Part shown: one piece after another, positions 1 through 40,000 of the stretch
How positions within the stretch are numbered: position 1 is the stretch's first letter
How the letters are laid out: each line of letters begins with the position of its first letter
Assembly (NCBI GenBank): GCA_963826305.1
Contig: CAWGWZ010000004.1
Coordinates: forward strand, 123,030 to 163,029
Direction of reading: 5' to 3'
DNA length: 40,000 bases
Source: an uncultured delta proteobacterium
GTDB lineage: Bacteria > Desulfobacterota > BSN033 > UBA1163
Translations under genes and position numbers: made by a program
The notes under the pieces: generated by a model
Told to the model about the DNA's origin: nothing
What the model saw: only the letters and a program-made list of their open reading frames with translations
Database searches by the model: none

Positions 1-701
1 GTGGCAAATAAGGCCACCTCTGGATCATTTGTGGTGATAGCTCCTCCGTCTCCGTATCCCCCCAGGATTTTGAAGGGATAAAAGCTCCAGCATCCGGTCA
101 ATCCCCAAGCCCCTGCCTTCTTCCTCCCTCCTTCCCCGCTTTGAGCTTTCAGCCTTGAGCTTTCAGCTATCATGCTTGACCCTAAGCTCTGGCAGGCATC
201 CTCAACCACTACCAGGTTATATTTCTGGGCAATCTCCATGACCCGGACCATATCGGCGATGTAACCGTTGAGATGAACCGGCATAATTCCTTTGATTGCG
301 GATTTTCGATTGCGGATTGCGGATTCTAAAACCTCTTCGACTTTATTGGGATCAATGTTGAAATCTTTGCCCACATCTACGAGGACTGGCCTTGCCCCCG
401 CATTCACAATGGCTGAGGCCGAGGCCACAAATGTGTGCGCGGGTACGATTACTTCATCGCCTGGGCCAATCCCTGCGGCACGGAGCGAAAGGTGTAGCGC
501 ATCATAACCGCTATTTAAACCTACAGCATATTTTGTTCCGACAAAAGCGGCCAGATTCTCTTCAAACCGCTTCAACTGCGCCCTATCGATCAAATCGCCT
601 TTTTCCATTACCTCAAAATACGCCGCATCAAGCTCTTCTTTTATCATCTCATAGCTTCTTGACGGATTAACGAAGGGTACTTTATAGGTCAATGTTCTCA
701 C
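1..701 (-). CDS. DegT/DnrJ/EryC1/StrS-family PLP-dependent sugar aminotransferase, N-terminal ~230 codons (3' end runs off the left edge)
   Basis: Absent from the ORF track because there is no stop in the window. Hand translation of the minus strand is open from GTG 701 (or TTG 692) to base 1: VPFVNPSRSYEMIKEELDAAYFEVMEKGDLI..GLNSGYDALHLSLRAAGIGPGDEVIVPAHTFVASASAIVNAGARPVLVDV..MPVHLNG..VVEDACQSLG..CWSFYPFKILGGYGDGGAITTND. This is the family signature, including the YPxK lysine. The start overlaps the stop of 682..1632. Confidence 0.85.
   Translation of the reverse strand, partial: MRTLTYKVPFVNPSRSYEMIKEELDAAYFEVMEKGDLIDRAQLKRFEENLAAFVGTKYAVGLNSGYDALHLSLRAAGIGPGDEVIVPAHTFVASASAIVNAGARPVLVDVGKDFNIDPNKVEEVLESAIRNRKSAIKGIMPVHLNGYIADMVRVMEIAQKYNLVVVEDACQSLGSSMIAESSRLKAQSGEGGRKKAGAWGLTGCWSFYPFKILGGYGDGGAITTNDPEVALFA
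138..168. repeat. Heptamer array (AGCTSAA family) inside the DegT CDS
   Basis: GCTTTGA GCTTTCA GCCTTGA GCTTTCA GCT on the plus strand. Translated in frame as ..IAESSRLKAQS... Confidence 0.9.
294..328. repeat. Heptamer array (GATTGCG family) inside the DegT CDS
   Basis: GATTGCG GATTTTC GATTGCG GATTGCG GATTCTA. Translated in frame as ..LESAIRNRKSAIK... Confidence 0.9.
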
Positions 702-1632
702 CTTCCGAAGATTGAAATAATGCTCCTCGTGCCTTCTTCGCAATAGCTTCAGCGGAAAGCCCATAGAATGCTCTTAAATAATTCTGGTCACCCACTTCAC
801 ATGAAAATTCATCTCTGAGACCAATTCGGATAAGTGTTGCCTTTGGGCCGGAGAGTTCTGACAAACATTCAGCAACTGCCCCTCCCAATCCACCTATGAT
901 GCTGTGTTCTTCAACGGTAACAATGATCGGAGTCTCCTTCGCGGCCGCAAGAATTGCCGAATTATCTAAAGGCTTGACCGTGTGCATGCTTAGGACACGA
1001 GCATGGATGCCTTGTTGAATGAGATTATCTGCAGCGACTAAGGCGTTCTTCAACATTCCACCTGTTGCCATTATTGTGAGGTCACCGCCTTCACGTAAGG
1101 TGATCGCCCTTCCTAACCGAAACTCAATATTGGATTTGTGAACCGTTGGTTCGCCAGCCCTGCCTAATCGCAAATAGCATGGCCCTTCATGTGCGACGGC
1201 AGCGCGAGTCGCTAGTCCGGCTTCGACCGGGTCATTGGGGGCAAGCACTGTCATATTTGGCAGGGAACGCATGATGGCAATGTCTTCGGTAGCATGATGA
1301 GAAATACCTAAAGACCCATAGGCCATGCCTGCACCAACGGCAACAATCTTAACATTAGCGTTGTGATAGCAAACATCATTGCGGATCTGCTCCAAACAGC
1401 GGATTACAGGAAAATTGGCAATTGAATACGTGAAGACGATCTTGCCGCTCAAAGCCATTCCAGTCGCAAGCCCGGTCATGTTTTGCTCAGCTACACCTGC
1501 ATTAACAAATTGTTTTGGCAACTCTTGCATAAAGCGCGTAACGACACCAAAACCCAGGTCGCCAACGATAAGCGTGATCCGTTCATCCTGTTGGGCCAAC
1601 TCGAACAGAGTCTCAATGAAGGCAGTTCTCAC
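682..1632 (-). CDS. Transketolase family protein, C-terminal (pyrimidine-binding) subunit of a split transketolase
   Basis: 316-aa ORF with FVNAGVAEQNMTGLATGMA, YGSLGISHHATEDIAIMRSLPNMTV and EEHSIIGGLG. 4-nt overlap with the upstream N-terminal subunit gene. Confidence 0.9.
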   Translation of the reverse strand: MRTAFIETLFELAQQDERITLIVGDLGFGVVTRFMQELPKQFVNAGVAEQNMTGLATGMALSGKIVFTYSIANFPVIRCLEQIRNDVCYHNANVKIVAVGAGMAYGSLGISHHATEDIAIMRSLPNMTVLAPNDPVEAGLATRAAVAHEGPCYLRLGRAGEPTVHKSNIEFRLGRAITLREGGDLTIMATGGMLKNALVAADNLIQQGIHARVLSMHTVKPLDNSAILAAAKETPIIVTVEEHSIIGGLGGAVAECLSELSGPKATLIRIGLRDEFSCEVGDQNYLRAFYGLSAEAIAKKARGALFQSSEGENIDL

Positions 1633-2483
1633 TTCTTTGCCTCCAATTCAGCCAAAGCTGCCTCAAATTCCTCTCCTTGGGGTGAGCGATAATGCCAAAG
1701 AAGTTTATTTTCCATGAAGCTAACACCTTTTCCCTTAACAGTATGAGCGATGACACAACTTGGGCGCCCAAGTTCAAAGGGAACTGTGGAGAGTGTAGCT
1801 TCAATTTGCTCTAAATCGTGACCATCAATCTCCTTTACAGTCCAGCCAAAGGCGCGCCATTTATCAGCGAATGGATCTAAATCCATTACCTCTTTAACCG
1901 TGCCCAAGCTCTGAATCTTGTTATAATCTACGATAGCAATCAGGTTATCCAGCTTGTGCTGAGGGGCAAACAGAACGGCCTCCCAGGTGGAGCCTTCGTC
2001 GCATTCACCATCGCTGAGCAAGACAAAAATCCTATATGTCTTATCATCTCGTTTTGCTGCCAAAGCCATACCAGTCCCAAGAGAAAGCCCATGACCCAAT
2101 GATCCTGTGGAGACTTCGACACCCGGCACGTTCGTGTGAGTAACATGTCCAGCTAATAACGAGCCATTCTGATAGAATGTCTCCAGCCATTCCAACGGAA
2201 AGAACCCCCGTTCTGCTAATGTGGCATAGAAGGATGCACAACCGTGTCCTTTGCTTAGGATGAAGCGATCGCGACCTGGCCAGTTGGGGTTTTGAGAATC
2301 AATGGAGAGAATCTTACCATAAAGAACGGCAAGTAGTTCGGCTGCCGAGTAGTTTGTACCAATATGAGAGCTTTTTGCACGGTGGATCATCAGTAGTGTA
2401 TGGTAACGAATTCTGCGTACCAGTTGGCTAAGTTGTTCAATATCGGAGAGTGGATAACTCAGCTTCGATCTCAATGCGTTCAT
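1629..2483 (-). CDS. Transketolase, N-terminal thiamine-diphosphate-binding subunit
   Basis: 284-aa ORF with SKGHGCASFYATLAERGF, GSLGHGLSLGTGMA and LLSDGECDEGSTWEA (GDG..E.G ThDP motif). Translationally coupled to 682..1632. Confidence 0.9.
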   Translation of the reverse strand: MNALRSKLSYPLSDIEQLSQLVRRIRYHTLLMIHRAKSSHIGTNYSAAELLAVLYGKILSIDSQNPNWPGRDRFILSKGHGCASFYATLAERGFFPLEWLETFYQNGSLLAGHVTHTNVPGVEVSTGSLGHGLSLGTGMALAAKRDDKTYRIFVLLSDGECDEGSTWEAVLFAPQHKLDNLIAIVDYNKIQSLGTVKEVMDLDPFADKWRAFGWTVKEIDGHDLEQIEATLSTVPFELGRPSCVIAHTVKGKGVSFMENKLLWHYRSPQGEEFEAALAELEAKK

Positions 2484-3253
2484 TTCACAACGTCATATGC
2501 TAAATACGGATCCCACTCGAAGCGTCGCAACTCAAGCTTGTTAATACCGACGCTATCCAGCAATGCCTGAGTCTCTCCCGGCCAGATGGGGTTATCGAGT
2601 TCATCGAAGGCAATGACAGCACCTTTGGGCATTCGAGGCAAAAGGTTCTCAAGCGCCACTTTGGTCGGTTCATAGAGGTCAAAATCGAGGAAAAGGAGGC
2701 TTACAACAAGATGTGGGTTGTCTGCAATAAACTGAGGAATGGTTTGGGTTGCATCCCCGCAGATAAGATCTACCTTTTTTATATGACCCAAGAACCGGTC
2801 CTTGTCGTATTGCTCAATGAGTGCCTGCAGTTCCAGGTAAGAATTGGAATAGAATGCACCTTGCTCTGGTGCGGCAATTGGATTGGAATCCTTCTCGCTG
2901 ACGGCGGGAAACCCTTCAAAACTATCGAAACCGTAGATACGTCGCGTTAGGTTTTCAGGTTCCAACATTGCACTGAGCTTGGCCCACGCCATAAGACTAA
3001 ATCCCTTATAGACCCCACACTCCACCACCGACCCTTTAACGGGCAAAATAAGTTTAAAAATTTCATACATCGCAAGAAAACGTTTGAGATGTTGGCGGCG
3101 GACGTATTTGGTAAAGTTCTCAAGTTTGATCTCAACAGGATCAGGACAAGCATTAAAAATGCGCTCAATGTCCTTCGTAACCTCTTGCTCGACATCTGTC
3201 CTAAATTTTTTCATAGGATACCCGTTAACTTCAGTGTTTGAAAACCACCACAA
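2480..3253 (-). CDS. TylF/MycF-like SAM-dependent (sugar) O-methyltransferase
   Basis: ORF with VECGVYKGFSLMAWA, YGFDSFEGFP, LLFLDFDLYEPT and GAVIAFDE. The real start may be the internal Met at 3214 (MKKFRTD), which removes the overlap with 3231..3821. Confidence 0.75.
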   Translation of the reverse strand: MWWFSNTEVNGYPMKKFRTDVEQEVTKDIERIFNACPDPVEIKLENFTKYVRRQHLKRFLAMYEIFKLILPVKGSVVECGVYKGFSLMAWAKLSAMLEPENLTRRIYGFDSFEGFPAVSEKDSNPIAAPEQGAFYSNSYLELQALIEQYDKDRFLGHIKKVDLICGDATQTIPQFIADNPHLVVSLLFLDFDLYEPTKVALENLLPRMPKGAVIAFDELDNPIWPGETQALLDSVGINKLELRRFEWDPYLAYDVVK

Positions 3254-3821
3254 TCGTCTGAAGAATTATTTTAATATCACCCCAAAAAGAGCGCGCTTTT
3301 ACATATTGCAGACTGAGACGCATCTTTTGCGGGTGAATCTTTTCCATATAATCTTTATCTGGATCGGTGCTGCCTTTAAGGATTTCACTTTCATTTTCAA
3401 AACGCAACGAAGCAAAGTCCGTGATGCCGGGCCGGACATTCAATATTTGCCGCTCTTCCGGAGTATACAAATCTACCGCCCATTGGACCTGTGGTCGCGG
3501 TCCTACAAGACTCATGTCTCCTTTCAAGACATTAATTAACTGCGGCAACTCGTCCAATTTGTACTTACGCAGCAAGCTGCCAATCCTCATAATACGCGGG
3601 TCATCCTCCGGCGTTGAGGAAGGGCCTATCTCCTCCGCATCAATCGCCATTGTTCGAAGCTTGAAGATACGAAAGAGCTTGCCATCCCGGCCCACTCTGA
3701 CTCCACGATAAAAAACAGGTCCGCCATCTTCTCTCTTGATCAGAATGGCCAAGACTAACAAGATTAGGAACAAAACAATCAGTCCCAATAAGGAAAAAAC
3801 AATGTCAAATAGACGCTTCAT
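3231..3821 (-). CDS. Polyprenyl-phosphate sugar-1-phosphate transferase (bacterial sugar transferase family, small PglC/WbaP-C-type initiating enzyme)
   Basis: 196 aa with an N-terminal TM helix (IVFSLLGLIVLFLILLVLAILI), then KLRTMAIDAE and DELPQLINVLKGDMSLVGPRP, hallmarks of the family. Confidence 0.9.
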   Translation of the reverse strand: MKRLFDIVFSLLGLIVLFLILLVLAILIKREDGGPVFYRGVRVGRDGKLFRIFKLRTMAIDAEEIGPSSTPEDDPRIMRIGSLLRKYKLDELPQLINVLKGDMSLVGPRPQVQWAVDLYTPEERQILNVRPGITDFASLRFENESEILKGSTDPDKDYMEKIHPQKMRLSLQYVKARSFWGDIKIILQTIVVVFKH

Positions 3822-3955
3822 TTCCTTCGCTTCAATTCACCCCCGAATAAAGCTCCTTTCCAGATAAAAACCTTAACAGTGCGTGGGGCAATTTAAGGAC
3901 TGAACTTACATCAGAAGACTGAGTTGTCAAAAAATCGGATTAATCCCGCTTCGAC

Positions 3956-4211
3956 TCAGTCTCTCTCAATGTTATCGATGAGAGCCTTGATCTCACGGAT
4001 AAGCACGGGAAGATTAGGTTGGCTAAAACTGCACTCCGGTGCGGGAATGCGATTGTTCTCTGATGTTTGGCTGAATATGTTTATGGTGAGGATACGTGCT
4101 CTGCAACGCCGGGTCATTTGGATGGGGCTGTGCATCGTACCAATATACCTTCTCCTTGCCTCGCCAGACTTCGTAGCCACGCTCGTCGATGGTGCGCAGG
4201 GGGTTATTCAT
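3956..4211 (-). pseudogene. DUF6516-like small protein (WYD..PH....YPHHKH motif), split by a 1-nt frameshift near 4058-4066
   Basis: ORF 4023..4211 ends ..YPHHKHIQPNIREQSHS.. and ORF 3956..4180 in another frame continues ..ENNRIPAPECSFSQPNLPVLIREIKALIDNIERD. Joined, they give one family-like protein. Family assignment is from memory only. Confidence 0.5.
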
Positions 4212-4480
4212 GAAGCTTCGTGGACCAGGCCTGTGAGGCTGGGGATATTCTTCTGCAGCCGCTGCACTTCATTCCTGTAATCGGCCTGGCGAGCAAGCCA
4301 TGTCCGATAAACACTCGCCCACTCTCCGAAATCCAGTACCCAGGCATCGTTTTCCGGCTCTTCTCCGCTTACGTAAGCCGCATAGAAAGTCTCTGAGCGG
4401 GCCCCAAACTTACGTTCAAAAGCCAGAAGGTCTTCCTCCAGTGCATGGATATCCGCCAGAATTTCTTGAAGTTTCATCAC
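4208..4480 (-). CDS. Hypothetical 90-aa helical protein, upstream partner (ATGA overlap) of the DUF6516-like gene; putative antitoxin-like component
   Basis: ORF MMKLQEILADIHALEEDLLAFERKFGARSETFYAAYVSGE... with a 4-nt overlap with 3956..4211. No family recognised with certainty. Confidence 0.5.
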   Translation of the reverse strand: MMKLQEILADIHALEEDLLAFERKFGARSETFYAAYVSGEEPENDAWVLDFGEWASVYRTWLARQADYRNEVQRLQKNIPSLTGLVHEAS

Positions 4481-4606
4481 AGACCTCCATTTACATTTTA
4501 CCGCAGTCGCGTCTTCCTTTCAAGCACATTAGCATTCCAGCTAATGGGTTATCTGGTGAAAGTTGACTGAGGAATTCAATAAAATGTCCAAGGTCTCTAT
4601 TATCCG

Positions 4607-5401
4607 TTACTTTTCCCCTACCGCGTAAAAAATCTTGAACTCTCTATTCACCCGATCCACTGGAATCTCCACGGGAGGCTCGTAGGGTGCCATACCCTCA
4701 GTAATTTCGCTCGGGAGAGAAATAAGTTTTCCCATGAAAATCCTCTTCAAATAGGCTCTTGATTTTAGGCTTCCTGGGATGAGCTTAAGCTTCACAGCAA
4801 ATCTTTTAATCAGAGATGTAATTTCACCTCTTGTTCCTATCTGGTCCACAGGAAAACCGCCGTACAATTTAACTTCTCTGAAACTCGACCTCGTCAATGC
4901 GCAGAGCTCTGGAACAGAAAAATACCGGTAAGTGTATGGGGATGGATGAAAGTCCTCCCAATCTTTATTTACGGTACAAATAATCAGCATTCCATTTCTT
5001 CTCAGAACCCTCGCCGCTTCAGCAATACATTTTTCAGGCTCTTTAAGGTAATAAATGGCCTCATAGAGAAGGGCCAGATCAAAGCTGCCGGAAGAAAGGG
5101 GCAGATGATGGCCATCCATTAGGTCAATGGTAATGTTCGGCCTGTTTTTATAAAATTGCTTTGCCAGAGAAACGTTTTTTTCTTCGATATCCCCCCCAAC
5201 CACTTTCTTTGCAAACCTTGCCACATATCCCAGACCAAGCCCAGCTCCACAACCAATTTCCAGAACATCTTTATCTGCTACCAAATCTTTTGCGAATTGA
5301 TATCGCTGGTAAAGCCTCGCTAACTGTTCTTTGGTCGCCTTTAACCCTGGCACCTCTGTAATACTTGAATAATCAGGAGCTTCAGCGAGCCTAACCACCA
5401 C
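4607..5401 (-). CDS. Class I SAM-dependent methyltransferase (5' end probably extends to ATG 5505 but is broken by a frameshift at the T5/A5 run 5449-5453)
   Basis: Motif I VLEIGCGAGLGLGYVA, then LPLSSGSFDLALLYEAIYYL and LRRNGMLIICT. The same frame is open upstream (..YGRGRKRTFLFGVYYAVSGNAKVV) without a start. MKLAEKSGLSKFSMAVGEKG.. starts at 5505 in another frame. Confidence 0.8.
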   Translation of the reverse strand: MVVRLAEAPDYSSITEVPGLKATKEQLARLYQRYQFAKDLVADKDVLEIGCGAGLGLGYVARFAKKVVGGDIEEKNVSLAKQFYKNRPNITIDLMDGHHLPLSSGSFDLALLYEAIYYLKEPEKCIAEAARVLRRNGMLIICTVNKDWEDFHPSPYTYRYFSVPELCALTRSSFREVKLYGGFPVDQIGTRGEITSLIKRFAVKLKLIPGSLKSRAYLKRIFMGKLISLPSEITEGMAPYEPPVEIPVDRVNREFKIFYAVGEK

Positions 5402-5616
5402 TTTCGCATTCCCACTTACAGCGTAATATACCCCGAATAGAAATGTCCTTTTTCTCCCACGGCCATAGAAAACTTTGAAAGCCCTGACTTCTCAGCCAAT
5501 TTCATCTTGTACACAGTGCTGCGTAGGCTCCGTAATGAAAATATTACCTTTTTCTTCTTTGATAAATGGCCAGAATTGCCAAAAGAAGCAAGAAAACAAT
5601 CAAGTTACCAGGGACC

Positions 5617-5805
5617 TTATTGCCAATACGCGTCAACATTTGTACATCTCACAGCAGAAATTACCGCTACATCATAAGCTAAGACCTGAAAGAGAACCTC
5701 GGGATTCAAAAACAAATCATCTCTGTTTCTATCCCTTTTACAACGTTCTTCATACCACTTCTTGGTCTCTTTTTCTAAAAGCTCCCTCTGTTCTGCGGTT
5801 GACAT
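5617..5805 (-). pseudogene. Probable N-terminal remnant of another methyltransferase-like gene
   Basis: 62-aa ORF ..RDDLFLNPEVLFQVLAYDVAVISAVR.. resembles the pre-motif-I N-terminus of some class I methyltransferases. No SAM-binding domain follows. Confidence 0.3.
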
Positions 5806-5838
5806 AGCCTAACCGTATCCCTCTGCTTTCTTAATTCC

Positions 5839-7950
5839 TCAGGCGACCGCTCTCTCCTCCGAAAGCGATTTTGGCCACATTAACTTAATGAGTCCCCATA
5901 AGGAACCGAGTCCGTAGCTCAAATGCAATATTCCAAAGACAAATGGCATAAACACCATATACCTGAGATTTTTTTCTTCTAAAGCAATCCAACCTGAAAA
6001 ACGAAGAGCCATTAAGATGTAACTGCTAAGAGAAAATAACCAAACCCACCTAAAAACAGGGTAAAACAAAGATAGAATGATAGAAGAGAGAATTCCCGCA
6101 ACAAAAAAAAGAGGCACTACGTGTCGCAAGGAAAAAATAATCCTTCGGAACTTCAGGGGATAGGTAACCCAGAACCCATTGTCAAAGTTATGTTTAATAA
6201 AGCTAACCATATCTGATCTCGCGTAATAATAAGTTTTAATCTCCGGAACCAAAAGTATCTTGCCACCCGCTTTTCTTATTTTTGAGTTAAGTGCGATGTC
6301 TTCACTTCTTGCAATATTCTCATCATAAACCCCTATCCTGTAAAATAAGTCTTTTCTATAGCACCCAGAATATGCAGTATCTGCCAACATTGGCTTCCCA
6401 AAGTGTAGTCTATGGCGTGAGCCGCCGACACCAAACCACCGCGATAACGAGAGAGCAATCGCTTTCCCGAAAGTAGTATTATCTCTTGGCATCGCAATCT
6501 GCCGCCCTCCCACATTATCTACATCATATCGGTCCAGGAACATCACACATTTAGGTATGTAATCTCTTTCGTACACCGTATGGGCATCTATCTTCATAAT
6601 AATTTCGTACTTCGCATTTCTGATTCCAATATTCATGGCCGCGGGGATGATTCTCTTGGGGTTTTCTAAAAGCCTTATGAATGGAAATTTTCCCACATAG
6701 TCCCTGACAATGTTCTTCGTCCCGTCATTACTCATCCCGTCAACAATCAGAACTTCAAGCTTCTCCTTTGGATACTCGCTTGAAAGGATCGAATCGAGGC
6801 ACTTCCCAATGAATTTCTCTTCATTCAAACATGGAATAATAGCCGAAACAAATGGAAAATCCTTTATTCCGGAACGCACTACGAGGTCTTTTCTCTTTAT
6901 CCCCTCCATTTCCCCGATCGCCCTATTTCTCAAAGATCGTTGAGGCCATAACAGTTTCACCACACCCCATAAAGAGCCAAGACCGTAACCCGTATGTAAA
7001 ATCAAAAAAATCAAAGGCATAATAAACAAGTACCTCAAATCTCTCTTCGTTAAACTGATTTTAGCGGAAAAATAAAGACTCCCTAAAGCATATAAACCTA
7101 ATATCAGCACGAAAAACCATATAAATCCTCCACAGAAAAATGCTAAAAACGCGGAACAAATTAGACTTAGAATAAATGCAAGCGGTGCAATGTGCCTCAA
7201 GCTTAGCAAAATGTAGCTGGAGAATTTAATAGCATAGATTGCCCAGAAACCATTGACCAAATTATTTTTTAAGAACGATTTGAGATCAGATTTAGCGTAA
7301 TAATAGCTTAAAATCTCTGGAACGAGGAGTATTTTATATCCTGAAAGCCTCATTCTAAAGTTAAACTCCATGTCCTGACTTCTTGCTAATTTTTCATTAA
7401 ACAGCCCGATTTTCTTAAACACTTCTTTTTTGCAGCAAAAGAAAGGTACAGTGTCGACATATCGAAGTTCATTGGAGGGAAGTCTATAGTAAGCATTTCC
7501 AACCCCAAATGGACAAGATAAAGCAGCAACTATTGCTTCACCTGCAAACGTACCATCTGTCGGTAGTATTCTCCATATGCCACCTACATCATCAGAATCA
7601 TATTCATTCAAATATTTCACACACTTCGATATATAGCTTCGATCATAAGCTGCATGTGCATCCATCCTCATAATAATTACGCCTTTTGCATCCTTAATGC
7701 CAATATTAAGTGCTGCAGGAGTAATCTTCTTAGGATTGTCAAGACATCTCACAAAGGCATACCCCTTTTCATAATTTTCAAGTAACTTCCTCGTCCTGTC
7801 CTCACTCATCCCATCAATAATTAAGATCTCAAGTTTGTCTTTCGGATAATCGTTCGCAATGATGGAATCGAGGCATTTTGCAATGAATCTTTCTTCGTTG
7901 CGGCAGGGAACTATAACAGTCACAAAGGGAAAATCATCCATACTTTTCAC
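5839..7950 (-). CDS. Family-2 glycosyltransferase, head-to-tail fusion of two paralogous GT2+TM modules (703 aa)
   Basis: Two homologous halves. Residues ~1-345: DFPFVTVIVPCRNEERFIAKCLDSI..DGMSEDRT..MDAHAAY..GLGSLWGVVKLLWP. Residues ~355-703: DFPFVSAIIPCLNEEKFIGKCLDSI..DGMSNDGT..IDAHTVY..GLGSLWGLIKLMWP. Each half has C-terminal TM helices. Confidence 0.9.
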   Translation of the reverse strand: MKSMDDFPFVTVIVPCRNEERFIAKCLDSIIANDYPKDKLEILIIDGMSEDRTRKLLENYEKGYAFVRCLDNPKKITPAALNIGIKDAKGVIIMRMDAHAAYDRSYISKCVKYLNEYDSDDVGGIWRILPTDGTFAGEAIVAALSCPFGVGNAYYRLPSNELRYVDTVPFFCCKKEVFKKIGLFNEKLARSQDMEFNFRMRLSGYKILLVPEILSYYYAKSDLKSFLKNNLVNGFWAIYAIKFSSYILLSLRHIAPLAFILSLICSAFLAFFCGGFIWFFVLILGLYALGSLYFSAKISLTKRDLRYLFIMPLIFLILHTGYGLGSLWGVVKLLWPQRSLRNRAIGEMEGIKRKDLVVRSGIKDFPFVSAIIPCLNEEKFIGKCLDSILSSEYPKEKLEVLIVDGMSNDGTKNIVRDYVGKFPFIRLLENPKRIIPAAMNIGIRNAKYEIIMKIDAHTVYERDYIPKCVMFLDRYDVDNVGGRQIAMPRDNTTFGKAIALSLSRWFGVGGSRHRLHFGKPMLADTAYSGCYRKDLFYRIGVYDENIARSEDIALNSKIRKAGGKILLVPEIKTYYYARSDMVSFIKHNFDNGFWVTYPLKFRRIIFSLRHVVPLFFVAGILSSIILSLFYPVFRWVWLFSLSSYILMALRFSGWIALEEKNLRYMVFMPFVFGILHLSYGLGSLWGLIKLMWPKSLSEERAVA

Positions 7951-7982
7951 AGGGTGAGCTTGCTCGAAAATAATGAAATAGG

Positions 7983-9092
7983 CTATTTCAAAATTCTTTC
8001 ATATACTTCTAAAAGCTTCTTGCTCTCATTTTCCCAATTGTATTCTTCCGCCACGGCTCTCCGGCCGTTTTCACCCATTCTTCTCGCCTCATCGGCATGA
8101 GCAATTATCCAACGAATCCCTTCAGCAATAGCGGAGGCATCCATTGGGTTAACGCAGATGCCGCATTGCTTACCTTCGATAATTTCCTTCCACCGCGGGA
8201 AGTCAGAAGCAATGACAGGAATGCCAGCAGACATATACTCGAATATTTTATTCGGTTGGGCATTAGTATGATTAGGCACACGATGAAACAAAACAAGCCC
8301 TGCCATAGACCTCGAGAGCATTCGAGCCACCTCTTTGCGGTTTAATTGACCCATCTCTTCAACGCTATTCCATCCACACATTGCTACCGCCTGACTACGT
8401 TGCTCAACGGGTGAAAATTCCCCGGCCAGTAAAAGCGCCGCGTCCGTTTGGCCAATTGCCTTAACCATCTCAAAGATGCCCCGTGTGTCACAAATTGCCC
8501 CAACATAGCTGACAGCGATCTCTCTTTTAGACCAGTTGGTATTCGGCAAACAGAGCTCGTCAAGAATCGGATAGTTGTTAATAGCGATAACCTTGCATCC
8601 GAGCCGGAGAAACTTGTCATATATAAATGGGGTAGCAGCCACAATGAAGTTCAATCGTTTAACAGTCCATTTTTCAAATATTTTGAACATCATAGAAACT
8701 ATACGCCTGCCTGTCGCTGGAATCCAGTCTTTTGTCAGTATGTCTTCTGGCACATCTTCGTGCACATCATAAATTACCCGACAGCCCTTCGATTTTAGCA
8801 GTATGCCAACCGGAATTAACTCAGGGTCATGGAAGTGATAAATATCGGCTCTTTGCTTTAAAGCGACTAGGAATATCCTAAAAGTTAGGCCGAGCATGCG
8901 GTGGATACGGTTTTTGGGCTTTGGTAGTCCAATGATTTGAATACCGTCAACTTTCTCATTCTTTTCGTGCTGTGCAATCAGAGTAACATCATATCCAGCC
9001 TGTGCAAGGCTTTTGCATTCTTTATGGAATATTCTGGTGTCAAAAGAAGGGTGTACCGTGCTTAAATGACAAACCTTGACTTTTTGGCTCAT
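7983..9092 (-). CDS. GT4-family (GT-B, Glycos_transf_1) glycosyltransferase
   Basis: 369 aa with N-terminal KVCHLSTVHPSFDTRIF and C-terminal NKIFEYMSAGIPVIASD (E..7E region). Confidence 0.9.
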   Translation of the reverse strand: MSQKVKVCHLSTVHPSFDTRIFHKECKSLAQAGYDVTLIAQHEKNEKVDGIQIIGLPKPKNRIHRMLGLTFRIFLVALKQRADIYHFHDPELIPVGILLKSKGCRVIYDVHEDVPEDILTKDWIPATGRRIVSMMFKIFEKWTVKRLNFIVAATPFIYDKFLRLGCKVIAINNYPILDELCLPNTNWSKREIAVSYVGAICDTRGIFEMVKAIGQTDAALLLAGEFSPVEQRSQAVAMCGWNSVEEMGQLNRKEVARMLSRSMAGLVLFHRVPNHTNAQPNKIFEYMSAGIPVIASDFPRWKEIIEGKQCGICVNPMDASAIAEGIRWIIAHADEARRMGENGRRAVAEEYNWENESKKLLEVYERILK

Positions 9093-9099
9093 TAGATTC

Positions 9100-11025
9100 C
9101 TAATTTTCTATGAAGTGCCGGAACCAGAAATCGAGCATGATAATCCGCGATATGTCTGAACTTAAATCGTATTTATTCCCCCAAAAACCATCAATCATAG
9201 TTTTGAGCTTTCTCGTATTAAATATGCCCCTCTGCCTGAAGTCTTGTGATTCGATAATCCCCATGATGTTATCTTTGTGGTAGCTGCGGAGCCAATTCTT
9301 TGTAGGTGTTGGAAATCCCATCTTATCGAATCTATTTAAAATCTTTTCGTGAACAATACTTTTCATTGCATTTCTCAAAATAACTTTTGTTACGCCGTTC
9401 TGAAATTTCAGAGAACTCGGCAAGGAGAAACAGAATTCAACAAGACGATAATCCAAAAAGGGCAATCTGCTTTCAAGTGAAAAAGCCATGCTGATCCTAT
9501 CTTCGTTTCTAAGAAGATGTGGAAGCATAAAGCTTTTCAACGCCTTGAGCATCACTTTTTTTGTAGGGTCAGGAAACGTACCGTCATCTGAGAAAATTTT
9601 AGTCTTAAAACCATCGCCGCAAGACCTAAAATCATCTGTGAAAATATTGTCACACTTAGTCTTAATATTCCTTCCTAATTGTATAGCGAGGAACGGGAAT
9701 ACCGCCCTGAAAACAAACAAGAGAGGATTTAAGGAGTTTATTTTTGCAAGTCTCAGCACATCCCTCAAAAACAGAAACGGAGATTTCATAAGGATTGAAT
9801 TCAGATACACATGCCAGAATAAAAGATATCCACCTAAAAGCTCATCGCCCCCTTGACCGTCAAGCAGTACCTTAACCTCAGGCCGTGCCAATCTCATAAC
9901 GTGCCACATTGAGTATACACCGCTATCTGAGGTCGGTTGGTCGAGGTGCCAAACAACCCTTTCCATGATGTCGAGGAAATCTTTGCCATCGGGGTTTGTC
10001 TTGAATGATTGCAGGCCACAGTCCCTTGCAACCGTGTCTATATATACTTCTTCGTCGATTCCCTTATCCTTGTAAAAAGATGAGAAAGCGGCGAGGCGTC
10101 TTCCCAGGAAAGATTTGAGTACATATACTATTGAACTTGAATCCAAGCCTCCTGAGAGGCAGACGCCAACGGGAACATCGCTCCTTAGCCGCAATCTGAC
10201 CGAATCTATAAAAAGGTCTTTAAAGGCGTCAGAAGGATCAAGGGTCTGATCATTTTGGGTGCTTTCGTTATTACATTCTACATCCCAGTATTTTACAAAT
10301 TTGAGATTATCCCCCTTTATAATCAGATGGTGCCCAGCAGGAACAGAGTAGACACCCTCGAAAAAGGTACGATCATTTGTATCCGGAGCCCCAAATTTGA
10401 GGAATTTATATATCTCTTTCATATTTGGGCTGAATCTTTCTGCTTTGGAGAGTACAAGCGACTTCATCTCGGATGCGAAGGAGAAAATCTGTTTTCCGCC
10501 TTTTTGGAAGGTGTAGTAAATTGGCTTCACTCCGAGCCTGTCCCTCGACAGAATCAGACGCCGTTCATTAGTATCCCAAAGTGCAAGGGCCCACATTCCG
10601 TTGAAAAGCTTAAAGCAATCGAGTCCCCATTGCTCATATGCATGAATTATCACCTCTGAATCTGTTTTGGACTTAAATATATGCCCCAACGATTTCAACT
10701 GGGGTGTGAGGTCCTGATAGTTGTAGATTTCGCCATTATAAATGAGCCAAACGGTGCCATTTTCGTTGCACATAGGCTGATGCCCGTCTTCAGAGAGGTC
10801 TATGATGCTCAATCTTCTGTGAGCAAAACCAAGATTGTAGACATCATCTCCGGATAACAGGTTACCGGTATTCTTAAAAGAAATATGGTTTCCCGTTTGA
10901 GTCTTGATGAGCACATATCCAAAATCGTCAGGACCGCGGTATGCAATAGAATCCGACATTGCCTTTAATTGAGAAATGTCTATCCTTTCACCCCTGGTGT
11001 TATATATCCCTGCTATCCCGCACAT
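9100..11025 (-). CDS. asnB: Asparagine synthase (glutamine-hydrolysing), polysaccharide-cluster paralog
   Basis: 641 aa with MCGIAGIY (Cys2 Ntn nucleophile), HRRLSIIDLS, and PP-loop VCLSGGLDSSSIV. Confidence 0.9.
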   Translation of the reverse strand: MCGIAGIYNTRGERIDISQLKAMSDSIAYRGPDDFGYVLIKTQTGNHISFKNTGNLLSGDDVYNLGFAHRRLSIIDLSEDGHQPMCNENGTVWLIYNGEIYNYQDLTPQLKSLGHIFKSKTDSEVIIHAYEQWGLDCFKLFNGMWALALWDTNERRLILSRDRLGVKPIYYTFQKGGKQIFSFASEMKSLVLSKAERFSPNMKEIYKFLKFGAPDTNDRTFFEGVYSVPAGHHLIIKGDNLKFVKYWDVECNNESTQNDQTLDPSDAFKDLFIDSVRLRLRSDVPVGVCLSGGLDSSSIVYVLKSFLGRRLAAFSSFYKDKGIDEEVYIDTVARDCGLQSFKTNPDGKDFLDIMERVVWHLDQPTSDSGVYSMWHVMRLARPEVKVLLDGQGGDELLGGYLLFWHVYLNSILMKSPFLFLRDVLRLAKINSLNPLLFVFRAVFPFLAIQLGRNIKTKCDNIFTDDFRSCGDGFKTKIFSDDGTFPDPTKKVMLKALKSFMLPHLLRNEDRISMAFSLESRLPFLDYRLVEFCFSLPSSLKFQNGVTKVILRNAMKSIVHEKILNRFDKMGFPTPTKNWLRSYHKDNIMGIIESQDFRQRGIFNTRKLKTMIDGFWGNKYDLSSDISRIIMLDFWFRHFIEN

Positions 11026-11095
11026 TACTGCTTACATCTATTTAACTACAGATTTTAATAATCCAATATCAGCAAGGTCTTGGTATTTGAACTCC

Positions 11096-12310
11096 TTAAG
11101 ATTCTGAATATTGATTTATGATTTCCCTATACAACTCCATATACTCCTCTGCATTTTTTGCCCATGTGAAATTATTCAAGACTTTCCCTCTTGCCCGTTT
11201 CCCCATCTCTCTGCACAAAAATGGGTTTGTAAGCAGCCTCTTCAATGCAGATTCTACTGAGGAAACATCTTTAGGTTCAACAAGCACCCCGTCATGTCCA
11301 TCCTCAATGACATCCTTTATCCCCTGTCCTTTGCAGCCGATCACAGGAAGCCCCACTGCCATAGCTTCAAGATAGACCACACCGAATGCCTCATCCCAGC
11401 TTGGCAGACAAAATATGTCTGCTTCTGCCAAGGCCTCAAAAACCCCATCCTGAGTTTTCATACCCAAAAATCTTACTATGTTTTCAAGCCCCTTCTCTTT
11501 CACCAGCCCCTCTAAAAATCTCCTGTTCTCACCGTCACCCACAATGATGTATTCGAGTTCTATCCCATTTTTAATTAAGTCGGGAAGGCTGCGAATTACA
11601 AACTCATGACCTTTTCTCTCCTCCAGATAACCTACGGAAATTATCTTAATTTTGCCCCCCGCTTCCCATGGGATTTTGTGCTTTACCTTATCTATTGGAA
11701 TTCCATTATTAATGAACGCAACCTTTTGTGGGGTCGGATAATATCTCATAATAATATTACTGACCATCGAGCTTACGCCAACTATTTTATCTGCTCCTCT
11801 GAAAACCTGCAGAATTGATTTTCTCAGTCTCTTGCTTCTCTCGATGGTGGGCTTGTGAGGCGCCGAGCTGCAAACGTCCAGCCCATGAATGGTTACAACA
11901 AGCGGAATCTTATATTTCATCTTTAACCTGAGCCCGGCAAAACCATCGGGATAAGCTGTATGGGCATGTATTAAGTCAAACTTGAAGTTATTGTAAATAT
12001 TATCGATAAGTGCCCTTACACAAAGGTACATAGACTCGCCTGAATAGGAACCGAGATAGGCTTTAGGTAATTCAACATATTTTGGATAGAAAACTTCGAT
12101 ACCATCCCGGATCTGTTTATGCGGGATTTCTGAATAGGCTCTCCATTTCTTAGTCATCCTATTCATTGGAAACGGCGACCAAGGTTTTGGTGAAACAAGT
12201 TTTACCTCAAGCCCCTGCCTTGCCAGTTCTTTCACCTGGTCATGAACGAACGGCGCCCCAATCTCATTATAAGTTGATGGGTACATATGTGAAATAACGA
12301 GAACTTTCAT
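11096..12310 (-). CDS. GT4-family glycosyltransferase
   Basis: 404 aa with MKVLVISHMYP.. and FCLPSWDEAFGVVYLEAMAVGLPVIGCKGQG. Confidence 0.9.
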   Translation of the reverse strand: MKVLVISHMYPSTYNEIGAPFVHDQVKELARQGLEVKLVSPKPWSPFPMNRMTKKWRAYSEIPHKQIRDGIEVFYPKYVELPKAYLGSYSGESMYLCVRALIDNIYNNFKFDLIHAHTAYPDGFAGLRLKMKYKIPLVVTIHGLDVCSSAPHKPTIERSKRLRKSILQVFRGADKIVGVSSMVSNIIMRYYPTPQKVAFINNGIPIDKVKHKIPWEAGGKIKIISVGYLEERKGHEFVIRSLPDLIKNGIELEYIIVGDGENRRFLEGLVKEKGLENIVRFLGMKTQDGVFEALAEADIFCLPSWDEAFGVVYLEAMAVGLPVIGCKGQGIKDVIEDGHDGVLVEPKDVSSVESALKRLLTNPFLCREMGKRARGKVLNNFTWAKNAEEYMELYREIINQYSES

Positions 12311-12357
12311 TTTGTTATAGCCTGATATTCTTAGCCCTTAGATGCTCTGGGCATTGG

Positions 12358-13053
12358 TCACTCTTTTTGAGCAACGAAACTGAACTGCGCGCAAAAACAC
12401 AATTTAATATGGTTAATCTGTTGAATCGTAAGGCCTTTGATTTTTCCAAATACGCCGATTGCCCTGTTAATGGGAGATTCTTTGTAATAGAACTGGCTAA
12501 GTAATTTGGGTTGCCTAAGACCGTCCTTTATGATGAGCGTCAGAGCATCTATACCGGGTCTCAATTCAATTACTCTCATACCTGTCTCTTCAATAAGGCA
12601 GGAAAATCCATAGGGGGTAAAATTCCAGACACTTTCAGAATGGTAAGGCTCAAGGTGGGAGGTAGATCCTATAAAAAACCCTCCAGGTTTCAGGACTCTA
12701 CAAACCTCCTTTAGAACTTCCCGCGGGTATCTAATGTGCTCAAAAGCTTGGTTGGTATATATTAAATCAAAGTACTCATTTTCAAATGGCATATTGATTC
12801 CATCGTATGCTACGCATTGCCCGCCTTGCCTTTTCACTCTTTCATTTACTTCTGTAGGTAATTTGATATCCAATCCGATCCAAATAATATCATTCTGTTT
12901 CTTTTGGAAATAGTCGATAGATCCACCAGCTCCACATCCTAAATCGAGTACAGTGTTAATAGACTTTAGTCCAAAGACATAATCTATACAATAGTATTTG
13001 TTTACTTGCTTTGCATGGTCATTTGGAATTCGTTCGCTAAGAAGTCGCCGCAT
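12358..13053 (-). CDS. Class I SAM-dependent methyltransferase
   Basis: 231 aa with VLDLGCGAGGSIDYF (motif I), FDLIYTNQAFEHI and LKPGGFFIGST. Confidence 0.85.
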   Translation of the reverse strand: MRRLLSERIPNDHAKQVNKYYCIDYVFGLKSINTVLDLGCGAGGSIDYFQKKQNDIIWIGLDIKLPTEVNERVKRQGGQCVAYDGINMPFENEYFDLIYTNQAFEHIRYPREVLKEVCRVLKPGGFFIGSTSHLEPYHSESVWNFTPYGFSCLIEETGMRVIELRPGIDALTLIIKDGLRQPKLLSQFYYKESPINRAIGVFGKIKGLTIQQINHIKLCFCAQFSFVAQKE

Positions 13054-13067
13054 ATAGACATCTCATT

Positions 13068-14306
13068 TCATTTACCACTGCGATGCTGGATCTTTCTTAA
13101 AGTTGCAAGCAACTCCTCGGAGATTTTATGCCAGTCATACCGCATTGCCGTTTTAAGAGAATTTCTTTTCAGTGTCGAAGACACGGACTCATCTTCGAGA
13201 ATCTTTTTCACCGCTCTTGCGAGTTCTTCCATATCTCCTTCGGGCACGAGCATCGAATCAAACCCCGAAGTCAAAAACTGGTTATAGGTCCTATTGTTCC
13301 AGGCCACAATGGGAGTACCTGCGGCAAGAGCTTCAAGCGTGGAATGCGGGATGCCGCCCATACCATAAGAAAGATGCAAACTCAGGTCTGCCTGATGATA
13401 AACAAATGGGATATCACTCTGCTCCCCAAGAAAGTATAACTTCTCCTCTGCCCCGTTATTCCGTATTCTCTCCAGGTAGACATCGTATCTGCCTTTCCCA
13501 ACCATGATGATTGCATACTTGCCGTCAAATATTTTGTCAAGAAAAAGGGGTAGATCAAAGATGAATTCGATACCCTTTTTCAAATGTAGGGTCCCGACAA
13601 ACAAGATAACTCTTACCCCCTCTTCCTTGAGTCTTTTTATAACGCCTTTGCCGTAATTCAATGGTCCTTCATTTGAGGTTTGATACCTTCTCAGGTCGAC
13701 ACCGTTGTTGATTATGTCTGTGTCTCTTCCGTACATGGACAGAATATATTCACGAGTGTCATTGCCATTAGAGAAAAGGTGCTGGGCATTTTTAACGAAA
13801 TACCTTTCAAGAGCAAAAAAAGCTCTTTTTAGGAATGGCGTAGTCTCTGTCGATTCATAGGCCGGCTTACCTTTCATCAGACAGATATCAATTATGTTTA
13901 GTCTTCTCTTTCGTAGTAAGAGTCCAGGCAAAGCCTCAAACGAGGGGTTTAGACTGAATATGATATCTCCCTCTCTGACCATTTCCTGCAACTTATAATA
14001 AACCTGAAGTGCAAAGACTAATGCCCTGACGTGATTTAGGGTGTAGTAGGACAATTTATTGGGTATCCTGAATAGGACGGAAGTACTATTTGCAAAACTG
14101 TATCTTGTAATATTGACCCCAATCTTTTGCAACCCCGTTACGTCATAAAACTCAACCCTTCTCGAAGGTCTCGTACAGTGTATATTGACATCGTAGTGAT
14201 TGCATAGTTCTTTGGCGATATTCACAAGCCAGTTATCCCTGCCGTTGGACACATACCCCAAGGGGGAGTCATCGATGAAATGGATAGTTTTTTTTTGACT
14301 ATTCAA
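13068..14306 (-). CDS. GT4-family glycosyltransferase
   Basis: 412 aa. C-terminal ADLSLHLSYGMGGIPHSTLEALAAGTPIVAWN fits the GT-B donor-binding region. 4-nt overlap with 14303..15799. Confidence 0.85.
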   Translation of the reverse strand: MNSQKKTIHFIDDSPLGYVSNGRDNWLVNIAKELCNHYDVNIHCTRPSRRVEFYDVTGLQKIGVNITRYSFANSTSVLFRIPNKLSYYTLNHVRALVFALQVYYKLQEMVREGDIIFSLNPSFEALPGLLLRKRRLNIIDICLMKGKPAYESTETTPFLKRAFFALERYFVKNAQHLFSNGNDTREYILSMYGRDTDIINNGVDLRRYQTSNEGPLNYGKGVIKRLKEEGVRVILFVGTLHLKKGIEFIFDLPLFLDKIFDGKYAIIMVGKGRYDVYLERIRNNGAEEKLYFLGEQSDIPFVYHQADLSLHLSYGMGGIPHSTLEALAAGTPIVAWNNRTYNQFLTSGFDSMLVPEGDMEELARAVKKILEDESVSSTLKRNSLKTAMRYDWHKISEELLATLRKIQHRSGK

Positions 14307-15799
14307 ATCTTTCGCCCTGCTATTTGGTATCTATAGTAGGAAAAACTTATTCCTACTAAAATAAATAGCAACGAATTCATAGAGAGATAATATAAGCCGT
14401 CGTAAAATAAGAAAGAGATCAAAATTGCTATGATAGCAGATGCAAGACTGACTTTTATGGGGTAGTACTCATCTGAGATATTCTTGACACTTTCGGATAA
14501 TACATTCTTTAACTTCTTTGAAATCATAAATATAGGAATTAGGGAGACAAGGCCCATGCCTGAAATCAAACTCAGATAAGCGTTATCAAGGGTGTCAGCG
14601 AGCGAAAAAACAGATGGTGCGGCGATACCATATGCATGTCGGAAGTTCACCGAGCCAAGCCCAATGCCGAAGAAGGGATTTAATTCAATAAACCTCATGA
14701 ATATCGGATAACCGTACAGCCTGTGTAAAATGCCCTGAAATGGCTCACTTCCCGAACCAGATAAGCGTTCGGAAGTGTATTCCCCGAGATAGCCCCAAAG
14801 CATGTAGATAATACTTCCCATGATAATGATGTAGACCACATTCCTAAATAGGCGGGGCTGTTTTCTCATGAAGAAAGCAAATAATGATAAGGCAACAAGA
14901 TAGCTTAACATACCGCCCCTTGTAAAGGTAAGCATCAATGCCAAGGAATTAATAAGAAAGGTCCCCAAAAATATATATCTGGTGTTCTTGTCGAGGTTTG
15001 CGATGCCGATTGAAAGAAGCGAACCAGTGCCGAACGCAGAAGCGGCAAATTCCGGGTTACCGAAAGTAGAAGTGATCCTATATGCCTTACTCTCCATTCC
15101 AAATAGATATATCCCTCTATAAGGTCTACTCCATTCAGCAAAATACGGCAATGAACCACAATAGTCGTGTATAGGATTCCCGCCTATTAAGTATTCGAAT
15201 ACGCCATATAAAGCGCAAATACCTATGACAAGGGTAAGGAATTTGACCATGGCAAGTTTGTTCGAATTCACAGTGCAAATATATGTAATGTAAAAAACGC
15301 ACATTGCTGGAAGAAAGGCCCTTGATGTCACTACGAAGAAGCTTTCCTCAGGGTCATATGCCTTAAATGAAGAGATACTTCCGAGTGCCAGAAATAACAT
15401 AAAGATTGTCAGCATTGGCAATTCCAACCGTTTTCCCCCTTGCCACTTCGACTTGATGAGCCTCGGTATTAGTAGAACAAACAGCAAGACTAAAAAAACC
15501 AAAACATGTTCACCAACCCTATATCCAAGAATGCCTCTTGAAGGGAGACCCCATGTTTGAAAAACGTTTGTACCTGAACTCTGCCATGGCACAAAGAAGA
15601 GGTAGCACATAATTCCACCCATGATAGCCTCATAGGTCTTCTTGAATGATATCAAAAGTGCTATAAGAATCAAAAAACTGCCTAAGACTGTAACCCTTAT
15701 ATTTCCAGTTGCTATACCGTAAGCCAGGAAAAATGCAAAAGCTACAGTCACTAAAGCTAGCAGCAGGGGCTTTCGAGAAACAAGAATACCGTTATGCAT
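14303..15799 (-). CDS. O-antigen polymerase/ligase family membrane protein (Wzy-like)
   Basis: 498 aa, hydrophobic throughout (at least 10 TM segments by eye). LTFTRGGMLSYLVALSLFAFF is typical of the Wzy_C/O-antigen ligase domain. Confidence 0.8.
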   Translation of the reverse strand: MHNGILVSRKPLLLALVTVAFAFFLAYGIATGNIRVTVLGSFLILIALLISFKKTYEAIMGGIMCYLFFVPWQSSGTNVFQTWGLPSRGILGYRVGEHVLVFLVLLFVLLIPRLIKSKWQGGKRLELPMLTIFMLFLALGSISSFKAYDPEESFFVVTSRAFLPAMCVFYITYICTVNSNKLAMVKFLTLVIGICALYGVFEYLIGGNPIHDYCGSLPYFAEWSRPYRGIYLFGMESKAYRITSTFGNPEFAASAFGTGSLLSIGIANLDKNTRYIFLGTFLINSLALMLTFTRGGMLSYLVALSLFAFFMRKQPRLFRNVVYIIIMGSIIYMLWGYLGEYTSERLSGSGSEPFQGILHRLYGYPIFMRFIELNPFFGIGLGSVNFRHAYGIAAPSVFSLADTLDNAYLSLISGMGLVSLIPIFMISKKLKNVLSESVKNISDEYYPIKVSLASAIIAILISFLFYDGLYYLSMNSLLFILVGISFSYYRYQIAGRKI

Positions 15800-15808
15800 T
15801 TACTACCC

Positions 15809-16756
15809 TTATTTCCCAGGTCTCAACCGTTCAAGCGAGTTAATCATAAGAAATGCTTCTTTGTCTGTCAGTTTAAATTGTTTTTTTACCTTAATACATT
15901 TCATGTATAAATATGGACAGCTTAGAATTGTTCTTAAGTATTGGCAGCTCAAAGCAGGTGGACTACTTAGGGCCACCCTTAACAGTCTATAAGGAATAAG
16001 CATCAGATGGAATAAAATAAATCGCGTGTCTGTTATGTTCTTCCATGTAAACAAGAGAGTATTTTTCAAGAAGATTTTATCTATTTCGATGCTTCTGTAA
16101 TGCTTCCCAAATGTTTCTCTCCCCTTGTGATATACAACACTCTCAGGGCAATAGATTACTTTATAACCTGCTTTCCACGCTCTGTAGGAAATATCAATAT
16201 CTTCAAGATAACCGGGGTTGAAAAGTTCATCGTACCCGCCCATTTCCACAAACTTTTTCCGATCGTACGCCGCAGCGCCGCCGGATGCAAAAAGAGTATA
16301 GCAGGGGTATTGAATGTTCAAATCATACCAAGAATTATAAGTAAATTTTTTAAATGAAACGAACCTCTTCCCTGTTTGAAGATTTTTACCCTCCCAATCG
16401 TAGATCTTTGATGTTACGGCAAAAACTCGGCTGTCGTCAAAGTAATCCAATAACGGAGTAATAAACCCGATGTCCACCCTGAGATCGTTATTGAGAAAAA
16501 TGAAGTAATCCCTTCCACTTCTAACCACTTCTTCATTGACAGAGAAGAGAAAGTCATTTTCCCCCTTTTCTATTATTCTCACTCCGGGGTAGTTGTCTCT
16601 TAAAAACTCGACGCTGCCATCAGTGCTTGCGTTATCTATGACTATTATCTCGTCTATGTTTCCACGAGCCTCGACGGCTCGGATTACAGACGTGAGACAA
16701 TCTCCAAGCAGATGTTTCCCATTGTAGTTCAGAATGTATATATCACAATTTCTCAC
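15809..16756 (-). CDS. GT2-family glycosyltransferase
   Basis: 315 aa with DIYILNYNGKHLL, VIDNASTDGS, FLNNDL and GGAAAYDRKKF. Confidence 0.9.
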   Translation of the reverse strand: MRNCDIYILNYNGKHLLGDCLTSVIRAVEARGNIDEIIVIDNASTDGSVEFLRDNYPGVRIIEKGENDFLFSVNEEVVRSGRDYFIFLNNDLRVDIGFITPLLDYFDDSRVFAVTSKIYDWEGKNLQTGKRFVSFKKFTYNSWYDLNIQYPCYTLFASGGAAAYDRKKFVEMGGYDELFNPGYLEDIDISYRAWKAGYKVIYCPESVVYHKGRETFGKHYRSIEIDKIFLKNTLLFTWKNITDTRFILFHLMLIPYRLLRVALSSPPALSCQYLRTILSCPYLYMKCIKVKKQFKLTDKEAFLMINSLERLRPGK

Positions 16757-16818
16757 AAATATTTGGATCCTGCAACTTTTTTATTCTCGAAAACGATTAC
16801 CCGCCGGCATTAGCTCGG

Positions 16819-18354
16819 TTACTTGTTCATCACAAACCCATACAATTTCTTGACCTCAAGAAAGGAGATAAAATCTTTCTTAAGAATCCAGAAGAGGTAT
16901 ACGGAGAGAAAAATGGTAGCATTAAGCGCTGTGAGACCGGCGTAATGGATTCTGCCCTGTAAATGTACGGCGTTGGACAGGAGGGTATTAGATGCCAAAG
17001 TTAAAATTCCAAGCGCGAAGCTGATACCAAGAGGAATCTGGAGGGTTTCCTTGAAAAAAGGCCAGACGGGTTTCTTGAAAACCTCTTTATAAAGTACAAA
17101 AAAGAAATAAATAGAACAGATGGTCATGGAAAACGACGTGGCCAGAATGGCACCCAAGAGACCATAACTTATTACAAGCACAAGACTTAACACAGAGTTT
17201 AAGACTGCAAGCAAGGAGGTGTACTTGGTCTCCAGCTCAGGCCTTCCGATGCCTCTTACAATTGATGTTCCGGGGCCGGTCAGGACGTTTATTGCGAAAC
17301 CAACGGAAAGGAAACAAAGAACCATTACTGACTTTTCATACCCGGGCCCCATCCAGAGTCTAATTAAGTTATTTGAGTTGGCAAGAACAAAGAAGCACAA
17401 CGGCACCGCGAGAATAGAAACATATTTTGAGCTCTTTATAAAAAGCTTGTATAAAGTTTCTTTATCATCGAGGCTGTCAAGCTCTGAAGCTGCAGGGAGT
17501 AATGCAGGCAACAAGATCATTGGGACTCGCCGCGTTGTGCGAGCAAGACTGGCACCCACATCATAATAGCCTACCAGTGCGGCATTCAGAAAATGACCTA
17601 TGTATATCTTGTCAATCTGCATAGTTATGAAAGAGGCGATCTTTGTTATTTGCAGTTTTGTCCCGTAAGCTAACATTTTTCTGAAGGAATCATAATTAAA
17701 TTTCAGAGGATTTATCTTTAACGCCGGGAGCAATCTATACGAATAAAAGGCCTTTCCTGCGACAGAAAAAAGTGAATAGGCGGCGGTGCTAAAGACAAGA
17801 CCCCGCAGACCGTAGCCCAGTTCAAGGAAGACGACTGTAGCAAGGGCGTTGATGATTGCGGAGACAACATCAATGGAATTCAACACCCCGAGTCGCTGCA
17901 TTCCATATAAAAGGCCGTTGAATATCCCAGAAACAAATAAGAATATGAAAATCATAATTGCCCAGGTAAGAACGAAGTAAGCTTCTTGCATGTAAATCTG
18001 GTTGAATTTGAAAAAGCCCAAGACCTGACTCCTTAAAAGAAGTGCAGATGAAAACATGAGACCGATGAATATGCTGAAAGTGAACCCCGAGCTTATTATC
18101 CTGTTGAGCTCTTCCATTGAACCTTTGGCAATATATTCGGCGACGAATTTTGTATAAATATCCCCGATTCCGAAATCGAGAAGCGCAATGAAACCGATTA
18201 CGGAGTAAGCAAGTGCCCAGATTCCATATCTTTCTATACCTGTTTTCGATATAATATAGGGAACGAGAAGAAAATTAATGAGCATTATGGAAATCTGCCC
18301 AATCCCTGCAAAGAAAGTATTTCTCGTGACCTTTTTTTGAATCTGAAACGTCAT
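16819..18354 (-). CDS. Polysaccharide flippase (MOP superfamily, Wzx-like)
   Basis: 511 aa polytopic membrane protein with the typical Wzx N-terminus (KVTRNTFFAGIGQISIMLINFLLVPYIISKTG..YGIWAL) and about 12-14 hydrophobic segments. Confidence 0.85.
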   Translation of the reverse strand: MTFQIQKKVTRNTFFAGIGQISIMLINFLLVPYIISKTGIERYGIWALAYSVIGFIALLDFGIGDIYTKFVAEYIAKGSMEELNRIISSGFTFSIFIGLMFSSALLLRSQVLGFFKFNQIYMQEAYFVLTWAIMIFIFLFVSGIFNGLLYGMQRLGVLNSIDVVSAIINALATVVFLELGYGLRGLVFSTAAYSLFSVAGKAFYSYRLLPALKINPLKFNYDSFRKMLAYGTKLQITKIASFITMQIDKIYIGHFLNAALVGYYDVGASLARTTRRVPMILLPALLPAASELDSLDDKETLYKLFIKSSKYVSILAVPLCFFVLANSNNLIRLWMGPGYEKSVMVLCFLSVGFAINVLTGPGTSIVRGIGRPELETKYTSLLAVLNSVLSLVLVISYGLLGAILATSFSMTICSIYFFFVLYKEVFKKPVWPFFKETLQIPLGISFALGILTLASNTLLSNAVHLQGRIHYAGLTALNATIFLSVYLFWILKKDFISFLEVKKLYGFVMNK

Positions 18355-18465
18355 CTGAGTAAAATGCTCAAAGCGTAAAACAAGTTTCTTCCAAATAATA
18401 TTTTCGCTTATTGTAACTAATACTGTACCTAAGGTAACTTGTCCATGTCAATGTATTTGCGGACG

Positions 18466-19398
18466 TCATTTTACCTTCCTCATCCAGAAACTTCCCGGCC
18501 ATCTTTCCTCTTTTTTGTATCCACTAAAAGCCCTTTCCAGTTTATCGGGATACTTTAAGTGCATATAGCTTCCAGCCCACAACACTTCAAAACTGTCGTT
18601 GAAAAGCAAAAATGCTTGGAGCAAGTATTGCTCAGTCCAAAATCTATAATCTTTTAAAATCCACTCTTTGCGATATTCCGCTGGCAAGAATATATCGTGA
18701 GCATGAATGATTACTCCTTTATTCAGTCTTGGCAATATTTCAAGATATTCATACTGGACATCACTTCCAATCTTTAGAACATGACTTGAGTCAATAAAAA
18801 GAATGTCATTCTCTTTCAATTCAGTGAACTCTGATAAAGGAATATCTTGAACATTTTTAGAGATCAATTTATAGAGACCAGGAAAACCGACCTTCAAACA
18901 ATCTTTTGGATATGGGTCGATCGCAACCAATTGAGATTCTCGACCACTCTCTTCTTTATTTTTCAGAATTGCTCGAGCAAACAAACGGGTCGAATCTCCG
19001 GACCCAATTTCAAAGATCTTTCCCGGGTTGAAATAGCGGACAATACAATACAAGATCTCTCCATCTACAGTTCCAAAGCTGAAGCTCCCATAATTCGTAT
19101 GATATTCATACGGCTTCTGGCTCGGGCTAATGGGTGGCCTATCATACTCATCTTTGAACTTGGACACAAAATCAGAGAGTAGTTTGAGTTGTCTCTCTTC
19201 ATTCATCCGAATGCCAACAAGTTCGGATTGACGTTGCCATAGTTCATCTTTAAGAGTTCTTGTATCAGGGATAGGTTCATAGTAGTGGTTCTTAGTTACG
19301 TGAAAGCCCACACTTTGCCATAATCGGAATAGCTTCTTAAAGAATATATTATTAATTTGACTCTGTGTAACCTTTATAATTCTTTGAAATGTGTACAT
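18466..19398 (-). CDS. Class I SAM-dependent methyltransferase (Methyltransf_24-like)
   Basis: 310 aa with IFEIGSGDSTRLFA, LVAIDPYP, DILFIDSSHV and GVIIHAHDIFLPAEY. Confidence 0.7.
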   Translation of the reverse strand: MYTFQRIIKVTQSQINNIFFKKLFRLWQSVGFHVTKNHYYEPIPDTRTLKDELWQRQSELVGIRMNEERQLKLLSDFVSKFKDEYDRPPISPSQKPYEYHTNYGSFSFGTVDGEILYCIVRYFNPGKIFEIGSGDSTRLFARAILKNKEESGRESQLVAIDPYPKDCLKVGFPGLYKLISKNVQDIPLSEFTELKENDILFIDSSHVLKIGSDVQYEYLEILPRLNKGVIIHAHDIFLPAEYRKEWILKDYRFWTEQYLLQAFLLFNDSFEVLWAGSYMHLKYPDKLERAFSGYKKEERWPGSFWMRKVK

Positions 19399-19449
19399 TT
19401 TACCACTAAACGTTTGTTAAACCCCAATTGCGCCTAATATGCATTAATT

Positions 19450-20634
19450 TCAAGCTTTTTTATATCCTGAATAAATTACTCGAAGCTGCTCCCCTACTTG
19501 CTCAGGGCTGAAGAGTGAAACTGCGTATTTCGAAATGTAATCGGGGGAGAAACTTTCCAAATGCTCAAGCATAAAATTGAGCCCGTCGCACAAAGCCTTT
19601 CCGTCTGCCGGTTCAACAATTAAGCCCACTTCCTCAGTGATAAACTCTTCCGGTCCTCCACAGCGAGCTGCCAGAACTGGGGTGCCTGTTACCAATGCTT
19701 CTGCAGCTATAACAGAAAAAGTTTCGAAAAGGCTCGGCAGAACAAGAATGTCAGCCCTACGCATGAAATCTGCTACGTCTCGTTTAGGTTTGAGACCATG
19801 AAATGTGACTTTCTCTGAGATTCCTAAGTCCTTAACCATGTGTTCGTAATCCTTTAGTGACGGGCCATCACCCACCATGTCCAGATGCCAATCCTTCCTA
19901 TGAAAATGCAGCATAGCTAATGCATTGAACAAATACGGCAAACCTTTCGATTCAGCCTTATCAGAAGAATCGAATAAACACACAACAAGCAGTCGCTTTA
20001 CATGACCTCTATGTTCCGGATTTGAATTGGGGTAGAATAAGCGGGTGTCTACTATATTAGGAACTACATGAAATCGAGCTTTTACTCCGTACTCTTGAAT
20101 AGATCGCTGCAAAGATTTGCTTACTGGCATTACTAAGTCTGCAAATTTAAAAGCAAATTTAGTCCCCCAAATGTCATAACGGTGTAAACGTTTTCTTGGA
20201 AAGTTGCTCGAATGTTCAGTCACGAGGACCGGTATTCTGTAAAGTTTGCCGATGATTACGGCAGGAACAGCTACATCATAAAAGTGGGCGTGAATAATGT
20301 CGGGTCGAAAACCAAGAGCAACAATCCGTCGGAACATTTGAAAGATGCTCCAAATATAGATGAAATATGTGACTCTGGGAACCGATACGTGACGATACCA
20401 GATTCGATATGTCGGAATCCCTGCAGCAAGATTCTTGTCAACCTCCTGGCTCATTCTCCATAACCCTTTGAGTCCCTGGTCTTGACCCACCATGTGGATC
20501 ACCGTCACATCATTGTAAAGCTGAACAGCCTTCGCCTGTTCACGAACAAAAGTACCTACGACCGGAATCTCCTTCGTGGGAAAACCCGAAGTAATAAACA
20601 AAACTTTTAAACGCCCCATCGCCAGATTTCCCAA
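19450..20634 (-). CDS. GT4-family glycosyltransferase
   Basis: 394 aa with RLKVLFITSGFP and ADILVLPSLFETFSVIAAEALVTGTPVLAARCGGPEEF. Confidence 0.9.
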   Translation of the reverse strand: MGNLAMGRLKVLFITSGFPTKEIPVVGTFVREQAKAVQLYNDVTVIHMVGQDQGLKGLWRMSQEVDKNLAAGIPTYRIWYRHVSVPRVTYFIYIWSIFQMFRRIVALGFRPDIIHAHFYDVAVPAVIIGKLYRIPVLVTEHSSNFPRKRLHRYDIWGTKFAFKFADLVMPVSKSLQRSIQEYGVKARFHVVPNIVDTRLFYPNSNPEHRGHVKRLLVVCLFDSSDKAESKGLPYLFNALAMLHFHRKDWHLDMVGDGPSLKDYEHMVKDLGISEKVTFHGLKPKRDVADFMRRADILVLPSLFETFSVIAAEALVTGTPVLAARCGGPEEFITEEVGLIVEPADGKALCDGLNFMLEHLESFSPDYISKYAVSLFSPEQVGEQLRVIYSGYKKA

Positions 20635-20712
20635 ATTTTGAACTTCAGAATGGCAGTGTTAGCCTGATCAGTACAATTAAAGAGCCTACTAACCATTCAA
20701 AATAGCAAACAA

Positions 20713-22872
20713 TTATTCATCGAGATAAGGCTGGATTTCGATGAAGTTGAATATCAATTCCTGTCCCACAGGGCCGCCTGACTCTTCGTCATTCCTCCAA
20801 TCTTTCACTGTTAGTCTTGCAGTTGTGCTCTTTGCACGAAATACACGCCAATGGTATTTCATCCAATATGGGTATTTTTGATTGAATTTACCAAGAGCAT
20901 GTGCATAGTTGTTTGGAAAGGTGAATTGAAACGCTTTTTTCTGTCCGGACAATAAGTCCGCATTGTCGAGATGGATCGACAAAGCGTGATCAGCCTTGAC
21001 AGATCTCTCCTGCACCAAATCTTGATAATCCCCTGTGATCATCTTCAAGGAATAGACTTGGCCAGGTGTGAGGTCTTTTATCTCCTGGCTAAACATATTT
21101 GGTTTTTTCGCACTACGCTTCATCCAAAGGAAAGTATCTCCATCATTGGTACGCGGATATCGTCCCTGGAGCCAACTATAGCCGTTGTAAGTGAGTGGTT
21201 TTGCACTCTCTTCCTCAGCAGGCAAGACAGTCCACGCATTTTCCCCCACGGCAAAATCTGGATTCTCGATGTGTGTCAGCTTATAAGGATCTTTGGCTAA
21301 TGGCTCAGTATTACCTTCGATACAATAGTGGCGATACAGACGACCTATCCACCTAATCGTCTCCTCGTCACAGTATGAGCTATGATATTCCTGGATTCCG
21401 CCGAGCCCAAAGAAGGCCGGATGGGTTGCTAAAAAGCGAAACTGCATGTCCATATACACTTTGAAATTAACGGTCGGGTCGGTATTAAGACTTTCGGTAG
21501 GTTGAGACATACATCCCAAGGCTATGACCATCCGACGCGTCGAGCCTGGAAGGTTATTTTCCCATCGACCCATCTCTTTCAGGAGACTTAGCTTGATGAA
21601 TGCCATAGCCTTTTCTTCTGTGGGCTGTTCAGTGAGATATCGTTCTCGGACTATATACCCTCCCTTTTCAATACAGGCCTTTAGGAATTCCGTAGATCGG
21701 TCTCCCCCGTTAAATGGACCCCCATAATAAGGCATAAAAGACTTTCCTTTGAATTTTGAATTGGAGTAAATCCGCTCCACCGCCTCTCGATAGAGGTCAT
21801 AGACTGTATCGTCTCCGCCTATAAATTCGTCAACGATGATGCCGTCCATGAGTGGATGTCGAAGACCGATGTAATTTGACCAGTACTTGTAGACTTCATC
21901 TGCAGCTGCCACACCGGTTTTCGTGAGTTTCGGCAAATAGGCGATCGACATCCATTTCTTCCCCCCATTTTTCCACTCTTTCAAATGCGGCGGCTCCGAC
22001 CCTTCGCTAATCATTACGTTCACATTGGGCAATATATCTTTGGACAAAAATTTCCAGTCATAAGGCCCGTAAGGGTGTATATGGGGATGCAGGTCATAAA
22101 AAGCATACTGTAGCATCGGAATAGACCGGACAATAAGATTCTTAAGGAAAGCTTTGCCCTTCCGTCCAACAAAGATGGTGTGTTTACCAGCAGGTAGAAA
22201 TCGCATAGCTTCGAGAGAAGGCTCGGTGCTATCTGAATGGACGATTACCGCTTCCTCCCTTGAATTTGAGTCTACCGAAACCCAGACTTCGCCGCCTTTC
22301 GTAATTTCAACTTCGGTTTTAACGTATACCCACCTATCGTAGGGATTATTGAAGACATACCTGTTGCGTATGCTTAAGGCCGCATTTTCCTGAACATTGA
22401 GCAGCTCCCAGACGAAGTTGTTCAAGATTTTAACGCCTTTGAAAATCTCCGGTTGGCCTTTCCAGAAAAAAGTTGATGTGGCTTCCTCACCAATAACCGT
22501 GCCTTCCGATCCTATTACATTGACATGAACAGCATACTCTCCCGCTGGAAGAGTTTTCATATCAAATTCAACATCTGTCTCGTTAGATACATCTGAAATA
22601 ATTTTCTGAATAATTGGCTTATTAGATTCGGAGAGCAATAGGTCTGCTCGAACCTTGCTTCCTAAGGGCATTGATTGTATTAGACGATTATCTATGGTTA
22701 GTGTAATCTTTCCTGGATCAGGATAAGTATGTATCTCCAGACTACCGGAATACTTAATACCAGCTTTTGGGCTCACAAAAGCACATGACAAAAACAAGGA
22801 GAAAATGATTAACTGAAGCCCCACACTTAGAATCACAAAAACCCCCTGGGGAACGTTGTTCAATTCTTTCAC
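20713..22872 (-). CDS. Exported 719-aa protein of unknown function (possible polysaccharide-active enzyme with a C-terminal beta-sandwich/CBM-like domain)
   Basis: Long intact ORF with an N-terminal hydrophobic signal-like segment (VFVILSVGLQLIIFSLFLSCAFV). The C-terminal NPDFAVGENAWTV..LTVKDW..ELIFNFIEI looks like a jelly-roll module. No catalytic family recognised. The first ~10 codons (GTG start) are built from a Box B repeat, so the true start may be GTG 22836. Confidence 0.7.
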   Translation of the reverse strand: MKELNNVPQGVFVILSVGLQLIIFSLFLSCAFVSPKAGIKYSGSLEIHTYPDPGKITLTIDNRLIQSMPLGSKVRADLLLSESNKPIIQKIISDVSNETDVEFDMKTLPAGEYAVHVNVIGSEGTVIGEEATSTFFWKGQPEIFKGVKILNNFVWELLNVQENAALSIRNRYVFNNPYDRWVYVKTEVEITKGGEVWVSVDSNSREEAVIVHSDSTEPSLEAMRFLPAGKHTIFVGRKGKAFLKNLIVRSIPMLQYAFYDLHPHIHPYGPYDWKFLSKDILPNVNVMISEGSEPPHLKEWKNGGKKWMSIAYLPKLTKTGVAAADEVYKYWSNYIGLRHPLMDGIIVDEFIGGDDTVYDLYREAVERIYSNSKFKGKSFMPYYGGPFNGGDRSTEFLKACIEKGGYIVRERYLTEQPTEEKAMAFIKLSLLKEMGRWENNLPGSTRRMVIALGCMSQPTESLNTDPTVNFKVYMDMQFRFLATHPAFFGLGGIQEYHSSYCDEETIRWIGRLYRHYCIEGNTEPLAKDPYKLTHIENPDFAVGENAWTVLPAEEESAKPLTYNGYSWLQGRYPRTNDGDTFLWMKRSAKKPNMFSQEIKDLTPGQVYSLKMITGDYQDLVQERSVKADHALSIHLDNADLLSGQKKAFQFTFPNNYAHALGKFNQKYPYWMKYHWRVFRAKSTTARLTVKDWRNDEESGGPVGQELIFNFIEIQPYLDE

Positions 22873-22877
22873 TTTTT
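22846..22877. repeat. Box B copy (overlaps the annotated start of the 719-aa ORF)
   Basis: Plus strand CTGGGGAACGTTGTTCAATTCTTTCACTTTTT. Gene-sense consensus is about GAAAAGTGAAnGAnTnnAACAACGTCCCCnnGG. Confidence 0.8.
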
Positions 22878-22926
22878 TTATTCAGTGGAGATCATAGAGA
22901 AGTCATTCGCCGCAAGACGCGAAGGA

Positions 22927-22975
22927 GGCTCCGGGGTCAAACCTTCAAAATTCAATTTCAATCGTTGGCAGCGTT
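22927..22975. repeat. Box A copy 1
   Basis: GGCTCCGGGGTCAAACCTTCAAAATTCAATTTCAATCGTTGGCAGCGTT, about 55 nt upstream (gene sense) of the 719-aa ORF. Confidence 0.9.
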
Positions 22976-23104
22976 CAGATCCTTAGGATCGTTGATACCG
23001 TTGGAAGAAGCTGAAAGCACAAAGCAGCTTAGTCAATGAGTCATTCAGTTATTAGGTCATTGGGTCAACTATAAGCTCAAAGTTCAAAGCTGAATGCTCA
23101 AAGG
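22976..23104. repeat. Composite short-tandem-repeat block (9-mers ..CGTT, 8-mers GTCATTGR, 7-mers AGCTSAA)
   Basis: ..cagatccttaggatcgttgataccgttggaagaagctgaaagc..agtcaatgagtcattcag..ggtcattgggtcaac..agctcaaagttcaaagctgaatgctcaaagg. Confidence 0.85.
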
Positions 23105-23187
23105 TGGAAGCGTACATGCGTTGAAGCGTTAACATGTCTATAGATCGTAGTGTCATAAGGTATATTGGGTCTATTGCATGGTAAGGC

Positions 23188-23454
23188 TTATTTATAAACA
23201 TCCCCTCTGAAGTCTATTCTTTCAACAGATATTACTCTTTCATTCTTATTCACCTCAAATATTATCCTTAACTTTCCTTTCCTCAGCCTGTAATAGCCTT
23301 CCCAATCTCCTACAAGTTTCTTTAAATCAATATTAACACTGCCCCCTTTCATTTTCATTAAAAACTTCTTTAATTCTTCTCTTACCTCGACGTGAACATC
23401 TTGCCTATCAATAAATTTTTCAGCGTCCCTGGAGTATTCAATTCTCCATTTCAT
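23188..23454 (-). CDS. RelE/ParE-superfamily type II toxin
   Basis: 88 aa: MKWRIEYSRDAEKFIDRQD..LVGDWEGYYRLRKGKLRIIFEVNKNERVISVERIDFRGDVYK. This is the typical RelE/ParE fold pattern. 4-nt overlap with the upstream small gene. Confidence 0.85.
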   Translation of the reverse strand: MKWRIEYSRDAEKFIDRQDVHVEVREELKKFLMKMKGGSVNIDLKKLVGDWEGYYRLRKGKLRIIFEVNKNERVISVERIDFRGDVYK

Positions 23455-23651
23455 ACTTCTACGGTCTCGCTATAAGCTGCTTCTTCTCCTGTCGATGGTT
23501 TACCATATAGCTTCTCAATATCCTCCATCTCCTCCTTAGAAATCGAAGGTATACTTCTCAGAAAGAATTCCAATGTTTCCTCCTCCAAGACTTCCCTTAC
23601 AGCTTTTTTTATAAGACCGTAAAGTTCATTTTTATCAATGATTACTTCCAC
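23451..23651 (-). CDS. Putative antitoxin of the RelE/ParE-like toxin (GTG start)
   Basis: 66-aa acidic ORF directly upstream of and overlapping the toxin, with AGGAG 6-8 nt upstream of the GTG. Assigned by position only. Confidence 0.6.
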   Translation of the reverse strand: MEVIIDKNELYGLIKKAVREVLEEETLEFFLRSIPSISKEEMEDIEKLYGKPSTGEEAAYSETVEV

Positions 23652-23682
23652 TTCTTTTCTCCTTTCGACTATTCATGTAGCT

Positions 23683-23691
23683 ATTATAACA
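23683..23691 (-). promoter_or_regulatory. Extended -10 candidate (TGTTATAAT) for the RelE/ParE cassette
   Basis: Gene sense TGTTATAAT, about 30 nt upstream of GTG 23651 and about 28 nt downstream of Box A copy 2. No good -35. Confidence 0.35.
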
Positions 23692-23718
23692 CAAGTCAAA
23701 ATAAAGATATAGACTAGA

Positions 23719-23765
23719 GACTCCGGGGTCACCTTCAAAATTCAATTTCAATCGTTGGCAGCGTT
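23719..23765. repeat. Box A copy 2
   Basis: GACTCCGGGGTCACCTTCAAAATTCAATTTCAATCGTTGGCAGCGTT, between the vapC stop and the RelE-cassette start. Confidence 0.9.
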
Positions 23766-23800
23766 TGGATCCTTCGCATAGAAGGGAGCTTCGCTGGAAT

Positions 23801-23850
23801 GTCATTGGTTTGTTTGGTTTTCCTGGTTTCTTTGGTTTGTTTAGTTTCTT
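23801..23850. repeat. Nonamer array (NNNNNNGTT family)
   Basis: gtcattggtt tgtttggtt ttcctggtt tctttggtt tgtttagtt. Confidence 0.85.
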
Positions 23851-23878
23851 TTATTAAATGGCGTCAGACAAGACACTT

Positions 23879-24313
23879 TCAACGACTTAATCCGAAATCA
23901 GCCAGTAATCGAATGGAAGGTTTCTGTTTAGTGCTCTTTTTAATTCTTCTATAAAATCTCTTATCTGCTGTTATAAACTCAAAACTTAATTCTTCGGCCA
24001 GCGCAAGATAAGTAGCGTCATAACAGGTTAAATCAAATTCTTTTGCGAATTCAACAGTTTTACCTAACAAAGTAACGGTTGGAGTAATGATTTCTATCCC
24101 CATACCAAATAGCGTGTCCAATGCTTCCTGAATTTCCTCTATCGAAAAACTCGCGTTGTAACGTAAGGCATTTGCAATTTCAAAGAGCAAGAGATCAGGA
24201 ACAACAATCTCTCTTTCTCCAGCATAGAACTCTTCGCGAAGTTTGAGTGCTCGACCGCTGTCCGCTTCATTTACAAACCATTTCAAAACCACGGATGCGT
24301 CTAAAACACTCAT
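23879..24313 (-). CDS. vapC: PIN-domain ribonuclease toxin VapC
   Basis: MSVLDASVVLKWF (first acidic D), ..PDLLLFEIANAL.., ..CYDATYLALAEE.., ..ITADKRF. These are the PIN acidic residues. The track ORF starts at 24355, but Met 24313 gives the classic ATGA overlap with the antitoxin stop. Confidence 0.9.
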   Translation of the reverse strand: MSVLDASVVLKWFVNEADSGRALKLREEFYAGEREIVVPDLLLFEIANALRYNASFSIEEIQEALDTLFGMGIEIITPTVTLLGKTVEFAKEFDLTCYDATYLALAEELSFEFITADKRFYRRIKKSTKQKPSIRLLADFGLSR

Positions 24314-24507
24314 CGAGCCTCTCTCCATTTCCTGATCGTGGAGACACTGTCCCAACCCTTTGGAACGGGATGATTCTCTCTGATCTTATCCTGTGTCTCT
24401 ATGGCAACCTTAATCTTGTCTTTATCCCGTAACCTTGCCCCTATGAGATAACTTATTCGTTTCTCAACAAGGCTCACTTTATCATAGTTATCAATAATCT
24501 TATCCAT
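24310..24507 (-). CDS. VapB-type antitoxin (small, C-terminal ..IRKWREAR)
   Basis: 65-aa ORF overlapping vapC by 4 nt. Assigned by position and size. Confidence 0.65.
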   Translation of the reverse strand: MDKIIDNYDKVSLVEKRISYLIGARLRDKDKIKVAIETQDKIRENHPVPKGWDSVSTIRKWREAR

Positions 24508-24572
24508 TTCTTACCCCCCCCGCTCTTTACCTGGACTTCACCATAACTGCCTTTGGACTAGTTTCTTTTGTT

Positions 24573-24601
24573 ATTTTATCATTTCAGATATTCACTAGCA
24601 A
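24573..24601 (-). promoter_or_regulatory. Sigma70-like promoter candidate for the vapBC cassette
   Basis: Gene sense TTGCTA-N17-TAAAAT (-35 at 24601-24596, -10 at 24578-24573), about 65 nt upstream of ATG 24507 and downstream of Box A copy 3. Confidence 0.45.
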
Positions 24602-24639
24602 CGGAATTATTAAACCAGTTTCGTGCGTTTTTGTTCAGA

Positions 24640-24686
24640 GGCTCCGGGGTCACCTTCAAAATTCAATTTCAATCGTTGGCAGCGTT
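24640..24686. repeat. Box A copy 3
   Basis: GGCTCCGGGGTCACCTTCAAAATTCAATTTCAATCGTTGGCAGCGTT, between the hicA stop and the vapB start. Confidence 0.9.
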
Positions 24687-24775
24687 CAGATCGGTAATAC
24701 CGTTGGAAGAAGCTGAAAGCTCAAAGCTGAAAGCGTTGATCGTAAAGAACGTTTGGATCGTTAACAACCTCTATA
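24687..24775. repeat. Composite 9-mer/7-mer block
   Basis: cagatcggtaataccgttggaagaagctgaaagctcaaagctgaaagcgttgatcgtaaagaacgtttggatcgttaac. Confidence 0.85.
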
Positions 24776-24788
24776 AGCTCGGCTTTGT

Positions 24789-25030
24789 CTACAATTTTCT
24801 CAGGATCTTGACAAACTCCACCTTTGTCAGTCCCATTTGCTCAATGATAGAGAGCAAAGTGCCTCTCGGAATTTCATCTCTATGAGGAATAATGACAAGG
24901 TGGGTCTTCTCCTCCGTCTTCTTTACAAACGCGGAATGGCTTCCCTTGCCCCCTTCGGAGCAGGTTCAAAACCCAAATATCTCAGGATTTTTATGACCTT
25001 TTTTGAAGAAAGTATAGGAAGTTTCGGCAT
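24789..25030 (-). pseudogene. hicA: HicA-family toxin, frameshifted (1 nt short in the G-run near 24943-24945)
   Basis: Hand translation from ATG 25030 gives MPKLPILSSKKVIKILRYLGFEPAPKGAREAIPRL*. Shifting one base restores ..GARGSHSAFVKKTEEKTHLVIIPHRDEIPRGTLLSIIEQMGLTKVEFVKILRKL* (GSH motif), ending at 24789. Confidence 0.75.
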
Positions 25031-25269
25031 TAAAGGACCAGTTCAAAGCTACCAGTAAACTTCTCCCTCACTGTAAGGCTCTCTTCTATGTCTTCCATTA
25101 AGTCCAGTTCTTTGGCGTTCTCAATATAAAGTTCTACTGCCTCTTTGAGATTGGCCACGGCTTCTTCAAATGTATCTCCACAACTGGCCACACCCAACTC
25201 AGGGCATTTAGATACAAAACCCCTTCTTTCTTTCCAGACAACTGCCGTATACTCAAGAATTTTCATCAT
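25030..25269 (-). CDS. hicB: HicB-family antitoxin (UPF0150-like)
   Basis: 79 aa: YTAVVWKERRGFVSKCPELGVASCGDTFEEAVANLKEAVELYIE. Its stop overlaps the hicA ATG by 1 nt. Confidence 0.85.
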   Translation of the reverse strand: MMKILEYTAVVWKERRGFVSKCPELGVASCGDTFEEAVANLKEAVELYIENAKELDLMEDIEESLTVREKFTGSFELVL

Positions 25270-25383
25270 TCACTCCTCTCTTCTCGTCTATAATTCTGCC
25301 AAACTCGTCCGCTTTTAACAAGCCTATCACTGCATCTGCCCATGGGCACGTCGCTGCGAAGCTGGCCCCAGTGCAATATCTAT

Positions 25384-25415
25384 CCGAGGGGACGTTGTTC
25401 ACTCCTTCACTTTTC
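25384..25415. repeat. Box B copy
   Basis: CCGAGGGGACGTTGTTCACTCCTTCACTTTTC, upstream (gene sense) of hicB 25269. Confidence 0.8.
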
Positions 25416-25589
25416 TTCTTTCCGTTGAGAGCGTTGGCCATAAGCTCGAAGCTGAAAGCTCAAAGGTGAGACTTCAAACCCTTTCAAAATCGTTTTGATC
25501 TATACCTCATTGCTTTAGCATTCCCCTAATCGTCCCTTGTTTAAGATCCTTGTTTCCTTAGTCAGGAATTACACTCCCTCTTCCTGTCA

Positions 25590-25622
25590 CTGAGGGGACG
25601 TTGCTTACTTCGTTCACTTTTC
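25590..25622. repeat. Box B copy
   Basis: CTGAGGGGACGTTGCTTACTTCGTTCACTTTTC, in the gene-less junction 25441-25715. Confidence 0.8.
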
Positions 25623-25715
25623 TGATTCCGTTTGGATCGTTGGGATCGTTAAGGACGTTTGGAGCGTAAATACTTAATGTGTTATAGCATGGATCATGGA
25701 AATATCAATATCATC

Positions 25716-25940
25716 TTAGGCATAGGCGAGTCTACCTTTTGGCTGTGGTATTTCTCTTCCCAAACTCAGTGCAGTATCTATCCACTCCGAAATAACAACT
25801 TCCGCATTTTTTATTGCTTCCTCATAGGTCAGTCCATCAGCCATACATCCAGGGAGCTCAGGAACTTCAATGATATACCGACCGTCTTCTTCGCTCCAAA
25901 AAATAATGAGTTCATACTTGTACATTTTAAACTCCTTCAT
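25716..25940 (-). CDS. hicB: HicB-family antitoxin
   Basis: YKYELIIFWSEEDGRYIIEVPELPGCMADGLTYEEAIKNAEVVISEWI. The likely true start is ATG 25925, 1 nt after the hicA stop. Confidence 0.85.
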   Translation of the reverse strand: MKEFKMYKYELIIFWSEEDGRYIIEVPELPGCMADGLTYEEAIKNAEVVISEWIDTALSLGREIPQPKGRLAYA

Positions 25941-26178
25941 GCAGCTTGTATTTAAAGATGATTACTCTAACCTGCTTGACCTGATAAGCTTTTGCTTTTC
26001 CGTCTTTAAGTGGTTGCAAGTTAATAATTTCTTCAATTCCCTCTCGGTAGTGGATATGATGGTCTCCCTTCATTCTTACAGAAAACCCAAAATCGTTCAA
26101 GAGCTTTGTGAGATCTTGAAACCGGATATTTTTATCAGCCAACCCACTAAGAACTCTATTTAACGTTTTCTTATCCAT
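25927..26178 (-). CDS. hicA: HicA-family toxin
   Basis: 83 aa: ..IRFQDLTKLLNDFGFSVRMKGDHHIHYREG..INLQPLKDGKAKAYQVKQV. YcfA/HicA-like pattern, immediately upstream of a hicB. Confidence 0.8.
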   Translation of the reverse strand: MDKKTLNRVLSGLADKNIRFQDLTKLLNDFGFSVRMKGDHHIHYREGIEEIINLQPLKDGKAKAYQVKQVRVIIFKYKLHEGV

Positions 26179-26202
26179 TATTTAATCCAGAAGAAAATAG
26201 AT

Positions 26203-26236
26203 CCAAGGGGACGTTGATGAAAATTGTGACTTTTCC
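26203..26236. repeat. Box B copy
   Basis: CCAAGGGGACGTTGATGAAAATTGTGACTTTTCC, just upstream (gene sense) of hicA 26178. Confidence 0.75.
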
Positions 26237-26277
26237 AAAAGGACCCAAACAGCGGGTCACTAAACCATAACGGGACG

Positions 26278-26311
26278 CCATGGGGAACGTTGTTGAAAAA
26301 TGACACTTTCC
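26278..26311. repeat. Box B copy
   Basis: CCATGGGGAACGTTGTTGAAAAATGACACTTTCC, in tandem with the 26203 copy. Confidence 0.75.
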
Positions 26312-26315
26312 ATCT

Positions 26316-26518
26316 TGGCTTATTGGGTTGATCTGGTTTATTTGGTTTATCTGGTTTAGAGCGTTGAGATCGTTGAGAACATTGGCCATGAGGTGAAAGC
26401 GAAAAGCATCAGAGCGTTGATGCGTAGGAGCGTAAATGCGATAAAACCCTTGATCGTTCGGATCATTGAGATTGTTGAGATCCTTGAGTTCGTTGAAAAC
26501 GTTTTGAACGTTTGGGAT
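26316..26518. repeat. Long degenerate nonamer array (..GTT every 9 nt)
   Basis: tattgggtt gatctggtt tatttggtt tatctggtt tagagcgtt gagatcgtt gagaacatt ... gatcgttcggatcattgagattgttgagatccttgagttcgttgaaaacgttttgaacgtttggg. It generates the spurious ORF 26171..26530 (..LNDLNALNQINQINQIN..). Confidence 0.9.
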
Positions 26519-26567
26519 GAAAATGACCATTCCCTCAAAACCTGAGGGTATAGCGCCTACCGAAAGA

Positions 26568-26798
26568 TTAAAGTCTTTCCCATTCCTCCAAGGGAATCTT
26601 CTTTTTCAGTCCGAGTTCAATTTCCTTGAGAAGCATTTTAATCTGTGGAATGGAATATTCGGTATTATGGGGCAGGGTCAGTGTAAATGTTCCGTAACGC
26701 ATGTAAAAGTGACGCCCGCCAGGTTCGGGTGAACTAAACCCGAGTTTCTTCAATTTCTTTATAAGATCTCTCCGCTTGCATGGTGCCCATCTACCCAT
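26568..26798 (-). CDS. hicA: HicA-family toxin
   Basis: 76 aa: KRRDLIKKLKKLGFSSPEPGGRHFYMRYGTFTLTLPHNTEYSIPQIKMLLKEI. 8-nt overlap with the upstream hicB-like gene. Confidence 0.85.
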   Translation of the reverse strand: MGRWAPCKRRDLIKKLKKLGFSSPEPGGRHFYMRYGTFTLTLPHNTEYSIPQIKMLLKEIELGLKKKIPLEEWERL

Positions 26799-27054
26799 GA
26801 ACGGTTGCCTCAGCGGGAGTAGGCATTTTCTTATTCAGATTGATTCCACCTATGACAGGCAATTTATCCCCATGTCTTATCTTCACAATCAGCCATCCTT
26901 CAAGTACCGACCTTAATTCTTCCTGACACTGATAAAGTGTTTCTCCAAATCCGATAACGCCAGGACATTGGGGAATGTTTCCAGAATAAGTACCATCCTC
27001 TAATTTTTCATACTCTGCTTTACTCATTGCCTTATCGATATATTCAAGAAGCAT
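26791..27054 (-). CDS. hicB: HicB-like antitoxin
   Basis: 87 aa: ..YSGNIPQCPGVIGFGETLYQCQEELRSVLEGWL. AAAGGAGG lies 8 nt upstream of the ATG. Confidence 0.8.
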   Translation of the reverse strand: MLLEYIDKAMSKAEYEKLEDGTYSGNIPQCPGVIGFGETLYQCQEELRSVLEGWLIVKIRHGDKLPVIGGINLNKKMPTPAEATVHG

Positions 27055-27103
27055 ATTGACGCCTCCTTTACCAAACCGTTGGAAGATTCCCCAACTTCAA
27101 TTT

Positions 27104-27112
27104 ATTATAACA
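27104..27112 (-). promoter_or_regulatory. Extended -10 candidate (TGTTATAAT) for the hicBA cassette
   Basis: An identical TGTTATAAT nonamer about 50 nt upstream of ATG 27054, downstream of Box A copy 4 and Box B. Confidence 0.35.
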
Positions 27113-27144
27113 CCTCTCCTCCACGAACCAAAACCCAAGCCGGC

Positions 27145-27178
27145 CCTGGAGGGAGGTAGTTGAATCCTTTCGCTTTTC
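27145..27178. repeat. Box B copy (diverged)
   Basis: CCTGGAGGGAGGTAGTTGAATCCTTTCGCTTTTC, between Box A copy 4 and the hicB promoter-like TGTTATAAT. Confidence 0.6.
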
Positions 27179-27258
27179 TCTTTCCGTTCGGCCCGTTGGG
27201 AACGTTTAGATCGTTAATCTCATTTATTTCGTTGATTTCGTCTACCTCGTCTATCATA
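27179..27258. repeat. Nonamer array
   Basis: tttccgttcggcccgttgggaacgtttagatcgttaatctcatttatttcgttgatttcgtctacctcgtc. It underlies the spurious ORF 27105..27299 (DEINEINEINDLN). Confidence 0.85.
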
Positions 27259-27264
27259 TTCGGA

Positions 27265-27313
27265 GGCTCCGGGGTTAAACCTTCAAAATTCAATTTCAAT
27301 CGTTGGCAGCGTT
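27265..27313. repeat. Box A copy 4
   Basis: GGCTCCGGGGTTAAACCTTCAAAATTCAATTTCAATCGTTGGCAGCGTT, between the DUF5615 stop and the hicB start. Confidence 0.9.
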
Positions 27314-27413
27314 TGGATCGCTAATACCGTTGGAAGAAACTGAAAGCATAAAGCTGAAAGCTCAAAGTGGATTAATAAAGAATGGTTGCTTAGCTCAGAC
27401 ACCTGAGTACAAC

Positions 27414-27767
27414 TTATTTCCAGGTACTCAAATATTCAAGCCGATTTTTCATGTCATGGGAAGTCAGAGAGAAGTATAACCTCATCAGTCTACGCAAAAC
27501 TATTCCTACTGGCAATTGGTCTGAGAGAATGATCCCTCCATGAAATCTTTCTGCGCTCATCCATCCATGATGAATCCGAGCAAAGTGTCGCTTATTATAT
27601 GAGAACAATGATCGTCTGGCTTCGGCTGCAAACATAAGCTGACCGGAATCCGTAAGACCTATATTCCCGGCTTCTTGGGTTGTGAGAACATCAACCCCTC
27701 TTGCTCTTAACGCTTCGGCAAGCGCTAATTGAATATCTTCGTCGAGGTAGAGAGAAATGTTAGCCAA
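27414..27767 (-). CDS. DUF5615-family PIN-like putative toxin
   Basis: 117 aa: ISLYLDEDIQLALAEALRARGVDVLTTQEAG..SDQ. Directly abuts the DUF433 gene with no gap, the usual DUF433/DUF5615 pairing. Confidence 0.8.
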   Translation of the reverse strand: MANISLYLDEDIQLALAEALRARGVDVLTTQEAGNIGLTDSGQLMFAAEARRSLFSYNKRHFARIHHGWMSAERFHGGIILSDQLPVGIVLRRLMRLYFSLTSHDMKNRLEYLSTWK

Positions 27768-28064
27768 TCAGTATCTTCCACCCGGAAAATTCTTTGATAC
27801 AGCCTCTTCTCTATCTCTTTCAAGCTCCCGGTCTATGACTTCTTTATGATCGAAATAATAAGCCAGCGCATCAAAAATCTGCGCCAGACTGAGGTGAGGA
27901 AGTTCCCTCCGAATTTCCTCCGCCGTCAACCCCATAAGATAATACCCAGCTATATTGCCAACCGAAACTCTGGTCCCCTTAATGACCGGACTACCTCCAC
28001 AAATTTCCTTGTTCACCGCTATATGAAAATGATCGGTCGTCTTTCGGCCCAAAGCTCCCTTCAT
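27768..28064 (-). CDS. DUF433-domain protein (putative antitoxin partner)
   Basis: 98 aa: ..EICGGSPVIKGTRVSVGNIAGYYLMGLTAEEIRRELPHLSLAQIFDALAYY, the characteristic DUF433 core. Confidence 0.85.
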   Translation of the reverse strand: MKGALGRKTTDHFHIAVNKEICGGSPVIKGTRVSVGNIAGYYLMGLTAEEIRRELPHLSLAQIFDALAYYFDHKEVIDRELERDREEAVSKNFPGGRY

Positions 28065-28152
28065 AGACCAACTCCTTCTTTCCTTATTTGAATTTTAGGA
28101 TACCATGGATAACCAAGTTAATCAAGTAATGCTCTAATAGTAAATTTCTCGG

Positions 28153-28239
28153 GTAGAGTAGAGAACTGGCGTAGTGGCTAACGCTCTATCTCCAGCTCCC
28201 CCTCGTCAAACCGTACGTTCAGTTTTCCCGAATACGGCT
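28153..28239 (-). ncRNA. Group II intron domains V and VI (ribozyme catalytic core and branch-site helix)
   Basis: On the minus strand, AAGCCGUAUUCGGGAAAACUGAACGUACGGUUU has the AGC triad, a 2-nt bulge and a GAAA-type loop. It is followed by GAGGGGGAGCUGG...CCAGUUCUCUACUCUAC, which forms a stem with a bulged A. Confidence 0.8.
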
Positions 28240-28245
28240 TTCCGA

Positions 28246-29574
28246 TCATCTTCGTACAGAGGCTTTCGCAGTCTGAGTCCATGGAGCAGTGGTTGGCACC
28301 TTGTAAAGATGCAGATTGTCGTAGAGGTACTGATTTGGATACTGACAATAGCCTCTGTTTTTCTTCGCCTGCTTCCGTCTCAGATAGATGCGGACTCTCT
28401 CTTCCAGAAACCGTTTGACCATGGACAGGTTCCGGCTACAGTTCCCATAGTAAAAGTAACCGACCCATCCCCTTACTGCCTCATTCAATTTCTGGATGAT
28501 CACCTCTTTAGGTAACCTAAGTGTTCTCCGACAGGTTAAAGCCTTTATCTCCGCCTGGATCTGCGCCATGGCTTTCTTTGAGGGCCTGATCAAAGGAAAC
28601 TTCTTCCCTGTCCTGGGACTCTTTGCCATTTCCACGGTGAATCCAAGGAAGTCAAACCGCTCCCTCCAGGTGTTCACCACTCTCGTCTTTTCCTCATTTA
28701 GGTTTAGTCCCAGTTTTCCCAATGTGGCTCCGGTCCCCTTCAAGATCCTCTCGGCGTTTCCGCGACACATCACCACGAAATCGTCTGCGTACCGAATCAG
28801 TCTGGCCTCCATCCTCTCCTCAACCTTCTTCGCCTTCCATAATTTGTCCAGTACGTTAAGATAGATGTTGGCCAGCAGCGGTGATATCACTCCTCCCTGC
28901 GGGGTCCCCCTTGGATTCCCTATGGCTCTACTCTTCCCATCCTCTCCCTCTTCGACCACTGGCGCCTTCAACCACCGCTTGATGAGCCGAAGGATATGCT
29001 TGTCCACGACCCGCTTGGCCACTAACGCCAGTAGCTTATCGTGAGGAATGGTATCAAAATATTTCGAGATGTCAGCATCGATTACCTGATTCTTCCCCAT
29101 GCGAAGCTGTAAGGTAAGGTCATCCATCGCCTGATGGGCATCCCGCTTCGGCCTAAACCCATAGGAATTGTCCTCAAAGTCCGCCTCAAAGATCGGTTCG
29201 ATGACGATCTTCACCGCCATCTGCACCACCCGATCCTTAATCGTCGGTATTCCCAAGGGCCTTCGGCTTCCATCCGACTTCGGAATGTTCACCCTCCTCA
29301 CAGGCATCGGCTTATACACCTTCCCCCTTAGTTCCTCTGCCATCTGTTCAAGGTATCTTTCCACTCCCCCTTGTCTCTTCTCTATGCCTTCAAAGCTCTC
29401 CCCGTCTACTCCCGGTGCTCCTTTGTTGGCTCTCACAAGGCGATAAGCGTGACTCAGGATGTCTCGCCGATATACCTTGTCATAGAGAAGATAGAACCGG
29501 TATTCCTTCTCTTGCTTGGCCTTCCGGTATAGTCTCCTCTGAAGTTCCCGAACCTTTTCTGGAGTTTCAAGCAT
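28246..29574 (-). CDS. Group II intron reverse transcriptase/maturase (no D/En domain)
   Basis: 442 aa with [65 protein letters not shown] (YADD), and maturase X region [11 protein letters not shown]. Confidence 0.95.
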
Positions 29575-30087
29575 CCCGCAATCTCCTGGCCCTCCCCTCT
29601 TCAGAAACTGATGAAAGTATTGCCCCTTCCCTCTCCTAAGGTTCTGCTCTCCTTAGGATTCAAACGGTACTCCGGGCAACTCCGACTCCCTCACAGACCG
29701 AGTGAAATTTCGTCTCCTTATATCCACCCGTTGCTCTCCTGTATAGCATCTGAAAGGGCCTCCCGTGCTATCCCACATGACTTCCCCTGCGTGTCACCCC
29801 TGCTACCCCGGAAGTCCATCTGTCGGTTCTGGCAGTTTTCGTTAGGACAGATGTCCCAGCCTTCCCCAAACGTCCAAAGGGTCGGCAACTTCGTTCTCAA
29901 TTACGAGGCTACCTATAGGTTCGCTTGCGCTGCAACCCGCAGGATTGCTCAACTCACTCATTGAGCCTTCGTCAGGGAACTCAATGCTTCGGGTTACCCC
30001 TAACATCTCCCTCCAGCTACATGGGCGAACTGCCCAATTCCCATGGCCGGACTTTAACCGGCAAGTCATGCGTTGTACACGGCATAC

Positions 30088-30112
30088 GGACGGGGTTGAA
30101 TCTTTCCACTTG
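30088..30112. repeat. Box B copy, 5' portion, interrupted by the group II intron
   Basis: Gene sense AAGTGGAAAGATTCAACCCCGTCC|intron. After conceptual splicing to CCGAGAAA (28152 downward) the CGTCCCC core of Box B is restored. Confidence 0.65.
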
Positions 30113-30148
30113 TCTCGTTTATTTTGTCTATCACCCCTGTGAAAGGGA

Positions 30149-30262
30149 GAATGTCAAATGTGAAATGTTGAGAGCGTTGAGCTCGTTAATACCGTTGAGA
30201 CCGTTGAGTTCGTTGGGATCGTTGATTGAGTTTGTTGCATTGATAGCGTTCATCGTGTATAT
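30149..30262. repeat. Heptamer (AATGTNA) then nonamer array, flanking the intron 5' exon
   Basis: gaatgtcaaatgtgaaatgttg agagcgtt gagctcgtt aataccgtt gagaccgtt gagttcgtt gggatcgtt gattgagtt tgttgcatt gatagcgtt. It underlies the spurious ORF 30131..30334. Confidence 0.9.
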
Positions 30263-30370
30263 GCGAAAATGCGTCCAAGCGTCGCTGAGTCGATGATCCA
30301 CTGCGGAATGCAGAATGCGTAACAAAACACTCAAAAAGATGGGATAAATAATCTGGCAACATTCAAGAGG

Positions 30371-30637
30371 TTATACCTTGTAAACATTATCATGATGATC
30401 AAAATCAAGCAGCGTCACTATTTTTCTTTCTACATCGATCTCGTAAACTAAAACAAGGGAACCACTAATATGAACCCTGCGCTTATTTTGTAAGGGTTTT
30501 CTTAACGACTTAAATCGATAAGGATCTTCAAGAATATCTCCCACCTTTCTTTCAATTAACCGAAGCATCTCCTTGTCTTTCTTCTGGAGCTTCTTAAATT
30601 TCTTATCCAGTTTTTCTTTAATAGCAAGTCTATACAC
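30371..30637 (-). CDS. RelE/StbE-family type II toxin (mRNA interferase)
   Basis: 88 aa: ..ILEDPYRFKSLRKPLQNKRRVHISGSLVLVYEIDVERKIVTLLDFDHHDNVYK. 1-nt overlap with the upstream small gene. Confidence 0.85.
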   Translation of the reverse strand: MYRLAIKEKLDKKFKKLQKKDKEMLRLIERKVGDILEDPYRFKSLRKPLQNKRRVHISGSLVLVYEIDVERKIVTLLDFDHHDNVYKV

Positions 30638-30825
30638 TATTTTAAGCCGTATCTTTTGCCGAAGTCTTCAACCATGATTGATTTCTCGAGGTCAATATCT
30701 CGCATCCGTAAAATAAAATCATCGCGCAACTCAGGTTCCTCCATAAGACTTTTTTTGATCTCACCCACGTCCCGCTGCAAATCGACTACCTTTTTATAAA
30801 TGGTTTCCAAAGTAATGCTCTTCAT
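30637..30825 (-). CDS. Putative antitoxin of the RelE-like toxin
   Basis: 62-aa charged helical ORF directly upstream, with GGAGGATGA upstream of the ATG. Assigned by position only. Confidence 0.6.
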   Translation of the reverse strand: MKSITLETIYKKVVDLQRDVGEIKKSLMEEPELRDDFILRMRDIDLEKSIMVEDFGKRYGLK

Positions 30826-30947
30826 CGATTCATCCTCCTATACCCATTCCGTCAGTGTATCGAATATATCCTTTTTAGTGATCTCGGCCATCACTCGCCT
30901 CACTGTGTTGGGCTAATGTACCGCAACTCATCAGGTCTATCCAGTAC

Positions 30948-30980
30948 CTCACGGCACGTTGTTCGCTTCTCCCACTCTTC
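30948..30980. repeat. Box B copy (diverged)
   Basis: CTCACGGCACGTTGTTCGCTTCTCCCACTCTTC, upstream (gene sense) of the 30825 cassette. Confidence 0.55.
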
Positions 30981-31066
30981 TCCGGTTAGATCGTTAAGAT
31001 CGTTGAAACTCCTGGGGGACGGTGCAAATGAAAAATGTACAATGTGAAAGCGGGATAATATTTTGG

Positions 31067-31507
31067 CTATTTTAGGGGATTGATGGTTTCAAACCCTATA
31101 GCACTTACAACATCGCAAAGAATGTCATCGGAAGCTACAAATCTCCAGTCTCTTTCTGCAATCAAGCTAAACGTTCCTATTTGAATCGCATCAAGAGTCC
31201 TCAATCGTTTTGTTTTACCAAATCGCTGCAATAAATCTTCTGCCTCTCCAAGAATGGCGTGCCCCAGAGGTTCAACATTAAAAGAGCGAATCTGTTCTTC
31301 AAATCCAATCATGGCTTTTCGCAACTGTTCCTCATTGATTTCTTGATTCCTTAACCTTCGAAATAGGGTGCTGAGAAATTCAGTCTTAGAAAGTTCTGAA
31401 ATCCAAATTTGATTATCCTCTGAAAGGATGAGATCTGTAACCAGTGGAGATCCTTTTTCTTCATGGAAAAACTTTACAAGGGCTGATGTATCAAAAAATA
31501 GGATCAT
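31067..31507 (-). CDS. vapC: PIN-domain toxin VapC
   Basis: MILFFDTSALVKFF.., ..ISELSKTEFLS.., ..LRTLDAIQIG.., ..VASDDIL. These are the PIN acidic residues. ATGA overlap with the upstream gene. Confidence 0.9.
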   Translation of the reverse strand: MILFFDTSALVKFFHEEKGSPLVTDLILSEDNQIWISELSKTEFLSTLFRRLRNQEINEEQLRKAMIGFEEQIRSFNVEPLGHAILGEAEDLLQRFGKTKRLRTLDAIQIGTFSLIAERDWRFVASDDILCDVVSAIGFETINPLK

Positions 31508-31725
31508 CCTCGGTCCTCTCTAAGAGAGAGAATGTCTTCACTCAACGATCCTTTACATGATTTCAATGCCTCCCGCACTCTGACATAGGGTGGAGTTATT
31601 TCTCCTTTTGTTTTTTTATCCAAATCCCGTTTCAAGGAGAGGATGAGGTCATATACTTTTAAAAGATCATCGGGTTTTAATCCTTCCAGTTCTTTTATGG
31701 TCTTATCTTTCATTTTCATATTCAA
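31504..31725 (-). CDS. Putative VapB-type antitoxin
   Basis: 73-aa ORF overlapping vapC by 4 nt, with GGAGAG upstream of the ATG. Assigned by position. Confidence 0.6.
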   Translation of the reverse strand: MNMKMKDKTIKELEGLKPDDLLKVYDLILSLKRDLDKKTKGEITPPYVRVREALKSCKGSLSEDILSLREDRG

Positions 31726-31850
31726 CTCTCCTAAATTCGATTAGAGACGTACAAATATTCTATCCCATATCCTTAGAATATTGTCAAATTGGTCGGATTT
31801 GTTGCCTATGCTCGTCACACAGAGGACGCTGGCTCTAAAACAACTTGCCT

Positions 31851-32062
31851 CGTTTGAACCGTTAAGAGCGTTCAGGTCGTTTGGAACAAGCTGAAAGTTC
31901 AAAGCTCAAGGCTCAAAGGGGATTAAGGAAATCTGGGAGACCTTGTTGAATTCTTTCGCTATTTTCTTCCTGTTAGAGCCGTTGAGTTCGTTCAGACCCC
32001 TAATACCGTTGGGATCGTTGAGAACGCTAACCGTTTAGGTCGTTCGGATCGGTGCTCGTTAA
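31851..32062. repeat. Composite 9-mer/7-mer blocks flanking a Box B copy
   Basis: cgtttgaaccgttaagagcgttcaggtcgtttggaacaagctgaaagttcaaagctcaaggctcaaagg ... gttagagccgttgagttcgttcagacccctaataccgttgggatcgttgagaacgctaaccgtttaggtcgttcggatcgg. Confidence 0.85.
31933..31966. repeat. Box B copy (diverged)
   Basis: CTGGGAGACCTTGTTGAATTCTTTCGCTATTTTC, between the fcl stop and the first TA cassette. Confidence 0.6.
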
Positions 32063-32085
32063 CTTCATCGGAACATCGCATACCG

Positions 32086-33030
32086 TCATCCGTAGTTTTT
32101 AAGAAAATCTTGATAAGTTAAGCGAAGGCCATCCTTAAGTGAAGTTTTGTACTTCCATCCCATGCCGCGGAGAAATGAAACATCCAGCAGCTTCTGGGGC
32201 ATGCCGTCCGGCTTCGTGGTATCCCACCTTATTTCGGCCTGGTAACCTACCACCTCTGCTACCATTTTAGTCAGTTCACGAATGGTGATGTCCTCACCCG
32301 TGCCAATATTTATAAATTCGTGAGGAATGAGTTGTGAAGCGTCAACTCTTTCCATAAGGAAAACGCAAGCGTCAGCCATATCCTCGCTGTACATGAACTC
32401 CCGCCGGGGGCTGCCAGTGCCCCACGCTTCCACGAATGGACGTCCATCAGTCTTTGCTTCATGGAAACGTCTTATCAAACCAGGTAGGACGTGGGAGTTC
32501 ATGGGGTCATAGTTGTCGTTGGGTCCATAAAGATCGGTTGGCATGACTGACACGAAGTTGGTTCCATATTGACGGTTATACGATTGACATAATTTTATGC
32601 CGGCAATCTTGGCGATTGCATAGGGCTCGTTGGTAGGTTCAAGGGACCCCGAAAGAAGGTATTCCTCTCTCATGGGTTGGGGGGCGAGCCTGGGATAGAT
32701 GCAGGAACTGCCTAGAAACAGCAACTTTTCCACCCCAAACAAGTAGGCACTATGCACTACATTATTCTGAATCATTAAGTTGTTGTAAATAAAGTCAGCA
32801 GGATAGGTGCTGTTGGCATAAATCCCTCCCACCTTGGCCGCAGCCAGAAAGACGTATTCCGGTTTCTCACGCTGGAATAACTCGCTTACGTCTTTCTGAA
32901 TTTCGAGATCTAATTCCTGGTCAGTCCGTAGTATAAAGTTGCCATACCCAAGTGACTGGAGCCTTCGGAGAATGGCGGAGCCAGCCAAACCCATATGACC
33001 AGCTATGTAGATTTTGGAAGATTTGTCCAT
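32086..33030 (-). CDS. fcl: GDP-L-fucose synthase (GDP-4-keto-6-deoxy-D-mannose 3,5-epimerase/4-reductase)
   Basis: 314 aa collinear with E. coli Fcl/WcaG as I remember it: [86 protein letters not shown]. Confidence 0.95.
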
Positions 33031-33034
33031 AGTG

Positions 33035-33056
33035 TTTGAGGTTGGAGGTTAGAGGG
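33035..33056. repeat. Heptamer array (TTNGAGG / CCTCNAA family) between the fcl start and the four-helix-bundle gene stop
   Basis: tttgagg ttggagg ttagagg. Confidence 0.8.
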
Positions 33057-33102
33057 ATCCTATAAAATCCCTAAATGATCGAGGCTTAAGGTCAGAGGTA
33101 AA

Positions 33103-33534
33103 TTATTCCGCCCCTCTTCTGCTACCTCTAAGTGAGTTCATCAAACCGTTAAGTTTTCGGTCAATTTGCTCCCCCCTTGCCCTTACTTCCAAAGAATCTT
33201 CTTCGGAGAATAATTTTTTCCTATGAAAAACTTCATTAAGAGTGATCGTTTCGTAAAGGGAGCCTTGGGATATGCTAAGGAATTGAATAAACTCTTTTTT
33301 ATATTGCCGGCCTTTCCCCTCCGCAATGTTTTGGCACACCGACACAACAGCACCTTCCATCTGGGATACCAAGCGAGCGTGCTTACTTAAGGGGATTGGT
33401 TCAAGCAGTCCTAGGACGTAGTCCGCCATATCAACAGCCATTTGATACACATCGAGCTTTTCAAAGGGAAACACGTAAGTTGATCCAGGATTGAGGGCTG
33501 AGGTTCTTTCTGGAATGGTATTATCTCTTTTCAT
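33103..33534 (-). CDS. Four-helix-bundle protein (23S rRNA intervening-sequence protein family; same fold family as DGR Avd)
   Basis: 143 aa: FEKLDVYQMAVDMADYV.., ..NIAEGKGRQYKKEFIQFLSISQGSLYETITL.., the family signature. Sits between gmd and fcl. Confidence 0.85.
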   Translation of the reverse strand: MKRDNTIPERTSALNPGSTYVFPFEKLDVYQMAVDMADYVLGLLEPIPLSKHARLVSQMEGAVVSVCQNIAEGKGRQYKKEFIQFLSISQGSLYETITLNEVFHRKKLFSEEDSLEVRARGEQIDRKLNGLMNSLRGSRRGAE

Positions 33535-33555
33535 TCAGCTTTCTTCCTCAAACCT

Positions 33556-34680
<1,125 letters not shown>

Positions 34681-34693
34681 ATCAAAACCTCTC

Positions 34694-34890
34694 GGTAATT
34701 GGTAATTAAGTTATTGGGCCATTGGGTCAACTATAAGCTCAAAGCTGAAGGCTCAAGGCTGAAGTTCGGGGCTGAAGGCTCAAAGCGAATAAAACAGTCA
34801 TTAGATCAATAGGTCATTGGGTCAATCGTAGCTCAAGGCTCAAAGCTGAAAGCTCGAAGCTCAAAGTGTAAATGGTCATTGAGTCATTGC
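34694..34890. repeat. About 200-bp spacer made almost entirely of 8-mers (GTCATTGR) and 7-mers (AGCTSAA/GGCTSAA)
   Basis: ggtaattggtaattaagttattgggccattgggtcaactataagctcaaagctgaaggctcaaggctgaag..ggtcattgggtcaatcgtagctcaaggctcaaagctgaaagctcgaagctcaaag..ggtcattgagtcattgc. Confidence 0.9.
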
Positions 34891-34942
34891 GCCGTTACGT
34901 CTCAGACTCGTCAGACCGTGTAAAACATTAAAACCCTATATG

Positions 34943-35194
34943 TCATGATTCGATGTTGCCTTTTTCCAATATTGGCTGGAAGTCTTCCGAGGCCATAATA
35001 TCGTCGATGACAGACTTTCTAAAGGCCTGCCGATCCCCAAGCCTCCTATTCGCCTCTAACACCTCGATGCCTGCCAGATTTCCCTCTTCATCATAGTCTG
35101 CTGAAATCCCTTCTGCAACATGTTTTGTTGTCACGATCGCCTCTCTAAAACGAATATAGAGTGCATCTGCTTCTGGATCATAGGTTATTCTCAT
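34943..35194 (-). CDS. DUF2283-domain protein
   Basis: MRITYDPEADALYIRFRE...ISADYDEEGNLAGIEVLEA, the DUF2283 core. No adjacent partner gene. Confidence 0.8.
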   Translation of the reverse strand: MRITYDPEADALYIRFREAIVTTKHVAEGISADYDEEGNLAGIEVLEANRRLGDRQAFRKSVIDDIMASEDFQPILEKGNIES

Positions 35195-35263
35195 TGGAAC
35201 CTCCTTCGATGACGAACAGATGCTGCTTAAGTGATTAAGGTGTCAGCTCATTGGGTCATTGCG

Positions 35264-36073
35264 TCATTGGGTGTTCGGGGAAACCGATTCGTTTAACTTT
35301 TCCTGGGGGATTTTCGGCTCGCTGCCAACCATCACTCCAAATTCAATCTCCTTGATATGCTCCCTGGATAAGGAAAGAGTTGTCTTTGTAAGAAGAGTGA
35401 TCTTGACCTGTGATTCAGAGATATTCCCTGTCAGTTTGTCACCATATTTAGAATAAAGGCTATCCAACTCTCTCTCTTTTTGAATCTTCCCGGGTGTTCC
35501 AAAAGAAACACGGAGAATATCTTCCTTCTTAAAAGAGAGAGTACCATAGCTCGTTCTGATTGAAACGATTTCATTCAAGAGGTTTCCGATCAGCACATCT
35601 CCATTTCTCAGGACGATCTTATCGACCTCTTTTGAGATGGAATTAAACACCGCATAGGTCTCTTTGACAGATGGCTCTTCTTTCTTTCCCCCTTCCCCAG
35701 CATCTCGAAGCAAAAAGACTTTTTTTATCTTTTCAAAGGGAATCGACCACTGCCCAAAATCCGACCTTCCCTTGAAAGAGAAAAGTTGCCTGACCTGAAA
35801 GGAATCTTTTCCCCCATTCGGTAAGAGAACCTCGACCCAGCAGTTTTGGCCTATCCGCATGATCTCAAAAGAAGAGATATCCTTCCAGTCAAGCGTGGAG
35901 GTCCCCCCTTTCCAATCTACATAGAAATGTTGCCTGCCTTCCATCGAAAAGTCCTTGATCGTTAAGACCTCCCCATCGATTGTCTCAACCCGGGCATTCA
36001 AGGCCAGAACACCATTGAATGGAATAAAGAGTAGAACCAAGATGAGAAGCGTTTGAAAGGGAAGAGATTTCAT
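35264..36073 (-). CDS. Exported protein of unknown function
   Basis: 269 aa with signal-like MKSLPFQTLLILVLLFIPFNGVLA. Internal repeats of a ..G(D)xLxGxL..I.I.T..G.L.F....I..I.F pattern. Confidence 0.65.
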   Translation of the reverse strand: MKSLPFQTLLILVLLFIPFNGVLALNARVETIDGEVLTIKDFSMEGRQHFYVDWKGGTSTLDWKDISSFEIMRIGQNCWVEVLLPNGGKDSFQVRQLFSFKGRSDFGQWSIPFEKIKKVFLLRDAGEGGKKEEPSVKETYAVFNSISKEVDKIVLRNGDVLIGNLLNEIVSIRTSYGTLSFKKEDILRVSFGTPGKIQKERELDSLYSKYGDKLTGNISESQVKITLLTKTTLSLSREHIKEIEFGVMVGSEPKIPQEKLNESVSPNTQ

Positions 36074-36311
36074 AAAAGCTCCTTTGTCATCATTAAGTCA
36101 ATGGATCATTAAAGGCGGAAAGAAGGGCGTATATTAATCTTCTGCGCTAAAGAAGCGAATCAGAGAAGGTATAAAATAAAAGGCAGCAAACAGACCTAAT
36201 AGGATGGCGAAAAATTAATTTCCAGTATTTGCGCCAGAAGTTTTTGAATCGATGTCTGACTCTTCTCGAAAAGAGATTTTTTCTTCTTTTTTATAGCCTG
36301 ACTTGGAGAGT

Positions 36312-36467
36312 GTCATTGAGTCATTGAGTCAATAACAAGCTCAAAGTAAATTAAGCTCAAAGCTGAAAGCTCAAAGCAAAACCCTAAACATAGCTGAAAG
36401 GTCAAAGCTCAAAGCAAAGCGATAAATCCTCAGCTCAAAGCTGAAAGCTAACGAGTCATTGAGTTCA
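36312..36467. repeat. 8-mer/7-mer composite block
   Basis: gtcattgagtcattgagtcaataacaagctcaaag..agctcaaagctgaaagctcaaagc..tagctgaaaggtcaaagctcaaagcaaagc..cagctcaaagctgaaagcta..gtcattgag. Confidence 0.85.
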
Positions 36468-36740
36468 TGACACGGTGATAGAGAGTCTGGAAAAGGGCAG
36501 GCTGACCCCGTGCAAACTTTGGCGATTTCGGCTAAACGTCTTCTTGAATTGTGCCAGATGGCTGGGCAAAATAGCCTTAAACAAAGGAAATAGGTCATTG
36601 TGTCACTAAGTCATTGGTTATTTACAATATAAAATAATTGAATAACCTGATTGTCTGATCACTTAACGATTTATCCGAACTGCTAACTTAATGACTCAAT
36701 AACTCAATAACTCAGTAACCAATCACTTTATTCTCACTCA

Positions 36741-37251
36741 TCAGGCTGCCTTTTTGATCTGCCACTGTGATATCTGGACAGGAACATCCACACCGATCAG
36801 ACTCAGTAGAATCCTGACTCGTCCACTATCCGACATCTTCTTATGAAAAATCCCCACTAGATCCTTCGAGGGACCAGAGGTGATCTGAATCAGATCACCC
36901 TCTTTCCAGTCCTCTTCCAGCTTTATAAGGTTACCCGTTCCCACTCTCTCCCTGATCGCCCCCGACCACTCTTTCAGAAATAGAAACCGGCCCATCTCCC
37001 GCTCCGAGAATTTTACTCACCCCCCTTGTCCACTTCACCTTATCGTAATGAAATTTAATGTCGAGCCTGGCAAAGAGATAGTTTGGAAAGAAGGGTTTAA
37101 TTCTCTGAACCATCTTTCCCTTAGACACTGATAGGTCTGGATCAGCGGAAGAAGGTTTCAATCTCCTGGTTAAAAAGATGGGATTCAACACGATGTTCAT
37201 CCCCTGCCTTGGTCTGGACAACATACCAATCTCTTGAGTTGATTTCGTCAA
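36741..37251 (-). pseudogene. NusG/RfaH-like transcription antiterminator paralog, at least 3 frameshifts
   Basis: The pieces lie in three frames: WYVVQTKAGDEHRVESHLFNQEIETFF (alt frame about 37150-37230), then KGKMVQRIKPFFPNYLFARLD..WTRGVSKILG, then the KOW part AIRERVG..WKEGDLIQITSGPSKDLVGIFHKKMSDSGRVRILLSLIG. One break is at the C5 run 36959-36963. Confidence 0.75.
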
Positions 37252-37261
37252 TAACGTTCAG

Positions 37262-37378
37262 TTAGTTCGGGTGGTTCATTAAGTTACGATCGTTTATTCC
37301 TTTTTCTAAGTCTCTTCGGTTTCTCTGGTCCATTTGGGTTGTCTGGTTTCTCCCGCTTCTTTCGTCCGTTTCGTTCCT
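37262..37378. repeat. Nonamer array forming the 3' tail of the ligase-like pseudogene
   Basis: ..cggtttctc tggtccatt tgggttgtc tggtttctc ccgcttctt tcgtccgtt tcgttcc... Read as the charged tail ..KERNGRKKREKPDNPNGPEKPKR... Confidence 0.75.
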
Positions 37379-38393
37379 TGGATGGATATGGCACCGGCCG
37401 TCGCCAAGAGAAAGGTGAAGAGAAAGGCGTTGGCAGGGACCTGTATGTTCCTCTCCACAATGCTATGAAACAACAGTGCCAGAATCCCCACCAGACAACC
37501 CATCCCGATATATCTTCTGGCTCTCTGGAGGAAAGGGAACGAATCCCAGAAACTCCCTTATAAAAGAGAATCAAGAAGAAAATCAAGAGCAAGCCTATGC
37601 CGATGATTCCAACGTCAGAAGCGAGCTGGAGAAAATCATTCTCTGCATGGGTCACCATCCCGTGTATGTGAAAAGACCGATACATCGGAAAGATCTGAGC
37701 GAAGGTTCCAAGGCCTGACCCAAAAAGAGGGAAGTCCTTGAAGATCTGGAAAGTGCTGACCCAGATCTTCCATCTCTCTTCGAAACCTTCCGAGAGACTG
37801 AAGAAACGGCTGATCACCGCATCGAGCCAAATCCATGCTGCCCAGAGCAGGGCTAAACCGAAGAGCAAAACCGAGGTTTTAGAAAATCTCTTTTCCCTCC
37901 GGGGATTACCTGTAAAGGAGGCTGATCAGACTGAATGAGAGGAGGAGGCTCATGATTCCCATTCTCGATGCCGAGAGAAGAAGAGCAAGGATCATCACAA
38001 CGATACCAAAGGCGATCAGAAGGGCCTTTCCGTCAAAGACCAAATCGCCAACACCTAAACCGACTTTTTTGAAAGCCCTCACGTGAAAAGAGGAAGCCCA
38101 TACTTAAAGGAATGACCATAGAGGAGGTAACCTGCAAAGTAGTTACGGTTGATGAAGGTTCCGGTGACCGAGGACACAAGGGATGATACATCAAGGTTCA
38201 GAATATGGCGATGCCCGCTGAAGAATTAGAACATGCCATAAAGGGATTCGGCGATACCGACCAGCATCACAACAGGAACCAGGTGGTGCATGTCCCTCCG
38301 ATCAGAAGGTCTCCAATTTAAAAGAAAGAGGAAGAATCCCGAGAGGGCAAACCATTTGAAGAATTCGATCCGGGTGGCAAAGGGAAAGAGAGA

Positions 38394-38430
38394 AAGCTGA
38401 AAGGTCAAAGGTGAAAGGTCAAAGGTCAAG
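38394..38430. repeat. Heptamer array inside the ligase-like pseudogene
   Basis: agctgaa aggtcaa aggtgaa aggtcaa aggtcaa gg, read in gene sense as ..LTFDLSPLTFQLSL... Confidence 0.85.
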
Positions 38431-38547
38431 GAATCCCGCAAGGTAAAAGTCTTTGGGGAAATGATCTTAACAACGCCTGATGGAAGAGGGATCATCTGAA
38501 ATAGAACAAGAAGAAGAAAAAGGGAGAGAAGAATAAAGCAAATGGAG

Positions 38548-38680
38548 AGTTCGAAGTTCGAAGTTCGGAGTTTAAACTTCTTGCGGAATGCGGCCGCCTA
38601 CGCTCGGAGAGCTTCGGCGGCCAAGGATTGCGCTCGCCCTCCGAAGCTTTAGCGCAGGAGGGGAATGCGGATTGCGGAGG
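38548..38680. repeat. About 130-bp repeat-derived insertion in the ligase-like pseudogene (GTTCGAA and GATTGCG heptads flanking an imperfect ~15-bp inverted repeat)
   Basis: gttcgaagttcgaagttcggag .. cggagagcttcggcgg / cctccgaagctttagcg .. gaatgcggattgcggagg. Translated through as ..PPQSAFPSCAKASEGERNPWPPKLSERRRPHSARSLNSELRTSNS... Confidence 0.7.
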
Positions 38681-38830
38681 TAAGACTGACTTCTGGATGG
38701 TCCAGAGGATGATCATTAAAAGGATGCCCAGTTCCATCACGGAGAAGGCCCAGAGATCGGCCGCCCCGAAGACGATGGGAGTGAAGGCAAGGAGAAAGAT
38801 AAGGATAAATTTTATGAAATCGTTAATCAT

Positions 38831-39135
38831 AGTTGAAAGCTCAAAGTTGAAAGCTCAAAGCAAATACCGCTAATCATAGCTGAAAACTCAAAGCAAATAC
38901 CGCTAACCATAGCTGAAAGCTCAAAGCTGAAAGCTCAAAGTTCAAAGCTCAAAGCAAATACCGCTAACCATAGCTGAAAACTCAAAGCTGAAAGCTCAAA
39001 GCAAATACCGCTAACCATAGCTGAAAACTCAAAGCGAAAGAACACAATAAATAATAGCTCAAACTTCAAACCCCAAAGCAAAACAAAAAAATAAAAACCC
39101 AAAGTTCAAAACAAAAGATAAAAAAGCTCAAAACA
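38831..39135. repeat. Higher-order tandem array: 18-nt anchor GCAAATACCGCTAAYCAT x4 separated by variable numbers of AGCTSAA heptamers, decaying into A-rich CAAA repeats
   Basis: Anchors start at 38860, 38893, 38954 and 39001. The spacings of 33, 61 and 47 nt differ by multiples of 7. Confidence 0.9.
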
Positions 39136-39138
39136 AGA

Positions 39139-39482
39139 CTAAACATTTTTATTTGAACTTGAGTTGATCAGTCCTTTGAGCATTGATGCTATTTCCTTGC
39201 CATGAGTTTCAAGTTTTGAATAGCATTGATCAGATATCCACTTTTTCCGTCTAAAAATTTCAAGTAATGTCATTGTTTCGTAAAGAGACCCCGCGATATG
39301 TAACGATATTGTACAAACTCCTTTCTTGAAAATCGGCCCTTCCCTTCGGCAATATTCATTGATATGCTTGCGGAACTTCCTTCTATCTGTTCTAACAGAC
39401 GATAATGCTTTCGATCAGTTGATATGTTCTCAACCACTCCAATCACTTCGACAGCAAATTCGACAAGCTCGATTCCAAACAT
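39139..39482 (-). pseudogene. Four-helix-bundle protein (23S rRNA IVS protein family), frameshifted at a G-run near 39288-39291
   Basis: ORF 39270..39482 gives ..NIAEGKGRFSRKEFVQYRYISRGLFTKQ*. One base out of frame it continues GSLYETMTLLEIFRRKKWISDQCYSKLETHGKEIASMLKGLINSS..* to 39139. Confidence 0.75.
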
Positions 39483-39591
39483 TTAAATCCTCATATCCAA
39501 ATTTCACCTAAGACTCCTTTAGGCTTTGAGCTTTAGGCAGTGACACCTAATTCTCTTTCTAACCTACGCATTTGCGCGTTACACCGTGACT

Positions 39592-40000
39592 CTATAGGGG
39601 TATGGGTTCGGGGACATCGGGCCTTCGGCCTTCGAGGATGGCTCGTGGATAGTCCGAGACCATCTTTCGAGCTTCTTCTTTACCTACGATCTTCTCGGCC
39701 GCTCTAAGACCCTCTGAGAGGATCGGCGACCTTCCATTGACGGAATGGGCATCGGAGGCAATAAAATGAACAAGCCGTTTCTTCACGAGCTTTTCAACGC
39801 CCCTCCTCACCCCATGCCCGAACCCACCGGTTAAACTCATTGCCGTCACCTGACCGAGACAGCCCATTCTGATCATTTCATAGTATCGCTTGGGTCTATC
39901 CAAAATCTCCAGATTTCTCTCTGGGTGACTGATAATCGGAATAATCTCCCTCGTCATTAATCGAAAAAGAATATCTTCTGTACGATAAGGGATCCCTTGG
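39592..40000 (-). CDS. CpsB/YwqE-type PHP-family protein-tyrosine phosphatase, C-terminal part (5' end beyond the right edge)
   Basis: ..IISHPERN.., ..QVTAMSLTGGFG.., ..HFIASDAHS... The frame stays open upstream of the listed Met to base 40000 (..QGIPYRTEDILFRLMTRE). Confidence 0.8.
   Translation of the reverse strand, partial: QGIPYRTEDILFRLMTREIIPIISHPERNLEILDRPKRYYEMIRMGCLGQVTAMSLTGGFGHGVRRGVEKLVKKRLVHFIASDAHSVNGRSPILSEGLRAAEKIVGKEEARKMVSDYPRAILEGRRPDVPEPIPL

Follow-up and report, generated by a model that had tools for sequence, protein, structure and literature searches.

Heptanucleotide repeat arrays at two internal sites of a DegT-family sugar aminotransferase gene

Results

The window (the whole 40,000-nt stretch of DNA analyzed) begins within a minus-strand gene for a sugar aminotransferase of the DegT/DnrJ/EryC1/StrS family. 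Its N-terminal 230 codons occupy positions 1..692, and the gene leaves the window at the left edge; the full gene is present in an independent Logan assembly (L001, run ERR10755944), and the complete protein has 389 aa (368 + 7 + 14). The probable start is a TTG at 692-690, from which the protein reads MTYKVPFVNP (homologue consensus, MxYKVxFVxP). Family membership was supported by the precomputed PF01041 (DegT/DnrJ/EryC1/StrS) assignment of a 100% identical protein (P0001), by phmmer matches to 7b0d (E = 2e-74) and QdtB (E = 3e-64), and by conservation of the Schiff-base lysine motif SFYPFK (SFxPxK) and the PLP-binding aspartate of EDA. K193, D150, and Q153, invariant in 110 homologues, are present in the window protein, and PDB relatives included 7b0d, 3frk, and 2oga. 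An AF2 model based on a 110-sequence alignment (pLDDT 82.7; a model from an earlier 40-sequence alignment had a pLDDT of 50 and was discarded) predicted a fold-type I aminotransferase, with Foldseek TM scores of 0.83–0.86 against DesV, QdtB, 7b0d, and WbpE (0.85 for DesV/QdtB). The gene is located within a surface-polysaccharide cluster, and its closest named relatives are from deltaproteobacterial MAGs (Syntrophaceae, Desulfobacterium, and Desulfatiglandales).

The initial annotation had described this frame as open through two heptamer arrays, which was confirmed: over positions 1-701 the minus-strand frame is free of stop codons, giving ..LESAIRNRKSAIKGIMPVH.. and ..EDACQSLGSSMIAESSRLKAQSGEGGRKKAGAWGL.. 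through the arrays, whereas the two remaining frames are full of stops. The site-1 array (294..326, minus strand; GATTGCG GATTTTC GATTGCG GATTGCG GATTC on the plus strand) is (TCCGCAA)n in the coding sense, read as S-A-I-R-N-R-K-S-A-I, and makes the gene a net 21 nt (+7 aa) longer here than its insert-free orthologues (EEAITPRTRGIM). At site 2, the insert is a 42-nt block (129..170, minus strand; +14 aa, IAESSRLKAQSGEG) with a heptamer core at 138-170, which in the coding sense is AGCTGAA AGCTCAA GGCTGAA AGCTCAA AGC. Tandem Repeats Finder reported period-7 arrays at 294-325 (GATTGCG x4.6) and 138-177/179 (with an exact 14-mer x1.9 at 141-167), and both sites carry a tandem 7-nt unit in at least three copies, as in short tandemly repeated repetitive (STRR)-like or long simple sequence repeats (SSRs).

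Comparison with homologues delimited both inserts. Between conserved anchors, the window protein has 23 residues at site 1 and 22 at site 2, compared with 16 and 8 in insert-free orthologues (368 aa), and HMMER alignments to the structures 7b0d and 3frk left gaps of 7 and 14 residues at these sites. The by-eye estimates of about three heptads (about 7 aa) at 294-328 and about six heptads (14-16 aa) at 138-168 were thus close to the exact values of +7 and +14 aa against orthologues and structures. The inserts had also been expected to form loops, and the model agrees: site 1 is predicted at the end of helix 100-111 and in loop 112-117, ahead of strand 118-121, and site 2 in a loop at the tip of a beta-hairpin between strands 158-160 and 175-177 (insert pLDDT about 65). 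The possibility of an assembly artefact, raised at the outset, was not borne out, the L001 sequence being 100% identical over 2005 nt, both arrays included.

Viewed alone, the site-1 array is weak (lag-7 matches, 19/28; GATTGCG dimers in the window, 2 vs 0.24 expected). We regard it as a genuine array with one decayed unit because, at this same position, the closest relative with available DNA (L082) carries TCCGCAA in four perfect units. No array folded better than its own shuffles (DNA, either strand; z between −0.7 and +0.9), and on these values we dropped the notion of AGCT palindromes rendering the arrays unusually prone to form structure. Rfam gave no match at the arrays; it identified one group II intron elsewhere in the window.

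The window holds 14 period-7 segments, compared with 0.15 in shuffles. Its dominant dispersed heptamer, AAGCTSA, is also the site-2 unit: the dimer pattern of this unit matched 36 times (0.13 expected), so that the site-2 unit belongs to a family of many scattered arrays, far above chance. The copy in DegT site 2 is the only one on the minus strand (three dimer matches), and all intergenic matches are on the plus strand. From the period-7 scan, pattern matches, and sequence context, an example of this dispersed family is the intergenic array at 23073..23101 (plus strand); other AAGCTSA arrays, also on the plus strand, lie at 24707-24737, 25442-25469, 27340-27367, 31887-31919, 34731-34765, 34826-34867, and 36350-36382. 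Tandem Repeats Finder and a repeat-family search further delineated a higher-order repeat at 38824..39040 (plus strand), with 47/61-nt periods composed of AAGCTSA heptamers and a 19-nt spacer. It lies directly upstream of an O-antigen-ligase-like ORF, and its minus-strand copies each end in ..TTTCAGCT-ATG. Most intergenic arrays are 40-200 nt from the next start, and only the ATG at 38830 is abutted. Between genes, 7-, 8-, and 9-mers form mosaics joined to a conserved 35-nt head. The site-1 unit (CGCAATC) has no dispersed family within the window.

The pattern seen in DegT had also been noted at 38394-38430 and, as hexamers, in gmd (33791-33820). Both arrays exist, but neither host gene is intact. 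The former (38390..38434, minus strand; AAAGGTC/AAAGCTG on the plus strand, found by Tandem Repeats Finder and the period-7 scan) is read as LTFDLSPLTFQLSL in the ligase-like gene, which is fragmented, with only the piece at 37287-37868 matching Wzy_C; a second array in this gene (AGTTCGA) lies at 38543-38579. The hexamer array in gmd (33791..33822, minus strand; coding-sense unit CCTYAR) is the sole array of period 6 in the window, and its host consists of three collinear Pfam pieces with in-frame stops TAA at 34342-34344 and TAG at 33844-33846. An alternative genetic code was rejected as an explanation for these stops, since each of TGA, TAA, and TAG ends other long ORFs. The breaks in the neighbouring polysaccharide genes are nonsense substitutions or frame changes and lie away from the arrays.

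Among about 120 homologues of the aminotransferase, internal length variation was limited to sites 1 and 2, and internal gaps in a 40-sequence alignment occurred only at columns 124-133 and 180-214. Residue identity at lag 7 was 0.17-0.19 in the inserts, compared with 0.05-0.08 in the rest of the protein. The insert-free state with 16 and 8 residues was found in Nitrospirota, Bacteroidota, Acidobacteriota, Chloroflexota, and other MAGs, and insert-free enzymes were the majority across phyla. This 16/8-residue state, which many phyla share, is the ancestral one.

Homologues carry other units at the same two sites. The arrays are ATCAGGG and GGAGTCA in L002, TCGGCGG and CAGCAGT in L003, and CAGGAGG and CAGAGAT in L065, whereas in L086 both sites are made of ATTCAAA, as is an intergenic array that lies 12 nt upstream of the gene. 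The site-2 array of L084 is a perfect (AAGCTCA)x4.4, and the same unit forms an intergenic array there. In orthologue DNA from other genomes, the site-1 and site-2 units recur in the flanks. The longest site-2 array reaches 43 aa (P0012). Words of four residues were shared between both sites of one protein in 5 of 18 proteins, compared with 9% of cross pairs (permutation p ~0.025-0.05), although the sharing comes largely from one clade and is phylogenetically non-independent, so that we treat this borderline value as a hint. Some states are widely distributed: a SAIRNPQSAIK-type insert is common at site 1 in many homologues at 78-91% identity, and a +6-aa state (DERTGE-like) is widespread at site 2.

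Lengths at the two sites change frequently within the family. Three proteins (P0003, P0080, and P0005) share 94-95% identity outside the sites, yet their arrays are different or absent. On an 83-tip NJ tree, gains and losses numbered at least 10 at site 1 and 5 at site 2, and Fitch parsimony required 43 length changes at site 2. The initial annotation's description of the sites as length-variable therefore holds for the family, but not for the nearest comparisons, L001 and L082 having the same lengths as the window. Its statement that inserts come only in 21-nt multiples is likewise true of the window gene but fails in L084, where the 4.4 perfect units amount to +30 nt. Site-2 length differences between close relatives were multiples of 7 aa in 46 of 243 pairs (about 35, or ~1/7, expected), a weak excess, and such a rule was rejected as a general one for the family.

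The comparison with L082 (84.5% nucleotide identity) was informative in another respect. Its arrays are nearly identical to those of the window, with 57/60 nt conserved compared with 84.5% for the rest of the gene; at third positions, the figures were 19/20 and 64% (Fisher p = 0.002). This conservation above the rest of the gene indicates homogenisation, or selection on DNA, RNA, or peptide, and is unlike a purely neutral insert. In addition, perfect arrays within diverged genes (L082 site 1, L084 site 2, and L086 site 2) indicate recent expansion or homogenisation.

Discussion

We consider it reasonably likely that dispersed heptanucleotide microsatellites, of the STRR or long-SSR kind, became fixed in a functional sugar aminotransferase, at two loops that tolerate indels; turnover of heptamer arrays probably continues in the family. 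Arrays would arise and change via replication slippage or exchange between arrays within one genome, and variants that shift the frame or put a stop codon in phase would be removed. The survivors would be in-frame arrays in a stop-free orientation that encode hydrophilic peptides, probably neutral or near-neutral for catalysis. That intact genes carry in-frame arrays had been taken as a sign of selection, but the frame filter alone is a trivial outcome of examining intact genes, because intact ORFs are in frame by construction. The arrays seem currently stable in the lineage of the window, while turnover in the wider family appears far faster than that of the rest of the protein. Several observations count against this reading: the window, L001, and L082 show no length difference, the arrays are conserved between the window and L082 above the rest of the gene, the site-1 unit has no dispersed family in the window, the excess of 7-aa multiples at site 2 is weak, and the arrays have no unusual hairpin potential.

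As an instance of microsatellites reshaping protein loops, the case is clear but not fundamentally new; it represents no new kind of system, and intragenic heptamer arrays have already been described in Geobacter, Beggiatoaceae, and cyanobacteria. The STRR of heterocystous cyanobacteria are lineage-specific tandem heptamers (units CCCCAGT, TTGGTCA, and CAACAGT) that are dispersed and mostly intergenic. Mazel et al. reportedly described them in 1990, and Vioque is said to have found STRR inside the gene for RNase P RNA in 1997. As with STRR, heptamers in the window are tolerated inside a functional gene at a structurally permissive position, with function kept; unlike the RNase P case, which concerns an RNA gene with no reading-frame filter, the host here is a protein gene. 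Strict assignment to the cyanobacterial STRR does not apply, the window units being AAGCTSA and CGCAATC and the nearest named gene relatives being deltaproteobacterial MAGs.

In Geobacter metallireducens, elements of four heptanucleotides (consensus GGACCGG, 49 copies) have been interpreted as regulatory RNA elements (PMC2700814). They resemble the present case in the combination of two arrays in one gene with many intergenic copies, but their unit is GC-rich and their four-unit format fixed, and that report involved neither a comparison with insert-free orthologues nor same-site recurrence across genomes. The TAACTGA direct repeats of marine Beggiatoaceae are abundant, strand-specific, and mostly intergenic, often just upstream of start codons; their intragenic copies are mainly at protein termini, mostly in tolerant positions, and in one orientation only because the other has stops in all frames (PMC4679880). 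The window shows the same orientation logic and an array abutting the ATG at 38830. However, AAGCTSA matches TAACTGA at 5/7 positions, most arrays are farther from the next start, and the window copies lie in mid-protein loops of a conserved enzyme, so that we do not assign them to the TAACTGA system. The GGGNATC / GGGGAYT heptameric repeats of Xanthomonas and Nostoc form G-quadruplexes, with four copies preferred (PMC4692102), and Mrazek et al. (2007), as summarized in PMC4679880, reported a general excess of heptamer SSRs in prokaryotes. Both share with the window arrays genome-wide families, variable unit number, and under-representation in coding regions, but the window units, unlike the Xanthomonas and Nostoc repeats, are not G-rich and give no folding signal. 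In the literature searched, we found no report of such heptamer repeats from Syntrophus, Smithella, or Desulfobacterium.

The locus provides a well-controlled example of how non-triplet microsatellites make a conserved bacterial enzyme vary in length, with a known ancestral state, inserts that are exact 21-nt multiples, and two loops that have been repeatedly hit or rewritten across the family. With one enzyme, two sites, and dozens of natural alleles, it is a tractable system for asking how dispersed heptamer families spread and are homogenised, whether coding DNA constrains them through reading frame, stop-codon phase, or loop tolerance, and whether they have any function. On the practical side, such inserts inflate apparent divergence and may mislead alignment, annotation, and structure prediction of MAG proteins belonging to the lineages where we saw them, which are Syntrophales- and Desulfobacterales-like.

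Among the alternatives, ancient loop insertions could have been kept by selection on a peptide or nucleotide motif (a loop role, or an RNA- or DNA-binding motif in the coding sequence), with no active repeat process. The conservation in L082 (same lengths, 57/60 bases) despite 15% overall and 36% third-position difference is what such selection would leave, and the wide distribution of the SAIRNPQSAIK-type and +6-aa states also fits. Nevertheless, units can be wholly different at the same site and length (e.g., TCCGCAA vs ATTCAAA), entire arrays are present or absent between 95% identical proteins, the insert-free enzymes form the majority across phyla, and arrays can be perfect within diverged genes. 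We judge this reading unlikely.

Fixation of dispersed microsatellites, the reading we prefer, could be replaced by two accounts in which arrays are directed to their sites. In one, to which we give a small chance, an unknown enzyme or gene conversion among dispersed arrays would perform genome-wide, sequence-directed homogenisation or insertion, rewriting permissive loop sites with the active unit of each lineage; in a variant, the motif would be a binding site in RNA or DNA, selected within coding sequences. If true, this process would explain why arrays at the same site and of the same length have differing units between genomes, why a genome's coding and intergenic arrays have units in common, and why the nucleotide conservation of the arrays is unexpectedly high. 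In the other, which we find slightly more doubtful still, a small mobile element or targeted mechanism (an enzyme or gene conversion) would deliver arrays to preferred targets without local slippage growth. Consistent with this, several genomes (L086 and L002) use one unit at both sites and in intergenic arrays nearby, words are shared within proteins, and the intergenic mosaics are built on the conserved 35-nt head. However, we found no recognizable element ends, target-site duplications, or associated enzyme, the two sites of the window bear different units, and the word-sharing statistics are weak as well as phylogenetically non-independent.

Slippage-prone arrays might instead form a contingency locus, switching DegT and surface-sugar modification on and off via frameshift, as in lipopolysaccharide genes of Haemophilus and Neisseria. 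Contingency loci are tetra- to heptanucleotide SSRs in surface genes of Haemophilus, Neisseria, and Helicobacter, with long perfect tracts near the 5' end and length polymorphism at the strain and read level. The window likewise has non-triplet SSRs, with a unit length not divisible by 3, inside a surface-polysaccharide gene, and adjacent polysaccharide genes are broken. But its arrays are imperfect and, at 4-6 units, short, and a single gene contains two of them, placed in its middle and not close to the 5' end; moreover, the number of units is the same in the independent assembly L001 and the diverged orthologue L082, and the neighbouring breaks are of other origin, as described above. Phase variation is therefore quite improbable here. 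As for an assembly or sequencing artefact at low-complexity sequence, the source does resemble a metagenome-assembled contig with several broken genes, but the chance is negligible given the identical sequence in the independent Logan assembly and the homologous arrays in many unrelated assemblies.

Results

We investigated two heptanucleotide arrays in a gene for a DegT/DnrJ/EryC1/StrS sugar aminotransferase (DegT). The gene lies on the minus strand, and its first 230 codons fall at the window's left end. Its frame is open across both arrays, as the initial annotation stated (stop-free over window 1–701, minus strand), and the remaining two frames are stop-rich on translation. The start codon is probably the TTG at 692–690, giving MTYKVPFVNP, which fits the homologue consensus MxYKVxFVxP. 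An identical full-length protein (P0001; Pfam PF01041) is present in a public protein collection and is also encoded by an independently assembled Logan contig (L001), and the catalytic lysine, PLP aspartate, and other invariant residues are all preserved. The genes upstream are a split transketolase and methyltransferases, and the gene order around DegT is repeated beside orthologues, which makes this a cluster for surface-sugar biosynthesis.

Tandem Repeats Finder placed period-7 minus-strand arrays in DegT at 294–325 (site 1; GATTGCG ×4.6) and 138–179 (site 2; including the exact 14-mer TTGAGCTTTCAGCC ×1.9). In coding sense, site 1, (TCCGCAA)n, reads TCCGCAA TCCGCAA TCGAAAA TCCGCAA TC (SAIRNRKSAI), and site 2 reads AGCTGAA AGCTCAA GGCTGAA AGCTCAA AGC (AESSRLKAQS). 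Between the conserved anchors DFNxD...PVH (site 1) and EDxCQxxG...GxWGL (site 2), the residue counts in orthologues lacking inserts are 16 and 8, respectively (EEAITPRTRGIM and AQVLGKKA in the 368-aa P0029, P0061, P0065, P0075, and P0082), versus 23 and 22 in the window. The window gene has thus gained three heptads (21 nt, exactly 7 aa) at site 1 and six (42 nt, exactly 14 aa) at site 2, and the full protein has 389 aa (368 + 7 + 14). Independently of the anchors, aligning the protein by HMMER with the solved structures 7b0d and QdtB (3frk) opens a 7-residue and a 14-residue gap in the same places. The earlier by-eye estimates of insert size were right. The 16/8 state occurs in metagenome-assembled genomes (MAGs) of Nitrospirota, Bacteroidota, Acidobacteriota, Chloroflexota, Omnitrophota, and others, a spread over many phyla that marks it as ancestral.

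Among 120 homologous proteins (63–100% identity), internal length varied only at sites 1 and 2; in a 40-sequence alignment, gap runs fell at columns 124–133 and 180–214, plus the termini. Site-1 lengths were +0, +3, +7, +8, and +10 aa, with +7 dominant, and site-2 lengths ranged from +0 to +35 aa across a set of 83 sequences, with one genome locus reaching +72 aa. Lag-7 residue identity was 0.17 and 0.19 in the inserts versus 0.05–0.08 at other lags or in the rest of the protein; a 7-residue periodicity is the expectation for heptanucleotide arrays translated through all three phases. Where DNA was at hand, the homologue inserts were plainly heptamer arrays with units differing between loci: ATCAGGG (site 1) and GGAGTCA (site 2) in a Syntrophaceae MAG (L002), TCGGCGG-like (site 1) and CAGCAGT (site 2) in an uncultured Desulfobacterium (L003), and, at site 2, CAGGAGG and CAGAGAT in Desulfatiglandales (L065), AGGCAAC in Syntrophales (L052), and GTGTTAA/GTGTCAG in locus L022. 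Locus L086 carries ATTCAAA at site 1, ATTCAAA (perfect ×4) plus GAGGTCA at site 2, and an intergenic ATTCAAA array 12 nt upstream of the start, and locus L084 has no site-1 array, a perfect (AAGCTCA)×4.4 at site 2, and an intergenic AAGCTSA array (S = C or G). The flank density of period-7 arrays was highest at loci whose DegT has obvious arrays. In L002, a third array, AGGAGTC (2479–2511; C-terminus of P0005), overlaps the gene end and adds about 20 residues (LGVRSQNSGV...) to the protein; therefore, arrays remodel the C-terminus too.

An AF2 model built from 110 homologues (pLDDT 82.7, pTM 0.85) superposed on DesV, QdtB, 7b0d, and WbpE with TM 0.83–0.86. In this model, site 1 is predicted to lengthen the C-terminal end of helix 100–111 plus loop 112–117, before the strand leading to PVH, and site 2 is predicted to be a beta-hairpin loop (strands 158–160 and 175–177) with lower confidence (about 65). 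The GC-rich orthologues L013 (+72 aa) and P0069 (+62 aa) have very long, non-periodic, low-complexity site-2 inserts, e.g. ...RRRRKKLAKQSGDLFGEATGAVAIGAAAPKATVTG..., and the hairpin tip therefore accepts insertions far larger than heptamer arrays.

By an autocorrelation scan, the window contains 14 period-7 arrays, where dinucleotide-type shuffles give 0.15. Enrichment extended to periods 8, 9, and 14 and was absent at periods 4, 5, 10, 11, 13, and 15. The pattern AAGCTSAAAGCTSA (≤1 mismatch) occurred 36 times in the window versus 0.13 expected, which makes the site-2 array a member of its dominant dispersed heptamer family, AAGCTSA. The site-1 unit shows no such dispersal across the window (2 matches versus 0.24 expected) and its array is weak alone (lag-7 matches 19/28). 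In the L082 orthologue, however, four perfect TCCGCAA units occupy exactly this position, and site 1 is therefore a true array in which one unit has decayed.

The initial annotation had stressed multiples of 21 nt. This holds for the DegT inserts in the window (+21 and +42 nt, pure heptamer multiples) but not as a rule: the L084 site-2 insert is +30 nt, and multiples of 7 aa made up 46 of the 243 length differences between close-relative pairs, where about 35 were expected. Because every intact ORF is in frame anyway, the criterion tells us something only where inserts are pure heptamer multiples. All intergenic AAGCTSA dimer matches (33/33) lie on the plus strand, and the DegT copies alone on the minus strand, that of every homology-supported gene in the window. 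The asymmetry is strict, arrays at 23000–39100 being antisense to genes and the DegT array (138–170) sense, and suggests that intergenic arrays have a strand-specific property beyond stop-codon avoidance. Read in gene sense, the intergenic orientation, TSAGCTT, puts TGA in every phase within a few units; therefore, AAGCTSA is the sole coding-compatible orientation. Even in this orientation, S must be C in the AGC-TSA phase; DegT has the C variant there, and its array stops where the next G variant is due. A stop-codon filter thus appears visible besides the frame filter.

Discussion

Taken together, these results probably reflect dispersed heptanucleotide microsatellites that would have colonised two permissive DegT loops, filtered by reading frame and stop-codon phase, with expansion, contraction, or homogenisation ongoing within the family. 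On an 83-tip neighbour-joining tree, made from the alignment with inserts masked, Fitch parsimony required at least 10 changes in site-1 presence (shuffled mean 24.5), at least 5 in site-2 presence (20.1), and 43 in site-2 length; insert states are therefore inherited yet very labile. For example, P0003, P0080, and P0005 are 94–95% identical outside the sites, and at site 2 they have +18 aa, none, and an unrelated +14 aa, respectively. Some genes that have diverged by 15–25% contain perfect arrays (L082 site 1, L084 and L086 site 2), which favours recent expansion or homogenisation over passive decay.

Unlike the family, the window's own lineage looks stable. Unit numbers are equal in L082 (91% aa and 85% nt identity), with arrays 57/60 identical versus 84.5% in the remaining gene and, at third codon positions, 19/20 versus 64% (Fisher p = 0.002). 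Neutrality does not explain this excess, and homogenisation or selection on the motif fits. L083 (87% aa) has site 2 empty and, at site 1, retains a +7 that has decayed. Ancient inserts kept by constraint are unlikely. Targeted insertion or gene conversion is rather improbable. Phase variation is very improbable, unit numbers being identical in L082. An assembler artefact, a possibility raised initially, is excluded for practical purposes, since L001 and the window agree at 100% of 2005 nt, a stretch that takes in both arrays. The initial observation is confirmed, and its interpretation is partly supported.

Heptamer repeats (STRR) reportedly occur in heterocystous cyanobacteria, even inside the gene for RNase P RNA. 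A literature search turned up no description of such arrays from Syntrophus, Smithella, or Desulfobacterium. Recording two orthologous hot spots with lineage-specific units may be new, as may the contrast between fast family turnover and strong conservation in the window lineage. Among longer simple-sequence repeats, heptamers outnumber all other classes in many prokaryotes, and coding DNA is poor in units that are not triplets (Mrazek et al. 2007 via PMC4679880; PMC4692102). In Beggiatoaceae, the coding compatibility of TAACTGA arrays depends on orientation (PMC4679880), the same logic as for AAGCTSA in the window.

Other arrays and broken genes in the window

Two further arrays offered earlier as parallels do exist, but their host genes are broken and are not intact-gene examples. 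The heptamer array LTFDLSPLTFQLSL (38390–38434, minus, covering the proposed 38394–38430) and a second (38543–38579, minus) lie in an O-antigen-ligase-like gene (37284–38830, minus) split into at least three ORF pieces with frame changes, one near 38495, away from the arrays; the Wzy_C match is confined to the last piece (37287–37868). The window has a single period-6 array, the hexamer array at 33791–33822 (minus); it lies in a profile gap of gmd (GDP-mannose 4,6-dehydratase; 33556–34680, minus), which is collinear with Pfam GDP_Man_Dehyd in three pieces (1–108, 110–275, and 286–332). Its in-frame stops, TAA (34342–34344) and TAG (33844–33846), each take one conserved position without a frameshift; gmd is probably a young pseudogene. 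A non-standard genetic code was ruled out, given that TAA, TAG, and TGA each serve as ordinary stops elsewhere. The third broken gene of the polysaccharide region is NusG/RfaH-like (36741–37251, minus), with two overlapping ORFs for a NusG N-terminal domain and a KOW-like tail.

At 22900–32100, a row of small same-strand ORFs, which on inspection of their translations look like toxin–antitoxin pairs (PIN, HicA/HicB, RelE-like, DUF433), is interspersed with composite repeats, a layout that superficially recalls a cassette array. The repeats have a conserved 35-nt head, ACCTTCAAAATTCAATTTCAATCGTTGGCAGCGTT (at 22941, 23731, 24652, and 27279), after which come AAGCTSA heptamers and 9-mer arrays (CGTTGA-type). 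This region also holds a group II intron (28153–30064, minus; Rfam RF02003 at 29925–30064, RF00029 at 28153–28242, reverse-transcriptase ORF at 28246–29574). Arrays of an 8-mer (TCATTGRG) adjoin heptamers at 23035, 34697, 34784, and 36315. Finally, a higher-order tandem repeat at 38824–39040 (periods 47 and 61 nt) consists of AAGCTSA heptamers plus the spacer GCAAATACCGCTAACCAT; its minus-strand copies each end in ...TTTCAGCT-ATG, and the final ATG (38830) begins the ligase-like ORF; heptamers here abut a start codon, which recalls the TAACTGA arrangement of Beggiatoaceae.

Follow-up and report, generated by a model that had tools for sequence, protein, structure and literature searches.

Box B repeats between the toxin-antitoxin cassettes of a Thermodesulfobacteriota island are probably solo end-repeats of a TIRYT-type Y1 transposon

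We have analyzed Box B, a motif of about 29 nt repeated in a 40-kb window (the whole stretch under study) of a 6.5-Mb Thermodesulfobacteriota MAG, whose assembly is 91.6% complete. Its copies are most probably solo, one-ended remnants that each represent the terminal inverted repeat (TIR) of a TIRYT-type transposon, a reading to which we assign a probability of about 0.85. The sequence identity between Box B and the element ends, the conservation of these ends beside Y1 genes across genomes, and the classes and contexts of the copies are established directly; the cleavage chemistry, the origin of the solo copies and the cause of their common orientation are what we infer. Since each copy is the lone, decaying end-repeat of a Y1/HUH transposon, Box B falls into a known category of mobile-DNA debris that has received little study, and does not constitute a new signal for regulation or recombination.

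The nine copies reported in the preliminary description were all found where it had placed them, on the minus (gene) strand, and seven of them are solid. In gene sense the motif reads ..AAAGTGAnnGAnTTCAnCAACGTCCCC. Its 9-mer core alone is not significant (9 matches with at most one mismatch versus 6.1 expected), unlike the ~29-nt motif, and a repeat search of the window also clusters the copies (families D10-D12). An iterated nhmmer profile search of the 6.5-Mb genome retrieved 32 copies at E<0.05, seven of which lie in the island, a 9-kb toxin-antitoxin (TA) island holding 8 or 9 of the genome's solo ends in uniform orientation. We also used a foreign profile, built only from TIRs flanking Y1 transposase genes in other genomes. 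Its top eight matches in the window, on one strand and in one register, are eight of the nine copies (positions 26207, 26283, 25388, 22849, 25594, 27151, 30088 and 31939). In comparison with 200 dinucleotide shuffles of the window, five matches of at least 9.5 bits were observed versus 0.02 expected per window, and seven of at least 5.9 bits versus 0.35 expected (maximum 2). According to this profile and its shuffle control, the copies are homologous to the Y1-element TIR and not just alike among themselves. Box B thus forms a true repeat family that chance does not explain, separate from the nonamer arrays of the island.

Regarding the individual copies, all on the minus strand, the best is copy 4 (26203..26236; foreign profile 21.3 bits, E 1.2e-5), nearly the same as the left terminus of the 1.07-kb Y1 element of this genome (18/18 in ATTTTCATCAACGTCCCC). 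Copy 5 (26278..26311; 17.2 bits, E 2.5e-4) lies in direct tandem with it, 75 nt apart, as had been described. Copies 2 (25384..25415; 9.8 bits) and 3 (25590..25622; 9.5 bits) are solo TIRs with a nonamer array on their inner side. The solo TIR at 22846..22877, copy 1 (9.7 bits, E 0.069; E 1.2e-4 with the genome profile), shares 24 of 29 positions with the right terminus of the Y1 element in the relative G019. Two further solo TIRs are diverged, namely copy 6 (27145..27178; 6.9 bits, genome profile E 0.027) and copy 9 (31933..31966; 4.0 bits, genome profile E 5.4e-3), the latter marginal by the foreign profile and yet clearly like copy 6. Copy 7 consists of a 5' part (30088..30112; 5.9 bits) and two final nucleotides (CC) beyond an intron, at about 28153-28154. 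The weak, strongly diverged copy 8 (30948..30980) is recognizable by within-window similarity only (foreign profile rank 15, E=33). By eye, a possible tenth copy with indels can be seen at about 31016-31050, and is not significant. Island copies are mutually 65-77% alike. Their commonest subtype in the window, GTTGTTCAATTCTTTCAC, has no full-length cognate element in this 91.6%-complete assembly, and what it resembles most is the right terminus of an element from a different genus (L004).

Elsewhere in the genome, the ~29-nt motif forms both ends of three 1.07-kb elements that are 98-99% identical (C7:249862-250927, C8:211128-212192 and C26:109992-111056). Their ends are inverted GGGGACGTTGATGAAA.., and the sequence outside CCCC differs at each of the three sites, with no target-site duplication evident at Box B elements. 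The sole ORF encodes a 328-aa Y1/HUH transposase (PF01797 Y1_Tnp, 4.8e-11), which also matches NCBIfam REP_Tyr_transpos below its cut-off (2.5e-16). The C-terminus resembles a DnaA_C-like HTH, residues 254-320 matching Bac_DnaA_C with E 3.7e-4 and a score of 20.9 bits, which falls short of the gathering threshold (31.5). The 32 genome copies comprise six on full elements, ten in five LE+RE pairs and about 16 solo copies; about 19 solo ends are counted in the genome overall. The five pairs, 155-190 nt long, fold into long hairpins (z -1.5 to -5.0), whereas single copies do not form hairpins (MFE z on both strands from -2.7 to +1.8, mostly near 0).

The element is not confined to this genome. 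Y1 orthologs with 52-96% identity occur at 13 or more loci in other genomes, including named Thermodesulfobacteriota MAGs, and at these loci inverted repeats of the form GGGGACGT(T/A)G.. flank the Y1 gene with a spacing of 1.07-1.10 kb. Besides, the 15-mer TTCANCWACGTCCCC is present in 23 of 41 related genomes, versus three matches in total for the reversed control. The description of Box B as a junction element is borne out, its copies sitting at cassette junctions. The earlier interpretation is nevertheless supported only in part, since it did not anticipate that the copies are not specific to the island: the intact transposon lies on other contigs and in other genomes.

Box A, a second repeat of the island, can be read in the same way. 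Nearly every other Y1 paralog of the genome carries a GGGG(A/T)C.. TIR of its own, one of which corresponds to Box A; the paralog at C20:654811-655977 is flanked by inverted repeats GGGGnCAAACCTTCAAAATT. Judged from these matches, Box A represents the TIR that belongs to another Y1 paralog. A Box A copy (GGGGTCAAACCTTCAAAATT..) is found at 22933..22964 on the minus strand as a solo TIR of this different paralog class, and further copies lie at about 23725-23754, 24646-24675 and 27271-27302 in the orientation of Box B. Box B is downstream of Box A in gene sense at both junctions that carry both boxes, as had been observed.

Copy 7 is split by a group II intron (28155..30087, minus strand; Rfam RF02003 and RF00029) with a 442-aa RT/maturase ORF at 28246-29574 (RVT_1 and GIIM). 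The interruption noted earlier is real: the intron lies between ..CCCGTCC and CC, 2 nt from the outer end of the repeat, and joining the exons restores ..TTCAACCCCGTCC followed by CC. Its EBS1 (GGACG) pairs with the IBS1 (CGTCC) of the repeat end, while a second intron copy has EBS1 CCTAC and IBS1 GTAGG. Box B-type ..CCCC ends are also targeted by an IS66-like element, whose insertions keep a fixed distance from them.

Copy 1 overlaps the GTG (22872) that opens the longest version of a 719-aa ORF, for which either an annotation artefact or a repeat recruited as N-terminus had been proposed. The database gene call (P0002) starts at the 13th codon, with an SD-like AGGGGG 5 nt upstream of the MILSVGLQ start. 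Together with the ortholog comparison, this favours the artefact and not the recruited N-terminus: the GTG inside Box B is probably an ORF extension, and the glycan-cluster lipoprotein-like gene would span 20713..22836 on the minus strand (707 aa, GTG start, MILSVGLQ..), which corrects its likely start. The long form gives the signal peptide its only lysine. A shared start region, looked for in the 87%-identical ortholog P0003, was not found, as the N-terminus of P0003 is unrelated and nucleotide homology with its locus begins only at about 22796-22810. Under either start, the 5' end of the gene is remodelled at the Box B junction.

In its sequence features, the Box B/Y1 element matches the TIRYT/TIRtron class, which belongs to TnpA-Y1 subclass 2.1. 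TIRtrons are RAYT-like genes flanked by TIRs that share GGGGWSAS, and these TIRs are moderately abundant as single, dimeric and grouped copies (Di Nocera, De Gregorio & Rocco 2013, PMC3733652); TIRYT genes have been assigned to subclass 2.1, with C-terminal HTH domains (Quentin et al. 2018, PMC6006769). The likeness comprises a RAYT-like Y1/HUH gene (about 330 aa) whose product has a putative HTH at its C-terminus, flanking inverted repeats of 16-30 nt that start with GGGG(A/T)(C/G), repeats scattered in moderate numbers (single, paired or grouped, and mostly downstream of genes), and several paralogs per genome, each with its own TIR. Subclass 2.1 corresponds roughly to RAYT group 1 as defined by Bertels et al. 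2017. There are also differences: the Box B terminus GGGGACGT fits six of the eight positions of GGGGWSAS, differing at positions 7 and 8 (the Box A type GGGGTCAA fits 7/8, and the other paralogs GGGGTCAG and GGGGACAC fit 8/8); three near-identical cognate genes are present here instead of a single domesticated one; and the run of solo ends in the window is unusually dense, strictly co-oriented and interleaved with TA cassettes. With its cognate gene in three near-identical copies, the transposon appears to behave like an active IS, unlike a gene domesticated in single copy.

Other repeat classes resemble Box B less closely. Like REPs and REPINs with their RAYTs (Nunvar 2010; Bertels & Rainey 2011; Ton-Hoang 2012), Box B is a short extragenic repeat, cognate to the Y1 transposase that it flanks, and a target for other mobile elements, and the inverted LE+RE minis form REPIN-like hairpins. 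However, a REP is an imperfect palindrome of 20-40 nt that forms a stem-loop with an unpaired GTAG (or CGTC) tag at the hairpin foot. Single Box B copies are non-palindromic, lack a stem-loop and a GTAG tag beside a hairpin foot, have a CGTC inside ACGTCCCC with no adjoining hairpin, and number tens and not hundreds per genome; hence, Box B was rejected as a REP hairpin. The five LE+RE derivatives are comparable to MITEs, as internal deletions of an autonomous element, but they differ in having no evident target-site duplication and an HUH/Y1 instead of a DDE transposase, and the window copies are single ends.

One could argue that Box B is merely the decayed end of the ..AACG nonamer arrays, a null set beforehand as what would count against the repeat. 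Box B does end in AACGTCCCC, which contains the AACG of the nonamer unit, and five window copies have CGTT-period-9 arrays directly on their inner side. However, only 5 of the 32 genome copies abut an array and 27 do not, lag-9 self-identity is 0.37 in Box B versus 0.66 in the arrays, the arrays do not rise above noise with the foreign-TIR profile, and both in this genome and in others a 1.07-kb transposon terminates in the motif. The lag-9 test and the foreign profile refute this identity, and we give it practically no credence. Very improbable, too, is that the island is an integron cassette array or a CALIN with Box B as part of attC. The architecture is similar, with co-oriented small (often TA) cassettes and Box B at their junctions, and the genome encodes two integrases above the TIGR02249 cut-off (C24:69062-70000, 447 bits; C22:349022-349978, 406 bits, with one TGA). 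Homing of group II introns into attC sites is known, and here such an intron has entered Box B. Both integrases are, though, on other contigs, with none near the island on contig C4. A home-made R''/R' and stem scan (RYYYAAC ... GTTRRRY, paired R''/R' and L''/L' boxes, 50-150 nt) found no attC in the island even with relaxed settings, and recovered as positive control a site beside the C24 integrase (C24:67264-67353, GCCTAAC..GTTGGGC, 90 nt, -46 kcal/mol) that is quite unlike Box B. Lacking an inverted partner, a hairpin and the R''-L''/L'-R' imperfect palindrome, Box B is a Y1-element end unrelated to the attC sites of tyrosine recombinases, and it was rejected as attC.

Hardly more credible is a cis-regulatory role, in which Box B would serve the TA operons downstream of it as promoter, operator or 5'-UTR. 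Window copies do lie 25-180 nt upstream of start codons in gene orientation, and the 3' flank of the 22846 copy supplies the SD-like AGGGGG of the glycan-cluster gene. Still, the distance to the start is variable, a consensus promoter scan found no promoter within Box B, and sigma-70-like promoters stand separately between Box B and the genes (TTGACT-17-TATAAT in the ParDE-like cassette; TGTTATAAT after 27145). A strain variant keeps the cassette promoters and not the Box B-bearing junctions. Elsewhere Box B forms transposon ends or precedes convergent genes: outside the window, solo copies are 3' of co-oriented small TA-type genes, and at C25:127162 and C28:661667 the next gene is convergent, so that Box B belongs to the upstream cassette or junction and not to a downstream promoter. 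On these grounds the promoter reading was rejected.

Taking Box B as solo TIRs, the Y1 enzyme would recognize Box B-type ends and would cut and rejoin ssDNA at or next to the conserved ..ACGTCCCC terminus. We infer this from related Y1 enzymes, namely the TnpA of IS200/IS605 elements (IS608 among them) and the TnpA(REP) of E. coli. The island copies would be non-autonomous half-sites. With no inverted partner, no hairpin and the low mutual identity given above, they are most likely old relics in hypervariable junctions between TA cassettes. Their co-orientation may reflect strand-specific Y1 insertion, or only that orientation may be tolerated downstream of genes. The copies would be dispensable for the expression of neighbouring genes, and they attract other mobile DNA.

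The 9 kb hold 13 co-oriented half-sites (nine Box B and four Box A) with no inverted partner, which simple decay of two-ended elements does not predict; an active part in assembling the array is therefore conceivable. Both boxes might be working junction sites of an HUH/Y1-run array in Thermodesulfobacteriota, in which TA cassettes are gained or exchanged by one-ended or site-specific transposase action at the resident ..ACGTCCCC end. We consider this unlikely, though well ahead of the alternatives above. The half-sites are at cassette junctions, intact Y1 genes are available in trans, and synteny with the 87%-identical relative L002, where an epimerase gene directly precedes the ortholog of the glycan-cluster gene in place of the island, ends within about 40-50 nt of the 22846 copy. 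Likewise, the same pair of cassettes is separated by at least three cassettes fewer on the strain contig L023 (96-97% identical), whose junction bears its own Box-B-like and GACCCC-type ends. Against this, strain breakpoints lie within microsatellite arrays or at a distance of 8-80 nt from a repeat end, and in no case exactly at ..CCCC; one L023 cassette boundary has no nearby TIR; the copies are decayed; and about 3,000 short tandem arrays in the genome could alone drive homologous or slipped recombination. One-ended activity of Y1 enzymes is unreported to our knowledge.

Once Box B and Box A are read as terminal repeats of Y1 transposons of the TIRYT type, they are no longer a mysterious 'junction grammar'. 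They provide a clean, well-populated example of this type, in which autonomous elements that are active and multi-copy occur together with mini-derivatives and solo ends, with conservation throughout a bacterial class. Given its dense, one-directional solo ends, its strain-variable cassettes and two other mobile elements that aim at the terminus, the locus is a reasonable one for testing whether Y1 ends promote accessory-gene turnover, and what TIRYT enzymes do. If the half-sites did prove to be working junctions, the island would be an ssDNA counterpart to the integron, in which accessory cassettes, toxin-antitoxin ones among them, are assembled and shuffled.

All nine stretches assigned to Box B by the preliminary description, a ~29-nt repeat with minus-strand copies between 22846 and 31966, were found where they had been placed, and a repeat search of the window grouped the copies together. 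The 9-mer core alone was not above chance (9 matches vs 6.1 expected); the ~29-nt motif AAAGTGAnnGAnTTCAnCAACGTCCCC was. A genome-wide profile check by iterated nhmmer, which had been proposed along with the repeat, returned 32 copies at E<0.05, seven of them within the 9 kb of the island, the stretch of toxin-antitoxin cassettes that holds the repeats. The strongest test that Box B is real used a profile built solely from inverted repeats flanking Y1 transposase genes in other genomes, with no window sequence in it. Its top eight matches in the window were eight of the nine claimed copies, all on one strand and in one register; the copy at 30948 was weak. As a control, we ran the profile on 200 dinucleotide shuffles of the window: five matches of at least 9.5 bits were observed vs 0.02 expected per window, and seven of at least 5.9 bits vs 0.35. 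The null that Box B is the decayed end of a nonamer array fails, with a lag-9 identity of 0.37 in Box B vs 0.66 in the arrays, and such an array adjoins only five of the 32 genomic copies, all five in the window. Box B is a genuine repeat, and had been spotted correctly.

Outside the window, the sequence on the inner side of the motif was identical between copies, and that beyond ..CCCC was unrelated. Three 1.07-kb elements on contigs C7, C8 and C26, 98-99% identical, have the inverted Box B motif as both ends. Their sole ORF encodes a 328-aa protein in whose translation the HLH (HUH) and YIHLNP motifs are seen directly; it matches Pfam Y1_Tnp, gives a weak match to Bac_DnaA_C and falls below the cut-off of the NCBIfam 'REP-associated tyrosine transposase'. 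The transposase copies on C7 and C8 are intact, while the full copy at C26:110013-110996 has an in-frame TAG. We also found five mini-derivatives of 155-190 nt made of a left and a right end, which fold into long hairpins. The element ends were checked for target-site duplications, and none was consistent. About ten more Y1 paralogs are present in the genome, almost all with their own flanking inverted repeat starting GGGG(A/T)C. Around the paralog at C20:654811-655977 this repeat is GGGGnCAAACCTTCAAAATT, which is the sequence described as Box A, the second junction repeat of the window (22933-22964, 23725-23754, 24646-24675 and 27271-27302, all oriented like the Box B copies). Box A is, on this match, the terminal inverted repeat (TIR) of a Y1 paralog different from that of Box B. 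A palindromic pair of Box A copies lies at C20:~688.5 kb. The 80-nt 'family 2' solos may have kept a Y1 gene's 3' end, on a likeness (11/14 nt) that is only suggestive.

Regarding other organisms, relatives of the Y1 protein are present in 34 of 41 related genomes. At no fewer than 13 loci in other genomes (52-96% protein identity), the Y1 gene lies between GGGGACGT(T/A)G.. inverted repeats 1.07-1.10 kb apart, and the closest match of the window's commonest Box B subtype is the right end of the element in genus g20 (L004, GGGGACGTTGTTGAATCCTTCTACTTTT). Of the 41 genomes, 23 have the terminal 15-mer, its copies often forming pairs ~1.05 kb or 0.1-0.3 kb apart; its reversed control gave three matches in total. 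At the level of sequence, these comparisons show that Box B shares homology with the ends of a family of Y1 transposons that is conserved throughout a bacterial class. Under the names 'TIRtrons' and 'TIRYT', Di Nocera et al. 2013 (PMC3733652) described RAYT-like genes that have long TIRs on either side instead of REPs; the repeats have GGGGWSAS in common, and in some genomes TIR copies, whether single, dimeric or grouped, are moderately abundant. Quentin et al. 2018 (PMC6006769) equated them with TnpA-Y1 subclass 2.1, whose hallmark is C-terminal HTH domains. Box B fits this class, although its terminus GGGGACGT differs from the consensus at positions 7-8, and we put the probability that it represents TIRYT end-repeats at about 0.85-0.9.

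The copies in the window are solo, co-oriented and diverged. By analogy with IS200/IS605 and TnpA(REP), the Y1 enzyme would recognise Box B-type ends in single-stranded DNA and cut next to ..ACGTCCCC. The solos are probably passive, inactive relics, whose uniform orientation may stem from strand-specific insertion or from selection downstream of genes; that they are half-sites with an active role at the junctions is improbable. One could argue that Box B is instead part of integron attC sites, as the genome encodes two integron integrases above the TIGR02249 cut-off (C24:69062-70000 and C22:349022-349978, one with an in-frame TGA). However, both are on contigs other than that of the island, and a simple scan found a classical attC of 90 nt (GCCTAAC..GTTGGGC, C24:67264-67353) beside the C24 integrase and none in the island. 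A role as promoter or UTR of the neighbouring genes is countered by the variable distances from Box B to the starts, by separate sigma-70-like promoters between Box B and the genes and, outside the window, by convergent genes coming after Box B. The promoter/terminator scan, with fewer matches than in shuffles, was uninformative. Box B was also ruled out as a REP, since single copies did not fold into a hairpin.

In this metagenome-assembled genome (6.5 Mb, 28 contigs), of which the window is C4:123030-163029, a glycan-synthesis cluster occupies window coordinates 1-22.8 kb, and from there to the window end all genes lie on the minus strand, mostly as small toxin-antitoxin pairs (ParE, PIN, HicA/HicB-like and DUF433/DUF5615 families) whose spacers are packed with 7-9-nt tandem arrays. 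The island's nonamer, heptamer and octamer arrays follow a habit of the whole genome: TRF detected ~3,000 short arrays, with period 7 commonest, then 9 and 8, and with many unrelated units. An origin of these arrays as amplified Y1 termini is unsupported. The sole example of end-motif duplication was L024 (Thermodesulfobacteriota MAG JASEHH010000035.1), where the terminal GGGGGACGTTG is duplicated in tandem at the right end of the Y1 element (GGGGGACGTTGTGGGGGACGTTGATGA).

The preliminary description had Box B supply the start of a 719-aa ORF, or else that start be an artefact. The GTG at 22872, within Box B, does open the longest ORF; the artefact is the favoured alternative. The database gene call starts at GTG 22836 (707 aa, MILSVGLQ), with AGGGGG 5 nt upstream. 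No ortholog was found among 40 related genomes; the protein comparison drew on a large protein database, and an 87%-identical ortholog, P0003, lies on contig L002, directly preceded by an epimerase gene. Its nucleotide homology to the window starts only at ~22796-22810, ~40-50 nt past Box B, its protein similarity begins near ..LSCAFVSPK, and its N-terminus (MKVGQISKLWVLCAVF..) has nothing in common with KELNNVPQG. Because the same frame is closed in the copy at 25384 (GTG AAG GAG TGA), the open frame through the 22846 copy is fortuitous. In the long form, the signal peptide would gain its only lysine. We consider the short form the likely true start.

Outside the window, too, solo copies lie 3' of small accessory genes of matching orientation (MNT/HepT, RelBE-like, HTH/HigA-like and ORF6N, named by eye from translated ORFs). 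The strain contig L023 (JGI 3300069122, 2507 nt) is 96-97% identical to window 23084-27086, with a HicBA cassette directly followed by a ParDE-like cassette; in the window, these two are separated by at least three more. Cassette bodies and promoters are conserved and junctions differ, those of L023 having their own Box-B-like and GACCCC-type ends. Breakpoints fall within arrays or at a distance of 8-80 nt from the ends of the repeats, none at the ends themselves. Cassette turnover at these junctions is therefore real. An exact-protein look-up with HicA gave no match. Between the tandem copies, the spacer at 26237-26277 (minus strand; GTTATGGTTTAGTGACCCGCTGTTTGGGTCCTTTTGG) resembles the end of an IS66-like element (GTAATAGTTTAGTCCTTTTGGAAC), apart from a 16-nt hairpin-like insert, and may be a relic or a chance likeness.

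Other mobile elements meet these ends. A group II intron (28155-30087, 28.15-30.09 kb, minus strand; Rfam, Pfam) has an EBS1, GGACG, complementary to the CGTCC of Box B that ends its 5' exon; in a second copy, 81% identical, at the start of contig C4 (C4:737-1131), EBS1 is CCTAC and the 5' exon ends in GTAGG. The pairing in both copies places the 5' splice site after ..CCCGTCC, and the intron hence splits Box B two nt from its outer end, bearing out the earlier claim; this covariation rules out an intron start at GTGTA with an intact Box B upstream. Given the compensating change, the intron seems to use the terminus of the repeat as its homing site. The IS66-like element (1.99 kb, GTAA..TTAC ends, 8-bp target duplication) has 15 copies ~100% identical, at C7:247850-249838, C26:107980-109967, C6:59449-61440, C24:13538-15530 and 11 more sites; a truncated copy lies outside the window at C4:1-387. 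Insertions always have a ..G(G/A/T)CCCC motif on their upstream side, at a distance of 13 nt plus the 8-bp duplication, and four of the 15 adjoin ends of Y1 transposons, three being of the Box B type and one of the C23 type, which suggests that the element targets a fixed distance from such ends. A copy and a Box B mini-element with both ends lie 3-6 kb from the C22 integrase. Box B is now explained, and adds to a class of repeats that is known but little studied.

Follow-up and report, generated by a model that had tools for sequence, protein, structure and literature searches.

How eight toxin-antitoxin (TA) pairs came to stand in one row and one orientation inside a polysaccharide gene cluster, and what joins them to one another, is the question raised by this locus. 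The window, i.e. the whole stretch of DNA that was analysed, comprises 40,000 nt of an uncultured delta proteobacterium (GCA_963826305.1, contig CAWGWZ010000004.1, positions 123,030-163,029 of the forward strand), the host being an uncultured Desulfobacterota/deltaproteobacterial-type bacterium of the sulfate-reducer type. Eight co-oriented two-gene TA modules, all on the minus strand, are found at 22873-32085, and open reading frames (ORFs) together with Pfam searches bore out both their positions as given in the initial annotation and the frameshift it had noted in hicA of module 6, which is matched by Pfam after one frameshift repair. Toxins and partners were assigned by Pfam; three small upstream partner ORFs gave no Pfam match, and their antitoxin label derives from size, position and overlap.

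Module 1, 31067-31725, minus strand: antitoxin-like ORF (31725-31504) and PIN/VapC toxin (31507-31067; PIN, E=1.2e-7).
Module 2, 30371-30825, minus strand: 62-aa antitoxin-like ORF and ParE/RelE-family toxin (30637-30371; ParE_toxin, E=1.4e-6).
Module 3, 27414-28138, minus strand: leader with promoter-like site (TTAACT-18-TAAAAT, 28121-28092), DUF433 (28064-27768) and DUF5615 (27767-27414), by Pfam.
Module 4, 26568-27054, minus strand: HicB (UPF0150) and HicA, by Pfam.
Module 5, 25716-26178, minus strand: HicA and HicB in reversed gene order, by Pfam.
Module 6, 24789-25269, minus strand: HicB and HicA, with a 1-nt frameshift in hicA (Pfam E=1.2e-14 after repair).
Module 7, 23879-24507, minus strand: VapB-like ORF and PIN/VapC (24313-23879; PIN, E=2e-13).
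Module 8, 23188-23651, minus strand: RelB-like antitoxin and ParE/RelE toxin (23454-23188), by Pfam; extended -10 (TGTTATAAT) in the leader at 23691-23683, kept in contig L144.

Each TA pair is an autonomous unit with its own leader, two genes and a short 3' tail, and with a promoter-like site in several cases. Modules 1 and 2 were also found in the independent assembly L001, module 1 in the same place.

The linkers between the units, of 230-450 nt, consist of GCTTTSA heptamers, TGACYNAA octamers, NNNNNAACG and AAACCNNNN nonamers, and boxes A, B and C of 30-70 nt. The repeats greatly exceed chance expectation: tandem repeats of 7-mers and 9-mers are reported by TRF, and a 22-mer of Box A has four exact occurrences against 0 expected. 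A single grammar had been proposed for all junctions. It holds for the nonamer (..AACG) arrays and for an element of the Box A or Box B(-like) type, present in all nine, but not for the leading 7/8-mer block, found in five only (J0, J3, J5, J6 and J8), nor for number and order, J0 and J5 each containing two linker sets and J0 a partly reversed order of elements.

J0 (fcl to module 1), 31726-32085, minus strand, read in gene sense: nonamers 32049-31980; degenerate Box B 31962-31930; heptamers 31919-31892; nonamers 31886-31851; unique leader.
J1, 30826-31066, minus strand: nonamers 31009-30992; degenerate Box B 30978-30944; 5' UTR and first ~16 codons of a coiled-coil gene.
J2, 5' part, 30088-30370, minus strand: ~120 nt unique; nonamers 30250-30167; 7-mer-like run 30168-30138; 5' half of Box B 30119-30088, cut by an intron.
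J3, 27055-27413, minus strand: heptamers 27375-27336; nonamers 27335-27301; Box A 27301-27263; nonamers 27255-27185; degenerate Box B 27184-27145; leader.
J4, 26179-26567, minus strand: nonamer tail 26517-26452; nonamers 26385-26362; AAACC-nonamers 26361-26315; Box B variant B3 26312-26283; B2 and left arm 26275-26200; alone among the junctions in having a long open frame (129 codons, p=0.004).
J5, double linker, 25270-25715, minus strand: nonamers 25664-25629; Box B 25625-25590; ~120 nt unique; heptamers 25470-25442; nonamers 25440-25423; Box B 25420-25385; leader.
J6, 24508-24788, minus strand: nonamers 24767-24741; heptamers 24734-24710; nonamers 24710-24674; Box A 24674-24638; leader with promoter-like site (TTGCTA-17-TAAAAT, 24601-24573).
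J7, 23652-23878, minus strand: AAACC-nonamers 23851-23807; two GCGAAGC-type mini-hairpin units ~23800-23771; nonamers 23770-23753; Box A 23753-23717; leader.
J8 (module 8 to a 719-aa glycan-locus gene), 22845-23187, minus strand: Box C 23187-23105; heptamers 23104-23073; octamers 23067-23028; heptamers 23023-23008; nonamers 23007-22963; Box A 22963-22925; Box B 22880-22845, overlapping the called GTG start at 22872.

In the window, 48 of the 52 repeat elements are on the gene-sense strand; in contigs L002-L005 and L017-L023 all copies of Box A and Box B and all arrays of heptamers and octamers are in gene sense, with a few short nonamer matches antisense. The repeats had been tied to TA cassette boundaries, and they do occur at all nine TA junctions, but in L003 and L020 the same classes also flank genes for sugar biosynthesis and further small genes, and heptamer/octamer arrays lie outside the TA region at window positions 138-165 and 34739-39002. 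In L003 they flank genes for a Gfo/Idh/MocA-acetyltransferase fusion and for a DegT aminotransferase, and the sugar genes of this contig show 72% amino-acid identity and synteny with GTDB MAG VGSF01. The association with accessory modules is itself partly an ascertainment bias, all related (L-numbered) contigs having been retrieved via box or TA-protein searches. The linkers are lineage-specific, general intergenic mosaic repeats rather than a recombination site peculiar to TA pairs. In a related species, whose DUF433 is 78% identical, heptamers, octamers and nonamers persist in gene sense but Box A and Box B are missing; Box B is found, though rarely, in eight other Desulfobacterota-type MAGs, has a sharp 3' edge and is conserved in other genera.

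The strong gene-sense orientation, and the persistence of the repeat classes across species while the boxes change, are in line with linkers being mainly selected RNA-level elements (three-frame stops, Rho-loading or regulator-binding nonamers) that insulate the TA units and the polysaccharide operon, recombination being a by-product. A segment with C in excess of G (ratio 1.6-3.7) is present just past the stop codon in all nine junctions, as compared with a C/G of 0.62 in the TA genes, stop codons prevail on the sense over the antisense strand in seven of them, and intrinsic terminators were absent from the junctions. Folding of the linkers gave no structure better than shuffled sequences on either strand (z from -1.2 to +1.6). 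Such roles are also a tentative part of the preferred reading given below: once transcribed, heptamers and octamers may give stop codons in all three frames, the C-rich nonamers could conceivably load Rho, judging from their composition and absent structure, and the linkers might also insulate modules from one another. As the main account of the locus, RNA-level function is doubtful: the composition signals cannot be separated from the fact that the repeats all form one family in one orientation, C/G across whole junctions is 1.03, the argument is drawn from sequence, and the permutation of modules described below is left unexplained.

Modules 3, 4, 6, 7 and 8 and a fragment of J5 recur with 96-99% nucleotide identity in other metagenome contigs, where their neighbours differ. 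Module 3 (27334-28138) is 98.9% identical to L004 2872-3676, with different flanks, and the arrangement around it in L004 is found again in L017 and L019. Module 4 (27086-26392) is 97% identical to L144 209-903, where the nonamer tail of J4 (26517-26452) accompanies it, and module 8 (23711-23084) matches L144 1367-1994 at 96% identity, with other surroundings. In L144 module 4 is followed by module 8, not by module 5, and the J5 fragment (25494-25455) sits upstream of module 4; the order is 5-fragment, 4, 8 as compared with 4, 5, 6, 7, 8 in the window. Module 6 (25315-24716) is 99% identical to L002 468-1068, with different neighbours and an intact hicA. For module 7 (24628-23913) the match is with L005 122-836 (98.9%), and likewise with L016; in both a group II intron immediately precedes the module, and vapC passes at its 3' end into an array of AAACC-nonamers. 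Module 5 has a homologue of 77% nucleotide identity at the end of L013, and Box C and linker of J8 are 76% identical to L004 5649-5951. Since promoter-like sites fall within the conserved part of the modules, DNA rather than an mRNA copy was transferred.

The comparison covered metagenome contigs, in which allelic rearrangement between strains and paralogous arrays within a genome look alike, and shows that the modules reassort between strains or loci while their linkers change independently. Linkers do not move with modules, no module keeps its own linker across contexts, and the distance between the upstream box and the module boundary varies with the context (6/35, 17/31, 70/11 and 14/44 nt). 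In every case homology ends at the start of the generic linker repeats, but such ends at a heptamer array or box are a consequence of the grammar itself and do not locate the crossovers. Of the cassette-array logic initially proposed, the recurrence of five modules with other neighbours, the permuted contig and the ends of homology at linker repeats are in support, but the linkers are neither TA-cassette-specific nor module-bound, and their boxes lie at variable distances.

These data bear on whether Box A, Box B or the heptamer array could be the site of a recombinase encoded outside the window, with precise excision and insertion there, as in a true site-specific integron-like system. The co-oriented array, the box that closes every junction ahead of the next leader, the permuted order in relatives and the sharp 3' edge of Box B are compatible with it, as are two MAGs with 143 nt in common that stop ~8 nt past Box B and are unrelated beyond. 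The initial annotation had seen no recombinase and no attC-like elements, and indeed the 40 kb contain no integrase or transposase, the linkers show no attC-like fold, and Rfam matched no family apart from the intron; among the related TA contigs, recombinase-type genes are limited to an ordinary IS200 and an rve-type IS, both in L020. Furthermore, gene remnants are present within junctions: J1 carries a truncated coiled-coil gene, intact at L003 840-1247 (window 30846-31004 being 88.7% identical to L003 730-888 by blastn), and L004 the remnant of a sugar-gene C-terminus. Because of these remnants, of the varying distances and of linkers that are not TA-specific, flank ordinary sugar genes and are not module-bound, recombination within dispersed repeats is favoured, and a site-specific system is unlikely.

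Still less probable, to the point of being barely credible, is that the linkers belong to the non-autonomous mobile elements, either MITE/PATE-like or moved in trans by a transposase (Y1/HUH or other), and insert between genes, the TA pairs being what separates the insertions. IS200/IS605-type elements typically insert strand-specifically, a Y1_Tnp gene is present in the related array of L020, Box B has a sharp edge, and in L003 and L004 an 11-bp hairpin insert separates the nonamers from Box A. However, the Y1_Tnp element of L020 sits within a RelE gene and has its own perfect terminal hairpins, unrelated to the linkers; the latter show no terminal hairpins, inverted repeats or target duplications and are combinatorial instead of being a fixed-length unit; identical modules in differing contexts would also be unexplained.

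One mobile element, absent from the initial annotation, does lie within the array:

Group II intron, 28153-30087, minus strand: 1,935 nt, GUAUG...CUAC, between modules 2 and 3, with an RT/maturase ORF (29574-28246; RVT_1 and GIIM domains).

Its boundaries were set by comparison with L003, L005 and L016, and Rfam matches are RF02003 (30064-29925) and RF00029 (28242-28153). It interrupts a copy of Box B immediately after ..CCCGTCC, and its nt 213-219, GGACGUU (candidate EBS1), are complementary to the Box B core AACGTCC. The flanks of an occupied (L003 9724) and an empty (L004 2585) site are 98.9% identical over 180 nt. The pair of sites identifies the Box B core as the homing site of the resident intron, with recognition apparently through EBS1-IBS1 pairing. 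The repeat being the target of a retroelement, its family offers many landing sites.

Group IIC introns insert at terminators or attC, and cyanobacterial STRR are oriented intergenic tandem heptamers. The island resembles Vibrio-type (super)integrons in being a long co-oriented array of small accessory modules, with many TA pairs having their own promoters, and in that close relatives differ in module content and order. Unlike them, it has no intI, attI or Pc, its junctions are direct tandem or boxed repeats and not folded attC-like palindromes, and its modules carry no cognate 3' site, the junction repeats also flanking ordinary biosynthetic genes. Neisserial intergenic mosaic element (NIME) arrays, considered here together with minimal mobile elements, are combinatorial non-coding arrays of short repeat families that flank variable genes, vary in number between strains and have been proposed to promote exchange through recombination; their dRS3, a 20-bp inverted repeat, is also the integration site of a mobile element (PMC1797815). 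The island shares with them the combinatorial intergenic arrays beside variable genes, and the dRS3 integration site parallels Box B and its intron; the island repeats are unrelated in sequence, direct and strand-oriented as opposed to inverted, and belong to an environmental Desulfobacterota-type host, with modules that are mostly TA pairs within an EPS locus. TAACTGA heptamers are oriented intergenic tandem repeats of Beggiatoaceae, Cyanobacteria and Bacteroidetes (PMC4679880), here present solely as an isolated copy within one box. As in the island, they come as runs of two to about seven 7-nt units, intergenic and mostly forward relative to genes, with no predicted structure, forward-sense stops in all frames and no function assigned to them; in the island the units differ, several classes succeed one another in a preferred order together with boxes, and the repeats mainly follow stop codons, whereas those of TAACTGA lie 1 nt before start codons. 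IS elements that target intergenic REP repeats (PMC1525189) are, like the island retroelement, directed to a dispersed intergenic repeat, although the intron target has no stem-loop. By this comparison, NIME arrays and TAACTGA/STRR repeats appear to be the closest parallels. The initial annotation could not assign the junctions to a described element class; mosaic intergenic arrays beside variable genes and oriented tandem heptamers are, however, both described.

Near-identical linker pieces recur at many junctions, hence the linkers are taken to serve as portable homology. Recombination between them, of RecA type or by slippage, would duplicate, delete, swap and permute the intervening units, and gene remnants in the junctions would be its leftovers. 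The repeat order and orientation kept across species, and the edge and conservation of Box B, suggest selection for a function outside this explanation. As a whole, 22873-32085 is probably best explained as a TA island accumulated inside an EPS/O-antigen-type polysaccharide cluster, with repeat-built linkers between its units. It would be, on the best reading, integron-like in behaviour yet no integron: probably an oriented, lineage-specific system of intergenic mosaic repeats whose portable homology reshuffles accessory modules in the polysaccharide locus.

The initial annotation had placed eight two-gene modules on the minus strand of window 22873-32085, and the ORFs found there bear this out in every position. 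Numbered here 1 to 8 from the high coordinate to the low, the modules encode, according to Pfam, two PIN, two ParE/RelE, three HicA and one DUF5615 (PIN-like) predicted toxins, with HicB/UPF0150, DUF433 or RelB-like proteins as partners.

Predicted toxin and antitoxin genes of the island (Pfam)
31507-31067, minus strand, PIN toxin (module 1)
30637-30371, minus strand, ParE/RelE toxin (module 2)
28064-27414, minus strand, DUF433/DUF5615 (module 3)
27054-26568, minus strand, HicB(UPF0150)/HicA (module 4)
26178-25716, minus strand, HicA/HicB (module 5)
25269-24789, minus strand, HicB and HicA, one frameshift repair needed (module 6)
24313-23879, minus strand, PIN toxin (module 7)
23454-23188, minus strand, ParE/RelE toxin (module 8)

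With small, adjacent or overlapping, co-oriented genes and a known toxin family in each, the modules are predicted to be type II toxin-antitoxin (TA) pairs; three upstream partner ORFs had no Pfam match and owe the antitoxin label to size, position and overlap only. Of the island, approximately 4.3 kb is TA coding sequence and 2.9 kb is junctions; the rest is a group II intron of 1,935 nt. No recorded match was obtained when the proteins of modules 3, 5, 6 and 8 and the 719-aa protein encoded beyond module 8 were looked up by exact sequence. The frameshift in hicA of module 6 (window 24789-25041, minus strand) consists of the loss of one A in aag(a)gggg. Since hicA is intact in the 99% identical copy on the related contig L002, and approximately 26 single-base indels distinguish the window from the sister assembly L001 between 36 and 39.5 kb, it may be a long-read assembly error rather than the mark of a pseudogene.

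The nine junctions, from J0 (fcl to module 1) to J8 (module 8 to the gene of the 719-aa protein), are 227-446 nt long and are composed of the following repeat elements, described in gene sense.

Repeat elements of the junctions
Heptamer, GCTTTSA
Octamer, TGACYNAA
Nonamer class 1, NNNNNAACG
Nonamer class 2, AAACCNNNN
Box A, gctgccaacgattgaaattgaattttgaaggtNgaccccggagcctc, about 45 nt, copies nearly identical
Box B, consensus AAAAGTGAAAGAATTGAACAACGTCCCC, variants B2 to B4
Box C, about 80 nt

The gene-sense strand holds 48 of the 52 scored repeat elements in the window and 11 of 12 heptamer arrays, which TRF located at 23073-23103, 24710-24734, 25442-25469, 27336-27367 and 31888-31918, plus some outside the island. 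A 22-mer of Box A has four exact occurrences (zero expected), and the information content of Box B falls sharply right after CCCC. The proposal that all junctions follow one grammar stands in part: all nine junctions contain nonamers as well as a terminal element of the Box A or Box B(-like) type, whereas the leading 7/8-mer block is limited to 5/9. Two linker sets each are found in J0 and J5, and J1 retains the 5' UTR and approximately the first 16 codons of a gene for a coiled-coil protein, complete in the related contig L003.

Alongside AAACC nonamers a second linker 'dialect' was observed, formed by tandem units of approximately 17-25 nt that combine TTCCA with a mini-hairpin (agcGAAgct, tgcGAAgca or tccGAAgga) of the type of the stable GCGAAGC DNA hairpins.

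TTCCA/mini-hairpin units
Window 23771-23800, minus strand
L002 1860-2180
L005 900-1130
L144 2270-2390

A perfect 11-bp stem-loop (ccccgtgaaat...atttcactgggg) lies between the nonamers and Box A at L003 30-65 and L004 4815-4850, and is absent from the Box A copies of the window. Upstream in the locus, at window 38824-39125, a composite tandem repeat (periods of 47, 33 and 61 nt; TRF scores up to 257) is built of heptamer units and AAATACCGCTAA.

A coding role of the junctions was ruled out, as 8/9 resemble shuffles and the Box B variants differ by frame-breaking indels. A possible exception is J4, the only junction of the nine with a long open frame (129 stop-free codons, p=0.004 versus shuffles); its 119-aa ORF (window 26171-26530, minus strand) passes through nonamers and two Box B variants and matches no family. 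Neither canonical sigma-70 promoters (10 found, 15 expected) nor intrinsic terminators (6 found, 9.4 expected) are enriched in the island. When eight linkers were folded as single-stranded DNA on both strands none did better than shuffles (z from −1.2 to +1.6), the inverted-repeat search detected no recurrent inverted repeats in the junctions, and Rfam at E<=1 matched the group II intron only and no junction. By these folding scores and the Rfam search, attC-like or otherwise structured DNA or RNA was ruled out.

The composition of the junctions bears on the possibility that the primary role of the linkers is exerted at the RNA level, in Rho loading or as an insulator. In the transcript, the heptamers and octamers put stop codons in all frames, and an unstructured stretch with C>G directly follows the stop codon in 9/9 junctions (C/G of the TA genes, 0.62), to be compared with the approximately 80 nt of C-rich, G-poor, unstructured and untranslated RNA downstream of a stop codon that define a rut site. 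However, this evidence is compositional only, and C>G and lack of structure are not independent of the repeat family. Such a primary role is unlikely, and it would be compatible with a recombination layer.

Copies of several modules were found in other contexts. Module 6 (window 25315-24716) has a 99% identical copy at L002 468-1068, where another gene lies upstream and a RelB/RelE pair takes the downstream place that module 7 has in the window. Module 3 (28138-27334) shares 98.9% identity with L004 3676-2872, where it is enclosed by DUF4258 and PIN_3 pairs, an arrangement found again in L017 and L019 from two further samples. Module 7 (24628-23913) has 98.9% identical counterparts in L005 and L016, with a group II intron immediately upstream of it and the 3' end of vapC fused to an AAACC-nonamer array. 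In L144 (96-97% identical) the order is 5-fragment (of J5), 4, 8 versus 4, 5, 6, 7, 8 in the window, which reads as a permutation and not as a simple deletion. In the independent assembly L001 (98.7% identical), the order fcl, module 1, module 2, intron is the same as in the window. Variants occur in the samples ERZ25039515, ERZ27247709, 3300032069, 3300069122 and 3300056618.

In every case the shared homology comprises the leader, the two genes and a short tail, and ends at the start of the generic repeats, with promoter-like sites (28121-28092 and 24601-24573) inside the shared part. The modules move as naked units. Since promoter-like sites in front of the leader belong to the conserved part, what is transferred is DNA and not retro-copied mRNA, and retro-copying of TA mRNAs by the intron reverse transcriptase was discarded. 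How far the upstream box lies from the module boundary depends on the context (6/35, 17/31, 70/11 and 14/44 nt); as this spacing is not constant, crossovers are not fixed at a box. Modules are permuted and have new neighbours; the linkers do not travel. That homology ends at a heptamer array or box partly restates the grammar and does not locate the crossovers. The copies elsewhere are compatible both with alleles of different strains and with paralogous arrays in one genome, between which the comparison cannot separate. The truncated coiled-coil gene of J1 and the remnant in L004 of a sugar fusion gene, of which the C-terminal end is retained, indicate repeated deletion and replacement.

These results do not sustain the likening of the island to a new, integron-like class of element. 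An integron needs IntI with attI and Pc beside the array, and its cassettes keep their own attC, an imperfect inverted repeat of 55-140 nt at the cassette 3' end that folds as single-stranded DNA, with a fixed core crossover. Here IntI was not found in the window, and both flanking linkers of modules 3, 4, 6, 7 and 8 differ in other contigs; a module brings no cognate 3' site along, so the transfer is not integron-like. The repeats are also not specific to TA genes. The separate statements that no recombinase is in view and that the junctions are not attC-like were both correct: Pfam searches, covering ORFs of at least 110 aa in the minus-strand gene series of the window and all TA ORFs (33844-34281 and 34342-34680 being assigned from called genes of L001), gave no integrase or transposase in the 40 kb, and integrase is likewise absent from the called genes of L001, L017 and L020-L022.

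It is probable that the linkers are the lineage's oriented intergenic mosaic repeats, acting as portable homology that reshuffles small modules. Linkers recurring in the same orientation at many junctions would provide short homologies (about 45 nt for Box A, 20-70 nt for heptamer and for nonamer arrays), and recombination or slippage between them would reshuffle the intervening small modules within polysaccharide loci. A dedicated site-specific system, to be set against the varying box-to-boundary distances, is less likely than portable homology and, in itself, improbable. A more ambitious proposal is that selection has kept the linker code as a transferable cassette boundary, both insulating and recombining, in which heptamers and octamers with stops in three frames would be followed by C-rich unstructured nonamers and then by the box; in its stronger version a recombinase would read the heptamer or the box. 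This proposal is conceivable but doubtful.

The group II intron of 1,935 nt (window 30087-28153, minus strand) was missing from the initial annotation. It matches Rfam RF02003 and RF00029 and contains an ORF (29574-28246) with RVT_1 and GIIM domains, in which Pfam found no endonuclease domain; its ends, GUAUG...CUAC, were set by comparison with L003, L005 and L016.

Copies of the group II intron
Window 28153-30087, minus strand
L003 9725-9845
L005 1-98
L007 2674-2972

In the window the intron interrupts a Box B copy (aagtggaaagattcaaccccgtcc / intron / ccgagaaattt), and a second copy in L003 is inserted after ttatggacgtcc. L004 has the empty site ttatggacgtccctctaagcc, with flanks 98.9% identical to those of the occupied L003 over 180 nt up to the insertion point. 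Matching 3' junctions are ctac/ctctaagc in L005 and L016 and ctac/cctcag in L007. Nucleotides 213-219 of the intron, GGACGUU, are complementary to AACGTCC, which is the best-conserved stretch of Box B. The two probably form the EBS1-IBS1 pairing, and the box family would supply many homing sites. Ribozyme domains, the reverse transcriptase/maturase ORF, precise ends and the putative target pairing together support assignment as a group II intron. The intron is multi-copy (window and L001 copies differ by approximately 5%), and contigs of several assemblies end within it, indicating that it breaks assemblies. Its position parallels that of IS elements that target REP sequences (PMC1525189) and of phage integrating into neisserial dRS3 repeats (PMC1797815).

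The linker repeats are not confined to TA cassettes. Heptamer and octamer arrays lie between non-TA genes at window 138-165 and 34739-39002, and in L003 complete linkers surround a Gfo/Idh/MocA-acetyltransferase fusion gene and a DegT aminotransferase gene as well as small retropepsin-like genes and TA pairs. Several genes for 23S-rRNA-intervening-sequence proteins (four-helix bundle) are scattered through the same loci, each standing alone as a small module with these repeats at its borders.

23S-rRNA-intervening-sequence-protein genes
Window 33103-33534, minus strand
L001 563-955
L002 3130-3582

The Box A 22-mer retrieved four contigs from JGI metagenomes, all from one sample, and exact Box A had no match in 185,579 GTDB representative genomes. 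The sugar genes of L003 share synteny and 72% amino-acid identity with VGSF01, a GTDB MAG labelled 'Deltaproteobacteria bacterium' from a lake water column, which likewise carries the intron, Box B, TA pairs and weaker nonamer/heptamer runs. On its contig (L013), direct repeats of approximately 45 nt (cacaggacaggttatcggataagcgaaagcagaga) at 1510-1555 and 2140-2185 bracket a coiled-coil gene, of which a second, 85% identical copy is present. In contigs L020-L023 of a related species (DUF433, 78% identical), heptamers, octamers and both nonamer classes, all gene-sense, occupy the interval that separates an epimerase gene from a sensor kinase/response regulator pair; neither Box A nor Box B was found there. 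A DUF433 homologue with 77% identity bears the name 'Desulfobacterales bacterium'.

A degenerate Box B 27-mer matched nine contigs of eight MAGs, six labelled as Deltaproteobacteria/Thermodesulfobacteriota types and two small contigs as Zixibacteriota and Pseudomonadota, with one or two copies per contig and a single stretch in one contig of 562 kb. From this distribution, Box B is judged to be old, rare elsewhere and proliferated in the source species. The source organism is most likely of a Desulfobacterota type, going by those contig labels and the name of the DUF433 homologue rather than by a phylogenetic placement. In L009-L011, contigs of other Desulfobacterota MAGs, Box B is preceded by an RBS-like AAGGTG and starts with GTG (candidate N-terminal peptide MKELNNVP..; L009 3395-3450), and at L008 3110-3170 two copies in tandem share the reading frame of a signal-peptide (secreted) protein; in the source organism Box B is without RBS and often out of frame. 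L010 and L011 have 143 nt in common, ending approximately 8 nt past Box B, and are unrelated beyond. Box B had no match in IMG/VR, where a pattern of five AACG with period 9 hit upwards of 120 viral loci, unrelated and evidently triplet repeats in coding sequence, an uninformative result.

The surroundings of the island form one long co-oriented polysaccharide locus with glycosyltransferases, Wzy-like and flippase-like proteins, asparagine synthase, methyltransferases, a sugar transferase, a split transketolase, fcl, a fragmented gmd and CpsB/CapC, and, in L001, a NusG paralogue. The Wzy_C and NusG-paralogue frames (window 35986-39545) are broken in the window and intact in L001 (510 and 179 aa). 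As gmd is in three fragments in both assemblies (window 33844-34680), this pseudogene looks real. Within the 785-nt gap between the sugar transferase and methyltransferase genes, window 3939-4507 (minus strand) matches the two-gene module (89 and 151 aa) of L006 2252-3004 with 75-80% nucleotide identity. No minus-strand ORF of at least 110 aa is intact here, and the stretch may represent another small module of the glycan cluster, now decayed. Because islands rich in repeats and introns break short-read assemblies, with contigs stopping inside the intron or the linkers, the TA and accessory content of such lineages is probably under-represented in MAGs.

The closest described analogues of the linkers are the NIME arrays and minimal mobile elements of Neisseria (PMC1797815). 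As in the NIME/BIME kind, the linkers are combinatorial, strain-variable, non-coding arrays of short repeats beside variable genes; the likeness is one of kind only, the dRS3 and REP/PU sequence families being absent here. The tandem units come closest to oriented heptamer repeats, TAACTGA among them (PMC4679880), which, as STRR, are likewise direct, 7-nt, intergenic and biased to gene sense, with a unit that differs from that of the linkers. REP/BIME systems with a RAYT have palindromic hairpins and a flanked RAYT, whereas the linkers are unstructured and the sole Y1_Tnp (165 aa) belongs to an IS200-type element in a related species (L020 4966-5487). This element has its own perfect terminal hairpins, ccgcccagctttgctgggcgg and ccccgcagctctgctgcgggg, and interrupts RelE of a RelB/RelE pair, disrupting the toxin and keeping the antitoxin; as an ordinary IS200 inside a toxin gene, it was rejected as a RAYT for the linkers. 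That the linkers are themselves mobile in the manner of MITEs is very improbable, and less likely than portable homology.

TA islands, mosaic intergenic arrays, oriented heptamers and repeat-targeting retroelements are each of a known kind, and no description of their combination was found in the literature. Here, several tandem classes are chained with boxes in a preferred order and are conserved across related Desulfobacterota-type species; the repeats separate autonomous TA units inside an EPS locus; modules are permuted between near-identical strains, and a group II intron probably homes to one box. To the intron, the dispersed intergenic box would offer many landing sites. If the linkers are portable homology, perhaps with transcriptional insulation, they would achieve integron-like cassette shuffling by repeats alone and offer a tractable case for the role of oriented tandem heptamer-type intergenic repeats. 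If the cassette-boundary proposal were true, the lineage would stack autonomous TA or defence modules in a long polysaccharide operon, with no dedicated integrase needed to rearrange them.

Follow-up and report, generated by a model that had tools for sequence, protein, structure and literature searches.

The locus described here raises the question of why a short non-coding element, Box A, should be nearly invariant at several gene junctions, and whether such an element would act as DNA, act as RNA, or have no function of its own. Within the window, by which is meant the whole 40,000-nt stretch analyzed, there are four exact copies of the 35-nt core ACCTTCAAAATTCAATTTCAATCGTTGGCAGCGTT, on the + strand only, versus none in 100 dinucleotide-preserving shuffles. 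The four co-oriented copies lie where the preliminary description had placed them, namely at 22927-22975 (copy 1, invariant core 22941-22975), 23719-23765 (copy 2, core 23731-23765), 24640-24686 (copy 3, core 24652-24686) and 27265-27313 (copy 4, core 27279-27313), and the variants listed there (GTCACC / GTCAAACC / GTTAAACC; GGCTCC / GACTCC) were likewise found, copy 2 carrying the GACTCC arm with a short spacer. All copies are co-oriented with the genes, the reverse complement of the box corresponding to gene sense. The start codon of a 719-aa lipoprotein gene, a GTG at 22872, follows copy 1 at 55 nt, with a Box B (see below) between; copy 2 is 68 nt upstream of a RelB-like/ParE cassette, copy 3 133 nt upstream of a VapB/PIN cassette, and copy 4 211 nt upstream of a HicB/HicA cassette, from which further 9-mers, a module resembling Box B and a terminator-like hairpin separate it. 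The distance to the start codon thus spans the range of about 55-210 nt given earlier and is not fixed, and that to the stop codon of the upstream gene is also variable (100-212 nt).

The anatomy of the box is that of a conserved core joined to a variable arm. The core contains four TGA(A/C) units spaced 6-7 nt apart, of which three are the TTGAA heptads already recognized and the fourth is the following TGACC. The GC-rich arm, GRCTCCGGGGTC, is a near-palindrome of GACCCC|GGGGTC, and is variable, with a 2-nt indel between it and the core; the GGAG-N-CTCC partial palindrome reported at this end does exist, but is perfect in only two of the four window copies and in four of all ten copies. The opposite, right end consists of two 9-mer units, and the last ~14 nt (TCGTTGGCA GCGTT) are already shaped like the adjoining NCGTTNNNN 9-mer array. 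Across copies, 1 of 297 cells differs in the 33-nt core versus 15 of 144 in the adjacent 16-nt arm (Fisher p = 3.5e-7, a value that is only indicative because the copies are not phylogenetically independent). This contrast supports and sharpens the earlier suggestion that the box is under constraint or recently copied, since uniformly recent copying does not explain it. Gene conversion centered on the block could also yield an invariant core with variable edges. The border facing the next cassette is sharp: homology ends within a few nucleotides of the same left edge in 45 of 45 copy pairs, and the left flank is a different sequence in each of the ten copies, while on the right homology reaches into the shared spacer repeats for anything from 0 to 155 nt. 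The statement that the adjacent blocks differ completely therefore holds for the left side of every copy, but not for the right side, where 93% identity persists over 83 nt between copies 3 and 4, and copy 1 is alike except for extra 9-mer units.

Box A is set in a − strand array of at least eight toxin–antitoxin (TA) cassettes within a polysaccharide gene cluster, which flanks the array on both sides with co-oriented genes and includes a NusG-family gene (36741-37251). The cassettes with Box A or Box B junctions (23188..28064) are a ParE/RelB-like cassette (23188-23651), a PIN/VapB cassette (23879-24507), a HicB (25030-25269) that is without an intact HicA ORF downstream, where contig L001 has an 80-aa HicA, two HicA/HicB cassettes (25716-26178 and 26568-27054) and a DUF5615/DUF433 cassette (27414-28064); two further − strand cassettes (30371..31725), ParE-type at 30371-30825 and PIN-type at 31067-31725, have Box B junctions only. 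Each cassette is self-contained, with two genes and its own promoter-like sequence, and intrinsic terminators between cassettes are few (4 found versus 4.3 expected). The array, the commoner second junction box and the group II intron that targets it had all been missed in the preliminary description.

The junctions themselves combine tandem repeats of 7, 8 and 9 nt in a mosaic capped by Box A or Box B, and in gene sense they run from the stop codon of the upstream cassette through 7-mers, 8-mers and 9-mers to Box A' and/or Box B' and then to the unique sequence of the next cassette. On the + strand, the spacer right of copy 1 (22976..23103) holds CGTT-type 9-mers, GTCATTGG-type 8-mers and AGCTCAA/AGCTGAA 7-mers; a 9-mer array of TTGGTTTCT lies right of copy 2 (23805..23851); copy 3 is followed (24687..24770) by 9-mer units, a TAATACCGTTGGAAGAAGCTGAAAGC transition module, 7-mers and again 9-mers, and copy 4 (27314..27367) by the TAATACCGTTGGAAGAAGCTGAAAGC transition module with 7-mers, at 93% identity to the corresponding repeats of copy 3. 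A further 9-mer array (27182..27251, +) leads from the Box B-like module to copy 4. Spacer repeats are common here and are also seen beside non-TA genes (34681-34942, 36074-36740, 38831-39269). Box A itself is absent from the window's other repeat-rich intergenic regions and confined to cassette junctions, being present at 4 of ~10, with Box B only at the remainder. Box A is a real, lineage-specific 48-bp DNA box at the ends of repeat-built spacers between TA cassettes of an uncultivated bacterium, located where the spacer stops and the next cassette starts.

Box B (GGGGACGTTGyTCA..TTCACTTTTC) was found at 22843..22882 (+), with further window copies at 25382-25417, 25589-25627, 26278-26311, 27145-27183, 30951-30980 and 31935-31964, and amounts to ~35 copies in ~80 kb. 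It has the same one-sided border as Box A, conserved on one side and unique on the other. A long subfamily (26201-26238, extending to ~26270) has an invariant stretch of ~28 nt similar to the Box A core, and invariance is therefore not special to Box A. One copy (~30090-30117) is split after ..CGTCC by a group II intron (28153..30089, −; reverse transcriptase/maturase ORF 28246-29574). The intron is at the Box B edge in at least four independent sites, contig L003 provides an empty site, and the 5' exon, wherever visible, is Box B-like (..ACGTCC) and never Box A. Box B is the homing site of this group II intron family, and Box A is not its target; in this, Box B resembles the integron attC sites that group II introns are reported to target (PMC3001079, PMC7923331).

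Beyond the window, six further Box A copies, one of them diverged, are present on four contigs of metagenome Ga0315282, for ten copies in total; a search across 185,579 species genomes, viral contigs and plasmids gave no further copy. The nearest gene on the unique side is a TA cassette member in nine of ten copies, and the families concerned (at least six) include RelB/ParE, VapBC, HicAB, YafQ-type, MazF, DUF4258/MqsA-like and DUF433. Some copies are on contigs in which polysaccharide genes were not seen. At copy 1 the independently assembled L029 matches with 100% identity, its contig ending inside Box A.

The same cassettes, nearly identical, have different neighbors on other contigs. VapBC (window 23913-24628) is 99% identical in L004 and L027, where the downstream spacer and Box A' are kept and a different cassette comes next, and where a group II intron stands upstream in the place of copy 3. 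L001 has the HicB cassette (24716-25315) at 99% identity, again followed by Box A' and then a different cassette; L003 has the DUF433/DUF5615 cassette (27334-28138), likewise at 99% identity, with a different spacer that ends in Box B. Strain L005 (96-97% identical) keeps the HicAB and RelB/ParE cassettes joined directly, without Box A upstream of either: the box is lacking at the copy 2 position, and at copy 4 a segment of ~258 nt, bounded by two 10-nt CTTCCAACGG repeats, is missing in its entirety. All Box A copies derive from few metagenome assemblies, in which chimeric joins at repeats could mimic some rearrangements, but L004 and L027 agree across two samples, and the window is collinear with L025. 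Not every breakpoint is at Box A: one, in the L003 comparison, falls in the 7-mers, the L005 deletion is between the CTTCCAACGG repeats, and cassette homology begins 4-11 nt past the Box A edge, at no fixed base; this favors general repeat recombination over precise site-specific exchange.

These observations allow a model in which Box A serves, at the DNA level, as the junction and recombination module of a mosaic inter-cassette repeat of a new kind, a reading that we hold tentatively, at slightly less than an even chance of being correct. The box would form the conserved end of mosaic, lineage-specific spacers that separate self-contained TA cassettes, acting at the DNA and not the RNA level, with the unstructured, invariant 33-35 bp core and the variable GC-rich arm forming a putative sequence-specific site exactly at the spacer end. 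Each of the identical, directly oriented cores has the length needed to provide portable homology for RecA-type exchange or, alternatively, could be bound by a putative protein; in either case cassettes and spacers could be joined, swapped, duplicated and deleted through the cores. The sharp border, the ten different partners and the rearranged cassettes are why, of the functions first suggested, a protein-binding or recombination site fits best, although it is an inference that Box A is itself the substrate of the rearrangements, whether by plain homology or through a dedicated protein. Against the DNA-level reading stand, among other observations, the occurrence of Box A at only 4 of ~10 window junctions and the lack of any recombinase, integrase or transposase gene in the window or among the annotated ORFs of contig L002, where the intron reverse transcriptase was the sole mobility gene seen.

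It is possible, if unlikely, that Box A is functionless, a "frozen" heptamer microsatellite (TTGAAAT TGAATTT TGAAGGT GACCCC) within the spacer that was spread by spacer duplication and is uniform through youth or gene conversion. The box is made of short units of the same kinds as the surrounding 7/8/9-mer arrays, down to the two 9-mers at its right end; the spacer repeats are common in the organism, also beside non-TA genes; invariance over a comparable stretch is seen in the Box B subfamily; and L005, at 96-97% identity, does without the box at two junctions. A Brocadiaceae genome, taken as related, has quite different intergenic repeats, and such repeats therefore turn over quickly. However, the roughly 30-fold divergence gap between core and arm within one 50-nt block would be unexpected from simple recent copying, every copy has the same sharp border, across which the ten partners all differ, and the box is found at cassette junctions but not in the window's other repeat-rich intergenic regions. 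Function in the read-through transcript or on the polymerase is improbable: Box A' might serve as an insulator, as a site of RNA processing or Rho entry between cassettes, or as an ops/JUMPStart-like reloading site for the NusG paralog, in which last case transcription could cross the inserted cassettes into downstream polysaccharide genes. Every copy is co-oriented with the genes and unstructured, as expected of an element read single-stranded, the array lies between same-strand polysaccharide genes in a cluster with a NusG-family gene, copy 1 is directly upstream of the first polysaccharide-cluster gene past the array, and intrinsic terminators between cassettes are scarce. Against this, no copy was found in the intergenic DNA beside the NusG gene or upstream of other polysaccharide genes, the ops motif does not occur beyond chance, distances vary on both sides (100-212 nt to the preceding stop codon and 55-211 nt to the following start codon), a C-over-G bias in gene sense is not consistent among the spacers, the box is missing from most junctions and from two in L005, and the 33 invariant bases are far above the requirement of the ops element, which is 12 nt.

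That Box A is the preferred homing or insertion target of a mobile element outside the sampled DNA, as Box B is for the group II intron, is decidedly unlikely. The one-side-conserved pattern is shared with Box B, where at least four independent sites hold the intron at that edge and the L003 site is empty; group II intron particles recognize a target of about 33 nt, close to the length of the strictly conserved, unstructured stretch of Box A; and an intron stands upstream of VapBC in L004 and L027 at the window's Box A place. However, no copy was seen interrupted by any element, the visible intron 5' exons are all Box B-like, and window sequence complementary to the core is limited to chance-level 10-12-mers. 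The small RNA gene or structured 5' end of a leader RNA proposed earlier is very improbable, even though the box is conserved, non-coding and placed ahead of genes: in the folding check, both strands fold no better than their shuffled versions (z = -0.55 to +1.71), even a cutoff of E <= 5 gives no Rfam family, the box overlaps no site resembling a promoter or terminator, and no promoter is shared on either side, the left flank being unique to each copy and the right consisting of variable repeats. The variable start distance and the 2-nt indel between arm and core also speak against an RNA, and as L005 keeps HicAB and RelB/ParE without the box, it is not a required leader for those genes. An integron attC site, with the array as integron cassettes or an integrase-less attC cluster, can be given almost no credence. 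It would account for TA cassettes that carry promoters and meet at a repeated element, and for a group II intron inside a junction element, as reported at attC sites (PMC3001079, PMC7923331), but is contradicted on defining features, as no RYYYAAC...GTTRRRY pair 40-160 nt apart and at least 6/7 complementary was found in 22700-32100 on either strand, Box A has neither a hairpin, a consistent inverted partner nor palindromic symmetry and is always in one orientation, no integrase was found in the window or the annotated L002 ORFs, and co-oriented polysaccharide genes lie on both array flanks.

The junction boxes can be compared with several known systems. JUMPStart/ops elements of polysaccharide operons, which are loading sites for RfaH/NusG paralogs, are similar as conserved non-coding elements of ~40 nt co-oriented with polysaccharide genes, with a NusG paralog in the cluster; Box A differs in being without the ops motif, in having no copy at an operon leader or beside the NusG gene, and in its position at TA junctions, also on contigs that showed no polysaccharide gene. 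The BIMEs of enterobacteria, the NIMEs/dRS3 of Neisseria and the BOX elements of Streptococcus pneumoniae (boxA-boxB(n)-boxC) are mosaic intergenic repeats whose palindromic units or terminal inverted repeats fold into hairpins. Like these, the present repeats are modular and non-coding, combine conserved boxes with a variable number of short internal units, and are intergenic only, lineage-specific and hot spots of rearrangement; unlike these, Box A and Box B are non-palindromic, lie in a single orientation specifically at TA cassette junctions, and have one sharp end, the other fading into tandem repeats. Integron attC and chromosomal cassette arrays share a repeated junction element, small cassettes of which many are TA, the same cassette with different neighbors and a junction element reported to be targeted by a group II intron (PMC3001079, PMC7923331; here Box B), whereas in the present array there are no R''/R' core sites, imperfect hairpin or IntI, Box A is at some junctions only, and breakpoints fall at no fixed base. 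Tandem 7-nt intergenic units are also known as the cyanobacterial STRR heptamers and the TAACTGA direct repeats of Beggiatoaceae, cyanobacteria and Bacteroidetes (PMC4679880), and some of the present 8-mers, TAACTCAA and AGTCATTC AGTTATTA, resemble TAACTGA/TCAGTTA. In a Beggiatoaceae genome most TAACTGA repeats are a few nucleotides upstream of start codons and have been proposed as sites for a translational regulator (PMC4679880), and they have no conserved cap; here, in contrast, units with periods of 7, 8 and 9 follow one another in a fixed order downstream of genes, and a 48-nt box ends the repeats.

At least eight small toxin–antitoxin (TA) cassettes lie between 23188 and 31725, all on the − strand: a ParE/RelB-like cassette, a PIN/VapB cassette, a HicB cassette without an intact HicA ORF, two HicAB pairs, a DUF5615/DUF433 cassette, a second ParE-type pair and a second PIN-type pair, accompanied by a group II intron (28153-30089, also −). 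This array sits within a co-oriented cluster of polysaccharide biosynthesis genes, with glycosyltransferases and flippase-like, Wzy-like and AsnB-like proteins to its left and GDP-fucose and GDP-mannose genes, a NusG paralog and CpsB to its right, and it is contained in the window with polysaccharide genes at both ends. The junctions between cassettes are mosaics of 7-mers (AGCTCAA/AGCTGAA), 8-mers (GTCATTGG type), two kinds of 9-mer (GATCGTTGA type and TTGGTTTCT type), Box A, a ~48-bp repeat, and Box B, a second junction box, in differing numbers and orders. Read in gene sense, the upstream stop codon is followed by 7-mers, 8-mers, 9-mers, a box and, last, the unique sequence with which the next cassette begins; where Box A and Box B share a junction they stand in either order, at times separated by a short unique stretch. 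Box A may be the conserved module that closes a lineage-specific mosaic spacer, set right at the boundary between that spacer and the next cassette.

The four window copies of Box A listed in the preliminary description (22927-22975, 23719-23765, 24640-24686 and 27265-27313) were recovered together with their sequence variants, and their 35-nt core, ACCTTCAAAATTCAATTTCAATCGTTGGCAGCGTT, is matched without change at 22941, 23731, 24652 and 27279, on the + strand in all four, with no match in 100 dinucleotide-preserving shuffles. Because the genes of the region are all on the − strand, Box A as written is antisense (Box A' is its reverse complement, in gene sense); its orientation relative to genes is the same in all 10 known copies, and no inverted copies were found. 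The window copies are spaced 790, 921 and 2627 nt apart, with genes in the intervals. The 33 columns of the core hold a single difference in 297 cells, against 15 differences in 144 cells over the 16 columns of the GC-rich arm, a spacer of 0 or 2 nt included; the associated Fisher p-value of 3.5e-7 is indicative only, because the copies are not independent. Upon outward extension from the core, homology at the left edge (gAGGCTCC...) ends within a few nt of one point in 45 of 45 copy pairs, and on the right it continues over a variable 0 to 155 nt in the same pairs. The claim that the flanks of the box differ completely thus stands on the left, where the partner sequence is different for every copy (n=10), but not on the right, where copies 3 and 4 are 93% identical over 83 nt (repeat family D7). 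Similarly, the GGAG-N-CTCC partial palindrome first described at one end is perfect in four of the 10 copies and imperfect in the rest. On the unique side, the nearest gene is a TA cassette member in nine copies of 10, and at least six families are represented.

The tandem arrays flanking Box A include 7-nt units placed head to tail, as in heptamer direct repeats. The commonest spacer 9-mer includes GATC (e.g., 26354-26496, 30167-30225 and 31979-32045), the density of which is about twice as high in spacers (9.4 per kb) as the window average (4.35); these clusters at 9-bp spacing would therefore be visible to any GATC-specific methylase or binding protein. In contig L004 the PIN toxin frame extends into a AAGAAACCA 9-mer array, giving 167 aa vs about 144 aa in the window (L004:836-939 vs 23879-23913), and tandem repeats can therefore change the C-termini of cassette proteins. 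Repeats of 7 and 8 nt also occur beyond the TA array, at 138-325, 34681-34942, 36074-36740, 38393-38572 and 38824-39125, where they adjoin polysaccharide genes and genes for 23S rRNA intervening-sequence proteins (23S-IVP), apparently lie within a Wzy-like reading frame at 38393-38572, and form a higher-order repeat of 47 nt at 38824-39040. Neither Box A nor Box B is found in these outlying repeat regions of the window. The equivalent polysaccharide cluster of a Candidatus Brocadiaceae bacterium (GCA_016844385.1) carries other intergenic repeats, at 9788-10001 and 13225-13615, built of GTAATCGWG 10-11-mers in a partly palindromic arrangement, with single TA genes strewn among the sugar genes.

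Comparison with other contigs indicates that the cassettes are rearranged at these junctions, as three of them recur elsewhere at ~99% identity beside different neighbours. The VapBC cassette, in L004 and L027 (contigs of two samples), keeps its own downstream spacer and Box A', which are then followed by a DUF433 cassette, not RelB/ParE, and upstream of it an intron stands in place of Box A'. The HicB cassette in L001 is followed by Box A' as in the window and then by another cassette, while the DUF433/DUF5615 cassette in L003 has another spacer with Box B at its end, the break falling within 7-mers. In the strain represented by L005 (96-97% identity), Box A is absent upstream of HicAB and of RelB/ParE; at the HicAB junction the missing stretch is ~258 nt, bounded by two CTTCCAACGG repeats. 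From these comparisons, breakpoints cluster in spacers, often at a box edge, yet at no single fixed base. Contig L028 carries an 87% ortholog of the gene for the 719-aa protein beside the array; no TA array is present there at the start of that gene, 9-mer repeats occur, and neither Box A nor Box B lies in the 13 kb covered.

Box B (GGGGACGTTGyTCA..TTCACTTTTC) is present in about 35 copies in ~80 kb (the window, L001-L005 and L025), of which those in the window lie at 22843-22882, 25382-25417, 25589-25627, 26201-26270, 26278-26311, 27145-27183, 30951-30980 and 31935-31964. It comprises at least four subfamilies and, as Box A, has a sharp border on the side of the next cassette. One subfamily, ~65 nt long, holds ~28 nt that are invariant across seven copies, similar to the invariant core of Box A, and a duplicated GGGACG ahead of many copies gives a small hairpin, ACGTCC-loop-GGACGT. 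That the two boxes are diverged copies of one module is rejected, as their local alignment does not exceed shuffles (p = 0.08 and 0.42). The group II intron, which encodes a 442-aa reverse transcriptase (RT)/maturase in which Pfam detects no endonuclease domain, sits within Box B' (Box B in gene sense) after ..CGTCC; in L025 (~12916-14100) the insertion follows ..CAACAACGTCC, as it does in L031 (GC 46%) and L032, whose introns have a 92% identical RT, and in L002 (9720-9845) it follows GGACGTCC. Further intron sites are found at L004:1-99 and L027:1-140, and an empty site matching the insertion is found in L003, near 2530. With insertion fixed after ..ACGTCC in the window, L025, L002, L031 and L032, and with the empty site in L003, Box B' looks like the homing site of this intron family.

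Outside the window, the core 24-mer of Box A occurs five times on four contigs, all of metagenome Ga0315282, and a profile search adds one diverged and one partial copy. No exact match to this 24-mer was found in 185,579 species genomes or in viral contigs, a blastn search of plasmids was likewise negative, and no diverged Box A turned up beyond this organism, which four further samples carry at 96-100% identity; the samples containing it are Ga0315282 and Ga0619418 (JGI), ERZ25039515 and ERZ27247709 (ENA) and ERR10755944 (Logan). Contig L029, 100% identical to the window, terminates inside Box A, an end expected of a multi-copy repeat. As for the neighbouring genes, the best named homolog of the 719-aa protein is 64% identical and belongs to a Candidatus Brocadiaceae bacterium, the other named matches being from Planctomycetota; on these homologs the host is probably a member of Planctomycetota. 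The AsnB-like protein has a best match of 42% identity, with matches spread across many phyla in the genome scan, and so points to no taxon. The 719-aa protein is a lipoprotein whose N-terminal signal-peptide region is wholly unlike that of the 87% ortholog (window 22790-22872 vs L028:1154-1225); its longest ORF begins at a GTG inside Box B', the gene caller puts the start at 22836, and the ortholog in L028 overlaps at its start with an epimerase gene. Genes for 23S-IVP of the four-helix-bundle family lie among the polysaccharide genes (33103-33534, 39270-39482 and L025:563-955), and two of the 23S-IVP genes have a 50-nt stretch in common at 72% identity (repeat family D13). Split genes occur at 33556-34680, 36741-37251, 37284-38830 and 24770-25030; the GDP-mannose dehydratase is in fragments in the window and split in L025 as well, the fragmented NusG paralog and Wzy-like gene are both whole in L025, and the fragmented HicA is whole in L001. 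The fragments represent genuine pseudogenes or else indel errors of the assembly.

It is quite possible, and is tentatively our preferred reading, that Box A acts at the DNA level as a junction module, probably a portable homology or a protein site for cassette exchange; cassettes would then be exchanged through Box A, the sharp left border of which adjoins a different partner in each copy. A passive origin, in which Box A is a frozen microsatellite kept uniform by gene conversion, is somewhat unlikely. The last 14 nt of Box A are shaped like a pair of units from the 9-mer array, and the box itself has only three or four imperfect units with TGA(A/C), spaced 6-7 nt apart, and is copied as a fixed 48-nt block. 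The box could also act at the level of the transcript or polymerase, for instance as an ops-like element serving the NusG paralog encoded to the right of the array, and its constant orientation relative to genes is consistent with this. We regard such a role as unlikely, as no sigma-70 promoter-like or intrinsic-terminator-like site overlaps Box A, the ops motif GGCGGTAGnnTG (JUMPStart/ops) is matched only twice in the window, each time with one mismatch (0.92 such matches expected), and not in Box A or leader regions, and the Rho-entry-like C-over-G bias of the spacers shows no consistency between junctions.

Box B' offers a precedent for a junction box as the target of a mobile element, and Box A may be such a site for an element as yet unseen, which we consider very unlikely; no copy is interrupted among the 10. 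The larger ORFs of the window, about 50 in number, gave no Pfam match to an integrase, recombinase or transposase, apart from the intron reverse transcriptase. The suggestion that Box A is an sRNA or the start of a structured leader is now highly improbable. In the four window copies, folds of either strand are no more stable than those of shuffles (z = -0.55 to +1.71, RNA parameters), and Rfam, run at gathering threshold and at E <= 5, gave no match at Box A at either; all that it reported at E <= 5 across 22700-32100 were models of the group II intron and a pair of weak matches below threshold, none of them at a Box A copy. Box A as a structured RNA is rejected by these searches and folds, and complements of its core in the window, intron included, are limited to chance-level 10-12-mers. 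A coding function is likewise rejected from sequence as unlikely, because a 2-nt indel breaks the frames and the core is fully invariant, with no third-position pattern. The chance that Box A is an integron attC is negligible despite its place between cassettes. When both strands of 22700-32100 were scanned by regex and folding for inverse core sites R'' (RYYYAAC) and R' (GTTRRRY), mutually complementary and 40-160 nt apart, there were zero candidates. Box A has no consistent inverted partner, its folds give no attC-type imperfect hairpin, and the Pfam search of about 50 larger window ORFs found no IntI beside the TA array; attC is rejected on these grounds.

A broader and more speculative proposal, in which we place little confidence, is that the array is an integron-free gene-cassette system. 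Self-contained TA cassettes would be put together, swapped and lost at spacers of tandem repeats capped by a box, for which Box A or Box B could serve as the junction site; recombination would use a non-palindromic, unstructured site ~35 bp long and an enzyme whose gene lies elsewhere in the genome. Should TA cassettes indeed be joined and exchanged at Box A and Box B, the array would be a platform without hairpin attC, IntI or attI in a poorly studied lineage, with bearing on how accessory gene arrays form, on TA clustering and on safe landing sites of mobile introns. Between-strain structural variation is predicted to be concentrated at the boxes. Even as a purely passive repeat, Box A would matter in practice, by causing assemblies of these genomes to break. 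A more modest reading is that of a new mosaic repeat family, with a grammar of several periods in fixed order, a conserved cap and one sharp border.

With respect to known systems, Box A departs from its nearest families in features that define them. REP/BIME elements and MITEs have palindromes or terminal inverted repeats and occur in both orientations, whereas Box A has one orientation and no hairpin; CRISPR repeats of 23-50 nt are separated by regular spacers of similar length, unlike the irregular, gene-bearing intervals of Box A; and the 28-bp Xer/dif (pdif) site has two 11-bp arms of partial dyad symmetry about a 6-bp spacer, in contrast to a Box A core without dyad symmetry. The array junctions do share with REP/BIME-type mosaics the use of several motifs in variable combinations within intergenic DNA. 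The intron in Box B' parallels the insertion of group II introns into integron attC sites, as described in two reports (PMC3001079, PMC7923331). The nearest known kinds to Box A are thus mosaic repeats of the BIME, NIME and BOX types, with attC sites near in position only, and its tandem-repeat flanks resemble STRR and TAACTGA repeats (PMC4679880).

Follow-up and report, generated by a model that had tools for sequence, protein, structure and literature searches.

Bacterial group II introns are known to use homing sites in genes or IS elements, terminators and attC sites as targets. In the 40-kb stretch of DNA analysed here (the window), a group II intron splits one copy of Box B, a repeated intergenic element of about 30 nt (GAAAAGTGAAAGAATTSAACAACGTCC|CCNRGG, the bar marking the point of insertion) found between toxin-antitoxin (TA) cassettes. 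This raises the question of whether Box B is the homing site of the intron or whether the association is fortuitous. The evidence discussed below makes it very likely, in our judgment, that a full-length, probably mobile intron without an endonuclease retrohomed into one of the Box B copies, recognizing it through EBS1 and EBS3. As a retroelement the intron is ordinary; what is unusual is its multi-copy target, and the finding leaves the known picture of the group II intron mechanism unaltered.

The intron and its protein

The complete intron spans 1935 nt of the minus strand, 28153-30087 (5' GUAUGCCGUG ... CUCUAC 3'). The 5' exon ends ...TTCAACCCCGTCC, the intron starts with GTATGCC at 30087 and closes with ...CTCTAC, its last letter being 28153, after which the 3' exon reads CCGAGAAA. 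These boundaries are those of the original prediction, every element of which is present where it had been placed, and comparison bears them out: in all of the approximately 27 genomic relatives (65-77% amino acid identity; intron lengths 1928-1946 nt) the intron aligns from nucleotide 1 to its last nucleotide, with unrelated flanks outside. The 5' end departs from the GUGYG consensus. GUAUG is found in the window intron, in all 27 genomic relatives and in 120 metagenome copies, and because the relatives align exactly from GUAUGCCGUG to CUCUAC, we read it from these alignments as a conserved variant of the clade and not as an error. We found no paper that reports a bacterial group II intron beginning with GUAUG; a more distant Nitrobacter relative begins with GUGCG. 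GUGUAC at 30080 is ruled out as an alternative 5' splice site, since every relative aligns from GUAUG at 30087.

The RNA domains are in place. The core of domain I (29925-30064, minus strand) matches the Rfam model group-II-D1D4-4 (RF02003) with 87.3 bits (E = 5e-18), and the domain V/VI region (28153-28242, minus strand) matches RF00029 with 46 bits, the gathering score being 40. Domain V itself (AAGCCGUAUUCGG-GAAAA-CUGAACGUACGGUUU; 28208-28240, minus strand) folds into the expected catalytic hairpin, with helix and 2-nt bulge (fold z = -4.1), and its triad reads AAGCCGUAU..., that is, AGC and not the CGC of class C. For domain VI (28153-28205, minus strand) a helix GGGGAGCUGG/CCAGUUCUCU is predicted, and next to it lies a candidate branch-point A at 28159, 7 nt from the 3' end of the intron, which terminates in AC. 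Both domains had been claimed at the outset, domain VI with a bulged A at -7; the bulged geometry is read from the letters (GAG/CUC around the A), and the MFE fold does not give it. The intron is complete, intact-looking and real.

The intron-encoded protein (IEP; 28246-29574, minus strand) has 442 amino acids, with RVT_1 (6.9e-40) and GIIM (5.5e-11) domains in Pfam, and aligns over its full length to more than 100 homologues. Its reading frame covers intron nucleotides 514-1842, after the D1-D3 region and before domain V, as befits an ORF of domain IV, and the YADD motif is intact (codons at 28780-28791). A Pfam search found no DNA-binding or endonuclease domain, and the protein ends about 35 amino acids past the maturase domain. 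An exact-protein look-up of the RT returned no record elsewhere.

Exon recognition and intron class

The original prediction proposed GGACG as EBS1 and GGGTTG as EBS2, with the caveat that complements of 5-6 nt can arise by chance. The caveat proved justified for EBS2 and needless for EBS1. EBS1 (29871-29875, minus strand; intron nucleotides 213-217) occupies the terminal loop of a hairpin in domain I and pairs with IBS1, the five nucleotides CGUCC with which the 5' exon ends (30088-30092, minus strand). Among 23 sequences this pairing is kept in 97.4% of cases, with changes on both sides in 5/5 pairs, and at least eight different IBS1 sequences occur in the clade, each matched by its own EBS1. 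The 3' exon is recognized through a single pair: EBS3 is the G at 29803 (minus strand; intron nucleotide 285, within GGGGUAGCAGGGG), and its partner is position +1 of the 3' exon, C28152. Across the relatives 95.7% of these positions are paired, in three pair types (G-C, A-U and U-A). For the EBS1/IBS1 and EBS3/IBS3 pairings taken together, 98.1% of cells are paired against 66.1% in shuffles, the covariation score of 0.773 (0.162 shuffled) is reached by 0/500 shuffles, and sliding the partners by 1-3 columns lowers pairing to 36-57%.

The proposed EBS2 fared differently. GGGTTG (29933-29938, minus strand) is part of an invariant hairpin loop, CUGC-GGGUY-GCAG, inside the Rfam D1-D4 model, and the GGGUYG motif is present in all 28 family members whatever their exon (GGGTTG in 18, GGGTCG in 9, GGGCCG in 1). 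It is complementary to the exon at 6/6 positions in the window only, and at 0/47 sites of the sub-lineage that shares the CGTCC exon end; we therefore rejected it. A column-by-column search of the intron for complementarity with exon positions -6 to -15 found no co-varying column. The only EBS2-like candidate is a variable A/U-rich loop of domain I (GUAAUUGAGAACG; 29892-29904, minus strand; intron nucleotides 184-196), in which UUGAG might contact UUCAA at -13 to -9. In permutation tests this loop was borderline within the sub-lineage (5/500) and gave no signal in the diverse set (139/500), so that neither the column scan nor the permutation test revealed a convincing EBS2-IBS2 pairing, a helix of about 6 bp in IIA/IIB homing-site introns.

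Among cultured organisms, the closest relative is an intron on plasmid 1 of Nitrobacter hamburgensis X14 (49% amino acid identity over 95% of the protein), which we take to be one of the named Ni.ha introns; Ni.ha.I1 and Ni.ha.I2 of this species were reportedly described as class F introns by Simon et al. in 2008. Both introns match RF02003 in domain I, the plasmid copy with 102 bits and the window intron with 87 bits. Ni.ha.I1 belongs to class F/g3 (PMC3552965), and class F introns (Ni.ha.I1/I2, PMC3552965) resemble the window intron in having an RT/maturase without the D/En region, an IIB-like RNA, an EBS1 in the terminal loop of domain I and a single-nucleotide EBS3, the IIB-type mode of 3'-exon recognition. 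They differ in the 5' end, GUGCG in the Nitrobacter intron against GUAUG here, and in the target, which for the window intron is a multi-copy intergenic repeat. By its 49% identity to one reference intron and the shared RF02003 domain, and not by phylogeny, we would assign the window intron probably to class F; its lineage is an endonuclease-less one with IIB-like RNA. Members of the clade occur in Nitrospirota, Syntrophales, Chloroflexota and anammox bacteria.

A different assignment, to class C, has to be weighed at this point. IIC and IIC-attC introns (e.g. S.ma.I2) integrate behind terminators or within the attC sites of integrons. Were the window intron one of them, it would recognize a DNA hairpin plus a very short IBS1, and Box B would be the attC-like site of an integron-style array. 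The likeness is considerable: a repeated, non-coding, multi-copy target between co-oriented TA cassettes that are separated by conserved repeats, a type of host in which IIC-attC introns are known (PMC4424553, PMC7923331), a short IBS1, an IBS3, no detectable EBS2 covariation and no endonuclease domain. Moreover, the best matches among RTs of solved structure are IIC enzymes (E. rectale, 217 bits; GsI-IIC, 205; versus T.el4h, 173, and LtrA, 149), a ranking that cannot discriminate among classes D, E and F, which are absent from the PDB. Against this, the Bradyrhizobium and Nitrobacter introns score far higher than the IIC RTs (365-375 bits, 49-50% identity) and have the RF02003 domain I in common with ours. 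The domain V triad is AGC and not CGC, EBS1 makes 5 bp and not 3-4, and domain I is large and IIB-like. The target is a linear motif: folds of the -45 to -1 segment at 87 sites have a mean z of +0.18, with 2% at z < -2, just as in the control flank, and no consistent attC-type inverted repeats were found in the junctions or at Box B. No IntI integrase was found among the scanned ORFs of the window, which covers part of the genome only. Finally, the junction is CGTCC|C and not TTGT|T (the R'' box of the attC bottom strand), and the intron is in the sense orientation relative to the cassettes and not antisense, as IIC-attC introns are (PMC7923331). We thus discarded both a IIC-type hairpin target and the attC/integron reading of Box B, and consider a class C intron exceedingly improbable.

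Box B and other insertion sites

Assignment to an endonuclease-less, IIB-like lineage leaves the question of the target. The occupied Box B, split at CGTCC|CC, has its left (5') part at 30088-30116 (gagacaagtggaaagattcaaccccgtcc, minus strand) and its right (3') part, beginning with the IBS3 residue C28152, at 28145-28152 (CCGAGAAA, minus strand); the predicted junction of the ligated exons is ...UUCAACCCCGUCC|CCGAGAAAUU (across 30088|28152, CGUCC-CCGAG). Upstream of CGTCC the left part agrees with the Box B consensus AAGTGAAAGAATTCAACAA at 14/19 positions, in keeping with the claim that a Box B copy was the site of insertion. A nonamer repeat array (30167-30225) directly precedes it. Three free copies, all on the minus strand like those that follow, have retained CGTCC|C exactly: 25384-25416 (last 5'-exon nucleotide 25390; CAACGTCC|CCTCGG at 25384-25399), 25590-25622 (25596; CAACGTCC|CCTCAG at 25590-25605) and 26203-26235 (26209; CAACGTCC|CCTTGG at 26203-26218). 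The original prediction had pointed out that free copies preserve IBS1; they preserve IBS3 as well. Two more, at 22845-22877 (22851) and 26275-26309 (26285), read CGTTC|C, in which a G-U wobble with EBS1 is possible. Three others are degenerate: 27142-27178 (CTACCTCCCTCC), where IBS1 is lost, 30951-30980 (AACAACGTGCCGT) and 31928-31964 (CAACAAGGTCTCCC).

One could argue that the intron needs just the six nucleotides CGTCC|C and that the hexamer is part of Box B for other reasons. CGTCCC does occur in the window at chance frequency (10 found, 10.8 expected). The 16-nt core of Box B, for its part, is present 4 times against 0.15 expected, a number reached in 0/100 shuffles. When the window was scored with a target matrix trained on metagenome sites only, the five free copies obtained 9.4, 10.8 and 9.4 (exact, in the order given above) and 13.3 and 11.8 (wobble), compared with a 99.9th percentile of 6.8; CGTCCC sites outside Box B did not exceed 1.8, far below true sites.

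Insertions in other contigs carry the argument further. Within the CGTCC sub-lineage, 31/86 sites agree with the Box B consensus at 11 or more of 19 positions and 11/86 at 16 or more, as against 1/86 for the distal-flank control (11 or more); the independence of these metagenomic sites is enforced only by clustering of the distal flanks, the contigs not being assignable to genomes. Information content extends out to -24 (for example, A at -10 in 68/86), with positions -6 to -24 informative beyond the hexamer. Four metagenome copies (L080-L082 and L084) from different contigs, whose IEPs are about 90-92% identical, lie in differing contexts at the same position of Box B, tcaaCAACGTCC|CC or taaCTACGTCC|; another contig (L145) has five free and one occupied Box B, and the same nonamer arrays precede some of the sub-lineage sites (L091, L146, L188). 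The proposal that Box B serves as a homing site is thus upheld for the lineage, independent copies having entered other contigs at the same point of Box-B-like sequences.

Not all insertions conform. One intron sequence occupies four sites (L007-L010) that have only CTGTG|AG in common, and many sub-lineage sites are not Box B, points that would favor coincidence. Copies in unrelated targets had been named in advance as evidence that would speak against Box B homing, and such evidence exists only in part: at about two thirds of the sub-lineage sites Box B cannot be clearly recognized, but these sites still have in common a degenerate A/T-rich motif that extends to -24. Because of these insertions, Box B is to be regarded, as far as the site sequences tell, as a preferred or abundant target and not as an obligatory one, and part of the enrichment could stem from the abundance of Box B in the host genomes. 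A merely coincidental association we nevertheless hold to be very unlikely.

As to what Box B might be apart from a target, the Box elements gave no match to a known RNA family in Rfam, even at E <= 1. A sigma-70 promoter was rejected, hexamer spacing varying among copies and a promoter scan staying at chance level. So was, by inspection, a coding function of the junction repeats (tripeptides from a 9-nt period): the frame of Box B varies, and 7- and 8-nt periods occur in the same junctions.

Mobility and the host array

The preferred reading is that the intron would have reached its present site by retrohoming into one Box B copy. Target recognition would involve the two contacts shown by covariation, a 5-bp EBS1-IBS1 pairing (GGACG/CGUCC) and a single EBS3-IBS3 pair (G/C). 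Since conservation at the 86 independent insertion sites is position-specific, additional specificity for the A/T-rich segment from -6 to -24 may be contributed by the IEP or by a weak EBS2-like contact. As the IEP has no endonuclease, priming of cDNA synthesis would be expected to occur at the replication fork, by analogy with RmInt1-type introns. Reverse splicing into the lagging-strand template would be consistent with the presence of the intron in the G-rich strand; RmInt1 provides the precedent (PMC8914252). Throughout the window the plus strand shows a negative GC skew, a figure confounded by uniform gene orientation. The array would still offer three exact and two wobble targets.

These free targets can also be turned into an argument against mobility. 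The intron might be a fixed remnant, an old insertion merely carried along, and the free copies no real targets today. With five good targets left free, the 40 kb contain a single intron copy, so that the intron is at most probably active today; the same insertion is present in a contig of a sister assembly (98.7% identical), and the exact protein, as mentioned, is not on record elsewhere. Exact-protein look-ups (RT, DUF433 and ParE-like) for an empty-site allele of the locus yielded nothing, and the intron is present in the one related contig. However, the ORF is full-length with YADD intact, domains V and VI are preserved, and EBS1 and EBS3 are intact and match the exon. The lineage is found in great abundance, and the ends of the intron are where its contigs typically stop, which is the signature of a multi-copy repeat; moreover, IEPs 90-92% identical occur at other sites. 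An immobile remnant is, on balance, very improbable indeed.

For an intron that is probably mobile, a multi-copy target has a known precedent. RmInt1 of Sinorhizobium meliloti, a class D intron, homes into the multi-copy insertion sequence ISRm2011-2. It shares with the window intron an endonuclease-less IEP, EBS1 and EBS3 pairings, a homing site that is defined by its sequence and occurs many times in a genome, and an expected reliance on the lagging-strand template of the fork (PMC8914252, PMC4075523). The IEPs are of different classes, RmInt1 has a clear EBS2-IBS2 pairing whereas none can be demonstrated here, and its target lies inside the transposase gene of a mobile element whereas ours is a short non-coding repeat. 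With respect to host, the nearest parallels are UHB.I2 and H.ha.F1/F2, IIB introns (CL1, class E) of integron or CALIN cassette arrays in halophiles (PMC7923331). These introns likewise fall outside IIC, TA cassettes are numerous in their arrays, and UHB.I2 is also co-oriented with the cassettes and has a non-canonical 5' end. In contrast to the present array, theirs have recognizable attC sites, and repeated homing into one element has not been shown for them, whereas here an element is common to 31/86 sites.

The locus provides a clean natural example of an endonuclease-less, non-IIC lineage that draws its targets from a short multi-copy intergenic repeat, a choice that permits spread within a genome without gene disruption. 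The matched exon and intron changes also form a natural retargeting series, fixing EBS1 and EBS3 for a large and little-characterised environmental clade with a GUAUG end.

Upstream, a cassette encoding a 62-amino-acid protein and a ParE-like protein (Pfam; 30371-30825, minus strand) ends 284 nt before the intron; downstream, a DUF433/DUF5615 cassette (Pfam; 27414-28064, minus strand) starts 88 nt after it. Both are co-oriented with the intron, which lies between the ParE stop and the DUF433 ATG. Given this intergenic, co-oriented position, the intron is expected to be co-transcribed with the cassettes and spliced. Cassette expression had been thought to depend on splicing, an idea that finds no support: with the intron intergenic, the ribosome-binding site of the downstream cassette is left in place (DUF433 has its own Shine-Dalgarno sequence), unspliced read-through would still encode it, and the flanking genes would not need splicing for translation. 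A promoter-like site was noticed downstream of the intron, in a scan that performed at chance level.

The intron insertions also mark the repeat independently: across several genomes Box B is both conserved and functionally distinct, a fact that may help to clarify the role of the unusual repeats at TA-cassette junctions. Between genomes with differing cassettes, conservation of the junction modules (octamer, heptamer and nonamer arrays together with Boxes A and B) amounts to 90-97%. One might even imagine, doubtful as we consider it, that they constitute an integron-like cassette system without attC hairpins, not yet described, and that the intron lineage is specialised on its junction element as IIC-attC introns are on attC. 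The intron could then contribute to the capture and shuffling of cassettes, via recombination between intron copies or by linking Box B to new genes. In contigs L082 and L205, the 62-aa/ParE-like pair is again found upstream of the intron.

The intron, its limits and its class

What stands out about this group II intron is that it apparently homes to a short intergenic repeat present in multiple copies, the ~30-nt element Box B found between toxin-antitoxin (TA) cassettes. The intron lies where the original prediction had placed it, on the minus strand: a domain I core (Rfam RF02003, group-II-D1D4-4; 29925-30064, minus, 87.3 bits) and domain V/VI (RF00029; 28153-28242, minus, 46 bits) are present, and between them an intact 442-aa ORF (28246-29574, minus) specifies the intron-encoded protein (IEP). 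The latter has RVT_1 (6.9e-40) and group II maturase GIIM (5.5e-11) domains and an intact YADD motif; a domain search found no DNA-binding/endonuclease domain. Domain V takes the shape of the canonical 34-nt hairpin, its triad being AGC and its bulge 2 nt, and domain VI forms a 10-bp helix with an A at 28159, 7 nt from the 3' end.

The occupied locus reads ...gattcaaccccgtcc↓GTATGCCGTG...CTCTAC↓ccgagaaattt (arrows mark splice or insertion points). Relatives are encoded at 79 loci recovered when one genome per species was searched; the 27 nearest (65-77% amino-acid identity) lie in Nitrospirota, Thermodesulfovibrionales, Syntrophales, Chloroflexota and Ca. Scalindua MAGs. When the first 200 and last 130 nucleotides of the intron were compared with the relatives' loci by BLAST, alignments ran from query position 1 through the last position, and the flanking sequences were unrelated. 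The relatives are 1928-1946 nt long, begin with GTATGCCGTG, rarely GTATGCTGTG, and all end in CTCTAC. These common ends and alignment limits place the window intron at 28153-30087 (1935 nt), as expected from the proposed GUAUG...CUCUAC boundaries, and exclude the fallback 5' splice site at 30080, since the alignments begin at the GUAUG end, 30087. The GUAUG start is a conserved trait of the clade. It is derived, since a more distant relative on plasmid 1 of Nitrobacter hamburgensis X14 (49% identity, RF02003 domain I at 102 bits) still begins with GUGCG.

The solved structures closest to the IEP are class C reverse transcriptases, in a comparison from which classes D, E and F were absent. Four defining traits speak against class C (IIC): the AGC triad (CGC in IIC), the 5-bp EBS1 (3-4 in IIC), the lack of a 5'-exon hairpin (mean fold z = +0.18 over 87 sites among the matches listed) and the lack of inverted repeats at Box B. 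The IIC-attC traits are missing too; introns of that type insert at TTGT↓T in R'' and lie antisense to cassettes (PMC7923331), and the window intron has neither trait. Better relatives are Bradyrhizobium and Nitrobacter introns (49-50% identity, 365-375 bits). Toro and Martinez-Abarca assign Ni.ha.I1/I2 of N. hamburgensis to class F (group g3), whose members are endonuclease-less and have IIB-type RNA (PMC3552965). The Nitrobacter likeness and this listing led us to file the intron as class-F-like; it is an endonuclease-less, IIB-like element, probably of class F, with a clade-specific GUAUG 5' end.

Exon-binding sites

In an alignment of domain I, the loop whose sequence is GGACG in the window intron varies in step with the final five nucleotides of the 5' exon: GGACG accompanies cgtcc, GGTCA tgacc, CCTAC gtagg, CACAG ctgtg, AATGG ccatt, TCTAC gtaga, CCGAC gtcgg and AATAC gtatt. 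A column-by-column scan matched exon positions -1 to -5 exactly to intron nt 213-217, and assigned the first 3'-exon nucleotide to just one column, nt 285 (G of GGGGUAGCAGGGG). Formal pair counts from a 23-sequence alignment gave 97.4% pairing for EBS1-IBS1, with both sides changing at 5/5 pairs, and 95.7% for EBS3-IBS3, where three pair types occur. Shuffled data gave a covariation score of 0.162 and reached the observed 0.773 in 0/500 cases, and sliding the partners by 1-3 columns reduced pairing to 36-57%. Covariation with the 5'-exon end thus bears out the predicted EBS1 (GGACG, 29871-29875); EBS3 is 29803.

The EBS2 proposed alongside it (GGGTTG, 29933-29938) does not hold. This hexamer, inside the conserved Rfam domain I core, is near-fixed whatever the exon (GGGTTG, GGGTCG or GGGCCG in 28/28 family members), and is 6/6 complementary to exon -11..-6 only in the window, as against 0/47 sites of the sub-lineage, that is, the relatives targeting CGTCC. 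The column scan of domain I found no column co-varying with exon -6 to -15. Within a variable A/U-rich loop (29892-29904, GUAAUUGAGAACG), UUGAG could pair with UUCAA at -13..-9. The permutation result for this loop was borderline in the sub-lineage (5/500) and null in a diverse set (139/500).

In one Nitrospirota genome (MAG MFD03726.bin.1.47, L007-L010), an identical intron sequence occupies four sites that all share only ctgtg↓ag, two of them having a tctggtgcgga motif, which shows that family members can spread with minimal sequence requirements. A sister sub-lineage (L004, L100, L122, L132, L144, L154, L158, L168, L202) whose 6-nt EBS1 is GGACGG has inserted several times at (a/t)a(a/t)TAGAACCGTCC↓C, within flanks that are otherwise unrelated; this second target is conserved and differs from Box B. 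A further sub-lineage, with EBS1 AAUGG or AGUGG (L018, L020, L023, L026; from three Syntrophaceae MAGs plus a contig binned as Methanosarcina), sits at gaattgaagattaccatt↓tg, a conserved target of ~18 nt whose AATTGAA motif recalls Box B. A 3812-nt element in a Nitrospiraceae MAG (L028), with a ~1.9-kb insertion and a truncated RT match, is flanked by exons that mismatch its own EBS1 or EBS3 and is probably a degenerate or nested copy.

Box B as insertion site and probable homing target

Box B, a direct-repeat family (D9-D11), has the consensus GAAAAGTGAAAGAATTSAACAACGTCC↓CCNRGG; the window contains eight free copies, each on the minus strand. Its 16-nt core occurs 4 times in the window against 0.15 expected; CGTCCC alone is at chance frequency. 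That the intron is inserted in a Box B copy, as originally proposed, is borne out by its upstream flank aagtggaaagattcaaccccgtcc, which matches 14/19 positions of the consensus before CGTCC, by the 3' flank CCGAG, which carries the consensus on past the intron, and by the usual nonamer array directly upstream (30167-30225).

The further proposal, that Box B is the homing site, could be assessed on other copies. Close copies (IEPs 90-92% identical; contigs L080-L084) have the junctions tcaaCAACGTCC↓intron↓CCCC.., tcaaCAACGTCC↓intron↓CCTCC.. and taaCTACGTCC↓intron in differing surroundings, and in L082 nonamer repeats and a ParE-like cassette precede the intron. Metagenomes were scanned for CGTCC directly followed by the intron's 5' end, which recovered at least 120 stretches; clustering by distal flank left 86 independent sites among the matches listed. 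Across these 86, exon -6 to -24 is informative (AA.TT.AA..WWTT.AAsAA-CGTCC), with A at -10 in 68; a match of at least 11/19 to the Box B consensus is found at 31/86 sites, against 1/86 for a control flank, and of at least 16/19 at 11/86. Among the same matches, several sites follow the same nonamer arrays, others have a longer shared element, and the contig flanks also hold free Box B copies; contig L145 has five free and one occupied.

A scoring matrix trained solely on the metagenome sites was then applied to the window. Free copies scored 9.4 (25390), 10.8 (25596) and 9.4 (26209) where the junction is CGTCC↓C, and 13.3 (22851) and 11.8 (26285) where it is CGTTC↓C. The occupied site (CGTCC↓C) scored 6.3, all other CGTCCC sites 1.8 or less, and the window's 99.9th percentile is 6.8. 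The metagenome sites and these scores therefore support the central idea of the original prediction: Box B would be the preferred target of the sub-lineage, though not the sole one, and several good targets appear to be left in the window's array.

Covariation shows a target read, at the level of sequence, through EBS1 (5 bp) and EBS3 (1 bp). The IEP, or else a weak RNA contact, may read the A/T-rich conserved stretch from -6 to -24; homing-site introns usually recognise distal 5'-exon sequence (PMC4424553, PMC4075523). Without an endonuclease, priming would be expected from the replication fork, by analogy with RmInt1 (PMC8914252). The intron-bearing strand is G-rich across the whole window and would be the lagging-strand template, the skew being confounded by uniform gene orientation. 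Among the matches listed, most metagenome-locus insertions are intergenic, and the longest ORF upstream runs in the intron's direction at 51 loci and against it at 24.

At one free copy (25531-25600, minus), the core CGTCCC (25595-25600) has an inverted GGGACG partner 60 nt downstream, with an imperfect inner hairpin, CAGTGACAGGAA...TTCCTGACTAAGG, between them. Since this inversion is confined to that copy, it does not characterise Box B in general.

The downstream cassette and the host locus

The original prediction made expression of the DUF433/DUF5615 cassette dependent on splicing. This is not borne out: the intron interrupts no ORF, lying 284 nt past the ParE-like stop and 88 nt ahead of the DUF433 ATG, and the DUF433 gene keeps its strong Shine-Dalgarno sequence. 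A read-through transcript would be expected to decode the cassette without splicing; polar effects of a 1.9-kb structured insert are conceivable. A promoter-like TTAACT-18-TAAAAT (28121-28092) between intron and ATG proves nothing, because the whole promoter scan is at chance level.

The window represents a locus for polysaccharide biosynthesis on the minus strand (glycosyltransferases, Wzy, flippase, AsnB, methyltransferases, a GDP-fucose-synthase-like epimerase) whose upstream half (22.8-39.9 kb) is interleaved with HicAB, ParE-like, PIN and DUF433/DUF5615 TA cassettes and junction repeats. A 98.7% identical ENA contig (L205) has the same intron in the same place and ends within it, as is typical of a multi-copy repeat in assembly. 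The junctions (22700-40000, minus) are modular, with octamers (GGTCATTG), heptamers (AGCTCAA or AGCTGAA, 28 copies), nonamers (GATCGTTGA, 17 copies), Box A (ACCTTCAAAATTCAATTTCAATCGTTGGCAGCGTT; 22941, 23731, 24652, 27279) and Box B. In L145, an unrelated metagenome contig, these modules are found again, 90-97% identical, around different cassette genes. Their logic may be said to resemble an integron's; they showed neither attC hairpins nor an Rfam match, and no integrase is in view.

A NusG-family paralogue lies upstream in the co-directional locus (~36741-37251, minus); it has 179 aa in L205 (5754-6293) and is split into two ORFs in the window. Its presence suggests that processive antitermination operates along the ~37-kb cluster, including TA cassettes, repeats and intron. 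Wzy (37284-37868) likewise differs between the assemblies (194 aa in the window, 510 aa in L205). A GDP-mannose-dehydratase-like gene (33556-34680, minus) is divided among three ORFs, of 78, 145 and 112 aa, in window and L205 alike, and is likely a real pseudogene, not an assembly error. Two genes for '23S rRNA intervening sequence protein' (PF05635) four-helix bundles lie at 33103-33534 (minus) in the window and 563-955 in L205.
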